Part shown: positions 1-64,000 of the stretch, in pieces | How the letters are laid out: the number at the start of each line of letters is the position of its first letter | How positions within the stretch are numbered: the first letter of the stretch is position 1 | Assembly (NCBI GenBank): GCA_964451365.1 | Contig: CAYVIB010000030.1 | Location: forward strand, 4,789-68,788 | DNA from: an uncultured Cellvibrionaceae bacterium | Lineage (GTDB): Bacteria; Pseudomonadota; Gammaproteobacteria; Pseudomonadales; Cellvibrionaceae | DNA length: 64,000 nt | Reading direction: 5' to 3' | Notes under the pieces: model-generated | What the model was told of the DNA's origin: nothing | Database searches by the model: none | Seen by the model: the letters and a program-made list of their open reading frames with translations, nothing else | Made by a program: the position numbers and the translations under genes

Positions 1-13
1 GTTCATAGCCAGG

Positions 14-721
14 TCACCCCACCGACGCCAAAGACTCGTTCTCATGCACAAGCTTTCCATCGAACAGCCTGATCTGGCGCCGTCCCTTCTTTAGGGATCT
101 CGGGTCGTGGGTCACCATGCATATGGTTGTACCTTCACTGTTCAACTGGTCAAGTAACTCGACAACAGCATCCGAGTTTTTCGAGTCCAGGTTTCCGGTG
201 GGCTCGTCCGCCAGGAGAACGCTTGGTTTTCCTGCTATAGCCCTGGCAACTGCCACCCGTTGCTGTTGACCACCTGAAAGCTGAGAAGGAAAATGTTTCG
301 CCCGGTGTTGCATATCAACCTTGACCAGGGCGTTGGAAACCATTTCTCTACGCTCTGACCTTGATAGGTCTTTTCTATAGGTAAGGGGCAGCTCGACGTT
401 TTGTTCAACCGTAAGATCGCTGATCAGGTTGAACGACTGAAAGACAAATCCCATATGCCTGTTCCTGATGCTGGCCTGCTCATTGCGGGACAGGTCCGAA
501 ACATCGTGGCCGTCCAGCTCATAGGTGCCGTTGGTGGGTTTATCCAGCAAACCCACTATGGAAAGAAGCGTGGACTTCCCACATCCCGACGGCCCGACGA
601 TGGACACATATTCTCCTGTATAAATCTCCAGATCAATATTGTTCAGCGCGTAGGTTTCTATTTCATCAGTGAAAAAAATCTTGTTCAGTTTGGATATCGA
701 TATCAGCTTTTTATTTTTCAT
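14..721 (-). CDS. ABC transporter ATP-binding subunit (MacB/LolD/DevA-like, ATPase only)
   Basis: 235-aa ORF with Walker A GPSGCGKST, ABC signature LSGGQQQR, Walker B LLADEPT and H-loop VTHD. It starts 9 nt after the HlyD-like gene. A further minus-strand ATG at 3-5 suggests the permease partner begins at the window edge. Confidence 0.9.
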   Translation of the reverse strand: MKNKKLISISKLNKIFFTDEIETYALNNIDLEIYTGEYVSIVGPSGCGKSTLLSIVGLLDKPTNGTYELDGHDVSDLSRNEQASIRNRHMGFVFQSFNLISDLTVEQNVELPLTYRKDLSRSERREMVSNALVKVDMQHRAKHFPSQLSGGQQQRVAVARAIAGKPSVLLADEPTGNLDSKNSDAVVELLDQLNSEGTTICMVTHDPRSLKKGRRQIRLFDGKLVHENESLASVG

Positions 722-730
722 GGCAAACCC

Positions 731-1984
731 CTAGTTAATATTTACGATTTTGTGTGATCCCCAATTGGAGGTTTCCGACACCACAACCTGATCGCCCACC
801 TGCAGGCCGCTTTTTATTTCAATGGTGTCCGTCGATGCTTTGCCGAATTCCACGACCACTCGCTCGGCAATATTATTTTTCCTGGAAATCCTGTAAAGCT
901 CGGAGCGACTACTACCTTGCGCATGAACAGGACGCTTTATATATAGAGAGTCTTCAACATTGGAAATATTGATAATACCTTCCACGCTCAGGTCCGAACG
1001 GGCCTCTCGCGGCAACTCCCCTATGAGCTCAACATCGACCTGCACGGTTCCATTGTTAACCGCTGGATCGATGCGCGACACCACACCTGGAATTTTGGAT
1101 GTTCTTGTATCCACGGTAACATTCTGGCCGACCGCAACCTGTTGAATCTGTATCTCCGGAATCCGAAGTTCCGCAACCAGGTTGTCCGCCTGGGCAAGTG
1201 TCGCGATATTATCGCCAACCGCCAACTCCTGACCCAGTTCGAGAAACAGGTCATGAACGACGCCATCGAATGCGGCTTTGATTTGCAGCCGATCGACACG
1301 CGTTTTTGCATATTCCAAAGCCCGGGCCATAATTCTTACGCGAGTCTGGAGTGCTTCTTCCTGTACCTGGATATTTGATCTCATCGTCTCCAGCCGACTC
1401 GATTGAATTTTCCTGCGCACATCGAAGCGTTTGACCGCTACTTCCGATCGCTTAAAAGCCAACGCGGAAACCGCTCCTTTTCCGGATTCAAACAGTTTTT
1501 TTTCCGCCTCATAAGTTGCCAAGGCCAACTCATAATCCAGTTCAGCCTCTCTCAGCAGGTAAGTCTGCTCTTCCAGCTCTGTGCGCAGATTGGCGATTTC
1601 AGCCTTGGTCTCAGCTTCTATTGCATCATATTGGGATTGCGCCTCCTCCAGTTGTTCAAGTATCAAGGGATTATGCAAAACCACGAGCACGTCTTCCTTT
1701 TCAACGACATCGCCCGCTTCCACGTTCAATTGCTCAACCCTGCCCGGCACATCTGCGGCCAGCCAGCGAGTGTTCTTTGCAGTGAGAACGCCGGCACCAC
1801 GCACCAAAACATCAAAGCTACCTCGTTTAACCACATCAGAAACGATGGTATCACCGTCTACAACATATCCCCCCACCCGGCTCGATAACAGGGAAACACC
1901 TATTACGCCGATAACAATAGCCGCCGCAATCAGCCAGTATTTTTTTACCAGCATTTTTCGTGGCTTTTCGCGCACAAAGTCCAC
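731..1984 (-). CDS. HlyD-family membrane fusion / periplasmic adaptor protein
   Basis: 417-aa ORF with an N-terminal TM anchor (YWLIAAAIVIGVIGVSLL) and a long coiled-coil segment (EAQSQYDAIEAETKAEIANLRTELEE...). Beta-barrel-like C-terminal sequence follows. It sits directly upstream of the ABC ATPase. Confidence 0.8.
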   Translation of the reverse strand: MDFVREKPRKMLVKKYWLIAAAIVIGVIGVSLLSSRVGGYVVDGDTIVSDVVKRGSFDVLVRGAGVLTAKNTRWLAADVPGRVEQLNVEAGDVVEKEDVLVVLHNPLILEQLEEAQSQYDAIEAETKAEIANLRTELEEQTYLLREAELDYELALATYEAEKKLFESGKGAVSALAFKRSEVAVKRFDVRRKIQSSRLETMRSNIQVQEEALQTRVRIMARALEYAKTRVDRLQIKAAFDGVVHDLFLELGQELAVGDNIATLAQADNLVAELRIPEIQIQQVAVGQNVTVDTRTSKIPGVVSRIDPAVNNGTVQVDVELIGELPREARSDLSVEGIINISNVEDSLYIKRPVHAQGSSRSELYRISRKNNIAERVVVEFGKASTDTIEIKSGLQVGDQVVVSETSNWGSHKIVNIN

Positions 1985-2064
1985 AATATACTCCTCTAAA
2001 TTTCTCGATCGAGGTTTTATACTTATCCGTTATCCGAACTTAAATTCCGTTAACATACCTGGAG

Positions 2065-3282
2065 CTACAGAAAACTTATAATGCTGTCCAGGCTTTCAAA
2101 AAAATAATGAATATCTTTTTCTGTGTTATATATATAGGCTGATGCCCGGATGACCTGTCCACTACCCGCGGCATTAATATAGGGCTGAGTGCATAAGTGG
2201 CCATTCCTGCACATAATGCCAAACGAGTCGCTCAGGTACCGGGCCACATCGTCAAGTTCGTCATGTCCGGGTATGAACATGCTCATTATGGCCCCGCGAT
2301 CCAGCCCCCGCTCAGGGTTGAGCGGCACAAGGTAATCCCGTTTGAGCGCTTCTTCCAACATTAAATCTCCAAGCTGTTTATCGTGCTCCTGGATTGTGTC
2401 GAAACCAATTTTGTTAAGATAATCCAGAGCCGCACCCAGGCCCAGCACACCTGCAATATGCGGCGTGCCTGCCTCAAACCGGTGAGGAATCTTCCGGAGG
2501 TCATACGATTCCCTTTCCACCCAATCCACCATCCCCCCACCCAATCGATAGGGTGCAAGTGTCTTTAACGCATCCACTTTTCCATATAAAACGCCCACTC
2601 CGGTTGGCCCGAGCATTTTATGAGCAGAAAAGGCAAGAAAATCGACGTCCAATTCACTTACATTGATTCTGCGATGAGGCACGGATTGAGCCGCATCCAC
2701 CACCACTGTTGCACCGGCGGCCTTGGCAAGACCGGTAAGCTCCTTCAGATCAACATAAATTCCCGAAGCATTTGAACAATGCGTTAAAGCGACAACCTTC
2801 GGCCTGAGCTTCAGCAGTTCCTTATAATGGTCGATATCAAATAAATTCCCGTCAGTCAGGTTAACCAGGCGGGTATCCGCTAAATGCAGCCAGGGAAGGA
2901 AATTTGAATGATGCGAATCCTGGAAGCAAACAACAACATCGCGTTTGCTCAAATTGAGTCCATTGGCTACCAGATTAATAGCTTCCGTGGTATTGGCCTG
3001 GAAGATAATTTCGTTCCCTTTGCAGCCCAACAGATTGGCCACTTTGTATCGTGTTTGCTCAAACTGGTTTGAAACTTCTTCGATTGCGACATGTTTTCCG
3101 CGGTGAATATTGGCCGATATACCGAGGTAGTAGCGGCAGATCGCATCCACCATGCACTGGGGTTTTAATGTCGTTGCCGCATTGTCCAGATAAGTCACAA
3201 GCTGACCATCTCGTTGTTGTTCCAGCCCCGGAAAATCCTGTCGGATGGAATGAGCGGCCAGACTAAAATTTAAACTGTTCAA
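2065..3282 (-). CDS. SufS/CsdA-family (group II) cysteine desulfurase, PLP-dependent
   Basis: 405 aa, collinear with E. coli SufS as recalled from memory. It has IRQDFPGL...YLDNAATT at the N-terminus, PLP-lysine motif SAHKMLGPTGVGVLY, RFEAGTP, and a catalytic-Cys loop RNGHLCTQP (SufS RTGHHCAMP). Its ATG overlaps the stop of the upstream PaaK-like gene by 4 nt. Confidence 0.85.
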   Translation of the reverse strand: MNSLNFSLAAHSIRQDFPGLEQQRDGQLVTYLDNAATTLKPQCMVDAICRYYLGISANIHRGKHVAIEEVSNQFEQTRYKVANLLGCKGNEIIFQANTTEAINLVANGLNLSKRDVVVCFQDSHHSNFLPWLHLADTRLVNLTDGNLFDIDHYKELLKLRPKVVALTHCSNASGIYVDLKELTGLAKAAGATVVVDAAQSVPHRRINVSELDVDFLAFSAHKMLGPTGVGVLYGKVDALKTLAPYRLGGGMVDWVERESYDLRKIPHRFEAGTPHIAGVLGLGAALDYLNKIGFDTIQEHDKQLGDLMLEEALKRDYLVPLNPERGLDRGAIMSMFIPGHDELDDVARYLSDSFGIMCRNGHLCTQPYINAAGSGQVIRASAYIYNTEKDIHYFFESLDSIISFL

Positions 3283-4598
3283 ATTTCACCGTCCCCGCTT
3301 TCGCTTACTTCTGACTTTACACATTGAAATTTTCCTGATCGCTCCGTCGCAATATATGAAACGTTTTCATGATCGACCTGCGCGGACTCCCCCAAGAGTT
3401 GGCGCAGATTGTCGACTACTTCCTTCTCCGCTCCATCCGTGTACCCGTCATTTACCATGGTCAGCAGGCTGAACCTGTGCGGAGCATTCTGTACGACCTG
3501 AAACAGGTCGAGCCAGCGGGGCGCACCCACTGCCTGACAAACATCGGCCACTGAAACCAAAGCGTCATCGGCTGTTCTTATTAAGGTCCCCACTCTTCCC
3601 TCCATGCTGACGACCGGCAAGGAGCTGCCACAGGAGCACTGATTGCCACGATAGCGAAAAACATCTCCGGTTTTGTAACGGATATGGGGAATGGCGCCAC
3701 GGTCAAGGCTACTAATATAGAGTTCGCCGATTTCCCCGACGCCGGCATAGTTATCACCTCTTATAATTTCCATAAAATAAACCTGGCTGTTTAAGTGGAG
3801 GGCGCCATGAGAACACTCCAGCGCCAGCCACCCCATTTCGGATGACGAAACCAGTTCGGCCAGTACGATGTTTTGGTGACCGAACGTCTCGAACGCATCC
3901 ATTATCTGGCGCCGGTTCAGCGCATGGGTTGCGGTATAGGTCATCACCACCGGTGCGTTGGGTAAGCTGACCTGTTTCTTCCTGGCGTGCCGCAAAAGGA
4001 AGGCAAAATGCGTCGGGTCGACATAGTAAAGGTCCGGCTGATAATCACATATCTCCTCCAGCGCCCGGTCAAGCAGTTCTTCCGACGTTGTCAGTAAATC
4101 GTGATAAACCGGAAGAACGAGCGTACCATCGCTCAACATCCTGTCTTCCCGAGTACTGTTTGGATTCGCACACTCAACATCGGAACAGTTGGGTGCGGCA
4201 TAACGGCAAATTTTCCTCGGCGCACGGGTAAAAGCCTGCTCCACGCTCCGGTTGACCCGGGTACATTCGATCGCGCGGGCCAAAAGGAGCATCCCGACTT
4301 CGAAGGTCACCAGTCGTTCTCCCGAGGTGCCCGAACTCTGGCTGCGAACCAGGCTTTCGTCGCTCAGGGAAAATCCTTTCGCGATGACCCCAACGGGAAA
4401 ATTTTTCCTGTAATCTTTCTTTTCCGTGCAGGGAATATCCATGACATCCTCGACAAAAAGGATATCGTCCGGCGTTAAACCGCTTTGCTCCAGATGTTTC
4501 CGGTAAAAGGGGACATTGGAATAAGCGTAATTAAGCTCTTTCAGAAAGGCATCGAACTGCGTCTCAGTAAACATTTCTCTCCTGACATCTACACTCAC
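3279..4598 (-). CDS. PaaK/CapK/coenzyme-F390-synthetase-like adenylate-forming enzyme
   Basis: 439 aa with N-terminal VPFYRKHLEQSGLTPDDI...IPCTEKKDYRKNFP and P-loop-like SSGTSGERLV. It also has YKTGDVFRY followed by a CSCG motif, as in phenylacetate-CoA-ligase-type enzymes. A 4-nt overlap links it to the terminal NRPS gene. Confidence 0.7.
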   Translation of the reverse strand: MSVDVRREMFTETQFDAFLKELNYAYSNVPFYRKHLEQSGLTPDDILFVEDVMDIPCTEKKDYRKNFPVGVIAKGFSLSDESLVRSQSSGTSGERLVTFEVGMLLLARAIECTRVNRSVEQAFTRAPRKICRYAAPNCSDVECANPNSTREDRMLSDGTLVLPVYHDLLTTSEELLDRALEEICDYQPDLYYVDPTHFAFLLRHARKKQVSLPNAPVVMTYTATHALNRRQIMDAFETFGHQNIVLAELVSSSEMGWLALECSHGALHLNSQVYFMEIIRGDNYAGVGEIGELYISSLDRGAIPHIRYKTGDVFRYRGNQCSCGSSLPVVSMEGRVGTLIRTADDALVSVADVCQAVGAPRWLDLFQVVQNAPHRFSLLTMVNDGYTDGAEKEVVDNLRQLLGESAQVDHENVSYIATERSGKFQCVKSEVSESGDGEI

Positions 4599-7500
4599 TG
4601 TTCAATTTCCGCCGGGGAAACCACTATCGGATTTAATCGACTGATTATCTTTGCCGCCAGACTGCCGGCATACTTCTCGTAGACCATATCCATGTGCTCA
4701 CCTTCCGCCGGCATCACATTAATTTTACCGCCGGTAACTTTATCCCAATCAAGATATGGGCTGGGGTTTACCTGATTTACATTGGTTCGAAACAGCTCGA
4801 TATCCAGCGAGGAAGACACGGGCTCGTACTGATCCATCACTTGCGGGAAAGTGATCAGCGCCTGCAAGTGGCGGTTTACAACGTCATCCTCGACGCCCTC
4901 GGGCTTGAGTCCCTGCTGGTTGATTGCTTTAACAAGACGCTGAATGGCCTTTTGTTCCGACTGACCCCTGATGCTTTCCCAATCGAACTCCAGGTCCTCC
5001 TGATAAAGCCCTTCAATCTTAAAGTACGGATTTTCCCGGTATAAATCCTCCTGCGCGCCACTTACACGATACGGCTGATCCAATATGCCCAAAAATGCCA
5101 CGTTATCTCCAGCTTTTTCAAACTGCCGGCCAATTTCATAAGCGACGGTACCACCAGACGACCAGCCCAACAGTCGATAAGGTCCCGCTGGTTGAATACG
5201 CTTGATTATGGAAATATAAAAACTTGCCAATCCTTCGATTGAAGTGGTGGTTATGTCTGTGTAGAGATCGGGTAACTGAAGTCCGTAAAATTGCGCTGAA
5301 TTCTCGAGTTGCTTTGCCAGTGGCTGATAGACCAGGGAAGAACCGGAAACCGGTGGCATGCCGAAAACAATGAAACCCGATTCCGACTCATTCAGCTTAA
5401 TCGCGATACGGTCAAGAACTGCCGGTTCAATATCCAAACCCAGTCTGGCGTACAAATCCCGTTCAGTATACCGGTTTTTGCTGTGCATGATTATTCGACG
5501 CAGCTCATTGATAAAGTCCCGGCCAAACGCCAGGATATCTTCTTCCCGATACCGGTTTGTACAAAACCGGAGGCTCACTTTAAATTTTTTGTCCAGAACC
5601 ATACTATCCACGGACAGCGCGTGCGGGGGAACATAGTCTTCTCCCACATCGTCGCCGTACGCTTCGTCAGCCAGGGAAAGCAGTGCACTAGATGCAAATA
5701 TCTGGTCGACACTGCCCAGATAATTAAACAGCAGTTGCGCGAATGGCTCGGCTCGTATGTCTGTTGTCGCGACAAAATGCTTTACAAGTCCATAACCCAA
5801 ACCTTTGTCGGGCAAGCTTCTATATTGTTGTTTGACGCTACTGATCAAGCTGTCCAGTTCTTCGTGCGTGGAAGAAACGTAGAATGGGAATTTACTTGTA
5901 AACCAGCCAATGGTTTCACTTATATCCGGGCTTTCTTCCAGTGGCTCCCTGCCATGCCCTTCCATGAGAAACCGACATCGATCGATACCGGTTCGCTTTC
6001 TCACCGCCAGGAACAAGCCTGTCAATAAAATTTCGTTGATGTCGGCATTTAGTGCCTGAGGCGCGGCTTTCAATAAATAAGAACTCTCGCCCGCCTCAAG
6101 CTCAACGGTTACGGACTTTCGTTTCGCAAGCGGCGTCGTTGCAGCGATGGCGGGAGCGCCCGGAAATAAGTCGGGTACGTCAGTTGCTACCTGGGCTTCC
6201 CAGAATTCGATTTGCCTTGCGAACTTCCCGGTTGTTGCATAACCCTCCAGGAACTCTGCCCAAGTCTGGTATGATGAAGTACGCGGTGGCAGTGACAGGG
6301 TCTCCCCTTTGATCAACTGTTGGCATCCCAACTGAAGATCACTAACCAGTATCCGCCATGATACACCATCAATAACAAGATGATGCGCAATAAGCAGCAG
6401 CCTTCCCTCTTCCTCCTGGCCAAAATCAAAATAGACCAACCGGAAAAGGCCGCCATTTTCCAGATCAAAACTCTGCTGGTACCTGCTTCCGACGTTCTGG
6501 ATAGTTTGTTTACGTTCCTCCTCCGCGGTGTCCGCAAGATTGTGATAATGGAAAATCTCGCCGAGCAGGTCGCGATCGAGGTCTTTATAAAAAGCTCTCC
6601 ATTTATCGGGTGCATCGGTTTTGAAAGCGAGCCGGAAAACATCGTGTCGTTTTAGCAGCGCATGGGCAAGCTGTCGAACACGGGGCCGAGTCAGGCCTGG
6701 AGGGACGGTAATCAACAATGACTGGTTGAAATGGTTCCTGGCGCCGAGAGAAGACAGCAGGAAATCCCGCTGAATCGGCAACAGGACTTGTTCGCCTTTC
6801 GCATCCTCGACAATCGCCTGCTGTCTTTCCGCCTTGCGCGCGATCTCCGCCAGACTTGCCACTGTCTTGGCGGTAAACACATCCCGGACACTTATGAAAA
6901 TATTATTCCGCTTTGCCCTGGCGACCACTTGCATCGATAAAATTGAATCTCCACCCAGATGGAAAAAATTGTCGTGAATTCCGACAACGCTGATATTCAG
7001 GACCGACGACAAAATGTCGCAAAGTGTTTTTTCGATCTCGTCGCGTGGCTGACCTTTCGCACCCGACTCCGCCAAGGCCTGGGGGATCGGCAGAGCACCA
7101 CGATCGACTTTGCCGGATACGGTAAGTGGAAGTTCGGTTAATATTACGAAAGCATCCGGCACCATATACTGCGGTAAGGCACTCTCCAGCGCGGCACGAA
7201 CCGCTTCCGGGTCCGTATCAGTGGCGTTGCCCCTTGGAACGAAATAGGCCGTAAGCTGTTTCCCAACCGCGGTGTCTGTCAGGGTGGCTACGGCATCCTC
7301 AACGTCCGCCAGCCCTTTCAGCGCATGCTCGACCTCACCCAGTTCGATCCGGTAGCCACGATGCTTTATCTGTGAGTCGTCACGCCCGAGGAAAACCAGC
7401 CGACCATCACTCAGCTGCTTGACCTTGTCCCCGGTGCGATAAAGAAATGCAGATACGTCGGGTCGAATTCGATTTTCAATGAAGTTTTCCGATGTCAGTC

Positions 7501-10500
7501 GATCCCGGTTTAGATAGCCGAGCGCAACGCAAGGTCCGCCAATAAATAATTCGCCGGCTGAACCCGGTCGCACTTCCGACAGATTTTCATCCAACACGAA
7601 GCACGCAGCATTAATTAACGGTTTCCCGATATTAACCGGCTGTCCGCACGCAATTACAGCGTAACAGGCGTTTACCGTCGCTTCGGTCGGACCATACGCG
7701 TTAATGGCCTTTTTTCCGTGACGCGAGCAGTATCGGCCAATTCTTTCCCAGGTGTCTTGAGTTATGTCCTCACCGCTCGATATCAGGTTCACCGCAAAAT
7801 CCGGCTCATGCTCAAGCACATCGATAACCTGACTGACCATTCGCGGTACGCTGTTGAATACATTTACCCCAGTATGTTTCATTAGCGCTACCAATGCGGC
7901 GGGGTCCCTGCTTTGCTCATCGCTGGCAAGCACGACTTTTCGACCGGCTATTAGCGAAACGAGGCCTTTGATCGACGCATCGAACGCATAGGAAGCATTC
8001 CATAACCAGGGGGCATCATCTGTCAGGTTGAGCTGCGCCAACTGCTCCCGAAAACCATGGTAAAAACTGTCGACGCATGAATGGCTAACCATTACTCCCT
8101 TGGGTGTCCCGGTCGTTCCGGAAGTGTAAATGATATATGCAAGCGCTTCCGCTTCGTCACCCTTGGCGGAAATATGCAGATTATCTTCGACGTAATTGGA
8201 AAGCGTTTCTTGGAGTGCGATGTCGTCGAGGCAAAGCCGAGTTTGACCCGGAAACGCGGAAACCTGAGAAGAACAGGTGATAACCGCCGACAACTCAGCA
8301 TCGATGGCAATAAATTTTTTGCGGCTGTCCGGTAAGCTCGTATCAATAGGTACGTAGGCCGCACCTGATTTTAAGGCTGCCAGAATGGCTACCACCAGGT
8401 CGATGGACCTTGGCAGGCAAATGCCCACCCTTTTCCCGTCCGGGCTGATATGTTCCGCCAGGTAATGAGCGAGCCGATTGGCTTGCGCATTCAGTTCGCT
8501 AAAGGTCAGTTGATGCGATTCGAATACCAACGCCGTATCGCCGGCTTTGTCCAATGCAGCCTGTTCGAACCGATAATGTATTGTCTCTCTCTTTTGTTGC
8601 AATACCTTTGATAGTGCGTCGTAGCGATTTGTGGATACTTCCCGTTCCTGTTGCAGGGAAGCAAAGCGTGGTGTCGGAACCTTCGCTTTCAAATCGCTTA
8701 TCTCAACATCGTTACCGGTATCCAGCGCTTCGACCACAACATCCAAAACCTCTTGGATATGAGCCAGAATCGCACCAGCTTCTGCTTTAGCAGCTGTTTT
8801 CAGGTTAAGCTCAAACTCGCCATCAATATCGCTCACACCCAGAGAAAGCGGATAATTGGTTCGTTCGCGCGAATCAATAATTTCGATATCGTTCAACTCC
8901 CCTTCGGCTTCATTATCCGAAAGTAACGCAGGGGCGGCGTGACGGTAATTAAGAATGGAAGTAAACAGCGGCGCATCTTTCGGCACGCCGCTGCATCGCT
9001 GCGCGGTCACCAGCGACGTTTGCTCGTGGGCGACAAGCTCCACCAATATATTCCTGATCCCGGTATAGACTTCCGACAGACGTCTGTTGTCCAGCTTAAC
9101 GCGTATTGGCAAAGTATTGATAAACAGCCCCACGGCTTTATCGATACCGTCAATACCCTGCTGGCGTCCCGAGAGTACAGTACCAAAAACAACATCGTCG
9201 CGTCCGCATAACGAGGAAACAACCATTGAAAACACGGTGTGAAATAAAACAGCCGGGCTGCAGCTCATGCGTTGACTAATGGCGCGAATGGATGCTGCCG
9301 TTTTGCCTGGCACGAACTCCACCACTTCGGCAATTTCAGTATTCCCCTGGATGTCGGTCAATCCCAAAGGCGTTGTCGCTTCGCTGACGTCTTCAAGCAT
9401 GCCGCGGAAAAAAGGTAGCGCGTGACCAGCAACGGACTGATCCCGTACTCTTTCCACAAACTGCCGATACGGTGCGGGCGTCGCAAGTTTGCCCGTTAGC
9501 CCCAATCGGTAGAGCTGTAATTCATCGCTAAGAATTTCCAGAACCAGGTGATCAGTAACGATATGGTGATACGCCAGAATAACGTCATACTGATCATTGG
9601 ATTGTGTTGCATAGAGCTTTATCAGGGGCGCCTGCTCCAGCGCTATTCTTTGCCTTCGCACGTGGCGTTCCAGTTGTGCCAACGCCGAATCACCCGATTG
9701 AACGGTGATAACTTCGACCGCCAGTTGAGCGGCACGCATTACGACTTGCACCGGCTTGGTGATGCCCTGCCAAAACACAGCTGTCCTGAGCATTTCGTGC
9801 CGGGCAATGATGAAGTTAAGTCCATCAATCAACTCCCGATACGCTTTATCGCCTTTTACCTTTAACATCGACAGTAAGATATAGGGGTCGTCTTCCCGAT
9901 CCATCAGGTGATGAAACAGAATACCTTCCTGCAGGTGCGACAATGGGAAAATATCCTCGATATTCTCCGCACCGCCCGGAACCCTGGAAACAATATAATC
10001 CAGATCCCCGGAGTCGAGTCGGACCAGGTCCAGCATATCGGCGGTGATTGCCGTACACCCTTGCGGTATGCCGGGTTTTGATTCAACCGGTGATTTTGCG
10101 GTCCGCAGACGATCGATTTTGGCCGCCATGGCCGCAAGGTCGGCAGCGCCGTAAACCTCTTTAAGTTCAATTGAATAGCCTTTTTCCCGAAGGCGACTCA
10201 ACATTTTAATCACGAGAATCGAGTGGCCACCCAACCTGAAAAAATTATCCGCTTTACCTGCCGACTCGATTTTAAGCAGTTCCCGCCATACGTCCGAAAG
10301 AACAATTTCCGTCTCTGTCCGTGGTGGTAGATATTTACCGGCGCGCAACGCACAGCCAGGTTCCGGCAACGCCTTGTAATTTATTTTGCCATTGGCGGTA
10401 AGCGGAAAAGCCTCCAGCACGACAAAGGCGGACGGAACCATGTATTCAGGCAGCGTATCCTGAAGCCGCGAGCGAAGCACATCCTCCAGTTGTTGCTCAT

Positions 10501-13486
10501 CCAACCCACTTTGCGCGGGAACCACATACGCAACCAGTTGCGCATCACCCGACGGACTTTGACACACTTTGGCCAAACCCGAATCCACTTCCGCGCAGGC
10601 GTTAAGCTGCGCCGTAATCTCACCCAGTTCGATTCGAAAACCGCGCAGTTTGACCTGATCATCCAGCCGGCCCAGGTATTCCAGGTTTCCATCCGCGCGG
10701 TAGCGCACCAGATCTCCTGTCTTATACAGCTTTTCTCCCGGCGAAAAGGGATGCTCGACAAATCTTTCCGCCGTCAGGTCCGGCCGGTTCAGGTAACCCC
10801 TGGCCAAACCGACGCCGCCAATGTACAACTCCCCTTCCGCGCCGGCCGGACACAAACGCATGGCCATATCGAGCACGAACAGGGCGATATTCTGGATCGG
10901 CCGGCCTATGGGAACCGAGTAACTGGAATCGCCCTGCCGGCAGTGATAGTACGTCACGTCAATTGCCGCTTCGGTCGGACCGTACAGGTTGTGCAATTGC
11001 ACATGGGATGCCTGCCGGTGAAACTCCGACACCTGGTTCGCCGTCAGCGCTTCTCCGCTGCAAAACACATAACGCACCTGCTGGCCAAACCGGCTCTGTT
11101 CATGCTTCAGGTAAAGCTCCAGCATCGACGGAACAAAATGCATGACCGTCACTGATTTTTCCCCGATAAGCTCGCTCAGATAATCCGGGTCCTTGTGCCC
11201 CGCCGGTCGGGCAACCACCAGGGTCGCGCCGTAACAGAGCGGCCACAGAAATTCCCAGACCGACACATCGAAACTGAAGGGGGTTTTCTGCAGCACCCGA
11301 TCCTGTGCATTGAGTTGATATGCGTTTTGCATCCATTCGATACGGTTAACCAACGCCCGGTGCGACACCATGACGCCCTTGGGAGTACCGGTCGAACCCG
11401 AGGTGTAAATGACATATGCCAGATTTGTTGGCCCTTGAACGGGCAGCCGTGGCAGGTTTTCGGTATTGAAGCCCTCCACCTGCGCTTTAAAACCGGCCGA
11501 GTCCAGTTCAACCAAATTGACATTCACCAGTGCGCGATATTGTTCCACCAGGTGGCTTTGGGTCAGCACCAGTGATACGCGTGCTTCGCCCGCCATGTAT
11601 TCGATCCGGGCAAAGGGATAATCCGGGTCGAGCGGCACATAGGCACCACCGGCTTTCAATACCGCCACAATGGCCACGACCATGTCCGCCGAACGCTCAA
11701 GCGCCAATCCCACCAGGCTGTCCGCTCCGACTCCCTGTTGACGCAGGTAACCCGCCAGTTGATTGGCCCGCTCGTTTAACTGCCGGTAGGTTAAACCGGT
11801 GGATTCAAATTGCACCGCCACCTGTTCCGGTGTTTGACGAACCCGCGCCTCGAACAGCTCGTGAATCTGTTTGTCCGCTGAATAATCCCGCCGTGTTTCG
11901 TTAAGTTCCTGTATCAGGTAATGGCGTTCGCGCGACGGCAGCATTTCCAGCTCGCTCAGACTGGCCGCCGGTTGGCGCACCATATTCTCCAGCAGGCACT
12001 GCATGTGCCCGCTTAGCTGTTGAATGTGGGAGCGGGTAAAAAGACTTTTATCGAATGTCCAACTCAGCAGTAAACCATCATCCAACACCGCCAGATCAAC
12101 GGACAAATCAAATTTCGCAAAAACCTCTTCGTCTTCTACCCGGCTGAAGCGGGTATCGGCAATGGTATGGTCGCTGCCGGACGCCTTCCCCTGTGCTGTC
12201 GCCATTGACAACATGATTTGAAACAGCGGTGAACGCGCGGTACTGCGCTCCACTCTCAGCCGCTCAACCAACTGGTCAAACGACACATCCTGGTTTTTCT
12301 GCGCAAGAATGTTAATTTGTCGAATGTTCTCCAGATAATCCGGCAACGTAGAAAAATCTGTATTTGCCCGCAACACCAGCGTGTTGACAAAAAAGCCAAC
12401 GAGGTCCTGGGTTTCCGGGCGCTGGCGATTGGCGACAGTAGTACCAATGACGATGTCGTGGTTGTTTTTATGACGGGACAACACCAGGCACAACGCCGCA
12501 TGAACAAGCATAAACGTGGTGAGGTTAAATCGCCTCGCCAAACTTTCCAGCGAGTTGCCAAGTTCAGCCGAAAGCCTGCACCTGATAATGTCTCCTTCAA
12601 AAGATTTGTGCTCCGGTCGCGGAAAGTCCAGAGGTAGTGTGTTTTCCGGGGCAATGCTTTCAAGGTGACGGTCCCAGTATTCATATTGCGATTTAATGCT
12701 TTCTTCCTGAAAAAACTCCCTCTGCCAGTGCGCGTAATCGGCGTACTGGATCGGCAACGGTGGCAGTGGATCGGGTTCGGAATTTTTCGCCGATTTATAC
12801 TGAACAATGAACTCCCTGTTCAATATATCCATGGACCATCCGTCCGATGCGATATGGTGTATATTGAACAGCAGGCAACCTTCTTCCTCACTGGTTTTAA
12901 TATAGGAGCACCTGATCAACAAATCCCGGCTGATATCAAATGTGCGCAGGGCATCCTGTTGAATGAGGTTCCGTAATTCTTTCTTCCGCTCTTGCGGTGA
13001 CAGGGCCGAAATATCCCGGCAACTGATTTTAAACGTTGTGTAATCCTGTATAATCTGCACAGGCCCTTCATCTTCCTCGCGGAAAATCGTGCGCAGGCTT
13101 TCGTGTCTCCTGATAATCCGCCCAAGCGCCAATTCCGCGGCAATCAAATCGAATGCCCCCTCCACGTGAAGCGCCATGGGCATATTGTACTCGGCGCTAC
13201 TGCCGTTAAGCCTGTCCAGGAACCAAAGACGTTGCTGGGTGAAAGACAACTTCGCAACGCCGCGATTTTTCCTTGCGAGGGGAATGGCACCGGCCAAAAA
13301 TGCATTGGTTCCGCCCGCTCCCTCATCTAAGAGTGCAATGAGTTCGGATTTGTACTGCTTTATCAAACTCGACAGTTCATCAGTCAAAGCGCCGTTTTTC
13401 GCCTTATACTTAAGCTTCTCTGATTCAACGTACAAATAAATACCGTTTTCAGAAGCTTTTTCAAATACGCTTTGTGCGTCCATCAA
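4595..13486 (-). CDS. NRPS, modules 8-9: dock-C-A(Ser)-T-C(atypical)-A(?)-T-E-TE
   Basis: 2963-aa ORF. Motifs in order: TubC-like docking (aa 1-55), C HHIASDGWS, A LAYVIYTSGSTGTPKG (code DVWHFSLID = Ser), T FFRLGGHS, C HHIVTDH. Then A LAYIIYTSGTTGTPKG (code DAKNISAVN, unassigned), T FFHLGGDSI (GGDSI is typical before E), E HHLVIDGVSW, TE GWSSGG. It has ATGA overlaps at both ends. Confidence 0.95.
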   Translation of the reverse strand: MMDAQSVFEKASENGIYLYVESEKLKYKAKNGALTDELSSLIKQYKSELIALLDEGAGGTNAFLAGAIPLARKNRGVAKLSFTQQRLWFLDRLNGSSAEYNMPMALHVEGAFDLIAAELALGRIIRRHESLRTIFREEDEGPVQIIQDYTTFKISCRDISALSPQERKKELRNLIQQDALRTFDISRDLLIRCSYIKTSEEEGCLLFNIHHIASDGWSMDILNREFIVQYKSAKNSEPDPLPPLPIQYADYAHWQREFFQEESIKSQYEYWDRHLESIAPENTLPLDFPRPEHKSFEGDIIRCRLSAELGNSLESLARRFNLTTFMLVHAALCLVLSRHKNNHDIVIGTTVANRQRPETQDLVGFFVNTLVLRANTDFSTLPDYLENIRQINILAQKNQDVSFDQLVERLRVERSTARSPLFQIMLSMATAQGKASGSDHTIADTRFSRVEDEEVFAKFDLSVDLAVLDDGLLLSWTFDKSLFTRSHIQQLSGHMQCLLENMVRQPAASLSELEMLPSRERHYLIQELNETRRDYSADKQIHELFEARVRQTPEQVAVQFESTGLTYRQLNERANQLAGYLRQQGVGADSLVGLALERSADMVVAIVAVLKAGGAYVPLDPDYPFARIEYMAGEARVSLVLTQSHLVEQYRALVNVNLVELDSAGFKAQVEGFNTENLPRLPVQGPTNLAYVIYTSGSTGTPKGVMVSHRALVNRIEWMQNAYQLNAQDRVLQKTPFSFDVSVWEFLWPLCYGATLVVARPAGHKDPDYLSELIGEKSVTVMHFVPSMLELYLKHEQSRFGQQVRYVFCSGEALTANQVSEFHRQASHVQLHNLYGPTEAAIDVTYYHCRQGDSSYSVPIGRPIQNIALFVLDMAMRLCPAGAEGELYIGGVGLARGYLNRPDLTAERFVEHPFSPGEKLYKTGDLVRYRADGNLEYLGRLDDQVKLRGFRIELGEITAQLNACAEVDSGLAKVCQSPSGDAQLVAYVVPAQSGLDEQQLEDVLRSRLQDTLPEYMVPSAFVVLEAFPLTANGKINYKALPEPGCALRAGKYLPPRTETEIVLSDVWRELLKIESAGKADNFFRLGGHSILVIKMLSRLREKGYSIELKEVYGAADLAAMAAKIDRLRTAKSPVESKPGIPQGCTAITADMLDLVRLDSGDLDYIVSRVPGGAENIEDIFPLSHLQEGILFHHLMDREDDPYILLSMLKVKGDKAYRELIDGLNFIIARHEMLRTAVFWQGITKPVQVVMRAAQLAVEVITVQSGDSALAQLERHVRRQRIALEQAPLIKLYATQSNDQYDVILAYHHIVTDHLVLEILSDELQLYRLGLTGKLATPAPYRQFVERVRDQSVAGHALPFFRGMLEDVSEATTPLGLTDIQGNTEIAEVVEFVPGKTAASIRAISQRMSCSPAVLFHTVFSMVVSSLCGRDDVVFGTVLSGRQQGIDGIDKAVGLFINTLPIRVKLDNRRLSEVYTGIRNILVELVAHEQTSLVTAQRCSGVPKDAPLFTSILNYRHAAPALLSDNEAEGELNDIEIIDSRERTNYPLSLGVSDIDGEFELNLKTAAKAEAGAILAHIQEVLDVVVEALDTGNDVEISDLKAKVPTPRFASLQQEREVSTNRYDALSKVLQQKRETIHYRFEQAALDKAGDTALVFESHQLTFSELNAQANRLAHYLAEHISPDGKRVGICLPRSIDLVVAILAALKSGAAYVPIDTSLPDSRKKFIAIDAELSAVITCSSQVSAFPGQTRLCLDDIALQETLSNYVEDNLHISAKGDEAEALAYIIYTSGTTGTPKGVMVSHSCVDSFYHGFREQLAQLNLTDDAPWLWNASYAFDASIKGLVSLIAGRKVVLASDEQSRDPAALVALMKHTGVNVFNSVPRMVSQVIDVLEHEPDFAVNLISSGEDITQDTWERIGRYCSRHGKKAINAYGPTEATVNACYAVIACGQPVNIGKPLINAACFVLDENLSEVRPGSAGELFIGGPCVALGYLNRDRLTSENFIENRIRPDVSAFLYRTGDKVKQLSDGRLVFLGRDDSQIKHRGYRIELGEVEHALKGLADVEDAVATLTDTAVGKQLTAYFVPRGNATDTDPEAVRAALESALPQYMVPDAFVILTELPLTVSGKVDRGALPIPQALAESGAKGQPRDEIEKTLCDILSSVLNISVVGIHDNFFHLGGDSILSMQVVARAKRNNIFISVRDVFTAKTVASLAEIARKAERQQAIVEDAKGEQVLLPIQRDFLLSSLGARNHFNQSLLITVPPGLTRPRVRQLAHALLKRHDVFRLAFKTDAPDKWRAFYKDLDRDLLGEIFHYHNLADTAEEERKQTIQNVGSRYQQSFDLENGGLFRLVYFDFGQEEEGRLLLIAHHLVIDGVSWRILVSDLQLGCQQLIKGETLSLPPRTSSYQTWAEFLEGYATTGKFARQIEFWEAQVATDVPDLFPGAPAIAATTPLAKRKSVTVELEAGESSYLLKAAPQALNADINEILLTGLFLAVRKRTGIDRCRFLMEGHGREPLEESPDISETIGWFTSKFPFYVSSTHEELDSLISSVKQQYRSLPDKGLGYGLVKHFVATTDIRAEPFAQLLFNYLGSVDQIFASSALLSLADEAYGDDVGEDYVPPHALSVDSMVLDKKFKVSLRFCTNRYREEDILAFGRDFINELRRIIMHSKNRYTERDLYARLGLDIEPAVLDRIAIKLNESESGFIVFGMPPVSGSSLVYQPLAKQLENSAQFYGLQLPDLYTDITTTSIEGLASFYISIIKRIQPAGPYRLLGWSSGGTVAYEIGRQFEKAGDNVAFLGILDQPYRVSGAQEDLYRENPYFKIEGLYQEDLEFDWESIRGQSEQKAIQRLVKAINQQGLKPEGVEDDVVNRHLQALITFPQVMDQYEPVSSSLDIELFRTNVNQVNPSPYLDWDKVTGGKINVMPAEGEHMDMVYEKYAGSLAAKIISRLNPIVVSPAEIEQ
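4598..5400 (-). other. Thioesterase (TE) release domain of the terminal NRPS (approximate bounds)
   Basis: GxSxG nucleophile GWSSGG is encoded at 5150-5167. It is preceded by VFGMPPVSGSSLVYQPLA (alpha/beta-hydrolase start). This is the last domain of the ORF. Confidence 0.85.
5480..6800 (-). other. Epimerization (E) domain directly upstream of the TE (approximate bounds)
   Basis: HHLVIDGVSWRIL is encoded at about 6355-6387 (HHxxxDxVSW is E-type). It begins LLPIQRDFL, and the upstream carrier domain has the E-partner motif GGDSI. Confidence 0.8.
8650..9960 (-). other. Atypical condensation domain (HHIVTDH) between Ser module 8 and module 9 (approximate bounds)
   Basis: N-terminus is FPLSHLQEGILFHHLMDREDD, which is DCL/dual-E/C-like (LSxxQEGxLFH plus an HH-L-xxxx-DD element). 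The active site AYHHIVTDHLVLE is encoded at about 9546-9572 and lacks the G-W-S found in the other seven C domains. Confidence 0.7.
10354..12028 (-). repeat. Copy 1 of a 1,675-bp perfect direct repeat (C-domain tail + C-A linker + whole Ser A domain, module 8)
   Basis: Hand alignment at offset 3,470 nt. Identity starts at agccaggttccggcaac (10354/13824) and ends at gcttagctgttgaatgtg (12028/15498). Every ORF-track entry in the two intervals is duplicated with identical translation. Confidence 0.95.
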
Positions 13487-16400
13487 AATTCTCCTTCCTC
13501 AACAAGTCCGGAACATGCTATTTCCTCATGCAGCCGGTCGTTTTTCTCCTTCAGCCTGTTTTGGCGAATTACCTCCGCCATATTCGACAGAACGGGATTT
13601 TCAAATACGTCGAATACATTCATCGGATACCTGGACAAGTCATATTGCTTGTTTATTTTTGCCACCAGTTTCACCGATAATAGTGAGTGACCGCCAGAGC
13701 GAAAAAAATGCTGGCTGCGACTGATCTGTTCTTTATTAAGCAGGAGCAGTTCAGACCATACGACTGCCAAGTGGTTTTCGAATTCATTGCCCGGCGCTTC
13801 ATACTCCGCCTCCTGAACAAGATAGCCAGGTTCCGGCAACGCCTTGTAATTTATTTTGCCATTGGCGGTAAGCGGAAAAGCCTCCAGCACGACAAAGGCG
13901 GACGGAACCATGTATTCAGGCAGCGTATCCTGAAGCCGCGAGCGAAGCACATCCTCCAGTTGTTGCTCATCCAACCCACTTTGCGCGGGAACCACATACG
14001 CAACCAGTTGCGCATCACCCGACGGACTTTGACACACTTTGGCCAAACCCGAATCCACTTCCGCGCAGGCGTTAAGCTGCGCCGTAATCTCACCCAGTTC
14101 GATTCGAAAACCGCGCAGTTTGACCTGATCATCCAGCCGGCCCAGGTATTCCAGGTTTCCATCCGCGCGGTAGCGCACCAGATCTCCTGTCTTATACAGC
14201 TTTTCTCCCGGCGAAAAGGGATGCTCGACAAATCTTTCCGCCGTCAGGTCCGGCCGGTTCAGGTAACCCCTGGCCAAACCGACGCCGCCAATGTACAACT
14301 CCCCTTCCGCGCCGGCCGGACACAAACGCATGGCCATATCGAGCACGAACAGGGCGATATTCTGGATCGGCCGGCCTATGGGAACCGAGTAACTGGAATC
14401 GCCCTGCCGGCAGTGATAGTACGTCACGTCAATTGCCGCTTCGGTCGGACCGTACAGGTTGTGCAATTGCACATGGGATGCCTGCCGGTGAAACTCCGAC
14501 ACCTGGTTCGCCGTCAGCGCTTCTCCGCTGCAAAACACATAACGCACCTGCTGGCCAAACCGGCTCTGTTCATGCTTCAGGTAAAGCTCCAGCATCGACG
14601 GAACAAAATGCATGACCGTCACTGATTTTTCCCCGATAAGCTCGCTCAGATAATCCGGGTCCTTGTGCCCCGCCGGTCGGGCAACCACCAGGGTCGCGCC
14701 GTAACAGAGCGGCCACAGAAATTCCCAGACCGACACATCGAAACTGAAGGGGGTTTTCTGCAGCACCCGATCCTGTGCATTGAGTTGATATGCGTTTTGC
14801 ATCCATTCGATACGGTTAACCAACGCCCGGTGCGACACCATGACGCCCTTGGGAGTACCGGTCGAACCCGAGGTGTAAATGACATATGCCAGATTTGTTG
14901 GCCCTTGAACGGGCAGCCGTGGCAGGTTTTCGGTATTGAAGCCCTCCACCTGCGCTTTAAAACCGGCCGAGTCCAGTTCAACCAAATTGACATTCACCAG
15001 TGCGCGATATTGTTCCACCAGGTGGCTTTGGGTCAGCACCAGTGATACGCGTGCTTCGCCCGCCATGTATTCGATCCGGGCAAAGGGATAATCCGGGTCG
15101 AGCGGCACATAGGCACCACCGGCTTTCAATACCGCCACAATGGCCACGACCATGTCCGCCGAACGCTCAAGCGCCAATCCCACCAGGCTGTCCGCTCCGA
15201 CTCCCTGTTGACGCAGGTAACCCGCCAGTTGATTGGCCCGCTCGTTTAACTGCCGGTAGGTTAAACCGGTGGATTCAAATTGCACCGCCACCTGTTCCGG
15301 TGTTTGACGAACCCGCGCCTCGAACAGCTCGTGAATCTGTTTGTCCGCTGAATAATCCCGCCGTGTTTCGTTAAGTTCCTGTATCAGGTAATGGCGTTCG
15401 CGCGACGGCAGCATTTCCAGCTCGCTCAGACTGGCCGCCGGTTGGCGCACCATATTCTCCAGCAGGCACTGCATGTGCCCGCTTAGCTGTTGAATGTGCG
15501 ATTCGCTAAAGATGTCGGCATCGTATTCCCAGGCGATGGCCAGATAATCGCCGGAACGGTAGGCATTTATGCTCAGGTCGAATCGGGCCGCAACGTCATC
15601 CAGCACGATCGGGGTGAATTCCACCTCGGACAATAAGCTGCCCCGATCAACCCCCGCACCGAACCCCATATCCAGCGTTAACATAATCTGAAACAAAGGA
15701 GAATGAGATGACGATCTTTCCACGTTCAACTGTTCAAGAAGATACTCGAATGGCACATCCTGATTGGCTTGGGCTTCGATATTAACGTTCCTGATCTGCT
15801 GCCAGAAATCGTGCAATTCGTTAGACGACGCACGGTTACACGACGTATCCGTTCGCAGCACCACCGTATTGACAAAGAAACCGATGAGCGTTTCAAGTTC
15901 GGGCCGTTGCCGATTCGCCACCGGGGTACCTATCACGATATCGTCTGTGTTGCCGTGTCTCGATAAGAGCAGGCTCAGGGCGCCATGCAACAGCATAAAT
16001 AAAGTAACGCCATGTTTATTCGCGTACTGCTGCAAGTCATTGACGCGGGCAACCTGACCAGCAGTGTATAAGCGGCCCAGGTAACGTTTTTGTAGAGGCC
16101 GGGCGTTATCTAGCCGTAGCTTGTGTGACTGCGGCGCATCCGCCAGTTGCTTCCGCCAATAATTAACCTGGCTTTCGAGCGCCCCATTATCCAGCCATTC
16201 CCGCTGCCAGTGAGCGAAATCCACGTATTGGACCTGCAAGGGCGGCAGGTGCGCGGCTTCGTGTTTTTGCAACGCTTGATAAAGTGTTAAAAACTCGCGT
16301 TTCAAAATTTCCATGGACCAGCCATCGGTCGCAATATGGTGCATGTTAAATATCAATACGCCTTCCTTGGATTCACGTGGGTCCAAGCGGATAAACGACG

Positions 16401-16986
16401 CTCTGAGCATTAAATCGCTGGAAAGGTCGAAAGGAGTTTGCGCATCCCGGATGATCAGGTCGCGGATGGCCACATCCCTCCCGGATGAACCAGCGACACC
16501 ATCCAATTCGACCACATCCAGTTTAAATTGAAAGTCGCCGCGGACGACCTGGAAAGGCTCACCCTCTTCCTCCACAAAAACAGTACGCAAAGGCTCGTGA
16601 CGTCGCACGATTTCCGATATTGCCCTTTTCGCCGTGTCTTCGCAAAACTGCCCGCTTACCTTAAGCGCCATCGGCATGTTGTACTCACAGCTTTGACCTT
16701 GCAGTCGGTCGATAAACCAGAGACGTTGCTGTGGAAAAGAGAGCATAAACCGGTTGGCTTCCTCTCTGCCAATCGGTCTTATAGGGTTGCCGTGACTACG
16801 ACGCTGGCCTGAAGCAGGCACGGTCGAGAAGTAATCCAGAATTTTCTGTTTGTTCTCCCGGATTAATTCAATATCCTCCGCCGTGGCGACGCCTTTGGCG
16901 GCTTTGACTTTAAGTTCGCCACCCAGCACGGATACCAAAATTCCCTTTTCAATGAAAGAATCCAGGAGCTTACCGATGTCCATCAT
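13483..16986 (-). CDS. NRPS, module 7: dock-C-A(Ser)-T
   Basis: 1167 aa with TubC-like docking MMDIGKLLDSFIEKGILVSVLGGELKVKAAKG. Motifs: C HHIATDGWS, A code DVWHFSLID, T FFRSGGHS, acidic C-terminal tail LVEEGEF. It has ATGA overlaps with both neighbours. Confidence 0.95.
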   Translation of the reverse strand: MMDIGKLLDSFIEKGILVSVLGGELKVKAAKGVATAEDIELIRENKQKILDYFSTVPASGQRRSHGNPIRPIGREEANRFMLSFPQQRLWFIDRLQGQSCEYNMPMALKVSGQFCEDTAKRAISEIVRRHEPLRTVFVEEEGEPFQVVRGDFQFKLDVVELDGVAGSSGRDVAIRDLIIRDAQTPFDLSSDLMLRASFIRLDPRESKEGVLIFNMHHIATDGWSMEILKREFLTLYQALQKHEAAHLPPLQVQYVDFAHWQREWLDNGALESQVNYWRKQLADAPQSHKLRLDNARPLQKRYLGRLYTAGQVARVNDLQQYANKHGVTLFMLLHGALSLLLSRHGNTDDIVIGTPVANRQRPELETLIGFFVNTVVLRTDTSCNRASSNELHDFWQQIRNVNIEAQANQDVPFEYLLEQLNVERSSSHSPLFQIMLTLDMGFGAGVDRGSLLSEVEFTPIVLDDVAARFDLSINAYRSGDYLAIAWEYDADIFSESHIQQLSGHMQCLLENMVRQPAASLSELEMLPSRERHYLIQELNETRRDYSADKQIHELFEARVRQTPEQVAVQFESTGLTYRQLNERANQLAGYLRQQGVGADSLVGLALERSADMVVAIVAVLKAGGAYVPLDPDYPFARIEYMAGEARVSLVLTQSHLVEQYRALVNVNLVELDSAGFKAQVEGFNTENLPRLPVQGPTNLAYVIYTSGSTGTPKGVMVSHRALVNRIEWMQNAYQLNAQDRVLQKTPFSFDVSVWEFLWPLCYGATLVVARPAGHKDPDYLSELIGEKSVTVMHFVPSMLELYLKHEQSRFGQQVRYVFCSGEALTANQVSEFHRQASHVQLHNLYGPTEAAIDVTYYHCRQGDSSYSVPIGRPIQNIALFVLDMAMRLCPAGAEGELYIGGVGLARGYLNRPDLTAERFVEHPFSPGEKLYKTGDLVRYRADGNLEYLGRLDDQVKLRGFRIELGEITAQLNACAEVDSGLAKVCQSPSGDAQLVAYVVPAQSGLDEQQLEDVLRSRLQDTLPEYMVPSAFVVLEAFPLTANGKINYKALPEPGYLVQEAEYEAPGNEFENHLAVVWSELLLLNKEQISRSQHFFRSGGHSLLSVKLVAKINKQYDLSRYPMNVFDVFENPVLSNMAEVIRQNRLKEKNDRLHEEIACSGLVEEGEF
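13824..15498 (-). repeat. Copy 2 of the 1,675-bp perfect direct repeat (module 7)
   Basis: Same evidence as copy 1. The encoded peptide runs from HIQQLSGHMQCLLENM... to ...ANGKINYKALPEPG in both NRPS proteins. Flanking C and T sequences differ. Confidence 0.95.
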
Positions 16987-19900
16987 ATGAGGAACTCCTC
17001 CGCATCCTGGGTCTGGCTTATTTCCTTTTCCAACTTGACGAGCGACAGGTTGCGGTCAATCAACTCGGCAATCGAACGTATGGAACCATGGGAAAAAACA
17101 TTCTGGATGTTCACTGCTCCCGGATAAATATTGTTTATGGCCGCCACCAGCCTTATCGCAAGAAGTGAGTGTCCGCCTATATCAAAAAAACCGGACGTAA
17201 CGCTTATTACATTCTCTTTTAAATCGAGCAGCGTGCTCCATATCTGGACCAACTCCTTTTCCGTATCCGTTTTCGCTTCAACATAGTCACACGTCGTGAA
17301 GAAATCGGCAGGATCGGGAAGCGCGCTTTTATCCAATTTCCCGTTGGAGCTGAGCGGCCAGGATTCGACAGGCACTATCGCATCGGGAACCATGTAATTG
17401 GGCAAAGTCGTGCTCAATGCCGCACGCAATGCCGCCGCATCACCAACAGCTCCGGCAATCGGTTTGATATAGGCAATCAGGCGTTTTTGGTTGGTTGAAT
17501 CCTCCCTCGTGGTAACAACGCAGGAATCCACTTCACCGAAACCGCCAATGGTGTTTTCAATTTCACCCAATTCAATGCGATATCCGCGAATTTTCACCTG
17601 ATGATCCGCTCTGCCCAGAAATTCGATATTGCCGTCCGGCAAATAGCGCCCAAGGTCTCCGGTTCGATAGAGCCGACTGCCCAGCGTTGGATGGTGAAAA
17701 AAAGCTTTCTCTGTTAATGCCTGATCACCATAATACTCGCGCGCAAGACCATCTCCGGCAATAAAGAGCTCGCCGGCAACGCCAAGTGGCGTGAGCTGCA
17801 GCTCCTGATCAAGAATGTAGAAAGCCTGATTGGACAGCGGCTTACCGTAGGGGATTGATCGCCACGAGTCGGTATCGCCTTCGATGGGATAATGGATTGA
17901 CCACACGGAACACTCCGTCGCCCCACCCAGGCTGTGGAGGTGTGCGCGGGGGAACTTATGTCTCAGTCGAGCCGGCAGCTTTACATCGATCCAGTCCCCG
18001 CTCATCAGTATATGACGTAACGGTGCGGTACATTGTCGGTTCTTGTAGTCCAACTGATCGGCCAGAAGCGCGGCGGACAACGGAACCGTATTCCACAAGG
18101 TTACCCCCTCCTGTTCAACCAGCGTAAGCCAGTGTTCCGGGTCGATCGTCCGTCCATCTTCCGGAATGACCACCCGGCCTCCCGCAGCCAGCAAACCAAA
18201 GAAATCATAAACAGACAAATCGAACGTTAGCAGCGAAGCCGCCAGTATTTTATCGCTCGCGGACACTTGATAACGAGCATTGATATCGAGCAGGGTATTC
18301 ACCGCCGCACCGTGTTCTATTGCCACACCCTTGGGCTCCCCGGTGGAACCGGAAGTAAATATCACGTAAGCGAGGTTGTCAGGACCAGCGCGCCTTGGCA
18401 GGGCGCCGGCTGTGGTAACGGCATCGATATCCGCGATTACAATATCATTGACAAGAATCGAACCGACGCCTTCAATCGCATCCTCGGGAGAACTCACGAA
18501 CATGTATGAGCAACCGGATTTGGCCAGCACACGTTGACAACGCGCATTCGGCCACCTGACTTCCAACGGTAAATAGGCACAACCACTCATCATTATTGCG
18601 AGAGTGGCAATTAACTGCCATCTGCCCTTTGGTAATCTCACCGCGACCAGGCTTTCAACCTCCAGCTTCAGCTCTTTCAAATACAAATAAAAGCTGTACG
18701 CGTAAACAAAAAGCTCGGAATAAGTCATGTAGCCATCGGCATCGTATAATGCGATCCCATCCGGCTGCTTAACAACCTGTCGGAGAAAAAATTCGTGGAG
18801 GCAATGAGCGGGTCGCTCTACCTGTTCACCTGGACTTGCTTCCAATAACAAGCGGCGCTCAGCATCGGAAAGAAAATCAATCTGCCGCAGTTTTACCTGC
18901 GGCCGGTTGGCAATTTCCGTCAAGGTATTAATAACGTGCTGGTTGATTCTTTCGACATAACGCTGTTCAAACAGGTCTGTGTCATAAATGACTTTGGTAC
19001 TTATACCGGTGTCCGTAAGGCTGATATCAAATTCGAGGTCAAACCGGGCGGCCACGCAGGGATGACCACGTTCCCTAAGCGCGACACCCGGTAGAGTGAT
19101 CTCGTTCTTATGAGCGCCCCCGGGGCTGAACTCATTGACAGTGGTAAGCATTATCTGGAACAACGGCGTTACGTCAGCCCGTCGGGCCACATTCAGTTCT
19201 TCCACGAGTTTATCGAAAGGAATATCCTGGTTTTCCTGCGCTTCCAGGTGCGTTGTCCGCACATGCTCCAAATAGCTCCGCAGGTCTTCAAAATCCGTAT
19301 TGATCTTTAATACGACTGTGTTGACAAAAAAGCCGATCATCGACTGCAACTCAGCGTTCGGCCGGTTTGCCACTGGTGTGCCTATGATAACTTCATGGCT
19401 GTTAGTGTGCCGGGCGATAACGATACAGAGCGCGGCGTGGAAAAGCATGAAAGGCGTCACTTGCCATTTGATAGCCAGGTCCTCAAGTTTCGCGGCAATG
19501 GAAGACTCCAACCTGCCGCGAACTTCGTCGCCGCGAAACGTTCTTTCCATCGAACGCGAACCGTTCAACGGCAGGTTATGCACGGGCGCAACATTTTTTA
19601 GTTGACCGTCCCAATACTGCAATTGACGCGCATACAATGATTGTGAATCCGCGTTTCGCTGCCAACAGGCATAATCAGCATATTGCAGAACGAGCGGCGG
19701 TAAATCGACCTCACGGGATTCACTGACAGCGGCGTAACAAGCGAAAAATTCCCGAACTAGAATCTCCAGCGACCAGCCATCGGATGCAATATGGTGGATA
19801 TTAATCAGCAGTATTCCCGTTGCGTCCACCGAAGGCAGCTTGATGTAAGTCGCACGTAACATTAAGTCCCGCGACAGGTTAAAGGTATAACCCACTTCGT

Positions 19901-20420
19901 CCGCCAATACCGCTTCACACTCCGTTTCAACATCGGAACCTGCCGGAATGTTCACAAGGTCGACCCTGAAATCGAACGAATCCTTGATTTTCTGGACCGG
20001 TCCCGCGCTGGTATTTATGTAAACGGTGCGGAGTATCTCATGACGTTGTATAACCTTGGCAAATGCCTCCGAAAGAATGTCCACATTCACAAGCCCCATC
20101 ACGTCATAACTGACAACCATGTTGTACTGGTTGCTACCCCCGCCCAACTGGTCTATAAACCATAGCCTTTGTTGAGAGAATGAAAGCGGAAGATCGCCTG
20201 TTCTTCTTGCCTTTGTAATGGGAGGCTGATAACCAGAAGTGCCCGGTGTATCCAGTTTGGCAAGAAGCGAAACCAACACGGTTTTGTTCTCACGAATTTG
20301 CATAGCCATTTCATCGGTGATAGCACCTGCCTGGCTACGGGTTTTGAGCCTGCCGTTTTCCAGATAGACTTTAATTCCGGCTTCCTTCAGTGACGACAAC
20401 AACTTCAGCGCATCATTCAT
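16983..20420 (-). CDS. NRPS, module 6: dock-C-A(Cys-type)-T
   Basis: I start it at ATG 20418-20420 (MNDALKLLSSLKEAGIKVYLENGRLK, a docking domain), 1 nt after the TGA (20422-20424) of the upstream gene. Motifs: C HHIASDGWS, A LAYVIFTSGSTGEPKG with FDLSVYD, code DLYNLSLVW (Cys consensus DLYNLSLIW), T FFDIGGHS, tail DAEEFLI. Confidence 0.9.
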   Translation of the reverse strand: MNDALKLLSSLKEAGIKVYLENGRLKTRSQAGAITDEMAMQIRENKTVLVSLLAKLDTPGTSGYQPPITKARRTGDLPLSFSQQRLWFIDQLGGGSNQYNMVVSYDVMGLVNVDILSEAFAKVIQRHEILRTVYINTSAGPVQKIKDSFDFRVDLVNIPAGSDVETECEAVLADEVGYTFNLSRDLMLRATYIKLPSVDATGILLINIHHIASDGWSLEILVREFFACYAAVSESREVDLPPLVLQYADYACWQRNADSQSLYARQLQYWDGQLKNVAPVHNLPLNGSRSMERTFRGDEVRGRLESSIAAKLEDLAIKWQVTPFMLFHAALCIVIARHTNSHEVIIGTPVANRPNAELQSMIGFFVNTVVLKINTDFEDLRSYLEHVRTTHLEAQENQDIPFDKLVEELNVARRADVTPLFQIMLTTVNEFSPGGAHKNEITLPGVALRERGHPCVAARFDLEFDISLTDTGISTKVIYDTDLFEQRYVERINQHVINTLTEIANRPQVKLRQIDFLSDAERRLLLEASPGEQVERPAHCLHEFFLRQVVKQPDGIALYDADGYMTYSELFVYAYSFYLYLKELKLEVESLVAVRLPKGRWQLIATLAIMMSGCAYLPLEVRWPNARCQRVLAKSGCSYMFVSSPEDAIEGVGSILVNDIVIADIDAVTTAGALPRRAGPDNLAYVIFTSGSTGEPKGVAIEHGAAVNTLLDINARYQVSASDKILAASLLTFDLSVYDFFGLLAAGGRVVIPEDGRTIDPEHWLTLVEQEGVTLWNTVPLSAALLADQLDYKNRQCTAPLRHILMSGDWIDVKLPARLRHKFPRAHLHSLGGATECSVWSIHYPIEGDTDSWRSIPYGKPLSNQAFYILDQELQLTPLGVAGELFIAGDGLAREYYGDQALTEKAFFHHPTLGSRLYRTGDLGRYLPDGNIEFLGRADHQVKIRGYRIELGEIENTIGGFGEVDSCVVTTREDSTNQKRLIAYIKPIAGAVGDAAALRAALSTTLPNYMVPDAIVPVESWPLSSNGKLDKSALPDPADFFTTCDYVEAKTDTEKELVQIWSTLLDLKENVISVTSGFFDIGGHSLLAIRLVAAINNIYPGAVNIQNVFSHGSIRSIAELIDRNLSLVKLEKEISQTQDAEEFLI

Positions 20421-20421
20421 A

Positions 20422-23400
20422 TCACCACTCCATCTCCTCGATTGCGTTTCCGGGCATTTCGTCCTCACCCTCAACCAGTTGGGCCAGCTGATCCAATTCG
20501 CGCATGTGGTTTGCCAGCGATGCAATCGTCGAGCGTTCGAACAGGTCCCTGATACGCAGTTGAACATTGAGGGAACCGTTGATTTCGTTAATCAACCGGT
20601 GCACCAGCAAAGAGTGGCCTCCAAGATGAAAGAAGTTTGACTCGATACTCACCTTTGGCTGGTTAAGAATTTTTTGCCAAATGGCCTGTAAACTTCGCTC
20701 AAGTGCGTCACGAGGCTCTACATAGTCCTCATCGTCAAGGGGTACCCATTTTGGCAGGCTGCCTTTACCAATTTTCCCATTGTCGGTTAATGGAAAACGC
20801 TCCAGCAACAGATAAGCCTGCGGCACCATAAAGGCCGGCAAACGGTTTTCCAACTCCGATTTTATTTCCGGCACAATCTGTCGCGAGATGGATCGCAACT
20901 GCGGGGCACTGACCAGACTCGTCTTTCTTATTACTGTGTAGGGTTGAACAACGGGTTTATTCCGCATATTGAGCGGGATAAAAAGCAGGTCCAGCTTGTG
21001 TAGTGACTGCTGGTTCCAGGTTGCTTTGAGTTCAAAACCATGATCGCGAGCAAGTAATGTCAGCCTATGCAAATCATCACAGGCAACGCGTGAGACAGAT
21101 TCCTTGAGCGGCAGGATATCCCCATCAATAACTGTCTTCAAATTCTTTTCCGCACGCACATCGTTTTCGATCCGTCGGTTGGGATATGCGTACACGCCGA
21201 AAGCAGTTTTTGATTCCGCCAGTTGGCTTCGCAAGTGGTCTTTATCTAGCCACCTGCACCATTTGTCAGCGACTTTCGCCTCAATCGGAGATTTGTGCAG
21301 CACGACATCATACCGGTAACGCATCATCTCATTCATTGAAACGCCTTCCTTGACCAGAATGTCCACTCTTCCTATTTCGGGCATTCTTTCCGGAAGCAAT
21401 GAGAAGTATGACGGACTAAAAAGCAGCTCTTCCTCTTTCTGCATCGCCGAAACCGCATGCTGGTAGACAATGTCCGTTTGCATGTCTTCGGTCGATTGAT
21501 AAAGGGCGACCGAGGTCGCAAATGCCGCGAGCAGATCGAAGTTGCGAATATCACCCAGCAGGATTTTTCCGCCTGGCTCCAGGTGGTCAAGCAGCTTTAC
21601 CAGCATGTCGTGGAAATACTTTTCACTGGGGAAGTACTGCACCACCGAATTGATAACCACGGTGTCGAAGCAAGCGTTTTCAAGGTTGGAGATTATCTGC
21701 GCGTCCCCGTGAAGAAATTTCACATGATCCCATCCCTTGCGCTGGACTCCATTTCTCACTTTTTCAAGCGCCTGCCGCGACAGATCGGTGACGGTAACTG
21801 AAGTACAATCAGCGCCATACCGGTATAAAAGCATGCCGGTGCCAACTCCAACCTCCAGTAAATGTTTTGGCTGCAACGCCCGGATACGTTCAATGGTCCC
21901 TTCAACCCATTCCTGCATTTCCGCCAGTGGAATCAACTCATTTCGGTAGCTGCATTGCCAGCCGGTAATATCGGTCTCGGGCTCTATGTCGTCATTGCCG
22001 CCTGAGTTGGCGTAGGTATCGTCGAATATTCCCTGCCAGGATTCAACCCCGTCAGTGTCCCTGCTTCCATCGTAACGTTGCAGTAATTGCTCGCTCGGTC
22101 TCAGGTAAGCAACCAGCGTTTCGCTGTCGTCATTTAGTTTTTGGGGTACCACCAGCGCTTCCTCAATGCATGGGTGACGCTGGAGCTGGTATTCGATCTC
22201 CCCCGTTTCTATCCGGAATCCCCGCACCTTGACCTGGCTGTCAATTCTTTTAACGTACTGCAGGTTGCCATCGCTCAGACGTTTTACAAGATCGCCCGAG
22301 CGATACCACCGTCTGACCGGCCCGCCGTCGAAAGACGCTGTAATAAATCGCTCCGACGTTAATTCGGCTTGGTTCAAATATCCCCTCGAAACGCCGGAAC
22401 CCGCGACCAATAATTCGCCTTCCACATTGACCGGCTGCAGTTCCAAATAACGATTGCAAACGATTGCCGTCAGATCCGGCAGAGGCGCACCGATAATACC
22501 TGTACGCCCGTCGTCTTTGGTTACCTCGTAAAAGGTGACATGGACGGTAGTCTCGGTAATGCCGTACATGTTGATCAGCCTGGTTCTGTCGGCAATCTGG
22601 TGATCAAACCAGGAATTCAGTTTCTTCCTCTGGAGCCCCTCGCCTCCGAAAATCACAAAGCGCAGCGCATCCAATGAGGAAGATTTGAGTATTTCACTGC
22701 TCAACGGATAGAACGCGGAGGGCGTCTGGTTTAATACCGATACGCGATGACGTTTCAACAGATCGCAGAAATGTCGAGGTGACTGTGCTGTTTCAATGGG
22801 CACAATAACCAATGTGCCACCGTAGATCAGCGCGCCCCAAATCTCCCAGACAGAAAAATCAAAGGCATACGAGTGATACAACGTCCAGACATCATCACTG
22901 CCGAAACCAAACAATGCATCCGAGGCGGAAAATAAACGTGTGATATTGCCGTGCTCAACCATGACGCCCTTCGGGTTTCCTGTCGAACCGGAGGTATAGA
23001 TGATATAAGCGAGATCGGACTGAGTGACTACACGATCATTGAGATTATCATCACCGAATTCGGGTATTCGGCTATCGTCAACGACAATAACTTCATATTC
23101 CTCTCGGGCAACCCGCTCAACCAGGTCGGCGTGGCCAACAATAAAGCGCACACCGGAGTCCTTGAGCATATATGCAAGGCGTGAATCCGGATACGCGGGA
23201 TCGAGCGGCACATAGGCACCGCCGGACTTCAGAATGGCAAGCAACCCGACAATCAGATCAGGCGATCGCTCCATGCTCAAGCCCACCAGATCGCCCACCT
23301 GAACGCCTCTTGCAACCAGGCAATGCGCGAGGCAATTGGCGCGGCTGTTTAACTGTTGATAGGTGATCTCATCGTTTTCATAAACAAGCGCAACCTGATC

Positions 23401-26400
23401 AGGGGCTCTTTCCGCCTGTCGTTCAAACAGTTGATGAACGCAGAGGTCCTGCCAAGTATCAGGTTGCACCACGACGCCGGAAATAGCTTTTTTCTCGTCG
23501 TCAGCCAACAGTGGAATATTCCACACCGGAACATTACTGTTATCGAGCACCGCATTCAGCATCACAAAATAACTGTCAGCCATTTGCTGAATAGACGCGC
23601 GATCGAAGAGATCCGTATCGTAAATCCAATCAATGGCAAGCTCGCCGTCGACTTCCTCGACCAATAAATGCAGATCAAATTTGTTATCGCTGTGTATCCG
23701 CTCCTGGGGAGTGATCTCCAGGTCGGGCAAGGTTATCTCCCCGGCCTCCGTGTTTTGCAGCACGAACATAATCTGGAAAACCGGGTTATGGGTCAGCGTC
23801 CGTTCCGGATTAAGTTCTTCAACCAATAGATCAAATGGCATTTGCTGATGGTTGAACGCATCCAAGATGTGTCCCTTGTTGTTCTTGAGCAGTTCGGCAA
23901 AGCCTGGGTTGCCGGAGGTATCGGTCCGCAGTACGAGGCTGTTTACGAAAAACCCGATAAGCTGTTCGACTTCCAATCGATCCCGCCCTGATACGGCGGT
24001 GCCCATGACAATATCGGTCTCATTACTAAACCGGCTTATCATCACGGCAAACAGTGTTTGCAGGTACATAAACAAAGTGACTTCATGCTTCCTGCATGCT
24101 GCGTCAACAGCCGATGTCACACGCCTGTCAAGAGTTCGCGTCAACAAGCTGCCCCGGAAACCCGGCTGGGCCGGCCTCGACTTGTCGAGCGGCAGATTAT
24201 GTTCGAGTGGAATCCCTTTTAATCTTTCCTTCCACCAGGTTAAATCGTCGTTAACACGATCGTCACTCAAATATTGTCGTTGCCAGTGAGCATAGTCTTC
24301 ATACTGAACAGGCAGATCAGGTAACGCGGGGTCACAATGTGCAGTGTAAGCTTTATAAAGCTGGCTGAATTCATTGGCAAATATACTCATCGACCAGCCG
24401 TCAGAGGCAATATGGTGCATATTGTACTGAAGGATGTAATGTTCGTCCGGCAGACTGATCAGGTTGAACCGGATTGGAATAGCGTTTTCCAAATCGAAAC
24501 AATGTTCACCCTCTCCGAACAAAACCTTATCGGCTTTCTGGTTTGCCTCTTGCCATGGCAGGGTGCTGAAATCCAGCTCGGTCAGCGGTAAATCAAATTC
24601 CGCGTGAACAAACTGGTAAGGCTTGCCGTCGCTTTCCCGAAAGCTGGTACGCAGTATTTGGTGTCGCCGGATAATTTCTTCCAACGCACGTTTAACCGCG
24701 CTATAGTCCACACGGCCCCGCAAGTGGAATCCGCCGGGCATGTTGTACTCCGGGGTTCCCCCGTTCAACTTATTGATAAACCAGAGTCGCTGTTGTGCGA
24801 ATGACAAAGGAGGAAATTCAGATCCGGCGACCCGATACATATTGGTGTCTGTATCTGTCGCGCCGGATTCGATAATCAGTGCAATTTCCCTGATTGTGGG
24901 CTTCTCAAATAGCGTTCTAAGCGGAAGCTCTATCTTGAATACTTCCCTGACCTGACTGGCAAGTCGAAGGGCGAGCACGGAATGCGCACCAAACTCGAAA
25001 AAGTTGTCCAGCACACCGATCTGCTTCACACCGAGCAACTCCTGCCAAATGTGGCAGAGTTTCGATTCAATATCATTCGTTGGAGCGACGTAATTATGAC
25101 TTGAATGTTCACGGAAATCGTAATCCGGCAATGCCTTGTAATCCACTTTCCCGTTCGCTGTCAGCGGCAAGGCTTCCATGGCGATGTAAGCAGTGGGAAT
25201 CATATAATCCGGCAGGCGACTCTGCAGCGCCTCTCTCAAGCGCGGGCCGAATTCAACTGAATCGGTGTTTTTATCGTGCGGAACCAGGTAAGCAACAATC
25301 TGTTTTGATTCCCCCTCGCCCCGAATCATTACCACGGCTTTATCAATTTCGTCCAGCGCCACCAACTGCGCCTCGATTTCCCCCAGCTCTATGCGAAAGC
25401 CCCGCAATTTAACCTGGTGATCGACCCGACCGAGAAATTCGATATTTCCATCCGGAAGATAACGCCCCATATCTCCCGTACGATACAACTTCTGATTTAA
25501 TTGTGGATGCCAGATAAAACGAGCCGCGGTCTGCGATTCGTCACCGCAGTATCCGCGGGCGACTCCCCTGCCTCCAATATGTAGTTCACCGGGAATACCC
25601 TGCGGGACCAATTGGCCTGCTTCGTTTAAAATAAAAAATCTTTGTCCGTGTAGAGGCTTGCCGTAGGGAACACTTTTCCAGCGAGAGGTATCCTGCAGGA
25701 TGGGATAATGAATCGACCAGATTGAGCCTTCGGTTGCGCCGCCCAGACTATACGTTTTACAACCGGGAAATGCTTTCCACAGCCTGGCGGGTAGATCGGG
25801 GGCTATCCAGTCACCACTCATAAGTACCTGCTTGAGCGCTGATGTGGCAGTCCGATTCTGTAGCTCAAGTTGCTCAACAAGAAGTGAGGCGGATACCGGC
25901 ACGGTATCCCAAACCGTAACGTTGTGGGCTTCCACCATTTCGAGCCAGTGTCCCGGATCCATCGCCTTGTCGTCTTCAGGAAACACCACTGTGCCACCAA
26001 CAGCCAAAAGACCAAAAAGATCGTAAACAGACAAATCGAAACTCAGGGCGGAAACCGCGAGCACGGAGTCCCGATCGTTGATGCCGTATTCCTGGTTTAT
26101 GGTCAGCAGCGTGTTGACGACGGCCTGGTGTTCAATCTCGACGCCTTTTGGCTCACCGGTCGAACCCGATGTGAATATGACGTAAGCCAGCGTCTCGGGC
26201 GTTTGCAACCGTTTAAAACGCTTTGCCACTCCAACCGACTCTTTGCTGTCGATGCCTTTAACCAGCGCGCCTGGTTTCAGGCTGGTGACACCGGACTGGG
26301 TCAAGTCAGAATCGCTGACGATATAACGGCACTGCGCTTTTTCGCATATCCGGGCGCATCTGTCGGCAGGCCATTTTACTTCCATCGGAAGATACGCACC

Positions 26401-29400
26401 GCCTGCCATCATAATACCCAATGTTGCAACCAACTGACCGCGCCCTTTGGGTAAACGAATACCGACACGCTCCTCGCAATGTATGCCCAGGTCAGACAAG
26501 TGCTGGTACAGTGCATACGCCTCGGCAAACAACTCGGCATAAGTCATGCTACCGAACTCATCCCTTAGCGCGATATTCCCGGGGAATTGCGTCACGCTCC
26601 TGATAAAGAGTTCATGCATGCAAATGTCGCTTGGGAATCCTTCACCTGTACGGTTGAGATCACGGACGAGGTGTTCACGCTCTCTGTCACCCACCAAAGG
26701 CAGCGCCAAAATATCCTGGTCAGGCTGCTGAATGACGGAAAAAACCAGATTTTTGAAATGATCCGCCATCCGGGCAATTGTGGATTCGCGGAAAATGTCA
26801 GTATTGTATTCAAACGTCAGCCGGAGTTGATCAGCCGCCTCCTTTGCATGAAGCACCAGATCCAACTTCGCAAACATCTGTTTCGGTTCGTAGGGTTCGA
26901 TTATCGCACCGGGAATCGCCAGGTCCATCTGCTCGTTGTTATCCATCGAGAACATAATCTGGAACAGCGGCGAATGGCTCCTGCTTCTGGTGGGGTTAAT
27001 TACTTCCAACAGCTGTTGAAAAGGTAGATCCTGATTCTTTTGAGCTTCGAGGTTTACTTCCTTAACGTGCTGTAAATAGTGCGGAAAACTTTTACCGGCT
27101 GAACAATCGGTACGCAGAACAACGGTGTTGACAAAGAATCCAACCAAAGCCTCCAGGCTCTTGTTCGGCCGATTAGCCACGGGAACGCCAATAACGATAT
27201 CTTTTTCGTTGGAGTAGCGTGCCAAAAGCAAAGAGAACACGGCGTGGAGAGCCATGAAGAAAGTTACGCCTGAATCCCCGGCGACCTTTTTCAACTGCGA
27301 CACCTGCTCTTTGCCCAGGCCAAACTCAAAAATCGCGCCATTGAAACTCTGTTCCCGTGGGCGTGGTTTATCGAGAGGCAGGCTGTGCACTTGCGGTAGC
27401 CCGGACAGTTTAGAGGTCCAGTAATCCGCCTGGTCCTGAAGCCTGCCTTCGCCGATTTCACCGATTAACCAGTTTGCATAATCAATGTATTGCAATGGCA
27501 ATGGTTCAAGAAAAACAGGTTCGCCCAGGAGGTAACCTCGATACAGCTCTACAAATTCCTTAATGATGATTGATAGCGACCAGCCATCGGAAGCAATGTG
27601 ATGCATGTTCAGCACGAAAACGCCATCCGATTTCTCTTCACTTGCACTGAGCTCAATAAAGGCGCAGCGCAACATCAGGTCGGCATGCAGGGAGAAGGGC
27701 TTTTGCAGCTCTTCGTTTATTGCCTCTTCAAGCGCCTTTTCTTTTTCCCGGTCTGTTAACCCTGACAAATCAATCCGGTTGATCACAAACTCGGAAGGCG
27801 GGTTGATTATCTGTACCGGCCCGGATTCACCATTTACATAAACGGACCTTAGAACCTCGTGTCTTTCGACAATATCAGCCAGTGCCTGTTGAGCGCTGGC
27901 AAGGCTGAACTTTCCGCTCACTCTGAGGAAAGCAGGTATATTGTAAGCCGCTCCGCTTTCCTGCATGCGGTCTATGAACCACATACGCTGTTGATGGAAA
28001 GAAAGCGGGTAATCATTGCGATTGCGTTCAAGCGGCTCGATATGGGTTTTCGCAACCGGCGCCTCATGCTCTCTCAACAGCTCAGCCAGGCGACTGACAG
28101 TCTGCCGTTCAAAAAGCGCACTTATCGAAATGTCACAGCCAAACGTTTCCCGAATTTCGGAAATGAGTCGAACACCAAGTAAAGAATGACCTCCCAGTTC
28201 AAAAAAGCTTGTCTGGATCCCTATTTCCGTTTGATCCCGCTTAAGTATCCTCGCCCAGACACCCACAAGACTGCTTTCAATTTCGTCTCCTGGTGGAACA
28301 TACTGCTTTGTTAAATCTGAAATTTCCGGTTTGGGCAGATTGCGTTTGTCAATTTTTCCGTTGGTGGTTCGCGGAAGTGCATCGAGCACCACGTAAGCGG
28401 CGGGATGCATGTATTCCGGCAGGTGTTTGTCCAGGCTTTCCTTAAGTGCCGGCAGCAGCCGGCCAGCCGATTCCCGACCTTCCCGGCTTACCAGATACGC
28501 AGCAATATACTTTTCGCCTGGTTCATCTTCCCGCACAACGACAGCGCAGGAGGAAAACAGTCCGGTATGGTTAATATGGTTCGATATTTCTCCCAACTCA
28601 ATACGGAATCCGCGGATTTTTACCTGATCGTCCATTCTTCCGCAGTAAGCGAGATTACCATCAGGCAGGTACCTGGCCAGATCGCCGGTTCTATACAGGC
28701 GATCTTTACTATCGAGTCCAAACGGGTTCGGCATGAACCTCTCTTCAGTCAGTTCGGGCCGATTCAGGTAGCCGGTCGCCAGGCCGGCCCCACCAATATA
28801 AAGTTCGCCGGTTGCGTACTTTGGTACCAGGTTTTTATTACTGTCCAGAATGTAGATTTTCTGGTCATCAAGCTTGCGGCCAATGACGGATGAAGACGGT
28901 AGCTCTTGTGGCACCTTCCAATACGAGGCATGTACTGTTGTCTCTGTAATACCGTACATGTTGATGAAATCAACGCTCAAGTCGGGAAAACCCTGTCGCC
29001 ATGGCAGGATAATAGAGGGCTCGAAAGCTTCACCGCCAAATACGACATAACGCAAACTGGCGAGCCCGGTTCCGCCCGCTAACGCCGCCTCCGAAAAAGT
29101 TTTAAATGCGCTGGGCGTCTGGTTTAAAACTGTTACTTTTTCGTCCAGGCACAACTGCACGAATTTTTCAGTATCTTTAATCGTAATTTTGTCGGGCACC
29201 ACCAGTTTTCCGCCAAAAAACAACGCTCCCCAAAGCTCCCAGACACTGAAATCGAACGACATGGAATGGAATAGAACCCAGACATCGGATTCATCGAAAT
29301 CGAAATAAGGCTGGGTGGTAGAAAAAAGCCGGATCGCATTCTTATGTGTTTGTACCACCCCTTTAGGATTTCCGGTGGAACCTGATGTATAGATAATATA

Positions 29401-32400
29401 AGCTACGGATTCCGGATCGACTTCAACGCCTGCCCCGGGAAGTCGAACAGTCGCACCATCGTGCCTCTTTTCTCCCACATCAATAATCGTCATATCGCGT
29501 CCTGCAAACCGCTCCGCCAACTGTCCGTCGGTCACCAGGAACTGAAGCTGACAATCATTAATAATGTATTCCAATCGGGAATCCGGATAGTTCGGGTCCA
29601 TCGGTACATATCCGCCACCGGCTTTAAGAATGGCGATAATCCCCGTTACCAATTCAAAGGATCTATCAACACATAGTCCAACCAAGGTACCGGGAGAAAC
29701 ACCCTCTTCCAGAAGCGTTGCGGCAATACAGTCCGCCTGATGATTAAGCTCCCGATAAGTGAGTTTCCGCGAGCCAAAGCTCAGCGCCACGGCATCCGGA
29801 GTGCGTTTCGCCTGAGCCTCAAATAACCGGTGAATGAGTGAATGTTCCGGCAACCTGTTTTCAGTTCGGTTGAGCGTAACGAGTAGCTCGTCAATTTCAA
29901 ACTGCGACAGCAACGGCAGCTGTGAAACGCGTCGGACCGACGTTTTTTCGGGCGAATGAGATATATCAACAAGCCCAATCAGCAGGTTAATAAAATGGTT
30001 CTGAATCTGCTTGATGTGTTCACGGGAGAACAGACGGCTGTCATAAACCCAATCCAGGTTGACTCCATCCTCATTGATATCCACCCCAATTTCCAGATCG
30101 AACTTTGCATTGATGTTCTCATACGCAACCGGTGAGACTTCCACGCCGGCAAGATCCAGGCGCGCTTCACTACCGGAAGCAAAACTCGTATTGGTGGTAA
30201 GCATGATCTGAAAAACGGGTGTATGCAGACGCGATCTCGGTACATTAAGACTTTCCACCAGTTCCTCAAACGGCACGTCCTGATTGTCCTGGGCGGAGAT
30301 ATGAACATCCCGGACATGCGCAAAGAATTCGGCCACCGTCATGTCAGCAGTGTTCAGCCTAAGCACCAGCGTATTGACGAACCCGCCGATTAAACCCTCC
30401 AGTTGCTCGTGCATTCTATTCGCAACAGGTGTTCCAATGACTATATCCTGGCTGTTGCTATGGCGAGAAAGCACCAGCGCAAGTGCGCTGTGAGCCACCA
30501 TGAAAGGCGTGATCCGGTGATGATTTGCCAGCTCTGAAATACCCGCGGCAATGTGCTTTGGAAGCGTCGACTTCACGCTTCTGCCCTTGGGGCTGCCTTC
30601 TTCCACCCTGGGGTAATCGGTATTAATACCATGTAGTGCCGGTATATCGCTTAACTGCTTTCTCCAGTAATCCATCTGCCTGCGCAGCCGATCCTTATTG
30701 AGATATTCCGCCTGCCACTGCGCAAAATCCGAATACTGAATGGAGAGCTCAGGCAGTACCGATTCAAGTCGACCAGACCCGGAAGCGTAAAGCGTGGAAA
30801 GTTCCTTCACCAGAATTTGCAGGGACCAGCCATCCGAAGCTATGTGGTGCATATTAAACAGGAGCATTCCCTTGGTGCGTTTGCCTTCAATCCTGCTTAA
30901 TAGCACATAGGCAACCCGGATCATCAAATCGATTTCCAGGTCGAACGGGGCTGCCGCATGCTGCTCCGTCAAATGTTTTGACTGTAAGGCTTTTTCGGTT
31001 TCATTCAGGTGAGACAGGTCTATACGCTCAACAACAAAATCATTTTCCGGCTTTACCACCTGATACAGTCCGTCGCCTGATTCACGATATACCGATCGCA
31101 GTACAGTGTGCCTTTTTAATATGGTTTTGATGCACTCTCCGAGCCGGTCGATATCCAGTTCGCCCTCAACCTCGAAAGCGGCTGGCATATTGTAATCACT
31201 ACCCAGACGATTCAGCTTGTTCAAAAACCACAGTCTTTTCTGGGAAAACGTCAGCGGGTAACGTCCATCTTCAGACTCCCGTGGTGTTATTTCCGATAGA
31301 GGATCAACTGGTGAACCCGTATTGAGCCGAGCGGCCAGCGCTCGAATGGTAGGATATTCAAACACATCTCTTAGCGCGATATCCGACTGTAACTTCTGCC
31401 GCACTCTGGAAACCAGCTTGACCGCCAAAAGGGAGTGACCGCCGATTTCGAAAAAACTTTTATTGACGCTTATACGGTTTTCTTCCAGCCCCAACAGCTC
31501 ACTCCAGATTGCTGCCAGCCCAGCTTCCAGGTCCGTTTGTGGAGCAAGATAATCGTCACCCGACAAACATGTATCTATTGTCGGCAGGGCTTTACGATCA
31601 ATTTTCCCATTAGCCGTCAACGGCCATTGGTCAATTGGAATATAGACGGAAGGCAACATATATTCCGGTAACACGGCAGCCAGCAATTGCTTGGCAGCGC
31701 CGAGAGTCTCCCCACCATTGGCACCATCGCTTTCTAACTGCACATAAGCCACCAGCAGTTTTTGATTATCGGCACCTGTCACCGCGGCGACGAGGCAACT
31801 TTTTATCCCGTGGCAATCTTGTAACCGGCTCTCAATTTCGCCAAGCTCAATACGAAACCCGCGAATTTTTACCTGATTATCCGTACGGCCGATATACTCA
31901 ATGTTACCGCAGGGAAGATAACGAACAAGGTCACCGGTACGATACAGGCGCTCGCTTGAGTCACCCGAAAATGGGTTGACAATAAAACGCTGCTCGGTCA
32001 ACTCCGGCTTGTTCAGATAACCTCTCGCAAGGCCAACCCCACCGATAAATAATTCACCTATACTGCCTAAAGGACACAAGTTGAGGTGGTCATCCAAAAT
32101 ATACAGAGAAATATTCTGTATGGGTTTTCCGATGGGGACAGAGCGATAACCGTTGAGTTCTTCACAATTGAAACTGGTTACGTCGATTGCCGCTTCGGTG
32201 GGTCCGTATAAATTGTGCAGCGTTGCCCGGAAACCCCGCTCCCGAAACTTACAGACGCTTTCGACCGGCAACGCCTCGCCGCTGCAGAAGACTTGCCTGA
32301 CGCTATCGCCAAGGTATGCTAACGGTGAAGCGAGAAATACATCGAGCATTGAGGGTACGAAATGCAGCGTGGTCACCCTCTCCCGGTTAATTATCTCACT

Positions 32401-34728
32401 CAGGTAATCCGGGTCTTTATGCCCGTCCGGCTTGGCCAGCACTAATGTACCGCCGTAACCAAGTGTCCAGAAAAATTCCCAGACTGAAACGTCAAAACTA
32501 TAAGGTGTCTTCTGGAGTACACGATCCCCTTCATTCAGTTGATAGGTGTTTTGCATCCAGTCCAGCCGGTTTACCAAAGCCAAATGCTCGACCATTACCC
32601 CTTTTGGCTGACCGGTGGAGCCTGATGTATAAATAACGTAGGCAAGACTGTCTGACCCCGCTCCGTCGTTTCGGTCAATATCCGTAACAGGAGCCTTATC
32701 CAACCGGTCACCCAAAAGATCCAGATTAAACAGTTTCAGTCCAGCCGCTGAAGTAAAGGATGACGCCTCACCTGATTCTGTAATAAGGTAGCCGAGATCG
32801 GTATCTTCGAGAATGTACCGCCGACGAGCTTCGGGGTAGTCCGGATCCAACGGTACATAGGCTCCGCCGGCTTTCAATACCGCCAGCAAGCTCACCACCA
32901 TTTCCACCGAGCGATGCAAACAAATTCCCACCAGGCTTTGCTTCGCGACGCCTTCGCGCTTGAGTAAATGCGCGAGCTGGTTGGCTCTGGTATTCAGCTG
33001 GCTGTAGGAAATCTCAACACCTTCGAAAACCAGAGCCTCCCTGTTTGGAAAGCACTTCACTTGGTTTTCGAACAACTCATGAACCAGAACATCTTCCGGA
33101 AACTCGCGTTGCGTCGCGTTTAGCGTTTCCCGGAGATACCATACTTCCTGCTCGGAAATAACAGGTATGCTATTCAGTGCAATGCTGCCAGGGTCACCAC
33201 TGAGATATTGAAGGACCCGAACGAGGCTGTCGGCCAGACGAGTGATAGTTTCATCTTTGAAAATAGAAGTATCGTATTCCCAACAGATAGCCAGTCCGCC
33301 ATTCTCTTCCTTCTCCGCGTTGATATTCAAATCGAACTTGGCGACGACATTCGTTCGTTCAACCGGCGAGAATACCACGCCCGGCAAAACCAGACGCTCC
33401 TGATCACTGGTATCCATCGTGAACATAATCTGAAAAACGGGAGTGTGCTGGCCGCTACGGGGGACTCCAAGGAAATCAACAAGATAATCAAACGGAACGT
33501 CCTGATTTGCCTGGGCTTCCAGGTTCGTCTGTTTGACGTGCTCCAAATATTCCGCAAAAGTACTGAAGTTGGTATTAATTCGCAAAGGCAGGGTATTTAT
33601 GAAGCAGCCTATTAGTGATTCCACTTCCTGATGCAAACGATTGGCAACCGGAGTACCAATAACAATATCATCGGTATTTGCGTAGCGGGACAATACCAGA
33701 CCCAGCGCCGCGTGCAGCAATATGAATGGGGTCACCCTTTCCCGTTTTGCAGTGGCAACCACAAGGTCATGCAGATCGGAATCAATAACCCGGCGCAAAA
33801 TCGCACCCGAGAAGGTTTTTTTGACCGGGCGCGGATAGTCCAATGGCAAACCGTGAGTGACAGGCAACTCCTTCAGTTTACTTGACCAATAGTCAACCTC
33901 CCTGGACAACAACCCCTCCGCCAGCCAATACCTTTGCCAATACGCATAATCGAAATACTGTACGTCTGGCTCAACAATATCCTGGTCATTGAATTGAACA
34001 GTCTCTTGCGACAATGCTCGGTAGTTGTCAGTAAACTCTTTGATAAAAAGGCCCACCGACCAGCCGTCTGACGCTATATGATGCATACTGACAAGGAAAG
34101 CGCCCTGGTCTTCGTCCGGGTTATCCGAAAGAAAAATATACGATGCCCTGATGAGCAGGTCAGCACTCAGATCGAAAATTCTGTAGCTGTCTTCCTCGAT
34201 AATTGCATGCAGTTCATCTTGACGGGTCGCATCATCCAGCGTCCGCAGGTCGTGCTGCTTAAATTGGAAGCTTCCGAAATCCTGGACCCGCTGCATTGGA
34301 GTACCGTCTTTTTCATAGAAGGTGGTTCTCAGCGGCCTGTGGCGCCGGATAACATTGGCAATCGCCTTTTCAGCGACGCTCAGATCGAAGACGCCTCGCA
34401 CATAAAATGCAGCGGACATATTGTATTGCGGACTTCCGCCTTCGAGTTGGTCAAGAAACCATAGCCGTTGCTGTGGAAAAGATAAATCACACTCCCGGAG
34501 ATCCGCTGTTACCGAAGCAAGTATGCGCCGCTCTCCCGTCCCTCTTGAGTCTACAGACAGATACGACGTCAAATAGTCGATCAACTCAACCTTGTGAGAG
34601 CGAATGAGCGTTTTATGCTCCTCCGTGAGCGCCCCTTTTTTTGCGCGCGCCTTTAATTTTCCTTCATGAAGGTAAATTTCGATACCACAGTTGATCAACT
34701 GGCCTACAACCAACTCCACCTTATTCAT
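20422..34728 (-). CDS. NRPS, modules 2-5: dock-[C-A(Ser)-T]-[C-A(Thr)-T]-[C-A(Cys-type)-T]-[C-A(Thr)-MT-T]
   Basis: 4768 aa. Four HHIASDGWS C motifs lie at about 34061, 30827, 27580 and 24394. A3 cores lie at about 32598, 29358, 26152 and 22966. T serines (GGHS/GAHS) lie at about 31432, 28180, 24973 and 20609. Codes are DVWHFSLID, DFWNVGMVH, DLYDLSLIW and DFWNIGMVH. The C-terminal tail is AIEEMEW. Confidence 0.95.
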   Translation of the reverse strand: MNKVELVVGQLINCGIEIYLHEGKLKARAKKGALTEEHKTLIRSHKVELIDYLTSYLSVDSRGTGERRILASVTADLRECDLSFPQQRLWFLDQLEGGSPQYNMSAAFYVRGVFDLSVAEKAIANVIRRHRPLRTTFYEKDGTPMQRVQDFGSFQFKQHDLRTLDDATRQDELHAIIEEDSYRIFDLSADLLIRASYIFLSDNPDEDQGAFLVSMHHIASDGWSVGLFIKEFTDNYRALSQETVQFNDQDIVEPDVQYFDYAYWQRYWLAEGLLSREVDYWSSKLKELPVTHGLPLDYPRPVKKTFSGAILRRVIDSDLHDLVVATAKRERVTPFILLHAALGLVLSRYANTDDIVIGTPVANRLHQEVESLIGCFINTLPLRINTNFSTFAEYLEHVKQTNLEAQANQDVPFDYLVDFLGVPRSGQHTPVFQIMFTMDTSDQERLVLPGVVFSPVERTNVVAKFDLNINAEKEENGGLAICWEYDTSIFKDETITRLADSLVRVLQYLSGDPGSIALNSIPVISEQEVWYLRETLNATQREFPEDVLVHELFENQVKCFPNREALVFEGVEISYSQLNTRANQLAHLLKREGVAKQSLVGICLHRSVEMVVSLLAVLKAGGAYVPLDPDYPEARRRYILEDTDLGYLITESGEASSFTSAAGLKLFNLDLLGDRLDKAPVTDIDRNDGAGSDSLAYVIYTSGSTGQPKGVMVEHLALVNRLDWMQNTYQLNEGDRVLQKTPYSFDVSVWEFFWTLGYGGTLVLAKPDGHKDPDYLSEIINRERVTTLHFVPSMLDVFLASPLAYLGDSVRQVFCSGEALPVESVCKFRERGFRATLHNLYGPTEAAIDVTSFNCEELNGYRSVPIGKPIQNISLYILDDHLNLCPLGSIGELFIGGVGLARGYLNKPELTEQRFIVNPFSGDSSERLYRTGDLVRYLPCGNIEYIGRTDNQVKIRGFRIELGEIESRLQDCHGIKSCLVAAVTGADNQKLLVAYVQLESDGANGGETLGAAKQLLAAVLPEYMLPSVYIPIDQWPLTANGKIDRKALPTIDTCLSGDDYLAPQTDLEAGLAAIWSELLGLEENRISVNKSFFEIGGHSLLAVKLVSRVRQKLQSDIALRDVFEYPTIRALAARLNTGSPVDPLSEITPRESEDGRYPLTFSQKRLWFLNKLNRLGSDYNMPAAFEVEGELDIDRLGECIKTILKRHTVLRSVYRESGDGLYQVVKPENDFVVERIDLSHLNETEKALQSKHLTEQHAAAPFDLEIDLMIRVAYVLLSRIEGKRTKGMLLFNMHHIASDGWSLQILVKELSTLYASGSGRLESVLPELSIQYSDFAQWQAEYLNKDRLRRQMDYWRKQLSDIPALHGINTDYPRVEEGSPKGRSVKSTLPKHIAAGISELANHHRITPFMVAHSALALVLSRHSNSQDIVIGTPVANRMHEQLEGLIGGFVNTLVLRLNTADMTVAEFFAHVRDVHISAQDNQDVPFEELVESLNVPRSRLHTPVFQIMLTTNTSFASGSEARLDLAGVEVSPVAYENINAKFDLEIGVDINEDGVNLDWVYDSRLFSREHIKQIQNHFINLLIGLVDISHSPEKTSVRRVSQLPLLSQFEIDELLVTLNRTENRLPEHSLIHRLFEAQAKRTPDAVALSFGSRKLTYRELNHQADCIAATLLEEGVSPGTLVGLCVDRSFELVTGIIAILKAGGGYVPMDPNYPDSRLEYIINDCQLQFLVTDGQLAERFAGRDMTIIDVGEKRHDGATVRLPGAGVEVDPESVAYIIYTSGSTGNPKGVVQTHKNAIRLFSTTQPYFDFDESDVWVLFHSMSFDFSVWELWGALFFGGKLVVPDKITIKDTEKFVQLCLDEKVTVLNQTPSAFKTFSEAALAGGTGLASLRYVVFGGEAFEPSIILPWRQGFPDLSVDFINMYGITETTVHASYWKVPQELPSSSVIGRKLDDQKIYILDSNKNLVPKYATGELYIGGAGLATGYLNRPELTEERFMPNPFGLDSKDRLYRTGDLARYLPDGNLAYCGRMDDQVKIRGFRIELGEISNHINHTGLFSSCAVVVREDEPGEKYIAAYLVSREGRESAGRLLPALKESLDKHLPEYMHPAAYVVLDALPRTTNGKIDKRNLPKPEISDLTKQYVPPGDEIESSLVGVWARILKRDQTEIGIQTSFFELGGHSLLGVRLISEIRETFGCDISISALFERQTVSRLAELLREHEAPVAKTHIEPLERNRNDYPLSFHQQRMWFIDRMQESGAAYNIPAFLRVSGKFSLASAQQALADIVERHEVLRSVYVNGESGPVQIINPPSEFVINRIDLSGLTDREKEKALEEAINEELQKPFSLHADLMLRCAFIELSASEEKSDGVFVLNMHHIASDGWSLSIIIKEFVELYRGYLLGEPVFLEPLPLQYIDYANWLIGEIGEGRLQDQADYWTSKLSGLPQVHSLPLDKPRPREQSFNGAIFEFGLGKEQVSQLKKVAGDSGVTFFMALHAVFSLLLARYSNEKDIVIGVPVANRPNKSLEALVGFFVNTVVLRTDCSAGKSFPHYLQHVKEVNLEAQKNQDLPFQQLLEVINPTRSRSHSPLFQIMFSMDNNEQMDLAIPGAIIEPYEPKQMFAKLDLVLHAKEAADQLRLTFEYNTDIFRESTIARMADHFKNLVFSVIQQPDQDILALPLVGDREREHLVRDLNRTGEGFPSDICMHELFIRSVTQFPGNIALRDEFGSMTYAELFAEAYALYQHLSDLGIHCEERVGIRLPKGRGQLVATLGIMMAGGAYLPMEVKWPADRCARICEKAQCRYIVSDSDLTQSGVTSLKPGALVKGIDSKESVGVAKRFKRLQTPETLAYVIFTSGSTGEPKGVEIEHQAVVNTLLTINQEYGINDRDSVLAVSALSFDLSVYDLFGLLAVGGTVVFPEDDKAMDPGHWLEMVEAHNVTVWDTVPVSASLLVEQLELQNRTATSALKQVLMSGDWIAPDLPARLWKAFPGCKTYSLGGATEGSIWSIHYPILQDTSRWKSVPYGKPLHGQRFFILNEAGQLVPQGIPGELHIGGRGVARGYCGDESQTAARFIWHPQLNQKLYRTGDMGRYLPDGNIEFLGRVDHQVKLRGFRIELGEIEAQLVALDEIDKAVVMIRGEGESKQIVAYLVPHDKNTDSVEFGPRLREALQSRLPDYMIPTAYIAMEALPLTANGKVDYKALPDYDFREHSSHNYVAPTNDIESKLCHIWQELLGVKQIGVLDNFFEFGAHSVLALRLASQVREVFKIELPLRTLFEKPTIREIALIIESGATDTDTNMYRVAGSEFPPLSFAQQRLWFINKLNGGTPEYNMPGGFHLRGRVDYSAVKRALEEIIRRHQILRTSFRESDGKPYQFVHAEFDLPLTELDFSTLPWQEANQKADKVLFGEGEHCFDLENAIPIRFNLISLPDEHYILQYNMHHIASDGWSMSIFANEFSQLYKAYTAHCDPALPDLPVQYEDYAHWQRQYLSDDRVNDDLTWWKERLKGIPLEHNLPLDKSRPAQPGFRGSLLTRTLDRRVTSAVDAACRKHEVTLFMYLQTLFAVMISRFSNETDIVMGTAVSGRDRLEVEQLIGFFVNSLVLRTDTSGNPGFAELLKNNKGHILDAFNHQQMPFDLLVEELNPERTLTHNPVFQIMFVLQNTEAGEITLPDLEITPQERIHSDNKFDLHLLVEEVDGELAIDWIYDTDLFDRASIQQMADSYFVMLNAVLDNSNVPVWNIPLLADDEKKAISGVVVQPDTWQDLCVHQLFERQAERAPDQVALVYENDEITYQQLNSRANCLAHCLVARGVQVGDLVGLSMERSPDLIVGLLAILKSGGAYVPLDPAYPDSRLAYMLKDSGVRFIVGHADLVERVAREEYEVIVVDDSRIPEFGDDNLNDRVVTQSDLAYIIYTSGSTGNPKGVMVEHGNITRLFSASDALFGFGSDDVWTLYHSYAFDFSVWEIWGALIYGGTLVIVPIETAQSPRHFCDLLKRHRVSVLNQTPSAFYPLSSEILKSSSLDALRFVIFGGEGLQRKKLNSWFDHQIADRTRLINMYGITETTVHVTFYEVTKDDGRTGIIGAPLPDLTAIVCNRYLELQPVNVEGELLVAGSGVSRGYLNQAELTSERFITASFDGGPVRRWYRSGDLVKRLSDGNLQYVKRIDSQVKVRGFRIETGEIEYQLQRHPCIEEALVVPQKLNDDSETLVAYLRPSEQLLQRYDGSRDTDGVESWQGIFDDTYANSGGNDDIEPETDITGWQCSYRNELIPLAEMQEWVEGTIERIRALQPKHLLEVGVGTGMLLYRYGADCTSVTVTDLSRQALEKVRNGVQRKGWDHVKFLHGDAQIISNLENACFDTVVINSVVQYFPSEKYFHDMLVKLLDHLEPGGKILLGDIRNFDLLAAFATSVALYQSTEDMQTDIVYQHAVSAMQKEEELLFSPSYFSLLPERMPEIGRVDILVKEGVSMNEMMRYRYDVVLHKSPIEAKVADKWCRWLDKDHLRSQLAESKTAFGVYAYPNRRIENDVRAEKNLKTVIDGDILPLKESVSRVACDDLHRLTLLARDHGFELKATWNQQSLHKLDLLFIPLNMRNKPVVQPYTVIRKTSLVSAPQLRSISRQIVPEIKSELENRLPAFMVPQAYLLLERFPLTDNGKIGKGSLPKWVPLDDEDYVEPRDALERSLQAIWQKILNQPKVSIESNFFHLGGHSLLVHRLINEINGSLNVQLRIRDLFERSTIASLANHMRELDQLAQLVEGEDEMPGNAIEEMEW
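20850..22095 (-). other. SAM-dependent methyltransferase domain inserted in the module-5 Thr A domain (approximate bounds)
   Basis: About 400 aa lie between A8 (VKVRGFRIETGEIE, about 22196-22237) and A10 (PLTDNGKIGK, about 20761-20800). They contain SAM motif I HLLEVGVGTGML, encoded at 21829-21866. Confidence 0.85.
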
Positions 34729-34731
34729 ATA

Positions 34732-37700
34732 CTAAAATTCCACTTCCTCAACTTGAGTTTGATCCATAGAATCCAGAGCCGTGGCGATCCTCGCCCTTTC
34801 TATACCGTTTTGAACTATCTGCCCAAGCTCCCTAATTGAACATCTGTCAAATATCAGCTGTATATCCAGATGCACATCAAAACACTTTTTGATTTCGCTT
34901 TGTAAACGTATAACCAATAGGGAATGTCCACCAATTTCAAAAAAATTGGCTGTCGTCCCCAAACGTGTCTTATCTACCTGAAGGAGCCCGGACCAGATGC
35001 CGACCAGGGCTTCTTCAATTTCCGTTTCCGGTTTGGATACCTCATCATCAAATAAACTTTCAGGCACCGGCAAACTGCTTCGGTCTATCTTACCGCTGAT
35101 GAGAAGCGGCCACTTTTCTACAAAAACATACGTCGTCGGAATCATGTACCCAGGTAAAACCGCTTTTAGATGCATTTTCAGGTGACGCAAATAAACTTTG
35201 TCTTCACCTTCCGAAAGTTCCCGACTATCGTTCCGCTTTATATACGCCACCAAATAAACATTACCAGGTTCCCCGTAAGGCAAAACCACTGCTGAATCAA
35301 TACCTTCTACTTGTACGATTTCATGTTCTATTTCCGCGGGTTCCACCCTGAATCCACGTATCTGCACCTGATCATCAAGACGGCCAATAAACTCAAGCGT
35401 GCCATCTGGCAGATACCTGACCAGGTCACCCGTGCGATACATTTTCGCGTGTTCTTCTACAGCAAAAGGATCGCGAACGAAAACGCGCTGAGTCAATGCA
35501 TGATTGAAAAGATAACCTTCAGCCAGCAAACTTCCACCAATACATAGCTCTCCCGGCAGCCCGGATGGAGAACGTCTACCTTTGCCGTCGACTACGTACA
35601 AACATCTCGGGCCAACCGGTCGGCCGATACTTACACGATACTGATCCTGTTCAGTAATTCTGCGCAAGGTTGATGTGATAATGGCTTCAGTCGGACCGTA
35701 AGCGTTAAAAAGTTCACAGTTTTCCGAAGCGCCCAGCTCGAACCAGTTTTTGACAAGATGACTGCCAAGCGCCTCTCCACCCACAACAATTTTTCGCAAC
35801 GTGGAAGCTTTCCACTGAGTGTGTGTCGAACTTCCAAGCAACTGGGAGAAATATCCTACTGGCAAATCTGTAACTGTTATGCCGGAGCGTTGCGTAAAAG
35901 CAAAAAACTCTTCGACATCAGGCAAGCTTCGCTCGACAAAATGAATGGTTGCGCCGACAGCCAATCCACCAAAGGTCTGCTCAATAAAGGTATCAAAGCA
36001 GTAAGAGGCAACCTGAAGAATTTGATCCCCCTTTTTTAGCGAAAGCTCACGAACCATGGCGGAGATGTGCGTTGCCACCGCGCGGCTACGGACTGCCACG
36101 CCTTTCGGTCGTCCGGTGGATCCAGAGGTGTAGATGACGTAGGCGAGCGGATTGGACCGCTGAGGTCGTTCAGCATTCGCGGTTCCAGAAGAAGGTATAT
36201 CAACAGGCTCGCCGAAGGAGTTGACGAATATCGGGCTGACAACCTCCGGCAGAGTTTTCGCGACATCAGAATCCGCCAAGGTCAGAACGTAACGAGCCCT
36301 CGAATCTGAAAGCATGTAAGCCAACCTGGACTGCGGCTGACTCGCGTCCAAGGGCAGATAAGCGGCGCCCGCTTTCATAATAGCCAGCAGTCCGACCAGC
36401 ATCGCCGGCGATCTTTTGACACATATTCCAACCGGAACGGCGCTACCGACGCCGCAGGCGAGCAGATGCTGTGCCAGCTCATCCGCCCTGCCATTGAGCG
36501 TTCGGTATGTGAGCTTCTGGTCGCCGAAAACAACTGCGACCTCGTTGGGATTGTCTATTACCTGGCGCTCGAAAAGTTGGTGCAGGCAGGCCTCGCTATA
36601 TTGATCAATGCTCCCCGTACCCAATACAAACTGATGCCGATGTTCCGCCTCCGGAAGGATATCGATCTCCCTCAATGGCCTGCGCCCACTCTTGGGCACA
36701 ATATGCAAAAGATTGTCGAACCTGCTGGCGATATCCGAGATTTCCCTGCTTTCAAAGTACGCGAGGTTATAATCAAAGTGCACTTCGATATCATTCGTGA
36801 CCCCATCCCAAACTGTCACAGTCAGCGGCGTCTGATCGTAACCGTGAGAAAGGTATACCACTCCGGCTTTATCTTCACCAAAAGCCAAATCATTGTAATC
36901 CTGCTTGAGATAATTAAATATTACGTCATATAAAGACTGCCCTCTTCCGGCCAACTTCAACTCTTTTATAAGGTGGCCGACAGGAAAGCGTTGTCTTTTG
37001 AAGTTGCTTTTGTACCTATTACTTATATTTTCGACAAGGTCAAAAAAAGAATTGGTATCGTCCAGGCTTGCGATCAACGGACTTACGTTGGTAAAAACCC
37101 CGATCGTCTCTTTCTGTGAAGCCCCTCTTCGATTATGGGTCTGGATACCAATAGAAAGGTGACTCCGTTCATATGCCCCGCAAAAATAAAGCGCCATGAT
37201 GGTCAAAAACACCTGCGGCACGCCAACCGCCAACTCCTGAGCAAATGATTCAAGCTGCCTGAACCGTTCTCTGGAAATGTGCAGTGTGTATCGCCCACTG
37301 GGAATGCTGCTCCCGTTATCGTAACGAGTGCTATGGTATGGCGGCAACAAACGGGCGGGAAGTGGTTGGCACTGTTCCAGCCAATGCTGCTTATCCTGTG
37401 CGTACCTTCTGCTCCGCAGGTACTCCTGATCCCCACTGGACACCTGGCGCCAACACGACGCGCGAGAAGCATCGGCCGTCAAATCGTTATACTTACACCC
37501 AAGCTGTTTCGCCCAGTTCAAAAAGCCCCAACCATCCATCGCCAAATGGTGGCTAAATCCTACATAGCGGAATTCGGTAGGACCCAATTTGAGTAAAAAC
37601 GCTTTAAAAAGCTGGACATTTTCAAACGGCACCGGCGTCTCAAATAGCGTTTTAAGCCACAGATCCGCCTGCGTAGCAGGATTTTGCGCATCCGAGAAGT

Positions 37701-37959
37701 CAATGAGAGGAAGCCCGGTATCACGTTCTTCAGCTATTTGCTGCTGTATATCCGCGCCATCATTGACAATACGAATCCCAAACGCATCGTTTAGCCTGAC
37801 AACTTCCGCGTGCGCGGCCCGCATTTTTTCCACTTCTATCTTGCCGCAGGCAATATACCCCCCGATGTTGTACAACGGACAGTTGGGATGACGCAACTGG
37901 TCAAAGTAGATGTCACTTTGGCTAAGTGTCAATGGAAATGTTCGACTTGCAATTTTCAT
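34732..37959 (-). CDS. NRPS initiation module 1: C(starter-like)-A(?)-T
   Basis: 1075 aa with no docking domain. It opens directly with FPLTLSQSDIYFDQLRHPNCPLYNIGGY and SHHLAMDGWG (about 37526-37556). Motifs: A LAYVIYTSGSTGRPKG with code DTETVGAIT (not recognised), T FFEIGGHS, tail QVEEVEF. Confidence 0.9.
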   Translation of the reverse strand: MKIASRTFPLTLSQSDIYFDQLRHPNCPLYNIGGYIACGKIEVEKMRAAHAEVVRLNDAFGIRIVNDGADIQQQIAEERDTGLPLIDFSDAQNPATQADLWLKTLFETPVPFENVQLFKAFLLKLGPTEFRYVGFSHHLAMDGWGFLNWAKQLGCKYNDLTADASRASCWRQVSSGDQEYLRSRRYAQDKQHWLEQCQPLPARLLPPYHSTRYDNGSSIPSGRYTLHISRERFRQLESFAQELAVGVPQVFLTIMALYFCGAYERSHLSIGIQTHNRRGASQKETIGVFTNVSPLIASLDDTNSFFDLVENISNRYKSNFKRQRFPVGHLIKELKLAGRGQSLYDVIFNYLKQDYNDLAFGEDKAGVVYLSHGYDQTPLTVTVWDGVTNDIEVHFDYNLAYFESREISDIASRFDNLLHIVPKSGRRPLREIDILPEAEHRHQFVLGTGSIDQYSEACLHQLFERQVIDNPNEVAVVFGDQKLTYRTLNGRADELAQHLLACGVGSAVPVGICVKRSPAMLVGLLAIMKAGAAYLPLDASQPQSRLAYMLSDSRARYVLTLADSDVAKTLPEVVSPIFVNSFGEPVDIPSSGTANAERPQRSNPLAYVIYTSGSTGRPKGVAVRSRAVATHISAMVRELSLKKGDQILQVASYCFDTFIEQTFGGLAVGATIHFVERSLPDVEEFFAFTQRSGITVTDLPVGYFSQLLGSSTHTQWKASTLRKIVVGGEALGSHLVKNWFELGASENCELFNAYGPTEAIITSTLRRITEQDQYRVSIGRPVGPRCLYVVDGKGRRSPSGLPGELCIGGSLLAEGYLFNHALTQRVFVRDPFAVEEHAKMYRTGDLVRYLPDGTLEFIGRLDDQVQIRGFRVEPAEIEHEIVQVEGIDSAVVLPYGEPGNVYLVAYIKRNDSRELSEGEDKVYLRHLKMHLKAVLPGYMIPTTYVFVEKWPLLISGKIDRSSLPVPESLFDDEVSKPETEIEEALVGIWSGLLQVDKTRLGTTANFFEIGGHSLLVIRLQSEIKKCFDVHLDIQLIFDRCSIRELGQIVQNGIERARIATALDSMDQTQVEEVEF

Positions 37960-38017
37960 TGTCTCGCCATACCGCGTTTAAGTTTATAGTTATTCCAGAA
38001 AGCGCTTTTTCCTTCGC

Positions 38018-39721
38018 TTACTGGCTCGCAAGCACCTCTCCCTGCATAAGCTTTGGTGCTGCACGCCGTACATTGATTATCTTTCCCTGCTCCATCGTAA
38101 TTATCGTATCGGCAACATCAAAATAGCGGTCATCATGACTGATCACGATTACCACCTTATTCTTTTTCTTTAATTCCGGAAGAATGTCTTTATAAAAAAC
38201 ATTCTTGAATTCAGGATCCTGGTCCGCTGCCCATTCGTCAAAAAGGTATATTTCTTTATCTTCAAGAAAGGCGACCAACAAGGCCAAACGTTTTCTCTGT
38301 CCGTCCGAAAGAGACAACGTTGAAAACTTGTCTCGATCAAGCGTAACTTTTCCTGTCAAATGCAGCTTTTCCATGTAGCGTATCGCGGATTTTTCGATTT
38401 CTTCCGTCATTTCAATTAGCAGACGGTCAAAGAGATAGTAGTCCGTGTATATAGCGCTGATTTTCTGACGATAGCTGACAATATTGTCATTTCCCACAAC
38501 ACTGTTATCGAAAGCAATTTCTCCGCTTGAAGGCGTGTAATGAAGCGTCAATAGTTTGCTCAGTGTCGACTTCCCCGACCCATTCGCACCGACAATAAAA
38601 GTAATCTCTCCCCTTTTTATTTGTAAGTTCAGCGGGCCGACCTGGAAGCCGGCTTCGTCTGACGGCGATGGATAATTATATTGCACATTATCAAAGCGGA
38701 TGGAATGCCAGGCAGGAACCTCTGCCATGACGGGATTGATATCTTCTTCCGGTATTTTTCCTAATAAATTATTGAGCTTGCGGTAGGAAACAGACGCAAC
38801 GGCGATTTCAGGTATTGCGCTTAATAATATGGATATGGGACCCGCGACATATAGAAGCGTCATTACGACGCCGATCAGCTCCTCCTGGCTGATGGCATAG
38901 TAATTAACAAACACAAAGCTGACCGCGCCTATCACAAAAAAACTTAACAAGTCGCCAAAGCTAGATGATGCTCGCATTATGGTTTGCGCGGTTTTGTCCT
39001 GCTCAGCGATGCGGGACTCATTCTCAATGAGCATACGTTTAAAATAGAGCTCACGCTTTCCATGATCGAGTTTCAGTTCCTTTGCCCCGAAAATCAGTCC
39101 TTTCAGTGCCTCCTGCAACTGATCAAACCCTTCTCTTGTCTTATGTAGTATTTTTCTACCTATAGTCATCGGAACCTGATAACAAACCACTCCAAAAATT
39201 ATCGCCATCATGACAAGCTTGAACACGTCCGGATTCAAATACACCAGAAAAGTCAGCATCCCGACAACCGTGATGCCGTTGATCAGTAACGCGGGAACAG
39301 CCCTTCCGCCTGCTAAAATTCTTGGGACGTCAAGATTCAACGAAGCCACTATCTTTGAGGAGCCGATTCTTTCAATTGCTGAAATTGGTGCGGCGGATAT
39401 ACGACCATAGAACTCAGTCCGGATACCTCTCGCAACCTCAGTCGACACACGGGTCAGGATAACCTCCGAAGTTGTCCTCATAATCAGGATAAGTAGACAT
39501 AGGGCGATATAAAACAACGCCAGTTGGTAATGAGCCACCTCAAATGAAAGCAATGTTGCGACATCATCATTGATGGGCTCGAACGAAGAGTCCTGAGGGC
39601 GGATGCTGAGCAACACCAATGGGATAAGAGCGGAATAACAAACACCGGACAATCCGCCCAGCACTATCGAGATAAAAACGCGATTTGGTGCCCTGTGAGA
39701 GAAGGTACTGAATATGCTCAT
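38018..39721 (-). CDS. Fused permease-ATPase ABC exporter, SyrD/PvdE/YojI-like (cyclic-peptide exporter type)
   Basis: 567 aa with an N-terminal multi-TM domain. The C-terminal NBD has Walker A GANGSGKST, signature LSDGQRKR and the characteristic Walker B IYLFDEWAADQDPEF. It overlaps the acylase gene by 4 nt. Confidence 0.85.
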   Translation of the reverse strand: MSIFSTFSHRAPNRVFISIVLGGLSGVCYSALIPLVLLSIRPQDSSFEPINDDVATLLSFEVAHYQLALFYIALCLLILIMRTTSEVILTRVSTEVARGIRTEFYGRISAAPISAIERIGSSKIVASLNLDVPRILAGGRAVPALLINGITVVGMLTFLVYLNPDVFKLVMMAIIFGVVCYQVPMTIGRKILHKTREGFDQLQEALKGLIFGAKELKLDHGKRELYFKRMLIENESRIAEQDKTAQTIMRASSSFGDLLSFFVIGAVSFVFVNYYAISQEELIGVVMTLLYVAGPISILLSAIPEIAVASVSYRKLNNLLGKIPEEDINPVMAEVPAWHSIRFDNVQYNYPSPSDEAGFQVGPLNLQIKRGEITFIVGANGSGKSTLSKLLTLHYTPSSGEIAFDNSVVGNDNIVSYRQKISAIYTDYYLFDRLLIEMTEEIEKSAIRYMEKLHLTGKVTLDRDKFSTLSLSDGQRKRLALLVAFLEDKEIYLFDEWAADQDPEFKNVFYKDILPELKKKNKVVIVISHDDRYFDVADTIITMEQGKIINVRRAAPKLMQGEVLASQ

Positions 39722-42207
39722 TGTAGATTACCAGTTGATGCATTCGCCAATTCAGATGTACCAGGTGAAAACCAGGTCGGATCAAAATTCAGGTAGTGGA
39801 AATCCGAAAAATATTCCGTCATATCAGAATAATGAGGGCTCATTACTTGACCGGACTGCCCCGTTGAATTAACAAATAAATGCACGGGCGAATGATCCTT
39901 CATCTCAATAATCTGTCTAAAACCTGCCCCGAATACCTGGGAATATCCTTCCGAGCGATTAAAGATCGTACCCGCCACATTGACCGTGTTACTTGATCCC
40001 GCACTGCTGACGGATCGCTCGAACAACCGGCTGAGCATCCTAACCTGGCTGAAGGGCACATGCTGATAAACTGCTTTATTCGCCCGCCCCCAGGTCCACT
40101 CATCAATATCACTGCCGTAAAGCTTCGTCATCTCTTCGGAAACGGCATTAAAAGCACTTTCAATCATCGAACGACAGCTTTCCGTTACTTCAGTGGTGAC
40201 GTCATCACACCACTTTTCGTTGCTCCTGATGATTTCCGCAACCTTATCCGAGCTGATCGAAGCAATAACGGATTCCAGATACGGCGAGTGATCCTTCCGG
40301 TTCCAGTAGCTGCTCAGTTCATCGGTAAACAAGTTGGTTTTAAGGTTACGTAGTAATCCGTAGTAAATCGTGGCTCCGACACTGTTCATGGACGCTTTAC
40401 CATCCCACTTTCGCAACGTCTCAACCATGAATGGATCGGTGTCAAGAGGACCGATGTCTCTCACCACGTTCAGGAGACTGACGACGGATAAATCAAGCAC
40501 ATCCCCCTGTATTCGTTTCATATCTTCAGTGGTGAGTTTGTCTCCGCTTTGCACCGTCTTTTGTACAAGATGCGTAATTCTCTTCGCCCGTTGAGGTGGT
40601 GCGTAATTGCTCGATATAAAATAAGGGTAATCCGCATCAACATTTCGATTATTGGCATTCACCAGGAAACCGGATTCCGGATTAAAAACCTGCGGCATAC
40701 GATCAAAGGGAATATAACTTTCCCACTCGTATGATTTGTCTTTGCCGGACACTGGAACCAGACCATACCCAGCCCTCCTGACGGGAATTCTGCCAACACC
40801 GATGAGACCAATATTATTTCGTTTATCCGCGTACAGGATATTCAGCGGAGGGGCGATGTGGAACTCCAGGGCTTGCTTAAACTCGTTCCAATCAGCTGCA
40901 TAACCTAACCTATAAAACGATTCATATGACGTATCCTGGTCACTTAATCCCGTCCACTGTAGAGTCACCGGCTGATCCAACGAAGTTACGGTATCGCTGA
41001 TAACAGGACCATGGACTGAGTTACGTACCAGTATGGAAACAGGTTTAAGCGGTGAGCGCAGCGAGGATGGGAAGTCGGCCCTTACATTTATAAATTCGGT
41101 TCGCGTGCTGAAGGATTCGAACTCACCATCATATAAATATTTATTGGGATCCTCAGGGGCCGTCTGCTCGAGATAGAGATCCTGGACATCCGCCATCATG
41201 GCGGTACCTCCCCACGCGATATGTTGATTCCTTCCAAATATAATCACTGGCAGACCAACCAGACTCATGCCGGACGCATTGAGAGTAGCGCCTTTTTGGC
41301 TTACTGCGTACCAAAGCGATGGAATTTGCAGATCCAGGTGTGGGTCATTGGCCAGAATGGGAGCACCCGACTTCGTCAGGCTACCCGACACCACCCAGGC
41401 ATTACTTCCAGGATAAAAATTTTCGGCAACAGAGGTAGAGCCAAACATTTTTCCACTGGAAAACAAGGCGGACAATCCATCGAATGCAGGTGGATTGGCA
41501 TCACGGTCAACCAAATCACGAGGTAAATTATCCTCAAACAACGTGTTGAACTGCCTGTCCGAGAGATAGCGCAAACTAACAAAACGTTTTATTTCTTCTC
41601 GATAATTACCGCTAAGCGTTAATGCGAATACCTTTATCCAGGCAAGGGAGTCTTCTTTTTTCCACGGCTGAGGCTCTATGCCCAGTATGGCAAACTCTAT
41701 GGGAAGTCTTTGATTGGTATGAATCCACTCGTTAATACCCGCGGCATAAGCTTCTAGCGACGCTATTGCCGACGGACTCAAATAGTCAACGGATTTGGAT
41801 GCGGCTTCGTAGATTCCTAGCGTTCTTATCCATATATCCTGCTCCAGGGCGCTCCGACCGAGCACCTCCGCCAATGTTCCCTGGCAGGTTCGTCTCTGAA
41901 TTTCGAGCTGCCATAACCGATCCTGGGCATGGGCATATCCCATCGCGAAATAAACATCGATGTCTGAATCCGCTTTAAGGTAGGTAACTCCCATCGCGTC
42001 GCGTCTAATACTAATATTTTTCTCAGTGTTCTTTAAGAGGAACAAACCATCGCTATCACTGGGCAGGGGATCAAAAAGAAATATCTTGCATGCATACGCA
42101 ACACAAGCGATTGCCGGAAAAATGATAAAGACAATAAATCTCGGCAGGAGAACGAAGTTGGCAATCTTTAGCACAAGCGCAATTCCATTGTTGTTAGATG
42201 TAAACAA
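39718..42207 (-). CDS. Penicillin-amidase-family Ntn hydrolase (PvdQ / AHL-acylase-like)
   Basis: 829 aa with an N-terminal hydrophobic anchor and alpha-subunit motif YAHAQDRLWQLE. The predicted autoprocessing site is G-SNAWVVSG (Ser nucleophile). Length and layout are typical of the family. It is the first gene of the minus-strand operon. Confidence 0.85.
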   Translation of the reverse strand: MFTSNNNGIALVLKIANFVLLPRFIVFIIFPAIACVAYACKIFLFDPLPSDSDGLFLLKNTEKNISIRRDAMGVTYLKADSDIDVYFAMGYAHAQDRLWQLEIQRRTCQGTLAEVLGRSALEQDIWIRTLGIYEAASKSVDYLSPSAIASLEAYAAGINEWIHTNQRLPIEFAILGIEPQPWKKEDSLAWIKVFALTLSGNYREEIKRFVSLRYLSDRQFNTLFEDNLPRDLVDRDANPPAFDGLSALFSSGKMFGSTSVAENFYPGSNAWVVSGSLTKSGAPILANDPHLDLQIPSLWYAVSQKGATLNASGMSLVGLPVIIFGRNQHIAWGGTAMMADVQDLYLEQTAPEDPNKYLYDGEFESFSTRTEFINVRADFPSSLRSPLKPVSILVRNSVHGPVISDTVTSLDQPVTLQWTGLSDQDTSYESFYRLGYAADWNEFKQALEFHIAPPLNILYADKRNNIGLIGVGRIPVRRAGYGLVPVSGKDKSYEWESYIPFDRMPQVFNPESGFLVNANNRNVDADYPYFISSNYAPPQRAKRITHLVQKTVQSGDKLTTEDMKRIQGDVLDLSVVSLLNVVRDIGPLDTDPFMVETLRKWDGKASMNSVGATIYYGLLRNLKTNLFTDELSSYWNRKDHSPYLESVIASISSDKVAEIIRSNEKWCDDVTTEVTESCRSMIESAFNAVSEEMTKLYGSDIDEWTWGRANKAVYQHVPFSQVRMLSRLFERSVSSAGSSNTVNVAGTIFNRSEGYSQVFGAGFRQIIEMKDHSPVHLFVNSTGQSGQVMSPHYSDMTEYFSDFHYLNFDPTWFSPGTSELANASTGNLQ

Positions 42208-42834
42208 ATCAACAGCCAGTTGTTCGGTATATAGCTGCTATCCAGGGTTTATATACAGGCAGCACCATAGTTGCACACCATGTATAGCTGTACGCAGATA
42301 TTGATATCGAAACGGAAAAACGTTATTAACTATCTACTGAACGCAGATTGATACAGATGCCTATTAATACATCTAATTGTGTCACCTTTATTTTATTTGG
42401 GTCAGGCTCGCCACACCTTATTCTCTACCATGAAATTCAATACCGGCAGAAAGCGGTTATGAGCCCCTACTACAACTAAAGTATTACCCGGTTAAACGCC
42501 GGAAACCCTCCAACATATCCAAGGTTATTGCATTTCGACAACATCATCGGGATCATCGGGCGTTGGGTTAGCGCGCAAATCATTTTACGCGCAATATCAT
42601 TACACCTGTGACGCTTAAATTTTCCTGGCAAGGATATAAATTAATCTTTTTGGCATTTGGAATTTTTTTTTGTCGCGCCTTAGAGGTTTCCGATTGTTTG
42701 TTTTTTGTCTGTATGTGATTAGGGTGCCAACTATAGTCTTTAAGCAAATCCCGATCAAGTTGAACATTTCACTTTTTGTATATTTTGATGGTCACGTTGC
42801 AATACGCCACATTAACCGCTCATGGGTAAATTTA

Positions 42835-42845
42835 TGGCGTCAAAA
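42835..42845 (+). promoter_or_regulatory. Motif TGGCGTCAAAA, copy 1
   Basis: Exact 11-mer, 198 nt upstream of the GT start codon. Confidence 0.35.
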
Positions 42846-42936
42846 TCACCTGGTTTATTTAAATGTTGTTAAACTGCTAGCGGCGCCTGCAAATTTTTAT
42901 CTCAAAGGTTGACTTACATTAGGTAAATCATTATTT

Positions 42937-42947
42937 TGGCGTCAAAA
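42937..42947 (+). promoter_or_regulatory. Motif TGGCGTCAAAA, copy 2 (TTTTGGCGTCAAAA imperfect dyad)
   Basis: Exact 11-mer, 96 nt upstream of the GT start codon. Confidence 0.35.
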
Positions 42948-43032
42948 AAACCTTCTCGGACCCTGCCCTACCAAAAAAGTCTGAAGAAATACACATCGCG
43001 ATCAGGGTTTTTAAGGAAAGGACCCGAACCAT

Positions 43033-44469
43033 ATGAACAAAAATAAAGCTGATCCAGGTAGCAGTTTAAAAGTTATTGGTTTTGTCCTTTTTCCAGAGCG
43101 GGGAGGATATTTTCCCACTTTTAAACTCGCCAAAGCGTTGAAGCAAAAGGGCTTCGAAGTCATCTACTTCGGCACCAGCGAATTCGAGAGCGACGTCCTG
43201 AACCAGGGGTTGAACTACCAGGTCTTGTTTGAAAAACAGTTCGGAAAAGATACATTTGATGCTCCCCCACTGCCTCCCGGTACCGGTGCTATTAAACGTC
43301 TTAAACACAACCTCAGTCTTATTCGCTACAGAAACTTCACGCTACACCAGGCGTTGGCATCCGGCGAGATTGTCGATTCGTTCAACAAGAGTCACGTGGA
43401 TTTGCTACTGGTAGATGCCTTGCTCTCTCCCGTCGCGATGTTCGCGAGCGATTCGGGATTACCGGTGATAACACTTGCCACGGAACTTGTCGGTAACAGT
43501 CACAAGTTTCCGCCTCACACCTCCTATTTTAAACCAACCAAGCTTGCATTGATTGCCAAACCAATAGTTGCTATCGAGTGGGCAAAGTTCCGTATACGCA
43601 ACAAAGTTATATCACTTTTCATGCGAAGCCTGATTCGGGTGCTACGGATTCCTGCGTACGACCCAAAAATACTGAACAAATACGAAGAGCTAAAGAAACA
43701 ATCCGACCGAAAACTTATACACTGCGAATATGGTCGGCGCCCTTTATTTCCGGAGTTTGTGCTTTGTCCGAAGGAGTTTGATTTTGACGTGGCAACGAAC
43801 TTTTATGATCAGAGAAAGTACATTGGACATTGTATCGACCTTCTTCGACACGAGCCGGAGTTTCCCTGGTCAAGGATTGACGAGAGACCAGTTATATATT
43901 GCTCTCTCGGCACGCACGTTGCGGACTACCCACCTGCCGACCGCTTTTTCCGAGTATTGATATCCGTTGCCCGGCGCAACCCCCAATACAGTTTCGTCGT
44001 CAGCATGGGGCCGGGAAGACAGTTGAGCATGTATGGTTCTGTCCCATCCAACGTCATAGCTCTCGCGCGTGTACCGCAACTCGCAATACTAAAGAAAGCG
44101 TCTGCAATGATCACTAATGGCGGTTTGGGAACGGTAAAAGAATGTATTTATTTTGCAGTTCCGATGCTGGCTTTACCGTGCGATTTTGATCAGCCAGGGA
44201 ATTCAGCCCGGATATGTTTTCATAAGATAGGGCGGCGGGACAGCATTCGCAGAATATCCGCCGGATCAATGGGTAAGCACATCGATGCTCTTCTAACAAA
44301 CCCCATTTATAAGGAAAACATTCGCAAGATGAGTGCTGAGTTCCGCCGCGAAAAGGATTTTGAAAAATGTATTCAAACAATCACAGACACAATCACCCAC
44401 ACCCCGCAGGCCGACATTCGACCGAACGCTGTCATTGCACCTGCAAACCCTGTGGAAACGTATATCTGA
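43033..44469 (+). CDS. GT1-family glycosyltransferase (MGT/UGT-like)
   Basis: 478 aa. The C-terminal donor-binding signature ITNGGLGTVKECIYFAVPMLALPCDFDQPGNSARI matches the xGGxGT..E....G.P....P...DQ..NA motif of macrolide/UDP-glycosyltransferases. Confidence 0.8.
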   Translation: MNKNKADPGSSLKVIGFVLFPERGGYFPTFKLAKALKQKGFEVIYFGTSEFESDVLNQGLNYQVLFEKQFGKDTFDAPPLPPGTGAIKRLKHNLSLIRYRNFTLHQALASGEIVDSFNKSHVDLLLVDALLSPVAMFASDSGLPVITLATELVGNSHKFPPHTSYFKPTKLALIAKPIVAIEWAKFRIRNKVISLFMRSLIRVLRIPAYDPKILNKYEELKKQSDRKLIHCEYGRRPLFPEFVLCPKEFDFDVATNFYDQRKYIGHCIDLLRHEPEFPWSRIDERPVIYCSLGTHVADYPPADRFFRVLISVARRNPQYSFVVSMGPGRQLSMYGSVPSNVIALARVPQLAILKKASAMITNGGLGTVKECIYFAVPMLALPCDFDQPGNSARICFHKIGRRDSIRRISAGSMGKHIDALLTNPIYKENIRKMSAEFRREKDFEKCIQTITDTITHTPQADIRPNAVIAPANPVETYI

Positions 44470-44543
44470 TTATATATACACATAACAGTCACAAGAACCT
44501 ATCTCCTAATTGTCGATGGCTATCACAATATTGCTGAGGATCC

Positions 44544-44577
44544 GAGTCAAGCGGACAGGAAAACAGGCGCTTGACTC
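44544..44577. terminator. 10-bp perfect hairpin between convergent genes
   Basis: GAGTCAAGCG (44544-44553), 14-nt loop, CGCTTGACTC (44568-44577). There is no clear U-tract. Confidence 0.45.
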
Positions 44578-44600
44578 AGCGTGGTGCCTATGTTGAATCC

Positions 44601-45317
44601 TTAATCCGTAACCGACGAAGCAACCGTCTGGCCGTTGGGATCCCCGTATTCATCATGGCGGCGCCACCACTGCTCGGGAAATTCCAGCCCTTGTTCATCC
44701 CGCCCGCGAGGCGCCATATCAATCCAATGGTAAGCGCCATCCAATACTTCCAGGCCACGGGCCAAACCGTTGTATGTGTGGTAAACGGTTCCCTCTTTCA
44801 ATGCAAACGCATTCAGGGTCGAGGTTTCACCACTACCCTGCGTTGGCTGATGACCAAGCACATCGTCGAAATCGCCGTTGTAATCGCTGTTCAGTGACGA
44901 CACCCATTCGAATTTCCATCCCATGCGTTGCTTGTAAGCCAACAACCGGTCAAGCGACGCGCGCGAAGTGCAGACCACGGTGATATCGCGGGCATTAATA
45001 TGCGGCAGGGCACCATCGATATGGTCGCACAGGAAAGAACAGCCGATACAGCCCTTGGTCCAGTCGGGGCCGAACATAAAGTGGTAGAGCAACAATTGGG
45101 AACGGCCGTCAAACAGCTCCACCAGCGTCTTGCGGCCGGTCGTGGTATCGAAGTAGTACGTTTTCTCGACCGGCACCCAAGGTAACTGCTGGCGTTCGCG
45201 GACAAGCTCATCATTGCGGCGCATGTGCTGTTTCTCTTTTTCAAGCAACGCCAGGCGGGCGGCGCGCCAATCCGACCGGGTGCCGATATTCGGCATTGAA
45301 ATTGAATTGGTAGTCAT
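44601..45317 (-). CDS. DUF899-type thioredoxin-like protein
   Basis: Contains LPWVPVEKTYYFD...LLLYHFMFGPDW..GCIGCS...YKQRMGW.F.WVSS. I prefer ATG 45315-45317 (AGGAGA 5 nt upstream, 238 aa) over the ORF-track start at 45458. Confidence 0.7.
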   Translation of the reverse strand: MTTNSISMPNIGTRSDWRAARLALLEKEKQHMRRNDELVRERQQLPWVPVEKTYYFDTTTGRKTLVELFDGRSQLLLYHFMFGPDWTKGCIGCSFLCDHIDGALPHINARDITVVCTSRASLDRLLAYKQRMGWKFEWVSSLNSDYNGDFDDVLGHQPTQGSGETSTLNAFALKEGTVYHTYNGLARGLEVLDGAYHWIDMAPRGRDEQGLEFPEQWWRRHDEYGDPNGQTVASSVTD

Positions 45318-45662
45318 AAGTCTCTCCTGTAGTGGCAGGGATTGGTGGGAACGCCGGCGGTATCGGTAGATGACGAACGGAATCAGCCCGCCTGCCGCGG
45401 TAACTGCCGCCGACCCGGTGAACAGTAAGGCGGTGGAGGTCAGACAAAATGGGCACATGGCAGTGTCCTCTGTTCAATACTGCAAGCTTGTTAATAGTCG
45501 CGCGGGCCGGGCAGGAATCGACAGGGAGGACGAAATATTCCTGAAAAAATTGAAGGGAGAAACTAGCGCCAGGTTGCAGCCAAAAAATTCCTCGATGCGT
45601 CGTAACACACCGAGGACCAGAAGGAAGGATTCTTACAATTGACCCCGATGGGGGAATCGTTG

Positions 45663-47312
45663 TTAATTTCCCGTTGGCAATGGAATTGACACGCCTTCGT
45701 TCTCCAGCATATCGCGAACATACTTAAGCCGCTGGTACTGCGAGAGAGTAATGGGGCCTGTGTACGTTTCGCTCTGCAGTTTACGCGGCGGGTTTTTGAC
45801 GTAAGTCTGCATCTTTTCCCGCACAGCCTCATTAATCGTTACCAGCGTCCAGGTTCTCTCCGTGAAATTATTCATAAAAGTGTCGTAGCGTTCCTGCGGA
45901 TCGGCCCACAAATCAAATACCTGTGGAACGGTCGCTACATATTTGTCAGGCCCTTTCCAACCGAGATTGGAATCAACGGCCAATCCACCGGTTGCCTGTC
46001 CGTTGTCGCCACGCAAATTGAACACCGCCTTGTAATTACCGACACGTACCGCCCCCGGAGTCAATTCGTTCTCGGTGAAATAAAACCAGGAATCTCGTTC
46101 CGATTTGCCGGTACCGAATAACACCGGCGACATATCAATACTGTCAAAGACAATGGGCTTTCGGTCTCGATCCCGATCCGGCAAATCAATACCGGCAACC
46201 GATGCAAAAGTGGCCATTAAATCCAGCCCACCGAGAATGTCGTGATTTTTGGAATTCGCCGCAATTTTTCCCGGCATCCAGGCGATGGCGGGAACACGAT
46301 TGCCGCCTTCGCGCACCGTGCCTTTGGTGCCGCGAAAAGGGGTATAACCGGCATCGGGATAAACGTCCTGCCAGGCACCATTATCGGTGGTATAAAACAC
46401 CAGTGTGTTATCTTCGAGATTGAGCTCGCGCAGCTTATCCATGATGGCACCGATGCGCCCATCCAGTTCGACAACGGAATCGGCGTATTTGGATTTCGAT
46501 GTGGACTTGTGTTGATAATCCGGGTGCGGCATGTTGGGTTGGTGCACTTTCATAAAATTGACATTGATAAAGAAGGGCTCATTTTCCTGTGCCGCTTTTT
46601 CCAAAAATTCCACCGCCGCTTTTTCAACGTATTCGTCGTAGTAGGGAATCCCCACGACGCCGTTGGGATAGTCATCGCTGGCGCTGTCGGGTTTGTTGAC
46701 ATACTGCCCGTTTACATCAAACTCCACGAAAGCCTTGTCACCGGCAAGCCCGGAAAGCGCCCCTTTGGTGACGGTTTTGAACATGGTCCGCAACTCCGGG
46801 TCCATATCCGGAAACCATGTGGGGTCAGCGTAGGTGTAGGCGTTCAGGTGATAAAGACCGGCGTACTTCATTTCATCGTAGCCATGAGCATTGGGAAGCG
46901 CGTAATCAGCTTCACCCAAATGCCACTTGCCGGTGAAATAGGTGTTATAACCGGCTCTTTTCAGCACCGAAGCCAACGTCCACTCCGCCGCCGGTAAACC
47001 ACCACCCTGCCCCTGGAAAGCCACCGTTGTCATACCGCTGCGGTTGGGTATGCGACCGGTTTGAATGGCGGCGCGCCCGGGCGTACAACTCGGTTGTGCA
47101 TAAAAGGAAAAGAACGTCATTCCCTCATTCGCCAGTCGATCAATATTCGGCGTGGGCATGCCACGCCCCTCACCCCCGCCATAGGGGCCAAGATCACCAT
47201 ATCCTGTGTCGTCGGAAATAATTAAAAGAATATTGGGTTTGTCCTGCGCCACTGCAAATGGACTGAGCATGCATGTCAGGGTGGTGGCTATCAAACAAAA
47301 TAAATATCTCAT
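45663..47312 (-). CDS. Cys-type (formylglycine) arylsulfatase, secreted
   Basis: Sulfatase signature SCTPGRAAIQTGR (CxPxR) and LLIISDDTGYGDLG. I prefer the start at 47310-47312 (GAGGAG upstream), which gives signal peptide MRYLFCLIATTLTCMLSPFAVAQ. Confidence 0.85.
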   Translation of the reverse strand: MRYLFCLIATTLTCMLSPFAVAQDKPNILLIISDDTGYGDLGPYGGGEGRGMPTPNIDRLANEGMTFFSFYAQPSCTPGRAAIQTGRIPNRSGMTTVAFQGQGGGLPAAEWTLASVLKRAGYNTYFTGKWHLGEADYALPNAHGYDEMKYAGLYHLNAYTYADPTWFPDMDPELRTMFKTVTKGALSGLAGDKAFVEFDVNGQYVNKPDSASDDYPNGVVGIPYYDEYVEKAAVEFLEKAAQENEPFFINVNFMKVHQPNMPHPDYQHKSTSKSKYADSVVELDGRIGAIMDKLRELNLEDNTLVFYTTDNGAWQDVYPDAGYTPFRGTKGTVREGGNRVPAIAWMPGKIAANSKNHDILGGLDLMATFASVAGIDLPDRDRDRKPIVFDSIDMSPVLFGTGKSERDSWFYFTENELTPGAVRVGNYKAVFNLRGDNGQATGGLAVDSNLGWKGPDKYVATVPQVFDLWADPQERYDTFMNNFTERTWTLVTINEAVREKMQTYVKNPPRKLQSETYTGPITLSQYQRLKYVRDMLENEGVSIPLPTGN

Positions 47313-47802
47313 TGTTCGCTCCTCGCTTCCCGTGCTGGGCCTGCTGAATAAAATCACGAAATTAAATTTCATCGCGGCGTGCATGCCGTTGAGCATTATG
47401 GCCATCCGCCTCGAACTACGTTTTTAGCACAACAAAATACCATCGCCCGGAAAAAGCGGTTGCGCTGAAGGAAAACACCCTAACTGTCTGCACGAATGTT
47501 TGTGGGAAATACTAAAGTCTATCGACTGCACGGCATATTGAACCTTGGGGAAGAAAAGGCTGCTCCAAGGTGCAGTCATCGTGTTGGGATATAAAAAAAT
47601 ACTCGCTTCAAAAGCCCTGGGATAAGATGCTATTACTTTTTACCACCGCGTTTCCAATAGAAAAATCTTTGAGGAGATCCATCCCCGCTAAACGTTCTTC
47701 GACTTCAATAAAGTTTCAGCCAGACAATGTACCAGCGAGAAATATCATCATCACGCACTGCCGATGAAATAAGCGACATCGCTTTTATGTAAAGTATCAA
47801 TT

Positions 47803-47813
47803 TGGCGTCAAAA
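47803..47813 (+). promoter_or_regulatory. Motif TGGCGTCAAAA, copy 3
   Basis: Exact 11-mer, 185 nt upstream of the small secreted-protein start at 47988. Confidence 0.35.
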
Positions 47814-47987
47814 TTCAAAACATTAAAAAAACTGTATCAGGCCGATTGGTATTCTATCTGTCTGAAAACGGCAATATGGATTTATATCAATAGAACAGAA
47901 TTTCAGGAGAAAACGGGCAAGTACATGCTTGTCCTGGCCGGCAGGATACCTTTAAACGCTTCACTCAAATACGTATGGAGAGCAAGT

Positions 47988-48329
47988 ATGAAAATTAAAG
48001 CTCCATTATCTGTATTAGTTGGCGCTATCGCACTTTCTTTTTCAATTCTCACGCAAGCCGCTGTGCAAGTGACGCAGATCACCAACGACTACAATACGAC
48101 AAACAACTGCAGTATTGTCAGCGCGGGCGGATACAACTATCACTACAGCGACCATGTTGTCAACGTTGTTGTTTACGCTGTTGATTGTCCCAGTGAGTCT
48201 GTCGTGATTTACCCGCAAAAGACAACCACATCTTATTACTGGGGTGGGCAATTCTGCGAGATGACGACGTACACTTCTGGTTACTTTATAGGTGGAGGAT
48301 GTGGAAACTACCGCATCTATAAAAACTAA
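47988..48329 (+). CDS. Small secreted hypothetical protein (4 Cys)
   Basis: I prefer ATG 47988 (GGAGAG 6 nt upstream). This gives signal peptide MKIKAPLSVLVGAIALSFSILTQA and a 113-aa product. No recognisable family. Confidence 0.5.
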   Translation: MKIKAPLSVLVGAIALSFSILTQAAVQVTQITNDYNTTNNCSIVSAGGYNYHYSDHVVNVVVYAVDCPSESVVIYPQKTTTSYYWGGQFCEMTTYTSGYFIGGGCGNYRIYKN

Positions 48330-48337
48330 TCCGGGTT

Positions 48338-48362
48338 AGTTCAGGTCACATCTGAACTTTCT
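48338..48362 (+). terminator. Short hairpin + T-run after the small secreted-protein gene
   Basis: AGTTCAG, 7-nt loop, CTGAACT, then TTCT. Confidence 0.4.
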
Positions 48363-48373
48363 CCTGAAAACGA

Positions 48374-48432
48374 GAGAGTTACCGGTTTTGATAAAAGGTG
48401 GATACTGAATCAAAACACATGCGGTAACTCTC
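48374..48432. other. Composite 19-bp-stem hairpin between convergent genes
   Basis: GAGAGTTACCG+GTTTTGAT (48374-48392) pairs with ATCAAAAC (48409-48416) and CGGTAACTCTC (48422-48432), leaving a 5-nt bulge. Confidence 0.5.
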
Positions 48433-48488
48433 ATGCTTTATAGGAACGGGAATCAATAGAATAAGGCAGGTCTTTTACACACGACACC

Positions 48489-49457
48489 TTAGCTATCCAG
48501 ACAAACCCTGCCATCCTTTTCCAATCGAAAACGTGCCAGGTCATTAGCCATCTTCAGGTTGCCGCGATAAAACGCGCGTGCCTCGCGTTCCAGTTCGGCG
48601 ACACCGGGCGCGCCAGCATCGGTATGGCCATGATAACGGGCGCTGAAATGCGTCAGGATCAGGTTTTCAATCCCAACATCATCCGCGAACTTTGTAATCG
48701 CGGCCGCGGAGCTGTGTTTCGGCGCATTGCCTACCTTGTCGGCAACAGCCTGCGAATACGTTGCTTCGTGAATAAGCAGGTTGGCGTTTTCGCACGCGCC
48801 TTTCAACAGTGAAGGAGTGTCGTTATCGCCGCCGACCACTATTTTGCGCGGAGGTCGATTGCGCAGCAAAAAATTGTCCGGCATCAATACTCGGCCATCG
48901 GCGGTATGCGCAATTCGGCCCTGTTGCAGTTCGCCCCATTCAGGCCCGGGGGGCACGCCTTGCGCAAACAGTTTTTCTTTATCCAACTGGCACTCAACGT
49001 TGGTTTCAGTAAAGGAATAGGCATAGCTGGGTACTCGGTGCGACAAGGGCCATCGCTCGATTAACACATCGTTTGTTCGCCATGCATGTTCCAGTTGATC
49101 AACATCGACAAACTCAAGCTCATAGGAGAGATGGCTGTCTGTTGTGGATAATGCGGTGCCAACAAACACTTCGAGCTGTTGGGGGCCAATGATGGTCAGT
49201 TTGTTTTGTCGACCGGCCATGCTTGCGCTGGCGAGTAGTCCAGGCAAACCGAAACAGTGGTCGCCGTGAACATGGGTAATGCAGATGGCCGTAAGGGATG
49301 GCAGTGTATAGCGGGTACATAACAATTGGTGCTGCGTGCCTTCGCCGCAATCGACGAGATACCAGCCCTTGCTGTTGTCCATCCGTATGGCGAGGCCCGA
49401 CACATTCCGGTGGCGGGTGGGAATACCGGACGAGGTGCCTAAAAAAGTAAATTCCAT
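48489..49457 (-). CDS. rnz: Ribonuclease Z / RNase BN (metallo-beta-lactamase fold)
   Basis: 322 aa. MEFTFLGTSSGIPTRHRNVSGL...DCGEGTQHQLL...THVHGDHCFGLPGLL is collinear with E. coli ElaC/Rbn as recalled from memory. Confidence 0.85.
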   Translation of the reverse strand: MEFTFLGTSSGIPTRHRNVSGLAIRMDNSKGWYLVDCGEGTQHQLLCTRYTLPSLTAICITHVHGDHCFGLPGLLASASMAGRQNKLTIIGPQQLEVFVGTALSTTDSHLSYELEFVDVDQLEHAWRTNDVLIERWPLSHRVPSYAYSFTETNVECQLDKEKLFAQGVPPGPEWGELQQGRIAHTADGRVLMPDNFLLRNRPPRKIVVGGDNDTPSLLKGACENANLLIHEATYSQAVADKVGNAPKHSSAAAITKFADDVGIENLILTHFSARYHGHTDAGAPGVAELEREARAFYRGNLKMANDLARFRLEKDGRVCLDS

Positions 49458-49598
49458 GTTCGCCGCCGCGTAAGGTTAGAGGAAAACCTGTTGAGTAAAA
49501 AAGAAAGTTGAATGCAAGTTTACCCCGGGGTCGCAACGCTCCGCACGCTGTTGGCATTGCCGCCATCGACAGCCGTTGTTCTGCTTTACATTCAGCAA

Positions 49599-50423
49599 TC
49601 AGTCGGCAAAATGAGGCAGCGCGCCGAGATATTTCTTGCCGATACGCAACACTTTTCCGTTGGCGAGGTTGGCTTCCAGTCTCGCCCGGGACACGCTCTT
49701 TACCCGATCCAGATTGACAATGTGCGAACGGTGAATCCGGGCAAACCGGCGGGAATCGAGCCTGGCTTCGATGTTTTTCATCGTATTGCGCATCAGGAAC
49801 ATTCCGTCAGGCGTTTCCAGCTCCAGATAATTGCCGCTGGCGGTAATGCTCACAATTTCACAGCACCGCACGACGGCACGGCAGTTTCCCCTGTATACCG
49901 TAAAGGTTGCGCCCTGCCCCGCCGGTTCCGGCATATTCTGTTGGCGCTTCAGCCGCTCAATTTCCAGCCGGGCGGCGGAACGAAAGACATAAAAAGCCCC
50001 CATCCCCACCAGAAATGCCGTAACAAACAGGTAGCGCGGCAGAAAATAAACCAGGGTATGCAAAAAGGAATCATTGCCCACCACATAATCCGTCGCTATC
50101 CGGCCGGCGCCCAATAGCAATGTTGCAATCAGCAGTAACTTGATGATACCCAATCGGTTAGATTGGGCCAGGATGTTTTCCTTAATGGCAATGTAGGCAA
50201 GTATTGGGGATATCAGCGCCCAGGCCAGCCAGTCGATACTGACGCAGCTAACGGTGCCGATCAGGCTCGCGGGGTAGTCCCCGCCGATATAGAAAGCATA
50301 GAGATAACAGTAAAGAGCCGTGACGAGAATAAACAAAGTACAGAAAGCGCCGGTCAGGGTTATCGCCTGTCGTCGGCACAAGGACATATCCCGGGACGCT
50401 TCTACTGCTTCGCTCGTGAACAT
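49599..50423 (-). CDS. Membrane protein with C-terminal LytTR DNA-binding domain
   Basis: Several N-terminal TM helices are followed by ...LMRNTMKNIEARLDSRRFARIHRSHIVNLDRV (LytTR signature). Confidence 0.7.
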   Translation of the reverse strand: MFTSEAVEASRDMSLCRRQAITLTGAFCTLFILVTALYCYLYAFYIGGDYPASLIGTVSCVSIDWLAWALISPILAYIAIKENILAQSNRLGIIKLLLIATLLLGAGRIATDYVVGNDSFLHTLVYFLPRYLFVTAFLVGMGAFYVFRSAARLEIERLKRQQNMPEPAGQGATFTVYRGNCRAVVRCCEIVSITASGNYLELETPDGMFLMRNTMKNIEARLDSRRFARIHRSHIVNLDRVKSVSRARLEANLANGKVLRIGKKYLGALPHFAD

Positions 50424-50780
50424 GGATCGATCCCTTTTTTCATGGTTGTAAGTTTTTTTTTACTTTTATGGTGGTGTACGTCTATCCAGACCAAAATCAG
50501 GTCACTAAAGTTCAAGTCATCCCGCACCGCAACTCCCAACCCACCCCTCAGATTGGAGTGTATTTCATCACATCCAGCGGCCGTTCGTCACTATCGACCC
50601 GTTCCCGCCCCCTATTGATGCTGTTAATCCCAAACCGGTGGCAACCCGGCGCTGGAGACGGAAAATAGAACTGTTCACTGATTTTACCTTGTCACAAACA
50701 CGGCGCATGTATACAGATTCTTTCTCCTCGGGACGCTACAGATTGCCCTGCCGACCGATTGCGTTGGCAAGCGGCACCTG

Positions 50781-50820
50781 CTCTTACTCTTATTCTTACT
50801 CTTACTCTTCCTCTTACTCT
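50781..50820. repeat. Hexanucleotide tandem repeat (CTCTTA)x6.7
   Basis: ctctta ctctta ttctta ctctta ctcttc ctctta ctct, immediately upstream of the MATE-like ORF. Confidence 0.9.
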
Positions 50821-50876
50821 AGCCATTGCCGGGCCGGCCGCGCGGGAACCCCTGCCGAATTCAAACGGTGCCCGGC

Positions 50877-52208
50877 ATGATTTCCCAATTGCGCCTCAGG
50901 GCATCGCCCATGAAGTTCGCCCTGTTGGTGGTTACCCTGTCGAACGCCGTGGAGATCTACTACATCTCCAGCCTGGGAACCGAAAGCCTGGCGGTATTTA
51001 CCCACCTGTTACCCCTGCTCCTGATTTTTGACGCAATAGGAATTGGCCTGGGCGCCGGAGCTTCTTCGCTCTACGCCCGCCTCTTTTCATCGCCCGGCCT
51101 TCAGAAACGCGTCGCGCCGGTTGCGCTTCTTCTTTCCCTTGCCGGCACGGGGCTGCTTGCCCTGATGCTCTGGCTCTTCCGCGAACCACTGCTGACGGTT
51201 TTGCATTTAAAGCCAGACCACGTACAAGCCAACGCCTATCTGGGCTATTGGCTAGCCGGTTCGGTATGTCTTGTCACCAATATGACAGCCGCGGCACTGC
51301 TCCGGGCGGCCAACCAAAGCCGCCTGGCCGCCATCGGCCTTGCCACTGCCGCGGCGGTCAATATCGGCCTCGCACCCTTTCTTATCCACGGGCTGTGGGC
51401 GCCGGCATTGGGGCTGGCGGGCGCCGGACTGGCCCAGGCTATCGGCGCCGGCACTTGCAGCGTTCTGCTTTTTTCTTTTGTGGCAAAACAGAATGTTAAA
51501 AAGCTTACACGCGCTCTCCGGATAACGTTGAGGCCCGATCAATTCCTGCGTGTCGGCTACCCGATACTCAAAGTGGCATTGCCCGCGGCCCTAGCAAACT
51601 CAATGGTCCCCCTCGGCGCGCTTCTCGTTGTCCAGCTGTTGTCAGTCCACGGAACGCCTTACGTCGGGGCCTATGGGTTGGCCCTGCGCCTGGAAGCGCT
51701 GTGTCTCGTTATCTTTTATGCCTACTCCTCAGTCGCGGGGCCGTTGTTTGGCGAACGTCAAGTCAGGCACGGCCCGCGGCAATGTGGAATCGATATAAAA
51801 CAATGCACTACGTTGTGCGTTAGGCGGGGGCTGGTCCTGGCGCTCCTGCTGGCGCCGGCAACCCTGGCATTTCCGCTGTGGCCAACGGCGTGCACCGATG
51901 TGATCCCCGCTTTAAGCCACTACTTCTGGTGGGTTCCCGTGAGCTATGGCGCCTATGGGCTTGTTATGGTAGCCAACGCGGCCTTCAATGGTGTCGGGGT
52001 ACCACTTTATGGCCTGGCCATTTCTTTCCTGCGGTGCATCGGCCTGCTGTTACCCTTGGCGTGGTTGATGGGTGAAACCGCGGGAGGCGACGGCATATGG
52101 ATGGCCATCAGCCTGGCCAACATTCTGGCGGCGATCCTGGCTTATCACCTTTTATTGCACGCGATCCACAGCGCACCAAAACCTGTTACCGGAAAACTTG
52201 TCTTGTAA
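50877..52208 (+). CDS. MATE/MOP-superfamily efflux transporter (start uncertain: 50826 or 50877)
   Basis: About 440-460 aa and hydrophobic throughout (about 12 predicted helices). N-terminal pattern VEIYYISSLGTESLAVF...GIGLGAGASSL resembles MATE repeats. Confidence 0.6.
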   Translation: MISQLRLRASPMKFALLVVTLSNAVEIYYISSLGTESLAVFTHLLPLLLIFDAIGIGLGAGASSLYARLFSSPGLQKRVAPVALLLSLAGTGLLALMLWLFREPLLTVLHLKPDHVQANAYLGYWLAGSVCLVTNMTAAALLRAANQSRLAAIGLATAAAVNIGLAPFLIHGLWAPALGLAGAGLAQAIGAGTCSVLLFSFVAKQNVKKLTRALRITLRPDQFLRVGYPILKVALPAALANSMVPLGALLVVQLLSVHGTPYVGAYGLALRLEALCLVIFYAYSSVAGPLFGERQVRHGPRQCGIDIKQCTTLCVRRGLVLALLLAPATLAFPLWPTACTDVIPALSHYFWWVPVSYGAYGLVMVANAAFNGVGVPLYGLAISFLRCIGLLLPLAWLMGETAGGDGIWMAISLANILAAILAYHLLLHAIHSAPKPVTGKLVL

Positions 52209-52229
52209 AATGAAAAAGAGGAAAAAACG

Positions 52230-53003
52230 ATGCTTAACAAAATAAACGCTTCCCTCCTGGCCGTGGCTTTCACACTTGCGACGGTCACCGCCTCCGCCGA
52301 TGACGCCAAACGCCTCTCGTCCACGAAGGAGCAACTCACCAATGCGGTCAACAGCAAAAACCGCCCCGAGGAGGATATTGCCAGGGACGCCAACAGACTG
52401 CCCCTGGAAACCCTGCTGTTCTTCGGCTTCCGCGACGATATGCGGGTATTGGATATTCTCCCCGGCGGCGGTTACTACACCCGCATCCTGGCCCCGGCGC
52501 TGGCGAAAAAAGGCGAGCTCTACCTGACCATAGGCACGGGCTACCTGGCGGACTCACTGCTGAAAGAAAAAGAATACCGGCACGTAAAAATTGTTTCCGA
52601 AGATACCACCGTGCAACGACCCGAAGGCGCCCGCTACTACGAAATGAACAAGTTGAACCTGGACCTGAAAAACCTGGACATGGTCACCAGCTTCCGCGCC
52701 TACCACCTGTTCGATGACGAAGACCGGGCCGCCTTGAACCGGGAAGTCCACAAGACACTCAAACCCGGCGGCATCTACGCCGTAATCGACCACACCCGCC
52801 GCCACGGCGAGCCGGAAACAGAAGAAAATCGCCGTCGCTTCGACCCGGTGAAAGCCATCAAGGAAATCGAAGCTGCCGGGTTCGACCTTGTGGACTATTC
52901 AGACATGCATTATCGGCCGGTGGATGATTTGACGCTGGAAGTGGGCCACGAGTCGGTGACGGGGCAGACTGACCGGTGGGTGTTGAAGTTTGTTAAGGAG
53001 TAG
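52230..53003 (+). CDS. Class I SAM-dependent methyltransferase-like protein with signal peptide
   Basis: Signal-like MLNKINASLLAVAFTLATVTASA and glycine-rich motif I VLDILPGGGYYTRIL. An AGAGGA RBS is present. It starts 21 nt after the MATE-like stop. Confidence 0.65.
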   Translation: MLNKINASLLAVAFTLATVTASADDAKRLSSTKEQLTNAVNSKNRPEEDIARDANRLPLETLLFFGFRDDMRVLDILPGGGYYTRILAPALAKKGELYLTIGTGYLADSLLKEKEYRHVKIVSEDTTVQRPEGARYYEMNKLNLDLKNLDMVTSFRAYHLFDDEDRAALNREVHKTLKPGGIYAVIDHTRRHGEPETEENRRRFDPVKAIKEIEAAGFDLVDYSDMHYRPVDDLTLEVGHESVTGQTDRWVLKFVKE

Positions 53004-53023
53004 GTTTGGCCGGGAAATGTTTG

Positions 53024-53052
53024 GCGTGGCGGAGTTTGAGACTCCGCCACGC
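53024..53052 (+). terminator. 12-bp perfect GC-rich hairpin after the methyltransferase-like gene
   Basis: GCGTGGCGGAGT, loop ttgag, ACTCCGCCACGC. No U-tract, so it could equally be a REP-like element. Confidence 0.45.
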
Positions 53053-53158
53053 TATGCGGAGGATCCCACAGCGCCAGGTTGCCTCCGGTAATACAGAACT
53101 TTTTTGGCGAAATTCCCTCCAGATAAAATTCACGGTTGACTTGGCCTCCCAACGCGAT

Positions 53159-53178
53159 TACTGTATGTAAAAACAGTA
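53159..53178 (+). promoter_or_regulatory. LexA (SOS) box
   Basis: TACTGTATGTAAAAACAGTA matches TACTGT-N8-ACAGTA. It ends 19 nt upstream of the yebG-like start. Confidence 0.75.
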
Positions 53179-53196
53179 TCAACGTGGAGAAAAGTT

Positions 53197-53496
53197 ATGG
53201 CAGTAATCGCCGTATGGAAATGTGATCGGGATGGGAAAATGTTTGATGATAAAAAAGCCGCGGAAGCGCACGATAAAATGCTGGAGCTGGCCGCCAACAT
53301 TACACAGCTGATCGAATCCTCGATTCGCGGCATCAACGAACAACACAGCGAAGCCATCGGCCTGCTGTTGGCGGAGCGCAGCGAGCAACTGGTCAAAGCC
53401 TGTAAGGGCAGGCCGGAAGTGCTTCTGGAGGAATTGGGCAACAAAAATTCCGGCAGCAATGTCGCGGAACTCTCGAGTGCCGCCGCGACGGGCTAA
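53197..53496 (+). CDS. yebG: YebG-family DNA-damage-inducible protein
   Basis: 99 aa. MAVIAVWKCDRDGKMFDDKKAAEAHDKMLELA parallels E. coli YebG MAVEVKYVV..EKMSFTSKKEADAYDKMLDTA (from memory). It has an SOS box upstream and a GGAGA RBS. Confidence 0.7.
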   Translation: MAVIAVWKCDRDGKMFDDKKAAEAHDKMLELAANITQLIESSIRGINEQHSEAIGLLLAERSEQLVKACKGRPEVLLEELGNKNSGSNVAELSSAAATG

Positions 53497-53536
53497 ATGA
53501 GCAACACAGAATACAGATAGATTTTTACATTGCTCA

Positions 53537-53565
53537 CAAAAAGCCCTACCAAGCAGGGCTTTTTA
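53537..53565. terminator. Rho-independent (bidirectional) terminator
   Basis: AAAAAGCCCT, loop accaagc, AGGGCTTTTT, with A-run and T-run flanks. Confidence 0.7.
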
Positions 53566-53782
53566 ATGAATTAATTCTGTACACTCACTGCAACTTACCT
53601 ACAAATGACTGTCAGCTCCGGCTCGCCTGAACCATGGAAAGTGGGATCTGCGTAAGTGGAATCTGCGTAGTAGCCACATGAACCGCAAAAGGCCTCGATG
53701 GCATCGATAGGATGAATACAACGTTTACTGACGAAACGCAAAATAGGGAGTCACCTCTATTATTTGAGTCTCGACAAGAGAA

Positions 53783-55132
53783 TCAGGAAGCTTTGCGATG
53801 GCGCAACTCGCTGCAAACGCGGTTGCGATTGAGCCTTTTGGCTTCATACAGCGCCATATCGGCTTTCTTGAACAGGTGGTCCAGATTCGCTTCAGTCATG
53901 GTGGCCACGCCGAAACTGGCAGTGATGGCCTCACCTCGATAACGCAGGTGAGCCTCAATCTCTTGCCGCAGATTTTCCGCAGCCTGAACCGCCTGGTCTA
54001 GTCCGGTGTCCGGACACACCAGCACAAACTCTTCACCGCCCCAACGTGCCAGTGCATCCGTGCGGCGAACGTATCGGGCCATAAGCTCGGCTGCATTCCG
54101 CAGAATTTCGTCGCCAACGTCATGACCGTAGCTGTCATTTATCCGCTTGAAGTTATCCAGGTCGATGATGATAAACGAGAAAGGCGTGCCCTTACTCCGC
54201 CAGTCCATAAGCGCCTGGTGGAGAAGGTTGCGAATGCCGACGCGGTTGCGAAGTCCGGTCAGGTCATCGGTTTTAGCCATATCTTCATAACGGCGGGATT
54301 CCAGGTTCAGTGATGCATTGATCGCCAGCAACTCTTCCTGATACTGCCGTTGCCTGTTCAACTCAACTTTCATTTTGAACAGGCGGTACACCAGTATGCC
54401 AAAGATAAACACTGCCCAGGCGACAATAACGGCCTGATAGAGCCCGGCCTGGGATATTACCTGCCCGCTCCAGGCAATCTTCCTGAGCTGGATTTCATGG
54501 GTACCGGAACGATCCGTCGAGCCCGTCTGCACTTCCACGATCGACACCTCATTAAACTCCGGGTGCGAGCGGTCCATTGGAATCTTCCCGCCGATCAGCC
54601 ACCAGGTTGCAACGGTGAAGTCGGACATATTCAGCTCGAGCCCCTTGGCAAGTTCGGCCACGGGTACTTCCACCTCGTTGTATTTGGTTGATATCCCAAC
54701 TGCGGGAGTGTAATAGTCCGGGTGTCGGTTGCGCAGGTAGATGCGCAAATGGGTGGCGCTGCCGCGATAGTCGGCCCAGATGGTCATCGTGCTGAACTTG
54801 CTAAAGTCGATGCCCTTGTCATTCGCATCCGTCACGTCCAATTGCAGGCTGCAGAACGGGGTTTGATAAGCCCCCCCCAAATTGCACCGCCAGCGCTGGG
54901 TTTTCTCATCCACCCATTCCACCTGGCTGTCGCCTCCGAAAACTCGGTCATCAACCAGGATGGCAGAGTAATTCGTCGGGACGAATTCGAACGACGTGCG
55001 CAGACGCTCCGAGGGGATAAATATAACGGCGAGAGACACCAAGGCCATAACAACCAAGGCCAGCTCAAGCCGGGAAAGGAGCCTGACGGGGCGCAGGCCT
55101 ACGCTCATAAAAGGTACCACGAGTGAATCCAA
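53783..55132 (-). CDS. Diguanylate cyclase (GGDEF) with N-terminal periplasmic/TM sensor region
   Basis: 449 aa with two TM segments flanking a ~190-aa loop. The C-terminal GGDEF domain has RWGGEEFVLV and DLDNFKRINDSYGH. Confidence 0.85.
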   Translation of the reverse strand: MDSLVVPFMSVGLRPVRLLSRLELALVVMALVSLAVIFIPSERLRTSFEFVPTNYSAILVDDRVFGGDSQVEWVDEKTQRWRCNLGGAYQTPFCSLQLDVTDANDKGIDFSKFSTMTIWADYRGSATHLRIYLRNRHPDYYTPAVGISTKYNEVEVPVAELAKGLELNMSDFTVATWWLIGGKIPMDRSHPEFNEVSIVEVQTGSTDRSGTHEIQLRKIAWSGQVISQAGLYQAVIVAWAVFIFGILVYRLFKMKVELNRQRQYQEELLAINASLNLESRRYEDMAKTDDLTGLRNRVGIRNLLHQALMDWRSKGTPFSFIIIDLDNFKRINDSYGHDVGDEILRNAAELMARYVRRTDALARWGGEEFVLVCPDTGLDQAVQAAENLRQEIEAHLRYRGEAITASFGVATMTEANLDHLFKKADMALYEAKRLNRNRVCSELRHRKAS

Positions 55133-55487
55133 ACACTTTTTGAGTATAGGCGACGAACCTGGTGGTTGCTAAATAAGTCGTGCTCCCAGGATGGGCTATA
55201 ACCACCGTACCGCGGCTGCCCGGGACCGCAATGCAAGGGGGCTCCCACCTTCGGAATAATCGGTAATAGTCAGATCAGTCTTGCTTATTACACGATGGCC
55301 GGAGAGATTGTTTTCTAGTGCCCGCTACCATGTTATGTCCTCTGACTTTAAAGTAACGAGCTCCCTTTCCACAGCTTGCAACAGCTCCAACTGTGCCTTG
55401 CCCGGTTCCCCATCCAACCCACTGAACAAGACTTTCGTCGTAAATGTCGAATCGCACCCTACCTCAGATAACCATCACTAAAGGCTT

Positions 55488-56318
55488 TCAGCAGCAACGC
55501 CTTCCTGGCATATAGATGGTTTGCAATTCTTGGGCACATTTCTTCGACCAGACGTTCAAAAGACAGGTTAGGAAGTTCGCTTCCCAAAACTTTAGTGATT
55601 GCTTCATAGGTATTTCGACTGGAAATTTCCCTGGCATGCGAACCCAGAAGTTCTTAGTGTTATGTGCGTGCGGGTTACTGTAGGGTATCTGGATAATGGC
55701 CGAGGCCATGGTATTGGCCGTATACATCCCCCCGCACGAACCCGCACCGGGAATCGCCGTCTCCTCGATCTGCTTGACCTCAATCAGATCCAGTTTGCCC
55801 TGCGCGTGAGCACCCACTGCCTCGAACACGGAAATAATGTCGGTGTGATTTTCGCCCGGCAAAATGGTCCCGCCGTAAACGAAGATAGCGGGCCGGTTCA
55901 GACGCGCCAGCCCCATCATGCAACCCGGCATGTTTTTATCGCAGCCACCAATGGCCACCAGTGCGTCAAAACCCTCGCACCCGGCCACCGTCTCGATGGA
56001 ATCGGCAATCACCTCGCGCGACACCAGCGAATACTTCATCCCCTCGGTGCCATTGGCGATGCCATCCGACACCGTGATGGTATTGAAGATCAGGGACTTG
56101 CCCCCGGCCGCATCGGCACCCGCCGCCGACTCTTCCGCCAGCCGGTTAATGTGCATGTTGCAGGGCGTGAGATTACTCCAGGTAGAAGCAATGCCCACCT
56201 GAGGCTTGCGAAAGTCCTCGTCGGTAAAACCCACCGCTCTCAACATGGCTCGGCTGGCAGACTTGCCAATGCCGTCTACTACCGGGGATGAATAACGGCG
56301 GCGCTTGTCTTTGCTCAT
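55488..56318 (-). pseudogene. ilvD: Dihydroxy-acid dehydratase, 5' fragment only (3'-truncated)
   Basis: The first ~205 aa are clearly IlvD (PCNMHI..., [25 protein letters not shown]). Similarity stops near 55690-55700 and is replaced by an unrelated 65-aa tail. Full-length IlvD is about 560-615 aa. Confidence 0.8.
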
Positions 56319-56912
56319 TGATAGCCTCTAATCGGGTTAGTTGGTGCCGTCAGAATTGCAGAATCATTACCGCTCAGCAACCCCATCATACCCAATCAAC
56401 CCAGTCCCTCAGCGATCTGCTGGATCTGAAGCACCTGTCGTACGATGATCGCACTCAAGCCGGCCATTCAGTTTGCATTGCCTGATAACCACTGGAGCTA
56501 ATGTGGGTGGAGCTAACGTGGGTGTCTGGGTAAGTGCCCCTTCGCAACAAGATAGATCGGTTAAAAAATAACTGGGAGAGGTGAGGCACGAAAATGCACG
56601 ACTTAAGCATGCCTTAGAAAAGGAAAGGGGTAAGGCTGAGCATTACCGGAAAAAGTGGATTAGTGCCAGAAGCGCTACCGGCAAAACTACAAATTGAAAA
56701 AGTTAGGCTAGCATGAAAACGCTGGCATGCAGGATACGGCTGAAAGAGGGCCTGCGGGACGGGCCTCACGCCCGGTACCCAGTAGAGTTAGAGTGCGTTT
56801 TCACCAATTTGAAAACTTATTAGTCGTTCTTCCGCCACTTCTTTCTGTGCCCACACAAGCAAAGAAGTTAAACACTTAATTGATAAATTTTAGTTTCCAC
56901 CCTTTTTCTTTT

Positions 56913-57953
56913 TTATTCTTTGCTATCCGCTGCTATGGGTGGAAGCTCCATTTCATGTTTGGACAAGATCACATCCAACTCATTAGCCTTTTCTGTTAGC
57001 CCGCTAAGTACGAGAGCTTTATTTTTTCGAGCATCAAAAATACAGGCAAAGCAGGCGTCTGTGTGTTGATTTCTATAGCCATTAGACTGTACAACCCCTT
57101 TAATTGCCCACTTTAAATTAGCGTTTTCTGAGTTGGTTGGCGCTAATACTTTTAGCTCCAAAATTGTTGTCACGGGGTTGGATCCTGTGGCTGATAATCT
57201 CACGATACGAATATCCATTCTTCCGCCAGGATTACCGATTTCCTCATCTACCACTATAGATCCAGTTCTCAGGAGAGCCTTAAAATGAATCAGAAGTCCT
57301 GATTGAATATGTAACTCTGGCAACTGGTGCTTTTTGAAACAAACGGACTTTGTATCCCACATAAGTCTTGCAATCGTAGCTCTATGCGTTTTCGTGCATT
57401 CGTCGTGGAACTCTTCGACGTACTTTTGAATGATCTCAGGATTTATTTCTTGTGTCGAATTATCGAAAGTCTTAGTGTATGGAGCCTCGCACCATTCGTC
57501 TATACGCTCGCCTTTACAGTGAATAAACATTCTTCTCTGAGCAAGCAAGATAACAACAAAAGTGCTGTTTTCGCTAAAATATTTCGAGACGAACCGGAGA
57601 GCATCATTGATGTCGCTAAAGCTTGGCACATATTCATAAATGATTTGCAGGTTTTCATTGCACACCGAAAGTCCGTCACCTAAACTCGTGCTGCTTCTGA
57701 AGAGTTTTTTTGGATCGCTGTTAGAGCTTGCAAAACCAGGATCTACTTTTGGTGATTCAGAATATAAGAGCACTAGCGCAGAATTGGGTTTAAGTGACTC
57801 GCAGTTCACCATATTTGATTGAATATCAAGCCAGCCACGGTAATACTCGATGCAAGACTGGATAAATCGGTCCTCAGGCGAACCCGAAATGCCAGGTAGC
57901 TCAAAGCTCAAAGTCTCGAGCTCTGATTGGCTAAAGGAGCTCGTAGTAGACAT
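56913..57953 (-). CDS. Predicted effector: unknown N-terminal domain + C-terminal PD-(D/E)xK nuclease-like core
   Basis: 346 aa. GRMDIRIV (D at about 57213) is followed 17 residues later by TTILELKVL (ExK, about 57146-57175), then VVQSNGY. The start overlaps the upstream stop (TAATG). Confidence 0.5.
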   Translation of the reverse strand: MSTTSSFSQSELETLSFELPGISGSPEDRFIQSCIEYYRGWLDIQSNMVNCESLKPNSALVLLYSESPKVDPGFASSNSDPKKLFRSSTSLGDGLSVCNENLQIIYEYVPSFSDINDALRFVSKYFSENSTFVVILLAQRRMFIHCKGERIDEWCEAPYTKTFDNSTQEINPEIIQKYVEEFHDECTKTHRATIARLMWDTKSVCFKKHQLPELHIQSGLLIHFKALLRTGSIVVDEEIGNPGGRMDIRIVRLSATGSNPVTTILELKVLAPTNSENANLKWAIKGVVQSNGYRNQHTDACFACIFDARKNKALVLSGLTEKANELDVILSKHEMELPPIAADSKE

Positions 57954-58645
57954 TAAGCGGACCTCCGCATAAGAAGATGATGATATGCCTTCAATATATC
58001 TTTAGGATTATAGTCTGCTTTTTTTCGTAAAAACTCGCCGATGTCATGCAATCCTGCTACAGTAGGCGATTCATCATCTGGATAATCTTGAATATATAAG
58101 CTTTTACTTGCGCGTTTTAGCGCTTGTTGATAACTAAGATCTAGCTCAAGAACTTTATCAAGCGTTTCGTTATTAGAGTGCAACGAGTTTTTGTCACTGA
58201 CTGTAGTATCCATTAGCGACGATATCCCCAAGCATAGATCAAGTAAAAAGCCGTATAATTTTTTCCCTGGGAGAGATTCGCGCAGTATTTGTGAAGCTGC
58301 CAGCCCATTCTTAGTGAGCTTAAACTCAGCCTCAAACTGAAGCGATTTAGATTTAATGTGCCCTTTATAATTCACTATTTCTACCAATCCAGAAAGCGCC
58401 AAGTTCCCAATTGCAATGTGCGCGGCACGATAGTATGGTCCATAAGATGTCCTTTGGGCTCTTTGTCTCAACGGTAAAATCCCGTAATATGGCGCGCTGG
58501 CAAACGATATGAATAGCAGCAGATGTAGTCTCTGACGATTTAATAGTTCAATTCCAGCCGCATTCGCCGCATTAACTATAAATAAAACCCATCTTATAAA
58601 TTGTAGAGATTCAAAATCACTTTTTGGAAGAAACTTTTTAGCCAT
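57953..58645 (-). CDS. Hypothetical protein, positional equivalent of an ABC-3C/Lamassu middle component
   Basis: 230 aa with no motif I recognise. It is translationally coupled on both sides (8-nt overlap upstream, 1-nt overlap downstream). The functional label rests on position only. Confidence 0.45.
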   Translation of the reverse strand: MAKKFLPKSDFESLQFIRWVLFIVNAANAAGIELLNRQRLHLLLFISFASAPYYGILPLRQRAQRTSYGPYYRAAHIAIGNLALSGLVEIVNYKGHIKSKSLQFEAEFKLTKNGLAASQILRESLPGKKLYGFLLDLCLGISSLMDTTVSDKNSLHSNNETLDKVLELDLSYQQALKRASKSLYIQDYPDDESPTVAGLHDIGEFLRKKADYNPKDILKAYHHLLMRRSA

Positions 58646-60641
58646 GCATATATCCTTCTATTTCATCAAACAACATGTCCTTTGCTTCTTTTCTGTTAAG
58701 AACTTTTGCTTGCGCTGTAAGCTTCATAAGATTAACGATATGCGGATCATCCTTACTTAATGTTCTATATATTTCTCCTTGATCGTTTATTAATCCAAGA
58801 AGGGCTGGAATCATTATGGTTCCGTTGAGATTTGATGTTGCAATCAGTTTCCGGCTTTGCCCTGCACCTTCGGGTGCAAAGGTTCTCATCAGAGTAGCTG
58901 CGCGTCGCATAAACCAGCTATCTAGACTGGCTTCCGGAGTTTCTACAATCATCATACAAGCACCACCGTCACTAATTAGGTCGAGCATTGTCATCCGAAA
59001 AGCTAGATCAAGAAATTCCTTTTGCGATTCAGAAACGCTATCTGGGGTTAATCGCTTTTGAATAGTTTTGTAAGTGTTTGAAGTCATTCCCACGTTAAAT
59101 GTGGGAATATTAACTTTGCCGGCCCCAGTTGCCAGTTTGAAAGGTGTTTTTCGGTCGAACGTGATTTCTACAGACTCTTGTAGAAACTCTTCAGCATAGT
59201 GCGACATTCGGTTTCGAATACTCTCCTTCTTCTTATCCATAGCCTCTTGCGCTTTGGTCATAAGCGTTCTATATCGCTCAGTTAGCATCTTTCTGTCCGC
59301 ATCCAATTTCCGGAGAGCGGCCTCCTCTCTATCAACTTCTGCTCTGAGTAGTGACTGGTCCGATAACCCCTCGGAGGGACGTTGCGATCTCAGCTTATCT
59401 AAATCGTAGAATATTCTAATTCTTTTTTCTGCTAAACCATTCAGTGCTTCACTTGATGCCCCGAGGCTGTCCTGGTTACTTTTAATCTTAACTTTCAAGT
59501 CAGCTATAGCTTGCTCGATATCCTTAATTTCTTGATAAAGCTTACTGACTTTAGATGCCGTTATGGGAGTCACCTTAGCATTCTTGGTTAAGTTTGAATT
59601 ACAAACAAAACACTTGCCCTTTCGAATGGATTTCCCTATTTCTGAAAACTCCTTCTTGCCGCGATTTCCACATACAAAGCATCCTACTCTTGAGCCCAAC
59701 CCTTGCATGAGGAATCGCAGCTTATCATCGAGCCCTGGAAGCGCTTGAGAGATGTAAGCTGCATCATCATGAGCAAACTGCTCTTCAAGGCTTGCTAGCT
59801 CTACTTCGGCTTCAGAAAGTTGATTTCCATATTCAACAGCTTCTCTTTGAAGGGCATGGAACTTGTCATACTCTAGGAGATATAAATGATTGGCTTCTTC
59901 ATATGTGGCCTCGGCTTCTTTGGTGAGTCGATCAAGCGTAGCAACCTCTATGTCATCCGCACTCTGTGGTTTTAGCCGCTCTTGTCGTTGCGTCTGCTGA
60001 TTTCTTCTGTTCCGGTAGTCTGTATCAGTGCGCTGAATAGAGGCAAAAGTTGCACTAAGCTCTTCAGCCAGGGATTCATCAAAAAACAACATTTTAAAAA
60101 ATTCGAATTGGGTTCCTGGTGTCCATAGGATGGGCAACCTTTCCTCAGTAAAAAACTGGAGATACCGCACAACCATGTGAAAGTCGTAAGGAGATGCTAG
60201 ACCTGACAGGTTTGCAAAGTTCTCAATTATTTCAACTTCACTACCAAATCGTATCTTCCGACCGTTGATGCTAACCGAAGTTGCCTTCAGCGATGCGAGA
60301 ATCCGTGTAACTGAAACAGTGTTGCGGCCAACTGTGAATTTCAAGGTGGCCGTAGAGCTGCTATCAATTTTTGGAACTCGTTTTGCAAAATAATCAAATT
60401 TTTTTGGCTCCACGAGTTCTCGCTTGCTCACTCGACTTATTTCAGCAGCAGCTTTTGGGCTGCTAGGTCCCAATAAAAGCCTCATAAGTAGATTTAGCAA
60501 AGTGGTTTTTCCGACCCCATTGATTCCGGCAAGAACGGTTACGCCATCCTGAAAATTGATCGTTAAACTGTTGCCATTAGTCCCCGGATATAACGAATAG
60601 TTTCTTATTGTTATCTGCTCTATAACCGGTAAGGAAATCAT
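58638..60641 (-). CDS. SMC/Rad50-like ABC ATPase with long coiled-coil insert and CxxC..CxxC element
   Basis: 667 aa with Walker A GINGVGKTT (about 60503-60530) and about 400 aa of charged heptad-like sequence. That sequence contains GCFVCGN-x17-KCFVCNS (59598-59684). C-terminal SESQKEF (signature-like) and MMIVETPEASLD (Walker B/D-loop) complete the head. An AAGGGGG RBS is present. Confidence 0.75.
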   Translation of the reverse strand: MISLPVIEQITIRNYSLYPGTNGNSLTINFQDGVTVLAGINGVGKTTLLNLLMRLLLGPSSPKAAAEISRVSKRELVEPKKFDYFAKRVPKIDSSSTATLKFTVGRNTVSVTRILASLKATSVSINGRKIRFGSEVEIIENFANLSGLASPYDFHMVVRYLQFFTEERLPILWTPGTQFEFFKMLFFDESLAEELSATFASIQRTDTDYRNRRNQQTQRQERLKPQSADDIEVATLDRLTKEAEATYEEANHLYLLEYDKFHALQREAVEYGNQLSEAEVELASLEEQFAHDDAAYISQALPGLDDKLRFLMQGLGSRVGCFVCGNRGKKEFSEIGKSIRKGKCFVCNSNLTKNAKVTPITASKVSKLYQEIKDIEQAIADLKVKIKSNQDSLGASSEALNGLAEKRIRIFYDLDKLRSQRPSEGLSDQSLLRAEVDREEAALRKLDADRKMLTERYRTLMTKAQEAMDKKKESIRNRMSHYAEEFLQESVEITFDRKTPFKLATGAGKVNIPTFNVGMTSNTYKTIQKRLTPDSVSESQKEFLDLAFRMTMLDLISDGGACMMIVETPEASLDSWFMRRAATLMRTFAPEGAGQSRKLIATSNLNGTIMIPALLGLINDQGEIYRTLSKDDPHIVNLMKLTAQAKVLNRKEAKDMLFDEIEGYMHG

Positions 60642-60674
60642 TGCCAGCCCCCTTGGCCAAAGTGCCTATCGAGA

Positions 60675-61025
60675 TTAAATTTTTCTGCTTTTTATTTTTT
60701 TTAATAGCCGTAAAGCTTCTACCAAGAAGTCTGCATCCTCCTGGGTTCCTTCCCAAACCTCAGCAAGCATGCCCTCCAGTTTTCGCTCTCTACGTTGTTG
60801 CTTTATCTCTCCGTCTTCAATCATTTTATTAAAGGAAATCTTTGCATCTCTACACATATCTCTAGCCGTCTTTGATCGACTTGTAAAGTTGCCAGCATAA
60901 ATACGCGCTATCCAGCTTTGCTTAACGCCGAATTTTTCGGCCACTTGAGCTTGACTTAAGTGTTTTCTTCTGAAATGGGCGGCCAGTTCACTGCCAATTT
61001 GCTTAGAAGTCAAACCTTGATTCAT
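60675..61025 (-). CDS. XRE-type helix-turn-helix protein (candidate controller)
   Basis: 116 aa. LSQAQVAEKFGVKQSWIARIYAG is a typical HTH. It ends 33 nt upstream of the ATPase and faces the methyltransferase gene. Confidence 0.7.
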   Translation of the reverse strand: MNQGLTSKQIGSELAAHFRRKHLSQAQVAEKFGVKQSWIARIYAGNFTSRSKTARDMCRDAKISFNKMIEDGEIKQQRRERKLEGMLAEVWEGTQEDADFLVEALRLLKKIKSRKI

Positions 61026-61116
61026 TTAAGCCTCATACGTATATATTGACTATAATATACGCATATGTATCATATGTAAAATTTTTATTCAATCGGATTG
61101 GGTGGGGAGTGGATTC
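61026..61116. promoter_or_regulatory. Divergent promoter/operator region between the HTH operon and the methyltransferase
   Basis: ATACGTAT palindrome (61035-61042). Inverted repeat CGTATAT (61038-61044) / ATATACG (61055-61061) encloses TTGACT and TATAAT. CATATG occurs twice (61062-61067 and 61071-61076). Confidence 0.5.
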
Positions 61117-62382
61117 ATGCAGACGGCTTTTGAGCGCTGGACACGCGGGAGACAGGTACATTCACTAGGAACTAACTTCGGAGCTGAACGGCTTCCATTC
61201 CAGTCATGGAGGCATTTTAAAGAGGCATTTGCTCCAGAGTTAATCGCAAGAGCTGTAAGCGAATCAAAGAGAAAAGTTAAACGTTGTATCGACCCTTTTG
61301 GGGGGTCTGGTACAACAGCTCTTGCTTGCCAATTTCTGGGTGTTAAACCAACTACGATAGAGGTTAATCCATATCTTGCCGATCTTATTGAAGCTAAGTT
61401 GACTCACTATGACTGTGTAGCATTAACCCAGGACTTTTCCTTCGTCTTAAGGAGCGCCAAGGCAGTGAGGAAACCCTTCCATTTAAGCCATTTGCCTGCC
61501 ACATTTGTAGAACCCGGCGTCAAAGGGCGTTGGGTGTTTCCTTATGAGGTGGCACAGCGTGTTGAGGCTTATAGAGTGGCTATATCGAAGCTGACGCAGC
61601 TTACTCATCAGCGTTTCTTTCGAGCATTACTGGGCGGGATAATAATTGACGCAAGCAATGTTTTTGTGAATGGAAAAGGACGTCGTTATCGGCAAAATTG
61701 GAAATGCCGACAGCAGTCCGCGAAGATAGTCGATGATTTATTCTGTGAGCGAGTTCAGCATGCATTATGTGAAATCGTTAGATATTCAAATCGGCCCGAG
61801 GAAGATTACCTCTTAATACATGGGGATGCACGGACAGCCTTAAAAAAGGCTCCTAAATCAGACTTGGCGGTGTTCTCACCACCCTATCCCAACTCCTTTG
61901 ACTATACAGACATATATAATGTTGAACTTTGGATGTTGGGTTATTTAGGTTCCTCTACGGATAATCAAGAATTACGCAGGTCAACACTTACCTCTCACGT
62001 GTCAATTAGCAGGGATTTTGGTCAAATGCCAGGAGGATCTCCAACATTAAAACGAATTTCAGATAAGCTCCACAGAGTAAAAACGGAATTATGGAATCCA
62101 TGGATACCATCCATGGTGGATGGCTATTTCGCGGATATGCTCCACGTTTTTTCTTGCTTGCAGAGTAATCTTAAGTCTAAGGGAGAAGTTTGGGCGGTGG
62201 TTGGGGATAGTTTGTATGCGGGTATCCATGTTCCTGTGGCAAAAATCCTAGGAGAGCTATGCGTGTTCAACGGATATGAGCTAGTTGGGATGGAATCGTT
62301 CAGGTCAATGCGAGCTTCAGCTCAGCAAGGTGGTAAACACAAACTCGAAGAGACTCTCATTGTTCTCCGGAAGAAGCTTTAG
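61117..62382 (+). CDS. DNA methyltransferase (amino-MTase, SPPY motif IV; N4-C or N6-A)
   Basis: Motif I is IDPFGGSGTTALACQFLG, followed about 190 aa later by motif IV AVFSPPYPNSFDY. I prefer ATG 61117 (GGGGAG upstream) over the GTG at 61102. Confidence 0.8.
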   Translation: MQTAFERWTRGRQVHSLGTNFGAERLPFQSWRHFKEAFAPELIARAVSESKRKVKRCIDPFGGSGTTALACQFLGVKPTTIEVNPYLADLIEAKLTHYDCVALTQDFSFVLRSAKAVRKPFHLSHLPATFVEPGVKGRWVFPYEVAQRVEAYRVAISKLTQLTHQRFFRALLGGIIIDASNVFVNGKGRRYRQNWKCRQQSAKIVDDLFCERVQHALCEIVRYSNRPEEDYLLIHGDARTALKKAPKSDLAVFSPPYPNSFDYTDIYNVELWMLGYLGSSTDNQELRRSTLTSHVSISRDFGQMPGGSPTLKRISDKLHRVKTELWNPWIPSMVDGYFADMLHVFSCLQSNLKSKGEVWAVVGDSLYAGIHVPVAKILGELCVFNGYELVGMESFRSMRASAQQGGKHKLEETLIVLRKKL

Positions 62383-62420
62383 GAGAGGCATGGGAAACAA
62401 CCTACATTGCGATCAAAAGC

Positions 62421-62774
62421 CTAGTTTGACATAGTGGACACACATACTGCTCTACAGACCCTGCGGTTTCGCCTTTTGGACACTCGGTGGTGTGTATATA
62501 TGTTACCGTCCGCACAATAATATGTTAATTGAAAAACGTCGTATTCATGTGTCACCTCTTCGTAAAGAGGGTTAGCAAGCGGGTATTCATGGAATAGTAT
62601 GTACAACAACTCTTGGCTATAAACTTCATACAATATTCTGCAAAAATTCTCTGAAAAGCCCAACTTTCCGAGCGTCTCCAGTGCTTCATAAAAATCATCA
62701 GGATCGCGACCGACGTTCTCAGGCGCGACAACCAAATCCAAACTAAGCACGTCAAACCCAATCTCAGCCGCCAT
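62421..62774 (-). CDS. Hypothetical protein (117 aa)
   Basis: ORF only, with no recognisable motif. It is acidic at the N-terminus and basic/Cys-containing at the C-terminus. Confidence 0.3.
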   Translation of the reverse strand: MAAEIGFDVLSLDLVVAPENVGRDPDDFYEALETLGKLGFSENFCRILYEVYSQELLYILFHEYPLANPLYEEVTHEYDVFQLTYYCADGNIYTHHRVSKRRNRRVCRAVCVSTMSN

Positions 62775-63002
62775 TCCACCCGCGAATTTCTTTGCAAACA
62801 GTCTATCACCTTCTGAAAGGTGAACAGGGCTTAGATAGCCAATTGGAGTTTTATCAATGATACATCATTCCATATTGCGCTATCGCCAACGCTAACCGAT
62901 TGATGAATTTAACAATTACGCCCAATAACGCTCGCAACACCGGGCAATTTGGAGCGCGGCGTAAAATTGATCCGTGTGCTTGCGTTTGTTATACAAAAAT
63001 CT

Positions 63003-63836
63003 CTACCGCCCTCTCTGTATACAGTCTTGAATGTACCTAAAAACGGTATACATCGCGTTAACAATGGCAGTTGCTTCGGGGACATCTAGCAAGTCATTCA
63101 CATGTGCTAGACTCGCCTTATTTCTAAGTGTAGAAAAGGCGTCAATTGAAGCGGCAAAAGAATTAAGGACTCTGGTAACTTCCTCAGCTCTATGACCCGA
63201 CGCTTGCAATGCCGGATGAAACTGTCGAAGTTGTTTGAACGCTTTGGATGCAGTGGGGTCGTTGGGTAGATCAATTTGGTTGTCGGTACAAACTTGCATC
63301 AAATATCCGTGAAGAGCAGTATGCGCACGATCAATTGCGCTTGAAGAGTCCACCGTGCCTATTAAAGCCTTCGCGTCTCCCAAAGCTCTCATCACCGAAG
63401 CCGAAATAGATTCACTAAATTCTGGCGCAGCAACACTGCCTGCTGTTTGAATTAGCCGACCATCAACAATTTGATAATGATCTTGATTCTTAAGCAGAAT
63501 CTGATTGATATGCTGTACCGTTGGTACAGTAGCGCCACTATGCTCCAGCTCCTCTAAAGCCTCATAAACAGCAGCTATAAAATTTGGAGCGTCCTCTGCT
63601 GCATTCTGAGCCTGGCTAAACATATCAGACTCGGCCCAGTCAAGCGAAGAGCTACGGGCGTAATAATCACCAGAAACTTTGCAAAAGTGCTGTTTAAATA
63701 CTTCAATTATCCGCTGTCTATTCATTGGCCCCGACACTCTTCTGATCAACAAAATAAAATCATCTACTGACTGATCACTGAGCGGTGTCGTTGCGCCCAT
63801 GGGAAACCTAAGTTCACTTGTCATTTGAAGCGGCAT
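63003..63836 (-). CDS. Abi_C / HEPN-domain abortive-infection-like protein
   Basis: 277 aa. The C-terminal STLRNKASLAH fits the HEPN Rx4-6H motif as it appears in Abi_C-type proteins (LRNK..aH). An upstream helix AIDRAHTALHGYL is present. Confidence 0.6.
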   Translation of the reverse strand: MPLQMTSELRFPMGATTPLSDQSVDDFILLIRRVSGPMNRQRIIEVFKQHFCKVSGDYYARSSSLDWAESDMFSQAQNAAEDAPNFIAAVYEALEELEHSGATVPTVQHINQILLKNQDHYQIVDGRLIQTAGSVAAPEFSESISASVMRALGDAKALIGTVDSSSAIDRAHTALHGYLMQVCTDNQIDLPNDPTASKAFKQLRQFHPALQASGHRAEEVTRVLNSFAASIDAFSTLRNKASLAHVNDLLDVPEATAIVNAMYTVFRYIQDCIQRGR

Positions 63837-64000
63837 TAATTGCTCCCCACTTTGTTAAACATTTAATTTAGCGACATCAAATGGCATCAATTTGATACAT
63901 TTACGACATCGGTACCAGCAACTACAAATGCTACTTGATAATCGTCGTCCAGCTTTTGCAAGGCGCTTTTATAACTTGCAAGATACGTGGAACTATCAGT

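Follow-up and report, generated by a model that had tools for sequence, protein, structure and literature searches.

A PaaK-like/SufS-like gene pair of non-ribosomal peptide synthetase clusters as a candidate sulfur-tailoring cassette

Few routes other than cysteine bring sulfur into non-ribosomal peptides, and most of them borrow carriers from primary metabolism. In the stretch of 64,000 nucleotides from an uncultured Cellvibrionaceae bacterium that we analyzed (the window), a non-ribosomal peptide synthetase (NRPS) operon ends in genes for a PaaK/CapK-like adenylating enzyme and a SufS-type cysteine desulfurase. This arrangement raises the question of whether the two enzymes form a tailoring pair that delivers extra sulfur to the peptide and, if so, to which residue. 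An earlier, sequence-only reading of this DNA had proposed such a pair, with a thioacid, a thioamide or a persulfide/polysulfide as the outcome and residue 9 or residue 1 as the target. Here, we examined the two genes, their counterparts in other species, and the readings that compete to explain them.

Two genes at the end of an NRPS operon

Both open reading frames were present as described, on the minus strand, as are all other features discussed below. The gene for the PaaK/CapK-fold adenylate-forming (ANL) enzyme spans 3279-4574 (431 aa, counted from the gene-caller start), and the gene for the SufS/CsdA-type (type II) cysteine desulfurase spans 2065-3282 (405 aa, from a TTG start). The 4-nt ATGA overlaps by which each gene was said to be coupled to its upstream neighbor were misread, since the actual letters are GTGA (4598-4595) and TTGA (3282-3279). 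Taken to its mechanical extent (3279-4598), the PaaK-like frame starts at GTG 4598 and overlaps the NRPS stop codon as GTGA. An in-frame ATG at 4574 is preceded by AGGAGA and is the start chosen by gene callers, hence the gene probably begins 21 nt past the NRPS stop, free of any overlap. The overlap between the PaaK-like and desulfurase genes (TTGA) stands because no standard start (ATG, GTG or TTG) other than TTG 3282 precedes the conserved DFPxL N-terminus. With 21 nt on the NRPS side, an overlap between the genes, and 80 nt on the far side, there is no room between or beside the two genes for an open reading frame encoding a ThiS/MoaD-like carrier.

The upstream gene (4595-13486) was confirmed as the last NRPS gene. 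Domain analysis gave it the order C-A(Ser)-T-C-A(DAKNISAVN)-T-E-TE, in which the last 'condensation' domain is an epimerization domain. Its module 9 A domain (7082-8566), with the pocket DAKNISAVN, is of the type that co-occurs with the gene pair. The rest of the operon (13483-42207) encodes a PvdQ-like acylase (39718-42207), an ABC exporter (38018-39721), and four NRPS genes for modules 1-7, which specify a cationic residue, Ser, Thr, Cys, Thr with an MT domain, Cys, and Ser. The window peptide has five Ser/Thr modules and two Cys modules (4 and 6). A link to thiazoline formation was rejected, since every C domain in the window has an HHxxxD-type motif and Cy domains are absent. Directly downstream of the desulfurase gene lies a gene for a MacA-like adaptor (731-1984), followed by one for a MacB/DarD-like ABC ATPase (14-721); the same order of cassette and MacAB genes (the 14-1984 side) recurs in Rheinheimera sp. 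SA_1 (locus L001) and in other marine loci.

The desulfurase is a class-V (fold type I) PLP enzyme (Pfam Aminotran_5, 2.8e-110) whose best structural relatives are SufS and CsdA, with E-values among PDB matches as low as 2e-83. It has in common with type II desulfurases (E. coli SufS and CsdA, B. subtilis SufS, Synechocystis Slr0077) the fold and all catalytic motifs, that is, Lys222, the Cys364 loop, and the substrate-binding His/Arg motifs (HRGKH, HHSNFLPW, DAAQSVPH and RASAYIYN). The PLP lysine and the persulfide-forming cysteine picked out by the sequence-only reading are both in place, in SAHK222MLGPTG (2599-2628) and RNGHLC364TQP (2182-2208), respectively. Across 79 homologs, the PLP-lysine motif, the cysteine loop (R.GH.C.QP), HHS..LPW, DAAQS.PH, HRGK and R.S.Y.Y are each at least 97% conserved. 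From these motifs we infer a desulfurase activity that would move sulfur from free cysteine to a persulfide on C364. Nevertheless, the enzyme differs from SufS and CsdA in several respects. One His of their GHHC loop is replaced by Leu (GHLC), and its scores fall beneath both curated cut-offs (404.5 bits versus 475.1 for the sufS model TIGR01979; 297 bits versus 607 for the CsdA model NF008126). Unlike SufS and CsdA, it has no SufE, SufU, CsdE or SufBCD partner nearby, and is instead paired with a PaaK-like gene inside NRPS clusters.

The family assignment of the PaaK-like enzyme came from a precomputed Pfam match (CapK_C) and from weak NCBIfam PaaK matches that fall below both equivalog cut-offs (NF041878, 101 versus 700; TIGR02155, 79 versus 646). 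In a Foldseek search its AF2 model (pLDDT 88.6) matched BT_0428 and PaaK1 (4r1m, 2y27) with a TM of 0.72, and the two-domain ANL fold is shared with PaaK ligases and PaaK-like natural-product ligases (BT_0428, PaaK1/2, NatL2, AjiA1, ClxA; TM ~0.72), whereas identity to PaaK-type ligases is only ~20%. The motifs identified were SSGTSGERL, CRYAAPNCSDVEC, CSCG and the A10 lysine in ERSGK415F. The ANL P-loop SSGTSGERL (residues 80-88; 4311-4337) is conserved in 80 homologs, in agreement with the acyl-adenylate P-loop claimed earlier, and its pLDDT in the model is low, as is usual for such a loop. Judged by conservation and motif position, ERSGK415F (3327-3344) would provide the catalytic lysine of the adenylation half-reaction. 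The SGK lysine is invariant in the family and RYxTGD is also present, so that the P-loop, RYxTGD and the C-terminal SGK lysine are all common to PaaK-type ligases and the window enzyme.

The same reading had also drawn attention to extra Cys clusters, and here only part of the claim survived. CSCG was rejected as a sulfur-specific feature, since CSCG with C254 and H260 is found in the ordinary PaaK-like proteins BT_0428 and ClxA, which have C254, H260, C313 and C315 in common with the window enzyme. The AAPNCSDVECANP loop, by contrast, is specific to the family. This hallmark loop, AAPNC130SDVEC135ANP (4161-4199), in which PNCSDVEC is invariant in 80 sequences, replaces the acyl-pocket loop of PaaK and lies in the corresponding region. 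Residues 130-134 have a pLDDT below 50 in the AF2 model, and the loop is predicted to be mobile. Neither profile nor single-sequence searches could align the stretch holding the Cys loop to any solved PaaK; only an N-terminal block (approximately residues 4-90) and parts from ~165 onwards were alignable. More distant PaaK-like relatives, which are radical-SAM fusions or carry an RRE-like N-terminal extension, have a CSxxEC-type motif (CxxxxC) at the same position. The two cysteines could therefore bind a metal, a possibility that speaks against a relay of sulfur through this loop.

Co-inheritance of the pair with NRPS clusters

In 77 of 79 loci from other species, the PaaK-like gene is immediately followed by the desulfurase gene on the same strand, a pairing far beyond chance. 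The aligned parts of the genes are separated by -15 to 77 nt, and in 76 loci NRPS domains are no more than 10 kb away. The cassette is found in Gammaproteobacteria, Massilia, Actinomycetota, Myxococcota, Longimicrobium, Bacteroidota and Chloroflexia, and its association with NRPS clusters spans six or more bacterial phyla. When loci are compared, the pairwise identities of one protein closely track those of the other (r = 0.95), and the tree of the PaaK-like protein follows cluster architecture over taxonomy, grouping Massilia with Streptomyces and Thalassolituus with Corallococcus. The PaaK-like family is small, amounting to ~35-45 clusters at 50% identity among 1.84 billion representatives. 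Among the conserved gene families of the 79 loci we found no suf/isc (sufBCDE, isc) or paa neighbors, and no acceptor family of the SufE/SufU/CsdE type; the window enzyme, too, differs from PaaK in having no paa operon around it. Co-occurrence of the pair in other NRPS clusters, which the sequence-only reading had suggested looking for, was thus widespread, and its relatives did not present it as a housekeeping operon apart from NRPS genes. Collectively, these results support a dedicated, co-inherited accessory of NRPS clusters rather than a housekeeping function.

We therefore propose a new family, the NRPS-associated PaaK-like/SufS-like cassette, and the window fits it: within an NRPS cluster, a PaaK-like gene bearing the PNCSDVEC loop immediately precedes a SufS-like gene. 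An apparent PaaK-SufS fusion in locus L071 (an 825-aa ORF) was rejected as a high-GC frame artefact, its two matches lying in different frames, and an exhaustive family search found no such fusion, only the distant relatives with radical-SAM or RRE-like extensions. A full-text literature search turned up neither a description of the pair nor a product from any cassette cluster, and no such product is known to us; on related sulfur routes it yielded only the PtmA3/PtmU4-type cassette, which is different, and the Cy-domain route of thiolactomycin.

To which residue might the cassette be dedicated? A DAKN-type pocket is found beside the cassette in 15 gammaproteobacterial loci. These A domains form a clade of their own, whose cores are 34-58% identical to that of window module 9 (a single one falls below 40%), while the closest other A core also reaches 34%. 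A reverse search with the module 9 A domain, whose matches were mostly generic A domains and informative only for the top DAKN-type matches, again found A-T proteins with the cassette downstream. The link between the cassette and DAKNISAVN in gammaproteobacterial clusters holds both ways. K239 of this pocket is shared with the Stachelhaus code for Glu, DAKDLGVVD, and pocket logic together with such codes suggests an acidic, Glu-like substrate. Among actinobacteria and Massilia, ~24 loci have an Asp-code module (DLTKVGHVG) immediately before TauD-PaaK-SufS, and other cassette loci have Arg-rich pockets (DATRIGRVA, DIPRVGHVG). C-domain motifs beside the DAKN A domain vary, with no conserved C-domain type. 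In some loci the cassette-linked residue is served by tandem T domains or free-standing A-T(-T) proteins, which suggests that it is tailored in trans. Of the two targets proposed earlier, residue 9 thus gains support, while residue 1 showed no comparable association, and no result favored a thioamide or a polysulfide.

Of the 79 loci, 45 have a TauD-type hydroxylase, which is an immediate neighbor of the pair in 37; several loci, e.g. L001, L002, L003 and L016, have none within 10 kb of the pair. One Streptomyces class combines A, T, TauD and TEII with a 3-hydroxy-Asp ammonia-lyase-like PLP enzyme beside the pair; a minimal Streptomyces cluster consists of the lyase-like PLP enzyme, the PaaK-like and SufS-like proteins, A, T, TauD, an exporter and a TE; in locus L071 the set includes EamA and TEII. 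The frequent TauD partner was not foreseen by the sequence-only reading and allows for a reaction at a beta-hydroxyl in place of a carboxylate. Together with the lyase-like enzyme, it weighs against a plain conversion of carboxylate to thiocarboxylate.

Candidate chemistry and its alternatives

Our preferred reading, which we put forward tentatively, is that the cassette is a dedicated sulfur relay that adenylates the carboxylate of an acidic residue and turns it into a thiocarboxylate or a derivative. The SufS-like enzyme would take up sulfur as a C364 persulfide, with free cysteine as the source, and pass it to the PaaK-like enzyme at the PNC130SDVEC135 loop. The PaaK-like enzyme, which has the ANL motifs, would adenylate the carboxylate with ATP, and the persulfide or sulfide would then displace AMP to give a thiocarboxylate or a derived product. 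By analogy with ThiI/MnmA, ThiF-ThiS and LarE, C135 may act as a resolving cysteine. The likeliest substrate would be the side-chain carboxylate of the Glu-like residue 9 (the DAKNISAVN A domain), modified either as the free amino acid before loading or once bound to the carrier; its counterpart in actinobacterial versions would be (beta-hydroxy)Asp. One point against the relay is that a carrier-bound residue with a thioacid side chain would tend to cyclize. The more specific proposition that the PaaK-type enzyme is a new kind of sulfurtransferase, in which PNCSDVEC takes the SufS persulfide and a Glu/Asp-type side-chain carboxylate becomes a thiocarboxylate, we regard as possible yet doubtful.

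Adenylation followed by persulfide attack is an established route to thiocarboxylates, used by ThiF/MoeB-type E1 enzymes with ThiS/MoaD and IscS, ThiI or a rhodanese, and by LarE, and some PaaK-like enzymes (NatL2, AjiA1, ClxA) bypass CoA and work from the adenylate itself. The proposed cassette would follow the same logic, with an AMP-activated carboxylate, attack by cysteine-derived sulfur, and a desulfurase as the source. It differs in that the activating enzyme has an ANL fold rather than an E1 (Rossmann) or PP-loop fold, that no gene for a ThiS-like carrier lies between or beside the two genes, and that the reaction is presumed to act on the side chain of an amino acid or peptide in an NRPS pathway. 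The two-gene cassettes PtmA3/PtmU4 (thioplatensimycin) and TaaJ/TaaI (sulfenicin) also convert a carboxylate to a thiocarboxylate via an ANL enzyme, through an acyl-CoA and a type III CoA-transferase-like sulfurtransferase, and obtain sulfur from sulfur-carrier proteins of primary metabolism with no cluster-encoded desulfurase (bioRxiv 10.1101/2024.10.16.618611). The window pair is likewise a two-gene secondary-metabolite cassette with an ANL enzyme. By contrast, its ANL enzyme is of the PaaK type, its desulfurase is encoded in the cluster, and neither the window ORFs covered by the Pfam scans nor the conserved neighbors included a CoA-transferase.

The TauD partners and the Streptomyces class with the lyase-like enzyme would fit a reading in which the PaaK-like enzyme adenylylates a beta-hydroxyl, either made by TauD or native to Ser/Thr, and sulfur then displaces AMP to leave a beta-mercapto residue; in a variant, sulfur from the desulfurase would add after elimination. 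There is precedent in the coenzyme F390 synthetases, which belong to the same superfamily and adenylylate a hydroxyl. The PaaK-like enzyme has weak NCBIfam matches to F390-synthetase families, and the window peptide offers its five Ser/Thr modules. However, this similarity is no better than that to PaaK, the SGK lysine of carboxylate adenylation is invariant, and an anionic side chain is a good match for the Lys or Arg of the co-occurring pockets. Furthermore, the whole 64-kb window holds no TauD-type hydroxylase at E <= 1e-5, and the four loci named above have none near the pair. We consider such beta-thiolation unlikely.

We think it improbable, too, that the cassette performs an ATP-dependent ligation or cyclization (to a lactone, lactam, imide or isopeptide) whose product gains no sulfur, the desulfurase serving only to activate or maintain the PaaK-like enzyme through a persulfide or a metal-sulfur site on the Cys loop. 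NatL2, AjiA1 and ClxA are PaaK-like ligases that make esters or amides straight from adenylates, the CxxxxC motif extends to the more distant relatives, and CsdA models give the SufS-like protein a good score (297 bits). In the formation of ct6A, a product without sulfur, the E1-like dehydratase TcdA (CsdL) depends on CsdA-CsdE; as in the cassette, a type II desulfurase is genetically coupled to an ATP-dependent carboxylate-adenylating enzyme, and this system is the model for a cassette that leaves no sulfur in its product. Yet a strict 1:1 coupling to a catalytically complete desulfurase (77 of 79 loci) would be costly for a mere accessory role, which housekeeping desulfurases could fill.

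The sulfur might instead go to the peptide's own cysteines (modules 4 and 6), as a persulfide or polysulfide that yields a tri- or tetrasulfide bridge or a hydropersulfide. Both window Cys modules have ordinary C domains and no Cy domains, and the Streptomyces/Massilia and Corallococcus/Thalassolituus classes have Cys modules as well. Many cassette loci, however, have no Cys module within 10 kb, the association with DAKN or Asp pockets is much stronger, and persulfidation of a thiol gives the adenylating enzyme nothing to do, making this outcome very unlikely. Lastly, a general supply role, with a desulfurase for Fe-S clusters or cysteine catabolism and an aromatic-acid CoA ligase merely sitting beside the NRPS genes, would accord with the membership of both proteins in large primary-metabolism superfamilies but is effectively refuted by synteny, given the strict adjacency and co-evolution, the lack of sufBCDE, isc or paa genes among conserved neighbors, the scores beneath the SufS and PaaK cut-offs (404 versus 475; 101 versus 700), and the small size of the PaaK-like family.

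A marker for uncharacterized peptide clusters

With its fixed gene order and invariant sequence signature, the cassette is a compact two-gene marker. It marks uncharacterized NRPS clusters of at least 79 species, among them marine Gammaproteobacteria, Streptomyces and its relatives, and myxobacteria, and the minimal Streptomyces cluster is a simple experimental entry point. If the sulfur relay is correct, it would represent new enzymology, with an ANL enzyme acting as a persulfide-dependent thiocarboxylate synthase; it would also explain the orphan A-domain code DAKNISAVN and provide a genome-mining handle for sulfur-modified peptides and possible metallophores. Should the sulfurtransferase reading hold, these clusters would make an unrecognized class of thioacid-bearing non-ribosomal peptides that spans at least six phyla. 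Such peptides may be soft-metal chelators, a role suggested in the window by the two Cys residues and the pyoverdine-like set of acylase and exporter. Even if the chemistry is different, the strict co-inheritance of the pair would still mean a widely used, new tailoring step, and the cassette is a good, testable lead for genome mining.

The pair within the NRPS operon

ORF and domain scans showed a single long operon on the minus strand of the window. A PvdQ-like acylase (42207-39718(-)) heads the operon, followed by a PvdE-like ABC exporter (39721-38018(-)) and five NRPS genes with nine modules in total, all on the minus strand. The PaaK-like gene (3279-4574(-)) lies directly after the NRPS genes, and is followed by the SufS-like gene (3282-2065(-)), a MacA-like adaptor (1984-731(-)) and, at the tail, a MacB/DarD-like ATPase (721-14(-)). 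The PvdQ-like Ntn acylase and PvdE-like exporter at the head, the MacAB-like exporter at the tail and the starter C domain of module 1 echo the export and periplasmic deacylation of an acylated precursor, as for pyoverdine. The same acylase and exporter stand directly behind the cassette, that is, the PaaK-like and SufS-like genes, in other species' loci (L023, L025-27, L029 and L078).

Both genes, and every motif quoted for them in the sequence-only reading, were present in the window. The ATGA overlaps claimed there need correction, as the actual overlaps are GTGA and TTGA. The PaaK-like gene has an in-frame ATG at 4574 with AGGAGA upstream, which is the start used by gene callers and yields a protein of 431 aa; the desulfurase has a single standard start (ATG, GTG or TTG) ahead of its conserved N-terminus, TTG at 3282. 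A terminator check found no convincing candidate between the genes. The SufS-like protein is a class-V PLP enzyme (Aminotran_5, 2.8e-110; SufS model, 404 bits), and its closest solved structures are SufS and CsdA. The PaaK-like protein had no match in a local Pfam copy; a precomputed CapK_C domain and weak PaaK and F390 matches were recorded for it, and its AlphaFold model (pLDDT 88.6) reached a TM of 0.72 to PaaK-family structures. The two proteins fall into the SufS/CsdA and PaaK superfamilies yet score under the curated family cut-offs, and the pair is without the defining partners and genomic contexts of those families.

Genes at 43033-53003 flank the operon and are possible members of the cluster: a glycosyltransferase (43033-44469(+)), DUF899 (45458-44601), a sulfatase (47405-45663), an MBL-fold protein (49457-48489), a LytTR regulator (50423-49599), a MATE pump (50826-52208) and a methyltransferase (52230-53003). 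Further along, a low-GC stretch (0.42-0.46; 56913-63836) resembles a defence island, with an SMC/AAA_23 ATPase weakly matching LmuB of Lamassu (60641-58638), two family-less ORFs downstream, a type II N6/N4 DNA methyltransferase (61102-62382) and an AbiJ/Abi_C-like gene (63836-63003). The 276-aa ORF at 55488-56318(-) has only the N-terminal domain of an IlvD/Edd dehydratase, and is probably what remains of a truncated gene at the island's edge.

Cassette loci in other genomes

A 22-sequence PaaK-like family alignment, used to scan a single genome from each species, yielded 79 loci. The hosts are marine Gammaproteobacteria (Rheinheimera, Pseudoalteromonas, Kangiella, Aliikangiella, Pleionea, Thalassomonas, Colwellia, Microbulbifer, a shipworm-symbiont relative and others), Massilia, many Streptomyces, Kitasatospora and other actinomycetes, Corallococcus, Longimicrobium, Bacteroidota and Chloroflexia. 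When 1.84 billion representatives were searched exhaustively with a profile, only ~35-45 clusters at 50% identity scored within the family, after which scores fell off sharply.

In 77 of the 79 loci the two genes are immediate neighbors on one strand, PaaK-like first and SufS-like second. The exceptions are L015, where a TauD gene separates the two, and L011, where the desulfurase is absent and the same MAG has a complete pair in L017. Pairwise identities of the two proteins co-vary across loci (r = 0.95), and the PaaK-like tree groups by cluster architecture, not taxonomy. NRPS domains were found ≤10 kb from the cassette in 76/79 loci. Clustering of neighboring ORFs returned NRPS, TauD, MacAB, PvdQ and ABC exporters, DUF6817 and type II thioesterases; suf, isc and paa genes were absent from these clustered neighbors of the 79 loci. 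The refuting condition set in the sequence-only reading, a housekeeping operon in relatives without the NRPS, was thus looked for and did not refute that reading.

At L025 (5300-7640, Pseudoalteromonas luteoviolacea S2607), the cassette-led operon adjoins ParA/RepA and ParB partition genes and a tyrosine recombinase; this cluster may reside on a plasmid or mobile element.

Module 9 and the candidate acidic residue

A-domain pockets were read by alignment to a GrsA fragment; in a control, GrsA itself read as DAWTIAAIC, and the canonical codes for Ser, Thr, Cys, Asp and Gly were recovered as expected. The pockets indicate a cationic residue for module 1 (DTEDVGAIT), Ser for modules 2, 7 and 8 (each DVWHFSLID), Thr for modules 3 (DFWNVGMVH) and 5 (DFWNIGMVH, with an MT domain), and Cys for modules 4 (DLYDLSLIW) and 6 (DLYNLSLVW). 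Module 9, in the terminal NRPS gene (4595-13486(-)), has the pocket DAKNISAVN (A domain, 7082-8566(-)). Compared with the Glu code DAKDLGVVD of the Stachelhaus scheme, Lys239 is kept and both Asp positions are Asn. From this comparison we infer an acidic, Glu-like substrate.

All C domains carry HHxxxD-type motifs, so heterocyclization is absent. In the terminal NRPS, the final 'condensation' domain (4595-6900(-), residues about 2225-2700) has the complete epimerization set E2-E7 (HHLVIDGVSW, EGHGRE, TIGWFT, GLGYG, FNYLG), which makes module 9 C-A-T-E-TE; the configuration of residue 9 is therefore probably D by the time of TE release. The module 9 C domain (about 8570-10060(-), residues about 1140-1640) has an atypical active-site motif, HHIVTDHLV versus HHxxxDG. 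Non-Gly variants (HHMIIDH, HHLMLDQ, HHIVSDH) flank the DAKN A domain in L001, L019 and L021, though not in all loci.

DAKNISAVN or a near variant adjoins the cassette in 15 gammaproteobacterial loci. A cores of this type group in a separate clade, at 34-58% identity to the window core (all but one at least 40%); the closest core outside the clade is likewise at 34%, and the remainder are lower. Searching with the module-9 A domain retrieved free-standing dock-A-T(-T) proteins that share this pocket. The two with enough flanking sequence, P0277 and P0293, have CapK_C, Aminotran_5 and TauD genes ~3.5 kb downstream, and three further free-standing A-T proteins are on contigs equal in size to those of PaaK-like matches. 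Tandem T domains follow the DAKN-type A domain in L015, L017, L018 and several free-standing proteins.

Other locus classes also point to an acidic residue. Approximately 24 Streptomyces, Kitasatospora, Nonomuraea and Massilia loci encode, in order, A-T-C-A(Cys)-T, DUF6817, C-A(Asp, DLTKVGHVG)-T, TauD, PaaK-like, SufS-like and TEII. Eight Streptomyces/Gandjariella loci (among L067 and L069-L076; for example L071, 8877-17207) carry a minimal complement of genes: a 3-hydroxy-Asp ammonia-lyase-like PLP enzyme, the pair, a stand-alone A domain (DFWHYGQVD), a small T domain (unannotated at L071, about 14120-14382), TauD, an EamA exporter and TEII. Arg-rich pockets (DATRIGRVA, DIPRVGHVG) occur in yet other loci.

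Conserved motifs and candidate chemistry

Among 79 SufS-like proteins, conservation is at least 97% at every motif that a functional type II desulfurase should have, and 80 PaaK-like proteins conserve the ANL P-loop, RYxTGD and SGK lysine. Invariant across the latter is PNCSDVEC, a Cys loop (C130, C135) within a stretch unalignable to any solved PaaK. Judged by its position in the sequence, it would replace the loop lining the aryl pocket of PaaK1. Apart from the C-terminal tail (426-431), the model is of low confidence in just two segments, the P-loop (80-89) and residues 130-134; low pLDDT at 130-134 is consistent with a mobile loop. C254, H260, C313 and C315 are common to BT_0428 and ClxA and probably form a structural metal site not specific to the cassette family.

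We tentatively favor, at somewhat less than even odds, a private sulfur relay. The desulfurase would form a persulfide from cysteine, the PaaK-like enzyme would adenylate the carboxylate of an acidic residue, free or carrier-bound, and the cysteine-derived sulfur would displace AMP to give a thiocarboxylate or derivative. What the data show is that the catalytic motifs are present and conserved, together with the genomic associations; sulfur transfer, substrate and product are proposed from these. ThiF-ThiS with IscS, and LarE, follow similar logic, to which the PtmA3/PtmU4 and TaaJ/TaaI thioacid cassette can also be likened; that route uses an acyl-CoA and a CoA-transferase, in a cluster without a desulfurase (bioRxiv 10.1101/2024.10.16.618611).

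A CSxxEC-type motif also occupies this position in more distant PaaK-like proteins that have a radical-SAM fusion or an N-terminal RRE-like extension, hence the PNCSDVEC cysteines could be metal ligands instead of a persulfide relay. The next-closest relatives (P0161, P0165, P0164, P0166, P0176) have either a fusion to radical-SAM/SPASM-like domains or an N-terminal extension resembling a PqqD/RRE peptide-binding domain.

TauD-type hydroxylases occur in 45/79 loci, directly flanking the pair in 37, and none was found in the 64-kb window. Beta-thiolation through O-adenylylation of a TauD-made hydroxyl seems unlikely. We give equally little weight to an ATP-dependent cyclization or ligation with the desulfurase as accessory, as CsdA is with TcdA. 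Polysulfide chemistry on the peptide's two Cys residues is highly improbable, and housekeeping roles are effectively excluded by the NRPS linkage, neighbor families and co-variation.

The literature searched, mostly outside subscription journals, returned no description of the pair, and an earlier one is possible. The compact Streptomyces/Gandjariella cluster is probably the simplest system for finding the cassette product. The shared position of the CSxxEC-type motif points to a broader group of PaaK-like enzymes with a Cys loop that act in peptide maturation.

Follow-up and report, generated by a model that had tools for sequence, protein, structure and literature searches.

Modules 7 and 8 of the synthetase encoded in the window (the whole 64,000-nt stretch of DNA that was analysed) contain one and the same 1675-nt A-domain unit, set between C, T, and docking domains that differ, and a related cluster from a different metagenome (contig L001) carries its own identical pair at the homologous place. 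We consider it probable that the unit was common to modules 7 and 8 before the two lineages split and has been kept uniform within each of them by gene conversion. The synthetase is a nine-module lipopeptide-type NRPS of an uncultured marine-type gammaproteobacterium; nine A domains were found, in agreement with the module count of an earlier sequence-only reading of this DNA. The features on which the analysis turns are the following.

4595..13486, minus strand: gene for modules 8-9 and TE, 2963 aa (ORF and Pfam domains)
10069..10353, minus strand: A-T linker and T8, outside the repeat and immediately downstream of copy 2; clusters with the L001 ortholog
10354..12028, minus strand: repeat copy 2, carried by module 8 as residues 487-1044 of a 2963-aa protein
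12029..13823, minus strand: unique inter-repeat segment, 1795 nt (domains and protein coordinates)
13483..16986, minus strand: module-7 gene, dock-C-A-T, 1167 aa (ORF and Pfam domains)
13824..15498, minus strand: repeat copy 1, carried by module 7 as residues 497-1054 of a 1167-aa protein
15499..16986, minus strand: dock and C7 body, outside the repeat; clusters with the L001 ortholog rather than with C8

Every gene of the NRPS cluster lies on the minus strand, an orientation that went unmentioned in the sequence-only reading; in gene order, copy 1 is read from 15498 to 13824 (module 7) and copy 2 from 12028 to 10354 (module 8). The 2963-aa protein begins with module 8 and contains three Condensation-family stretches, two A domains, two T domains, and one TE. 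Condensation, AMP-binding, AMP-binding_C, and PP-binding profiles were matched in canonical order (Pfam E-values 1e-95 to 1e-8), and the PDB matches of the module were LgrA, SrfA-C, and EntF. Between the copies lie the A-T linker, T7, the C-terminal tail of module 7, a 4-nt gene overlap, a TubC_N-type dock, and most of C8. Two plus-strand ORFs (10490-11155 and 13687-14625) were treated as spurious, because they lie opposite well-supported NRPS coding sequence where the tract is GC-rich.

Direct comparison of 10354-12028 with 13824-15498 gave agreement at 1675/1675 bases, exactly as had been claimed; these are the limits of the maximal exact run, and the copies are offset by 3470 nt. Exact identity over 1675 nt rules out chance. 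A repeat search and self-blastn of 4-38.5 kb showed this to be the sole near-identical repeat of the NRPS cluster, the next-best self-matches by self-blastn having 65-73% identity over 150-310 nt. The unit extends from the final C-domain helix across the C-A linker and Acore into Asub, through A10 and LPxP, and its peptide ends had been called correctly (HIQQLSGHMQC... to ...NGKINYKALPEPG). The share of the C domain, put earlier at ~45 aa, is approximate: the Pfam C profile gives 38 aa, a part described as ~18 aa of final C helix plus the ~36-aa linker. At both ends of the unit, identity drops from 100% to ~50% at the nucleotide level within a few bases (C7 versus C8 ~50%; T7 versus T8 46-49%), which confirms the earlier remark on differing C, T, and docking domains.

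An AF2 model of the module (mean pLDDT 86.5) places the start of the unit at the third or fourth residue of the last C helix (H495-514, module-7 numbering) and its end just ahead of a disordered A-T linker (pLDDT <50 at residues 1056-1060); the C-A linker, residues 515-550, falls within the unit. The Stachelhaus code of the repeated A domain is DVWHFSLIDK, extracted with a GrsA reference fragment. We take this code to specify Ser, by its likeness to an EntF-like DVWHFSLVDK and a consensus DVWHLSLIDK. The code thus supports the Ser specificity proposed earlier, and product positions 7 and 8 would be loaded by one enzyme sequence, with Ser-Ser as the predicted outcome.

To place the repeat in an evolutionary context, we compared the window with L001, which is 79-80% identical, collinear over 18.5 kb, and has the same architecture. 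At the corresponding position, L001 contains a 1682-nt exact repeat; its two copies are mutually identical and have 82% identity to the window copies. Between the two genomes, the 5' boundaries of the unit lie no more than 3 nt (1 codon) apart and the 3' boundaries no more than 11 nt (4 codons). In a four-way codon alignment, 292 sites inside the unit follow genome (modules 7 and 8 alike within the window and alike within L001) and 0 follow orthology. A 15-nt indel inside the unit likewise differs between the genomes and is common to both copies within each. With both modules aligned together, the dock and C columns contain 380 sites that follow orthology and 20 that follow genome, and the linker and T columns 69 and 0, respectively. 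Synonymous divergence (dS) of the unit is 0.71 between genomes and ~0 within a genome, with flanks at 0.61-1.11 between genomes. The pattern is thus present in both genomes at hand. The sequence-only reading had asked if relatives would show the whole module as identical; in L001, identity is confined to the unit.

This is the signature of concerted evolution: within-genome paralogs are closer than orthologs, synonymous sites included, and the flanks follow orthology, with sharp breakpoints and discordant phylogeny. Replacement of A domains and gene conversion inside NRPS clusters are established processes (PMC3640908, PMC8097286, PMC7486941). In the scenario we favour, the unit would already have resided in both modules in the common ancestor of the window and L001 genomes, and repeated non-reciprocal homologous recombination between direct repeats 1.8 kb apart would have maintained uniformity in each lineage. 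Conversion tracts would stop in the flanks, which are ~50% identical in DNA, and the boundaries would thereby stay fixed. Given 0/1675 within-genome differences and a between-genome JC distance of 0.20 for the unit, the last homogenisation in each lineage dates to roughly the most recent 1% of the period after the split. Of the earlier proposal of recent gene conversion, the conversion is supported, whereas the idea that it was solely recent is not, since the L001 pattern implies a recurrent or long-standing process. At the 3' edge, module 8 of the window has four codons of module-7 type (EPG) where module 8 of L001 has KPD, a difference that points to distinct conversion events whose tracts ended at slightly different positions. 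That four-codon hint is also the sole clue to the direction of donation.

With a single relative available, ancestral sharing is not strictly separable from parallel replacements involving the same donor and boundaries. We nevertheless regard it as unlikely that each lineage underwent an independent, recent, one-off replacement of an A unit, starting from an ancestor in which A7 and A8 were different. A single very recent event would produce the complete within-genome identity seen in both genomes, A-domain replacement is recurrent in NRPS evolution (PMC8097286, PMC3640908), and functional constraints could favour the same boundaries (PMC7486941). However, the same donor module would have been needed twice, because dS of the unit (0.71) is no deeper than that of the flanks; the two events would have had to use the same 5' codon and 3' ends within 4 codons of one another, yet flanks with ~50% nucleotide identity provide no guide to such positions; and both would have had to be confined to about the most recent 1% of the divergence.

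Searches for further relatives returned the L001 pair alone. The module-7 protein has a 100% identical database entry (P0001) and an ortholog at 80% (P0002), and P0002/L001 was the only close relative in genome contigs, metagenome contigs, and the protein database. When the module-7 protein was searched against genome and metagenome contigs, the best further matches had 45-46% identity and were not orthologs. Exact look-ups of the complete module-7 protein and of P0001 gave no record. A protein search with the unit alone returned only A domains with at most 55% identity; it also missed P0001 and P0002 and is thus not exhaustive. This search, uninformative on near-identical fragments, argues weakly against a recent foreign donor of the unit.

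Direct repeats of this kind also predict reciprocal products. A crossover between the copies would remove 12029..13823 plus one copy, and the earlier prediction that this deletion is in frame proved correct: removal of one repeat period leaves a single open frame of 2973 aa (residues 1-1054 of the module-7 protein joined to 1045-2963 of the module-8 protein), although 3470 is not a multiple of 3. A low-frequency eight-module (des-Ser) allele and a ten-module allele are predicted in the population. Under the gene-conversion scenario, the eight-module deletion and the ten-module duplication would presumably be purged by selection on the peptide. Neither deletion alleles nor recombination intermediates were seen, but both make no new k-mers and so are invisible to the k-mer approach taken.

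Could the repeat be a product of assembly, with a second copy that does not exist or with substantially different copies rendered identical? The window is a metagenome-assembled contig from an organism found only in metagenome runs SRR11843815-30, L001 was assembled from a metagenome with SPAdes (14.7x coverage), and bubble collapse followed by loop traversal would give identical copies by construction. Nonetheless, we judge this explanation very improbable. In k=31 per-run assemblies from at least 6 runs, contigs start exactly 30 nt (k-1) inside the repeat end. One Logan contig (L169), from 3 samples, corresponds to window 13853-11999 at 100% identity and spans the inter-repeat segment with 30 nt of repeat at either end, and three further contigs begin at the same base. 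Contig breaks k-1 bases inside both repeat ends are the signature expected of a true arrangement of repeat, intervening segment, and repeat, and they establish that the two-copy structure is real. Furthermore, the architecture recurs in a second organism whose repeat has another sequence, neither reading frame is interrupted, the domain order is canonical, and collapse itself requires near-identical copies, whereas the orthologs differ by 18%. A look-up of the product of the contig predicted on the T8 side (window 4595-10381) returned no record, and the contig with the downstream gene extends only to window 7499. The assembly-collapse risk raised in the sequence-only reading is genuine for the exact identity of the copies, whereas their number is backed at the level of the read graph. 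A de Bruijn assembler that walks a collapsed repeat edge twice would yield identical copies in any case, and identity of exactly 100%, as opposed to roughly at least 97%, may reflect assembler consensus with a few real differences hidden.

The unit also differs in composition from its surroundings. GC3 is 0.649 in the window unit and 0.627 in the L001 unit, compared to 0.545 ± 0.022 (maximum 0.591) elsewhere in the NRPS genes. The elevation could result from GC-biased conversion or, equally, could persist from a foreign source of higher GC from which the unit came. Neither the unit nor its immediate surroundings contain an E. coli-type Chi site, and the host's Chi may differ; the window contains four such sites (1.8 expected), all away from the unit. 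We also assessed the unit as a candidate GRINS, a type of duplicated region in assembly-line genes that has intense skew and promotes gene conversion, defined by mean |GC skew| and mean |TA skew| both >0.15 in 150-nt windows with a 30-nt step (PMC8256042). A duplication of 1675 bp at 100% identity exceeds the >500 bp and >80% identity expected of such elements within one cluster, the conversion signature is present, and the correlation of GC and TA skews is somewhat higher in the unit (r = 0.37) than elsewhere (r = 0.05). The skews themselves, however, fall short of that threshold (mean |GC skew| 0.124; mean |TA skew| 0.107) and are not exceptional for these genes, in which other blocks of 1675 nt reach 0.182 and 0.160, respectively, and GRINS are reported to be rare in proteobacteria and mostly found in PKS modules. 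We accordingly give this classification scarcely any credence and rejected it on skew, the duplication notwithstanding.

Least credible is a recent duplication of the whole module with the identical stretch as its undiverged remainder. Modules 7 and 8 do adjoin, are both dock-C-A-T, and share with module 2 C domains slightly more alike than the remaining ones, but identity falls abruptly at both unit ends, C7 and C8 (46% aa identity) are no closer to one another than either is to C2 (46-47%), T7 and T8 have 33% aa identity, and dS between the module-7 and module-8 flanks is saturated. A tandem duplication of this type, in which the C and T domains would be one another's closest relatives and about as similar as the A domains, is rejected on these values; table entries of 100 for T5/T7 were ignored, as they derive from a very short local alignment with an imprecisely delimited T5 segment. 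The same values uphold the proposal that exchange was limited to the C-A linker plus the A domain.

Conversion within each lineage, as favoured here, makes the locus a clean new example of an already known process. rRNA operons and tuf genes undergo concerted evolution by gene conversion (Santoyo and Romero 2005, as cited in PMC9205934). They share with our locus within-genome paralogs that are closer than orthologs, synonymous sites and indels included; unlike those whole genes or operons, the converted tract here is an internal segment of two genes with unrelated flanks. The locus is thereby a clean case of bacterial concerted evolution within an internal gene segment, with a compositional shift compatible with GC-biased conversion. 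Like the GRINS of PKS clusters (Nivina et al. 2021), it combines duplicated intracluster tracts with a tie to gene conversion, but it does so in the absence of intense nucleotide skews. For genome mining, near-identical A units may fragment a short-read assembly or be made uniform in it unnoticed, so that module counts and products assigned to MAG clusters need junction checks such as the k-1 contig test used here.

Within NRPS clusters, the closest parallels are mcyB1/mcyC and mcyA2 of microcystin synthetase, in which an intracluster A tract overwrites that of another module and A-domain trees are discordant with C and T trees (PMC3640908, PMC8097286). The mcy tracts lie mostly inside Acore (motifs A3-A9; 167-1029 bp) and changed the substrate, whereas the unit here is a complete A domain with the C-A linker and the last C helix, its copies are identical, the pattern occurs in two lineages at dS ~0.7, and the substrate is kept rather than diversified. 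Similarly, A-domain recombination here is independent of the partner C domain, as in the landscape of Baunach et al. 2021; unlike that Acore-centred landscape, the linker and Asub belong to the exchanged unit. In a small survey of 156 unrelated NRPS loci, near-identical tracts were few and their limits varied (C-middle to A-N-terminus, Acore only, or whole modules).

The unit most closely resembles the "linker + A domain" unit of Calcott et al. 2020 (PvdD pyoverdine engineering), in that the A domain moves with its cognate ~36-residue C-A linker while the C body and T domain stay native. In contrast to that engineered unit, the present one is natural and evolutionarily maintained, and its boundary lies ~18 residues further upstream (aa 497/498), taking in the last C helix. 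For NRPS engineering, the locus shows one C-helix/linker/A unit working in two different C/T contexts over a long stretch of evolution; it supports "linker + A" substitution boundaries and suggests adding the last C helix. Tentatively, and with more doubt than confidence, it might be read as a naturally validated exchange unit of long stability, whose upstream boundary at the N-terminal end of the final C helix and downstream boundary at the residue following LPxP were kept over dS ~0.7 while homogenisation of the interior ran to hundreds of substitutions, with the raised GC3 of both lineages as the footprint of GC-biased conversion. If so, the locus would be a rare within-gene natural experiment quantifying biased conversion in prokaryotes, and it would also yield a design rule of transferable kind, in which the last C helix and the linker are moved along with the whole A domain.

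The ORF listing places every NRPS gene of the window on the minus strand, and ORF and domain calls gave the following layout:

34732–37959 (−), starter C-A-T
20422–34728 (−), four modules
16983–20567 (−), one module
13483–16986 (−), module 7, dock-C-A-T, 1167 aa
4595–13486 (−), modules 8 and 9 plus TE, 2963 aa

Direct comparison of window positions 10354–12028 with 13824–15498 (offset 3470) showed agreement at all 1675 of 1675 positions, as the sequence-only reading had claimed, and these coordinates are precisely the limits of the maximal exact run. The repeated unit corresponds to aa 497–1054 of the module-7 protein and aa 487–1044 of the module-8/9 protein, with the peptide ends HIQQLSGHMQC at its start and NGKINYKALPEPG at its end. 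The C, T, and docking regions were also said to differ, and between modules 7 and 8 they do so strongly, with ~50% nucleotide identity in dock+C and 46–49% in the T region; at the protein level, C7 and C8 are 46% identical, each is equally close to C2, and T7 and T8 are 33% identical. Beyond the repeat limits, modules 7 and 8 are ordinary paralogs. Self-blastn of the NRPS region (4–38.5 kb) found no second near-identical repeat, the runner-up matches being 65–73% identical over 150–310 nt. Deleting one repeat period in silico left a single open frame of 2973 aa, consisting of residues 1–1054 of the module-7 protein followed by residues 1045–2963 of the module-8/9 protein, so the proposed deletion would be in frame and give an eight-module synthetase.

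Several neighboring features of the cluster were also recorded. ORF 16983–20567 (−) shares 146 nt with the 3′ end of the four-module gene upstream and encodes 1194 aa in the window compared to 1145 aa in its ortholog on L001, a metagenome contig of one relative; because of this difference, its true start is probably ~49 codons downstream, just ahead of a TubC_N docking domain at aa 55–102 of the product. Upstream of the starter module, window 38018–42207 (−) carries a PvdQ-like Ntn acylase (penicillin amidase family) and a cyclic-peptide ABC exporter. The accessory genes downstream of the TE (window 14–4574, −) include a CapK_C/PaaK-like adenylate-forming enzyme (true start at the ATG at 4574, 431 aa), a SufS-family PLP enzyme, and an efflux pair that is MacA/MacB-like or DarC/DarD-like.

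PDB sequence matches confirmed a canonical C-A-T module in the module-7 protein. In an AlphaFold2 model of this protein (mean pLDDT 86.5), the unit is predicted to begin at the N-terminal end of the last C helix, and the whole C-A linker (residues 515–550, 36 residues), Acore, and Asub lie inside it, with the first A-domain helix at residues 551–561. The 3′ limit falls just past the LPxP motif that follows A10, directly before the disordered A-T linker (pLDDT <50 at 1056–1060). Stachelhaus codes were read against a GrsA fragment, with a control that gave the expected DAWTIAAICK, and the code of the unit was DVWHFSLIDK, a Ser code by published assignments. The module 2 A domain (aa 495–1049 of the 4768-aa protein from ORF 20422–34728) has the same code, with only 51% aa identity to the unit and an ordinary GC3 (0.535), and Thr-like codes occur in modules 3 and 5. 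The mutually most alike C domains of the cluster, C2, C7, and C8 (46–47%), each lie upstream of a predicted Ser-type A domain.

For the module-7 protein, the protein database contained one close homologue, P0002, which is 80% identical and comes from an ENA metagenome assembly (ERZ23461240). The contig that encodes it, L001, aligns collinearly with window 21987–3502 at 79% nucleotide identity and itself contains an exact 1682-nt repeat (6557–8238 = 10042–11723) at the homologous position, whereas the unit is only 82% identical between the window and L001. In a four-way codon alignment, the unit contained 292 sites at which the copies pair within each genome and differ between genomes, and 0 sites that unite orthologs against paralogs; the two copies of each genome also agree in a 15-nt indel that separates the genomes. 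In the flanks the pattern was reversed: dock+C had 380 sites of the orthology pattern versus 20 of the genome pattern, and linker+T had 69 versus 0. Between genomes, dS was 0.71 for the unit and 0.61–1.11 for the flanks; within genomes, dS of the unit was effectively zero. The 5′ boundaries of the two repeats agree to within one codon, and the 3′ boundary in L001 is four codons shorter. Because those four codons are of module-7 type in module 8 of the window and not in that of L001, the conversion events may have had slightly different end points.

By sequence comparison, this pattern is the classical signature of concerted evolution. Most parsimoniously, modules 7 and 8 would already have had the unit in common in the shared ancestor of the two genomes, and gene conversion between the direct repeats would have re-homogenized it repeatedly and separately in each lineage, by a mechanism that we infer to be RecA-dependent and non-reciprocal. 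Because the flanks have diverged, the tract cannot expand, and selection on the peptide would presumably purge the crossover products, eight-module and ten-module alleles. The sequence-only reading, recent gene conversion or recombination limited to the C-A linker and A domain, is supported, and the site counts and the L001 repeat strengthen it: what was read as a recent conversion becomes concerted evolution within boundaries that are conserved.

The unit has a GC3 of 0.649 in the window and of 0.627 in L001, compared to 0.545 ± 0.022 (maximum 0.591) in blocks of the same length from the rest of the NRPS genes and about 0.51–0.53 in the L001 flanks, a comparison of two lineages. This elevation is compatible with GC-biased gene conversion, and an old foreign origin of the unit fits it equally well. 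A GRINS element was rejected, with mean |GC skew| of 0.124 and mean |TA skew| of 0.107, both below the 0.15 cut-off (PMC8256042). Because no differences occur over ~1680 nt within either genome at a between-genome JC distance of 0.20, the latest homogenization in both lineages falls within roughly the last 1% of the time that has passed since they split. Two one-off events, one per lineage, would yield the same pairing of copies in place of repeated homogenization but are improbable, as both would need to fall in that latest ~1%. Purifying selection as the cause of repeat identity is ruled out, since synonymous sites are identical too.

The RNase Z encoded in the window shares no more than 59% identity with that of named taxa (Marinobacter, Exilibacterium, Hahella); because short contigs from metagenome runs SRR11843815-30 are the only place where the identical protein occurs, the window is a MAG contig of an uncultured gammaproteobacterium. 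For a true arrangement of repeat copy, inter-repeat segment, and repeat copy, per-run assembly at k=31 is expected to yield a contig in which 30 nt of repeat flank the inter-repeat segment on either side, with a 122-aa product from the first complete codon. Four Logan contigs contain exactly this product, all beginning at window 13853, and one of them, found in three samples, equals window 13853–11999 exactly (1855 nt, 100% identity). Because these contigs begin or end 30 nt inside the repeat, the raw read graphs of independent runs branch at both ends of the repeat. The exact identity of the copy interiors could be assembler output, as de Bruijn bubble popping and a double walk produce identical copies, but the conclusion of concerted evolution survives even a true copy identity of only about 97–99%, because orthologs differ by 18%.

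Elsewhere in the window, a low-GC island at 56913–63836 (GC 0.42–0.46 versus ~0.50 elsewhere) includes a three-gene minus-strand operon whose last gene encodes an LmuB-like SMC/Rad50-type ATPase (padloc E = 4e-15), and is probably a phage-defence island; it also carries:

61102–62382 (+), type II DNA methyltransferase
63003–63836 (−), AbiJ-like protein

ORF 55488–56318 (−) retains only the N-terminal ~215 residues of the dihydroxy-acid dehydratase IlvD (profile positions 3–211 of 559). This truncation is real and not an assembly error, because an independent Logan contig (L158) carries the same 276-aa gene call.

Among 156 unrelated NRPS loci gathered during searches for relatives, only about five had intralocus repeats of at least 90% identity, and the limits of these near-identical tracts vary:

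L023 (Pinirhizobacter soli), 3951–5204 = 10413–11666, C-middle to A-N-terminus, 1254 nt, 99.9%
L008, 2785–4160 / 11755–13130, near-identical intralocus tract
L020 and L092, near-identical intralocus tracts

Further tract types among the last three loci were Acore (1379 nt, 94.6%) and whole-module tandem repeats (~92%). Tracts of this kind are uncommon without being exceptional. A protein-database search with the unit alone missed its own parents, P0002 and P0001 (a 100% match to the module-7 protein), both of which are in the database, and its negatives are unreliable.

For NRPS engineering, the locus gives useful information on boundaries; it is also a candidate case of biased conversion and a warning for the prediction of clusters from MAGs. 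The process itself is already known, and this unusually clean example will not surprise specialists: there is good documentation of A-domain sequence being replaced or converted among modules within one cluster, microcystin synthetase being an example (PMC3640908, PMC8097286). Compared to the Acore-centered recombination landscape (Baunach et al., 2021), however, the unit described here takes in the C-A linker and Asub, and compared to the 'linker + A domain' unit (Calcott et al., 2020), its natural upstream boundary lies one helix further upstream.

Follow-up and report, generated by a model that had tools for sequence, protein, structure and literature searches.

A predicted DNA methyltransferase linked to an SMC-like ATPase, a winged-helix protein and a nuclease: a probable restriction-modification-like module from an uncultured Cellvibrionaceae bacterium

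Do a methyltransferase gene and the divergent operon facing it, which specifies a coiled-coil ABC ATPase, a small middle protein and a nuclease, constitute one system and, if so, to which kind of defense does it belong? The question arises from a window of 64,000 nucleotides, the whole stretch of DNA analyzed, from an uncultured Cellvibrionaceae bacterium. A first-pass annotation of this window had proposed a hybrid between restriction-modification (R-M) and the Lamassu/ABC-3C systems.

Gene layout and predicted proteins

The five open reading frames of the first-pass annotation, with its overlaps, gaps and quoted motifs, were all recovered in place. The minus-strand operon begins with a gene for a 116-aa helix-turn-helix (HTH) protein (60675-61025) and continues through those for the ATPase (58638-60641; 667 aa), the middle protein (57953-58645; 230 aa) and the nuclease (56913-57953; 346 aa). 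Direct reading of the junctions gave a spacing of 33 nt between the HTH and ATPase genes, the sequence ATGGCTAA at the 8-nt overlap of the ATPase stop with the middle-protein start, and TAATG where the middle-protein stop overlaps the nuclease start. A divergent control region (61026-61116) lies between this operon and the plus-strand methyltransferase gene (61102-62382), which encodes 426 aa from a GTG start or 421 aa from the ATG at 61117. The latter start yields the 421-aa product and the 91-nt gap described earlier; GGGGAG is found 8 nt upstream of it, and the homologue at locus L010 also begins MQAAFERW. The module region is a 42-45% GC island in a genome of ~55% GC, and an Abi_C/AbiJ-like gene adjoins the module; TniB/TniQ transposon genes flank some related loci.

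The methyltransferase is matched over its full length by the PADLOC MTase_II model PDLC03224 (E=3.7e-43). In a Pfam N6_N4_Mtase match above cutoff, residues 37-96 correspond to the motif-I portion at the C-terminus of the model, and a profile search of the PDB places the same segment against the C-terminal ends of M.MboIIA, DpnA and other beta-class enzymes. The motif order is permuted, with the AdoMet-binding motif I near the N-terminus and motif IV in the middle (SPPY at residues 259-262, GTG numbering); motif I (DPFGGSGTT) and motif IV (SPPYPNSFDY) are invariant across loci. The protein is thus a predicted DNA amino-methyltransferase acting on N4 of cytosine or N6 of adenine. Residues 181-200, between the two motifs, are strongly conserved across phyla, a departure from the usual pattern if specificity diversifies in the manner of classical Type II systems.

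The 667-aa protein exhibits a Pfam AAA_23 match above cutoff and an SMC_N alignment covering residues 7-586. Its Walker A motif (GINGVGKTT, residues 39-47), signature-like SESQK (537-541, within SESQKEF, which begins at 537) and Walker B/D-loop (ETPEASLD, 567-574; the string MMIVETPEASLD begins at 563) are conserved across loci. Between two helical arms of roughly 120-150 residues each (191-310 and 353-500; 3-4% Pro+Gly, 33-35% charged residues) lies a Gly/Cys-rich apex (311-352), in which CFVC occurs at 321 and 344. These four cysteines, midway between the arms, are retained in 95% or more of 77 loci, and the presence of two CxxC motifs in each chain suggests that the zinc site is intramolecular. 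The NCBIfam top matches are Rad50 models, far below threshold, and a profile search of the PDB returned no sequence relatives. The best PADLOC family is LmuB, weakly matched (54 bits, E=3.9e-15) in a collinear alignment lying mostly across the coiled coil. LmuB is the best PADLOC match for all 19 ATPase family members compared (best E = 3e-17), and the same members match PbeC (19/19, weakly; best 8e-9), mad3, AriA and PtuA at similar levels. Domain matches and motifs agree with the earlier call of a split-head ABC ATPase, and by its sequence the protein is assigned to the coiled-coil, SMC/Rad50/LmuB-like type with a four-cysteine apex.

No PADLOC, Pfam or NCBIfam family matched the 230-aa middle protein of the window. 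Its AlphaFold2 model (pLDDT 87.1) has an N-terminal winged-helix-like domain (helix-helix-hairpin-helix-hairpin) followed by a helical C-terminal domain; Foldseek matched it to PadR and RTP winged-helix proteins, all weakly (E >= 1.5e-3). Among 31 family members, 14 weakly matched the Pfam winged-helix model TFIIF_beta and nothing further was found in Pfam; the same 31 gave no match to the PADLOC LmuC models at E up to 1, and none to the PbeD/DndE models was seen. It is accordingly modeled as a winged-helix protein whose C-terminal part is helical.

Similarly, the 346-aa window protein falls in none of the PADLOC, Pfam or NCBIfam families, and it matched no PADLOC REase_II model. An N-terminal alpha/beta domain (residues ~1-200, without assigned function) precedes a C-terminal PD-(D/E)xK core (~210-335). 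Across 65 diverse family representatives W199, E213, R245, D247, E266, K268 and Q289 are invariant, no positions of the family are better conserved than the catalytic residues, and D247, E266 and K268 are retained in 72-73 of 77 complete loci. The AlphaFold2 model (pLDDT 81.5) reveals alpha-beta-beta-beta-alpha-beta topology over residues 212-307, and the best Foldseek matches in the PDB, all weak (E >= 1.5e-3), are of restriction type: MspJI, CinB/CidB, AspBHI, PaqCI and BstEII. Pfam PDDEXK_9 is matched by 48 of 65 family members. Invariant residues, predicted topology and family matches concur with the first-pass prediction of a PD-(D/E)xK nuclease. Five Sphingomonas-type loci have lost the catalytic residues and still keep the module, so cleavage by the nuclease subunit is not universal.

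Conservation and linkage of the module

That the methyltransferase and the trio form a single module, a claim for which co-occurrence in other genomes had been set beforehand as the test, is borne out from both sides. A search anchored on the ATPase placed a methyltransferase no more than a few kb away in 44 of 46 genome loci, which span at least five phyla (Pseudomonadota, Acidobacteriota, Actinomycetota and Verrucomicrobiota, as well as Desulfovibrio), and one anchored on the methyltransferase, covering the best 80 of its 395 relatives, revealed an adjoining trio gene in 70 of 72 evaluable metagenome loci, with all three genes seen in 49. The grouping of the four genes is repeated at more than 120 independent loci; this recurrence and the low-GC island indicate that it is more than chance. 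One could still suppose that an orphan or separately partnered Type II methyltransferase lies beside an unrelated SMC-like system in a defense island, since defense genes cluster, the Abi_C/AbiJ-like gene is close by, and PADLOC recognizes only the methyltransferase as an R-M component at the locus. Such a coincidence is scarcely credible given the two-way linkage across phyla and the often overlapping 3′-ends or ORFs of methyltransferase and trio. Moreover, no other gene family (small gene, helicase or alternative restriction gene included) recurs with the module in the neighborhoods examined, and the loci are not near-identical copies of one mobile element, the methyltransferase identities ranging from 34% to 63%.

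Among the loci examined, none carries an intact trio without a methyltransferase; at L020, where no methyltransferase lies within 10 kb, the ATPase gene is 5′-truncated. Methyltransferase-only loci do exist (L138 and L081). A methyltransferase that is tolerated alone, and an intact trio that never is, constitute the classic R-M signature. The order ATPase-middle protein-nuclease was found in every locus examined, and the identity matrices of the trio proteins correlate with one another at r = 0.87-0.91, compared with 0.70-0.73 for trio versus methyltransferase; the trio co-evolves tightly and behaves as one unit. Averaged over pairs, the methyltransferases are 46% identical, the ATPases 31%, the middle proteins 27% and the nucleases 22%, divergence rates that appear R-M-like.

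These data also bear on a variant, rather than an opposite, of the main model, in which the methyltransferase is not a protector only and serves as the sequence-recognition subunit of a Type III-like holoenzyme, with the SMC-like ATPase replacing the Res/HsdR helicase-type motor and the nuclease being a separate subunit. It would explain why the methyltransferase is both the best-conserved component and an obligatory companion of the trio, and why one methyltransferase is common to two very divergent trios (ATPases ~30% identical) in five loci. In L006 and L011 the ORFs of the methyltransferase and the ATPase lie on one strand, the former overlapping the start of the latter; all four genes are co-directional in L146, and no obvious variable domain for target recognition is present in the trio proteins. 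However, the methyltransferase is convergent with the trio in 73 of 83 loci and therefore transcribed separately, as is typical of independently acting Type II pairs; its correlation with the trio (r ~0.7) is below that within the trio (~0.9); and no methyltransferase fusions were seen, the nuclease-family members among the matches listed all being of 456 aa or less. We consider this arrangement unlikely, yet the most serious of the alternatives.

The HTH gene and its control region

The first-pass annotation had likened the layout to the M<->C-R arrangement of controller-protein R-M systems. This holds for the window, where the HTH gene heads the trio operon and faces the methyltransferase over a boxed spacer, but not for the family at large, in which it is a minority arrangement (7 of the 83 loci). 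Of 79 evaluable loci, 24 (~30%) have a homologue of the HTH gene in head-to-head orientation to the methyltransferase, and this holds in every gene arrangement; the homologue is tied to the 5′-end of the methyltransferase gene, not to the restriction operon, and is absent from ~70% of loci. The family matches of the 116-aa protein all fall below curated cutoffs (Pfam HTH_31, E=1.2e-4; PADLOC PDC-M69A, 8e-5; NCBIfam RstR-like, 4.7e-4), and no sequence match to solved C proteins was obtained. The protein is classed as an Xre-type HTH and a candidate controller or repressor.

The spacer holds the two sigma-70-like matches that score best in the 6.5-kb region, facing outward (61046-61073 on the plus strand and 61080-61052 on the minus strand) and overlapping each other, as well as the inverted repeat ATACGTATAT/ATATACGCAT (61035-61064). 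The same palindromic box, ~14 nt long (AATATACGCATATT), is present in two copies in the corresponding spacer at L066, L067, L068 and L070, and L010 has a variant of it. The repeated box overlaps the promoter-like sites and is a candidate operator.

Relationship to known systems

The trio had been likened to Lamassu/ABC-3C (LmuA-LmuC-LmuB; DdmABC). In both, a nuclease effector and a small middle protein that binds DNA make up a co-evolving trio with a short ABC ATPase of the coiled-coil, SMC/Rad50-like type, and LmuB is the top, collinear PADLOC match of the ATPase. The LmuC models look like HTH transcription factors (PMC12663957), with which the middle protein agrees only in its general HTH-like fold class. 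Membership in Lamassu/ABC-3C is not demonstrable, in that the LmuB matches are weak and shared with PbeC, mad3 and AriA, and no LmuA or LmuC homology was detected (for LmuA, 25 nuclease family members against PADLOC and 65 in Pfam). The gene order is the reverse of lmuA-lmuC-lmuB, and the nuclease domain is C-terminal, whereas the effector domain of Lamassu is N-terminal (PMC12663957), LmuA having a conserved docking domain at its C-terminus. The module has an obligatory methyltransferase of its own, while neither PMC12663957 nor PMC10586767 mentions a methylase. The sequences therefore make the trio Lamassu-like only in design. The same comparison weighs on the idea of Lamassu-type abortive infection with a methylation safety catch, in which the ATPase and middle protein would sense phage DNA ends or replication structures and release the nuclease, the cell would die, and methylation would only stop firing on host DNA. 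The LmuB matches, the parallel between the winged-helix middle protein and LmuC, and the shared layout speak for it; the lack of LmuA or LmuC homology, the reversed gene and domain orders and the lack of any methylase in those two accounts of Lamassu speak against it. Furthermore, a protective mark is useless to an abortive system that destroys host DNA, and tolerance of the methyltransferase alone, together with the lack of an intact trio alone, fits direct restriction. We judge abortive infection of this type to be distinctly improbable.

The coupling of a coiled-coil ABC ATPase to a DNA methylase, of which the annotation had known no description, has precedent. In the account given in PMC10853773 of work by Krishnan et al. 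(2020), some of the CxC-clade ABC ATPase/PbeABCD-type systems are coupled with cytosine methylases, circularly permuted N4 types among them, and are interpreted as R-M-like. Papers from the Aravind laboratory present ABC-ATPase-anchored R-M-like systems that are conceptually close to the module. The CxC-clade systems, as that account outlines them, likewise join a coiled-coil ABC ATPase with cysteines at its apex to a DNA-binding partner and a nuclease, their apex being a 'Zn-hook' on a coiled coil of ~400 residues, and all 19 ATPase family members weakly match PbeC. In the same account, however, the obligatory partner is the two-RHH (ribbon-helix-helix) DndE/PbeD rather than a winged-helix protein, the cutting component is an HKD nuclease fused to an SF2 helicase (PbeA) rather than a stand-alone PD-(D/E)xK nuclease, and the apex carries CxC rather than two CxxC. 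The middle-protein and nuclease families gave no match to the Pbe/Dnd models.

As in Type II R-M with a C protein, a PD-(D/E)xK nuclease has as its partner a methyltransferase whose motifs I and IV are intact, the window has a small HTH gene heading the restriction operon and facing the methyltransferase over repeated palindromic boxes, and only the modification side is found alone. Unlike a stand-alone, ATP-independent endonuclease, the nuclease always co-occurs with the SMC-like ATPase and the middle protein in the loci examined, and the HTH gene, present in ~30% of loci and dissimilar to solved C proteins, follows the methyltransferase 5′-end. With Types I and III, BREX, DISARM, MADS and Hma the module would share a self-marking methyltransferase and an NTP-driven restriction machine, but its motor, the sole NTPase of the module, is a coiled-coil ABC ATPase and not an SF2 helicase or AAA+ protein; no PglZ, BrxC, DrmA or helicase genes were found in the module neighborhoods. 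MADS (mad1-mad8) possesses an ABC-type ATPase (mad3) and a methyltransferase (mad2), yet of its eight profiles only these two were matched, weakly (5.8e-7 and 1.5e-3), neither the middle protein nor the nuclease matched any mad profile, and the present module has four core genes.

SbcCD/Rad50-Mre11 also pairs a coiled-coil ABC ATPase with a cysteine apex with a nuclease, and the sub-threshold NCBIfam Rad50 matches have been mentioned; a housekeeping role in DNA-end processing, with the methyltransferase as an epigenetic regulator, might be read from these features. Here, by comparison, the nuclease is of PD-(D/E)xK type and not a Mre11/SbcD phosphoesterase, the coiled coil is much shorter, the two CxxC per chain suggest zinc binding within a chain, and the setting is a mobile island with a methyltransferase. 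A repair function is very unlikely in view of the patchy distribution shaped by horizontal transfer, the low GC content, the transposon neighbors of some related loci, the pseudogenised copies (L009, L040 and L046) and the small size of the family (453 clusters among 1.84 billion representatives).

Proposed mode of action and significance

On balance, we favor the view that the four genes with the optional HTH gene represent a restriction-modification-like, ATP-driven defense module, most likely an uncatalogued one. In this model the SPPY methyltransferase would mark the DNA of the host and thereby protect it; the five loci with one methyltransferase beside two divergent trios favor a mark common to both trios. 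The three translationally coupled proteins would form one complex, comprising a dimeric Rad50/LmuB-like ABC ATPase joined at its zinc-binding coiled-coil apex, a winged-helix DNA-binding subunit and the PD-(D/E)xK nuclease; it would spend ATP to engage or scan DNA and cut DNA lacking the mark, cleavage presumably being ATP-dependent. Any assignment of the subunit that reads the target sequence would be an inference. At the present locus the HTH protein may bind the repeated box between the divergent genes, amid the promoter-like sites, and, like a controller protein, set the balance of expression between the methyltransferase and the restriction operon.

More tentatively, and with something short of even confidence, we propose that the family is a distinct, previously unnamed class of ATP-dependent restriction-modification, that an SMC/Rad50-like ABC ATPase complex, not a helicase-type motor, couples DNA engagement to methylation-sensitive cleavage, and that one methyltransferase could serve two very divergent trios. 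Were this true, the module would be the first SMC-like immune complex in which the rule for telling self from non-self is an epigenetic mark and not DNA shape, ends or topology.

Gene content and surroundings of the locus

The module spans positions 56913-62382, and the five open reading frames attributed to it by the first-pass annotation are all present. On the minus strand, genes for an HTH protein of 116 amino acids (60675-61025), an ATPase of 667 (58638-60641), a middle protein of 230 (57953-58645) and a nuclease of 346 (56913-57953) form an operon, from which the methyltransferase ORF (61102-62382, plus strand) diverges. The earlier figures of 421 residues for the methyltransferase and 91 nt for the spacer match an ATG at 61117, which is preceded 8 nt upstream by GGGGAG and agrees with the start of the homologue in the related locus L010. 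The junctions could be read directly in the sequence: a 33-nt gap between HTH and ATPase genes, an 8-nt overlap (ATGGCTAA) between those for the ATPase and middle protein, and TAATG where the middle protein meets the nuclease.

These genes lie in an island of 42-45% GC, which starts near 56500 and is still present where the window stops; GC in the flanking genome is approximately 55%. At the boundary is a truncated dihydroxy-acid dehydratase gene (55488-56318, minus strand) matching the first ~170 of 316 positions of the ILVD_EDD_N model, after which the reading frame diverges; this may be a remnant from insertion of the island. Beyond the methyltransferase are a 117-residue ORF (62421-62774, minus strand), for which no family match was found, and a gene for a 277-residue protein (63003-63836, minus strand) with matches to Pfam Abi_C (4e-14) and, weakly, PADLOC AbiJ (1e-6). 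Since the Abi_C gene and the module share one low-GC island, the locus resembles a small defence island running off the end of the window. Much of the remaining sequence (731-42207, minus strand) is taken up by a large non-ribosomal peptide synthetase cluster, with ORFs of up to 4768 amino acids containing Condensation, AMP-binding and PP-binding modules, followed by an ABC exporter (38018-39721) and a penicillin-amidase-family acylase (39718-42207). This cluster resembles a pyoverdine-type siderophore locus and is unconnected with the module.

Properties of the component proteins

The assignment of the 667-residue protein as a split-head ABC ATPase is upheld by a Pfam AAA_23 match above cutoff and an SMC_N alignment over residues 7-586, and the motifs cited for it previously begin at residues 39, 537 and 563. 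In its helical arms (residues 191-310 and 353-500), Pro+Gly account for 3-4% of residues and charged side chains for about a third; between the arms is a Gly/Cys-rich apex with CFVC at 321 and 344. Across 77 loci, conservation reaches at least 95% for the four cysteines, the Walker A motif, the SxSQ signature and the Walker B/D-loop (PE..SLD). The Walker B/D-loop, within residues 563-574, reads ETPEASLD, as against the DEPTxxLD usual in Rad50/SMC proteins, and a conserved TSN lies within residues 602-608 where the H-loop histidine is expected, N604 being retained in at least 95% of loci. Among defence families the best matches are to LmuB models, and these are weak (54 bits for the window protein; 3e-17 for the best family member); PbeC, mad3, AriA and PtuA are also matched by the family. 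A profile search of the PDB revealed no sequence relatives.

A confident model of the middle protein (pLDDT 87) shows two domains, one winged-helix-like and the other helical. Its Foldseek matches, including PadR/RTP folds and the top hit DarTG (7yk3_B), are weak. Direct scans with PADLOC, Pfam and NCBIfam gave no match, member-by-member scans of the family gave only a weak TFIIF_beta winged-helix match (14 of 31 members), and PDB sequence and profile searches revealed no meaningful relatives.

Four lines of evidence from sequence and predicted structure indicate that the 346-residue protein is, as first proposed, a PD-(D/E)xK enzyme. Residues W199, E213, R245, D247, E266, K268 and Q289 are invariant among 65 representatives, some only 17% identical; the AlphaFold2 model (pLDDT 81.5) places them on an alpha-beta-beta-beta-alpha-beta core; the best Foldseek matches in the PDB are restriction-type nucleases (among them MspJI, CinB/CidB, AspBHI, PaqCI and BstEII), all weak (E >= 1.5e-3); and Pfam PDDEXK_9 is matched by 48 of the 65 family members scanned individually. 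Those scans revealed nothing beyond PDDEXK_9, direct PADLOC, Pfam and NCBIfam scans of the protein gave no match, and PDB sequence and profile searches found no meaningful relatives of the family. Residues 1-200 form a separate alpha/beta domain, for which a marginal resemblance to cofilin (E=0.09) was dismissed as chance. At E <= 1e-3 the family comprises 453 clusters (50% identity level) among 1.84 billion representatives; it is rare, though widespread. In five Sphingomonas-type loci (L019, L025, L027, L028 and L044) the nuclease homologue is shorter, at about 300-315 residues, and has lost the PD-(D/E)xK catalytic residues; in four of the five it is separated from the methyltransferase by an embedded gene for a KAP-family P-loop NTPase (~510 residues; Pfam 2.4e-25). 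This may represent an effector swap; the effector is thus not immutable.

Two motifs of the methyltransferase are invariant: DPFGGSGTT (motif I), close to the N-terminus, and SPPYPNSFDY (motif IV), in mid-protein. The order is a permuted one, since the motif I segment matches the C-terminal end of beta-class enzymes. In established motif classification SPPY is characteristic of N4-cytosine enzymes, and thus N4-methylcytosine is the predicted product. Between the two motifs, residues 181-200 (61642-61701) carry SNVxVxGKGRRYRxNW, which is near-invariant across phyla where a variable target-recognition region is expected; this hints at a conserved specificity or a protein-protein interface. The variable segments of the enzyme are residues 101-160, 201-240 and 301-360.

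Linkage, layout and proposed mechanism

The ATPase-anchored search, in which one genome per species was scanned and partners were identified by iterated profiles, yielded 46 true loci from Pseudomonadota, Acidobacteriota, Actinomycetota, Verrucomicrobiota and Desulfovibrio. The middle protein and nuclease adjoin the ATPase in 45 of these, and the methyltransferase lies within a few kb in 44. Of the two exceptions, L033 is cut off by the end of its contig, and L020 has a 5′-truncated ATPase and no methyltransferase within 10 kb. The methyltransferase-anchored metagenome scan covered the best 80 of 395 relatives (49-63% identical), i.e., the closest fifth; a trio gene adjoins the methyltransferase in 70 of the 72 evaluable loci, and the complete trio is visible in 49. 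The co-occurrence on which the first-pass annotation made its reading depend therefore holds in both genomes (44/46) and metagenomes (70/72). Two metagenome loci (L138 and L081) possess the methyltransferase alone; no intact trio lacking a methyltransferase was found in either anchored search. Such an asymmetry would be predicted were the trio lethal in the absence of the mark. Neighbourhood comparison revealed no other gene family recurring with the module.

From these data we propose that the methyltransferase marks the host's DNA, and that the winged-helix subunit and nuclease would join an ATPase dimer in a single complex, which would engage DNA using ATP and cut that which lacks the mark. 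Candidates for the site-reading subunit are the winged-helix protein, the N-terminal domain of the nuclease and the methyltransferase itself. An abortive mechanism of the Lamassu kind, with methylation as its gate, is also possible, but is less economical.

The components have diverged to different extents. In pairwise comparisons among 77 complete loci, methyltransferases are on average 46% identical, ATPases 31%, middle proteins 27% and nucleases 22%; the identity matrices of the trio members correlate mutually at 0.87-0.91, and with that of the methyltransferase at ~0.70-0.73. Five loci (L001, L002, L008, L012 and L045) have two complete trios and a single methyltransferase, which in L001 is placed between the trios. 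The paired ATPases are ~30% identical, the middle proteins ~25%, and the nucleases 22-30% over their aligned parts. The sharing of one methyltransferase by two trios, and the strong conservation of this enzyme, favour a candidate Type III-like variant, in which the methyltransferase itself reads the site; against this, the layout is mostly convergent, with the methyltransferase transcribed separately. Among 83 loci, trio and methyltransferase converge in 73, diverge in seven and are co-directional in three. The divergent layout in the window, which the first-pass annotation likened to the classic controller-protein arrangement, is thus a minority type.

An HTH gene is present in 24 of 79 evaluable loci and stands head-to-head with the methyltransferase every time, whatever the arrangement, which suggests that it is primarily a partner of the methyltransferase promoter; it also heads the restriction operon in window-type loci only. 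No resemblance to solved C proteins was found. Within the 91-nt spacer are an inverted repeat (ATACGTATAT/ATATACGCAT) and two outward-facing promoter-like sites, which score best in the whole 6.5-kb region. The box that is repeated here, of ~14 nt, is also present in duplicate in the corresponding spacers of the related loci L066, L067, L068 and L070, and in variant form in L010; this conservation argues for a real operator, to which the HTH protein may bind.

Module carriage on viral contigs is limited to one of 2.9 million (L146), where the genes are co-directional with the methyltransferase last. Two matches are on large plasmid/chromid records, both without annotation. Directly beside the orphan methyltransferase of L081 are TniB and TniQ genes (98-2084; Pfam 3.5e-71 and 8e-32); homologues accompany the module in a few others, the gene clusters concerned being represented in four to five loci. 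Either the methyltransferase or the module as a whole may thus move as cargo of a transposon. Decayed copies are seen in L009 (all four genes fragmented), in L040 (ATPase split), in L046, whose ATPase and middle-protein genes are broken up but whose nuclease and methyltransferase genes are intact, and in L020, described above.

Relationship to known systems and significance

Lamassu/ABC-3C, the likeness first suggested, is closest in design, but membership fails on four counts: the module proteins have no detected homology to LmuC or LmuA, the operon order is reversed, the effector domain order is reversed (PMC12663957), and a methyltransferase belongs to the module. Two Lamassu papers (PMC12663957, PMC10586767) make no mention of methylation. 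The conceptually nearest prior art is the CxC-clade ABC ATPase/PbeABCD group. As described in PMC10853773, the ATPase of these systems bears a cysteine Zn-hook at the apex of its coiled coil and is accompanied by a DNA-binding partner and a nuclease, and a subset of the systems include cytosine methylases, among them permuted N4 types. As portrayed there, the group employs a two-RHH DndE and an HKD+SF2 protein, whereas the module has a winged-helix protein and a PD-(D/E)xK nuclease.

MADS, Pbe/Dnd, Septu, Gabija and PARIS were rejected as identities, since they match only generic N-terminal P-loop/coiled-coil parts of the ATPase, their partner proteins being unmatched; defining components also rule out MADS, Types I/III and SbcCD. 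PADLOC v2, Pfam (2025) and NCBIfam (2026) contain no model for the nuclease or middle protein, which source databases label as hypothetical proteins. No name for the module was found in the literature searched; Krishnan et al. 2020 may hold an earlier in-silico description.

Since these three resources recognise only the methyltransferase, genomes bearing the module are scored as having an orphan methylase, a practical matter for annotation given its presence in at least five phyla. The motors of Types I and III restriction-modification systems are SF2 helicases, and the module would add another type of motor to this repertoire. The known SMC-like immune systems, such as Wadjet and Lamassu, distinguish foreign from host DNA by shape, ends or replication structures; how they spare the chromosome remains under debate. 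This question could be approached simply with a Rad50/LmuB-like complex that is tied genetically to a methyltransferase of its own; self-recognition could be switched on or off through methylation.
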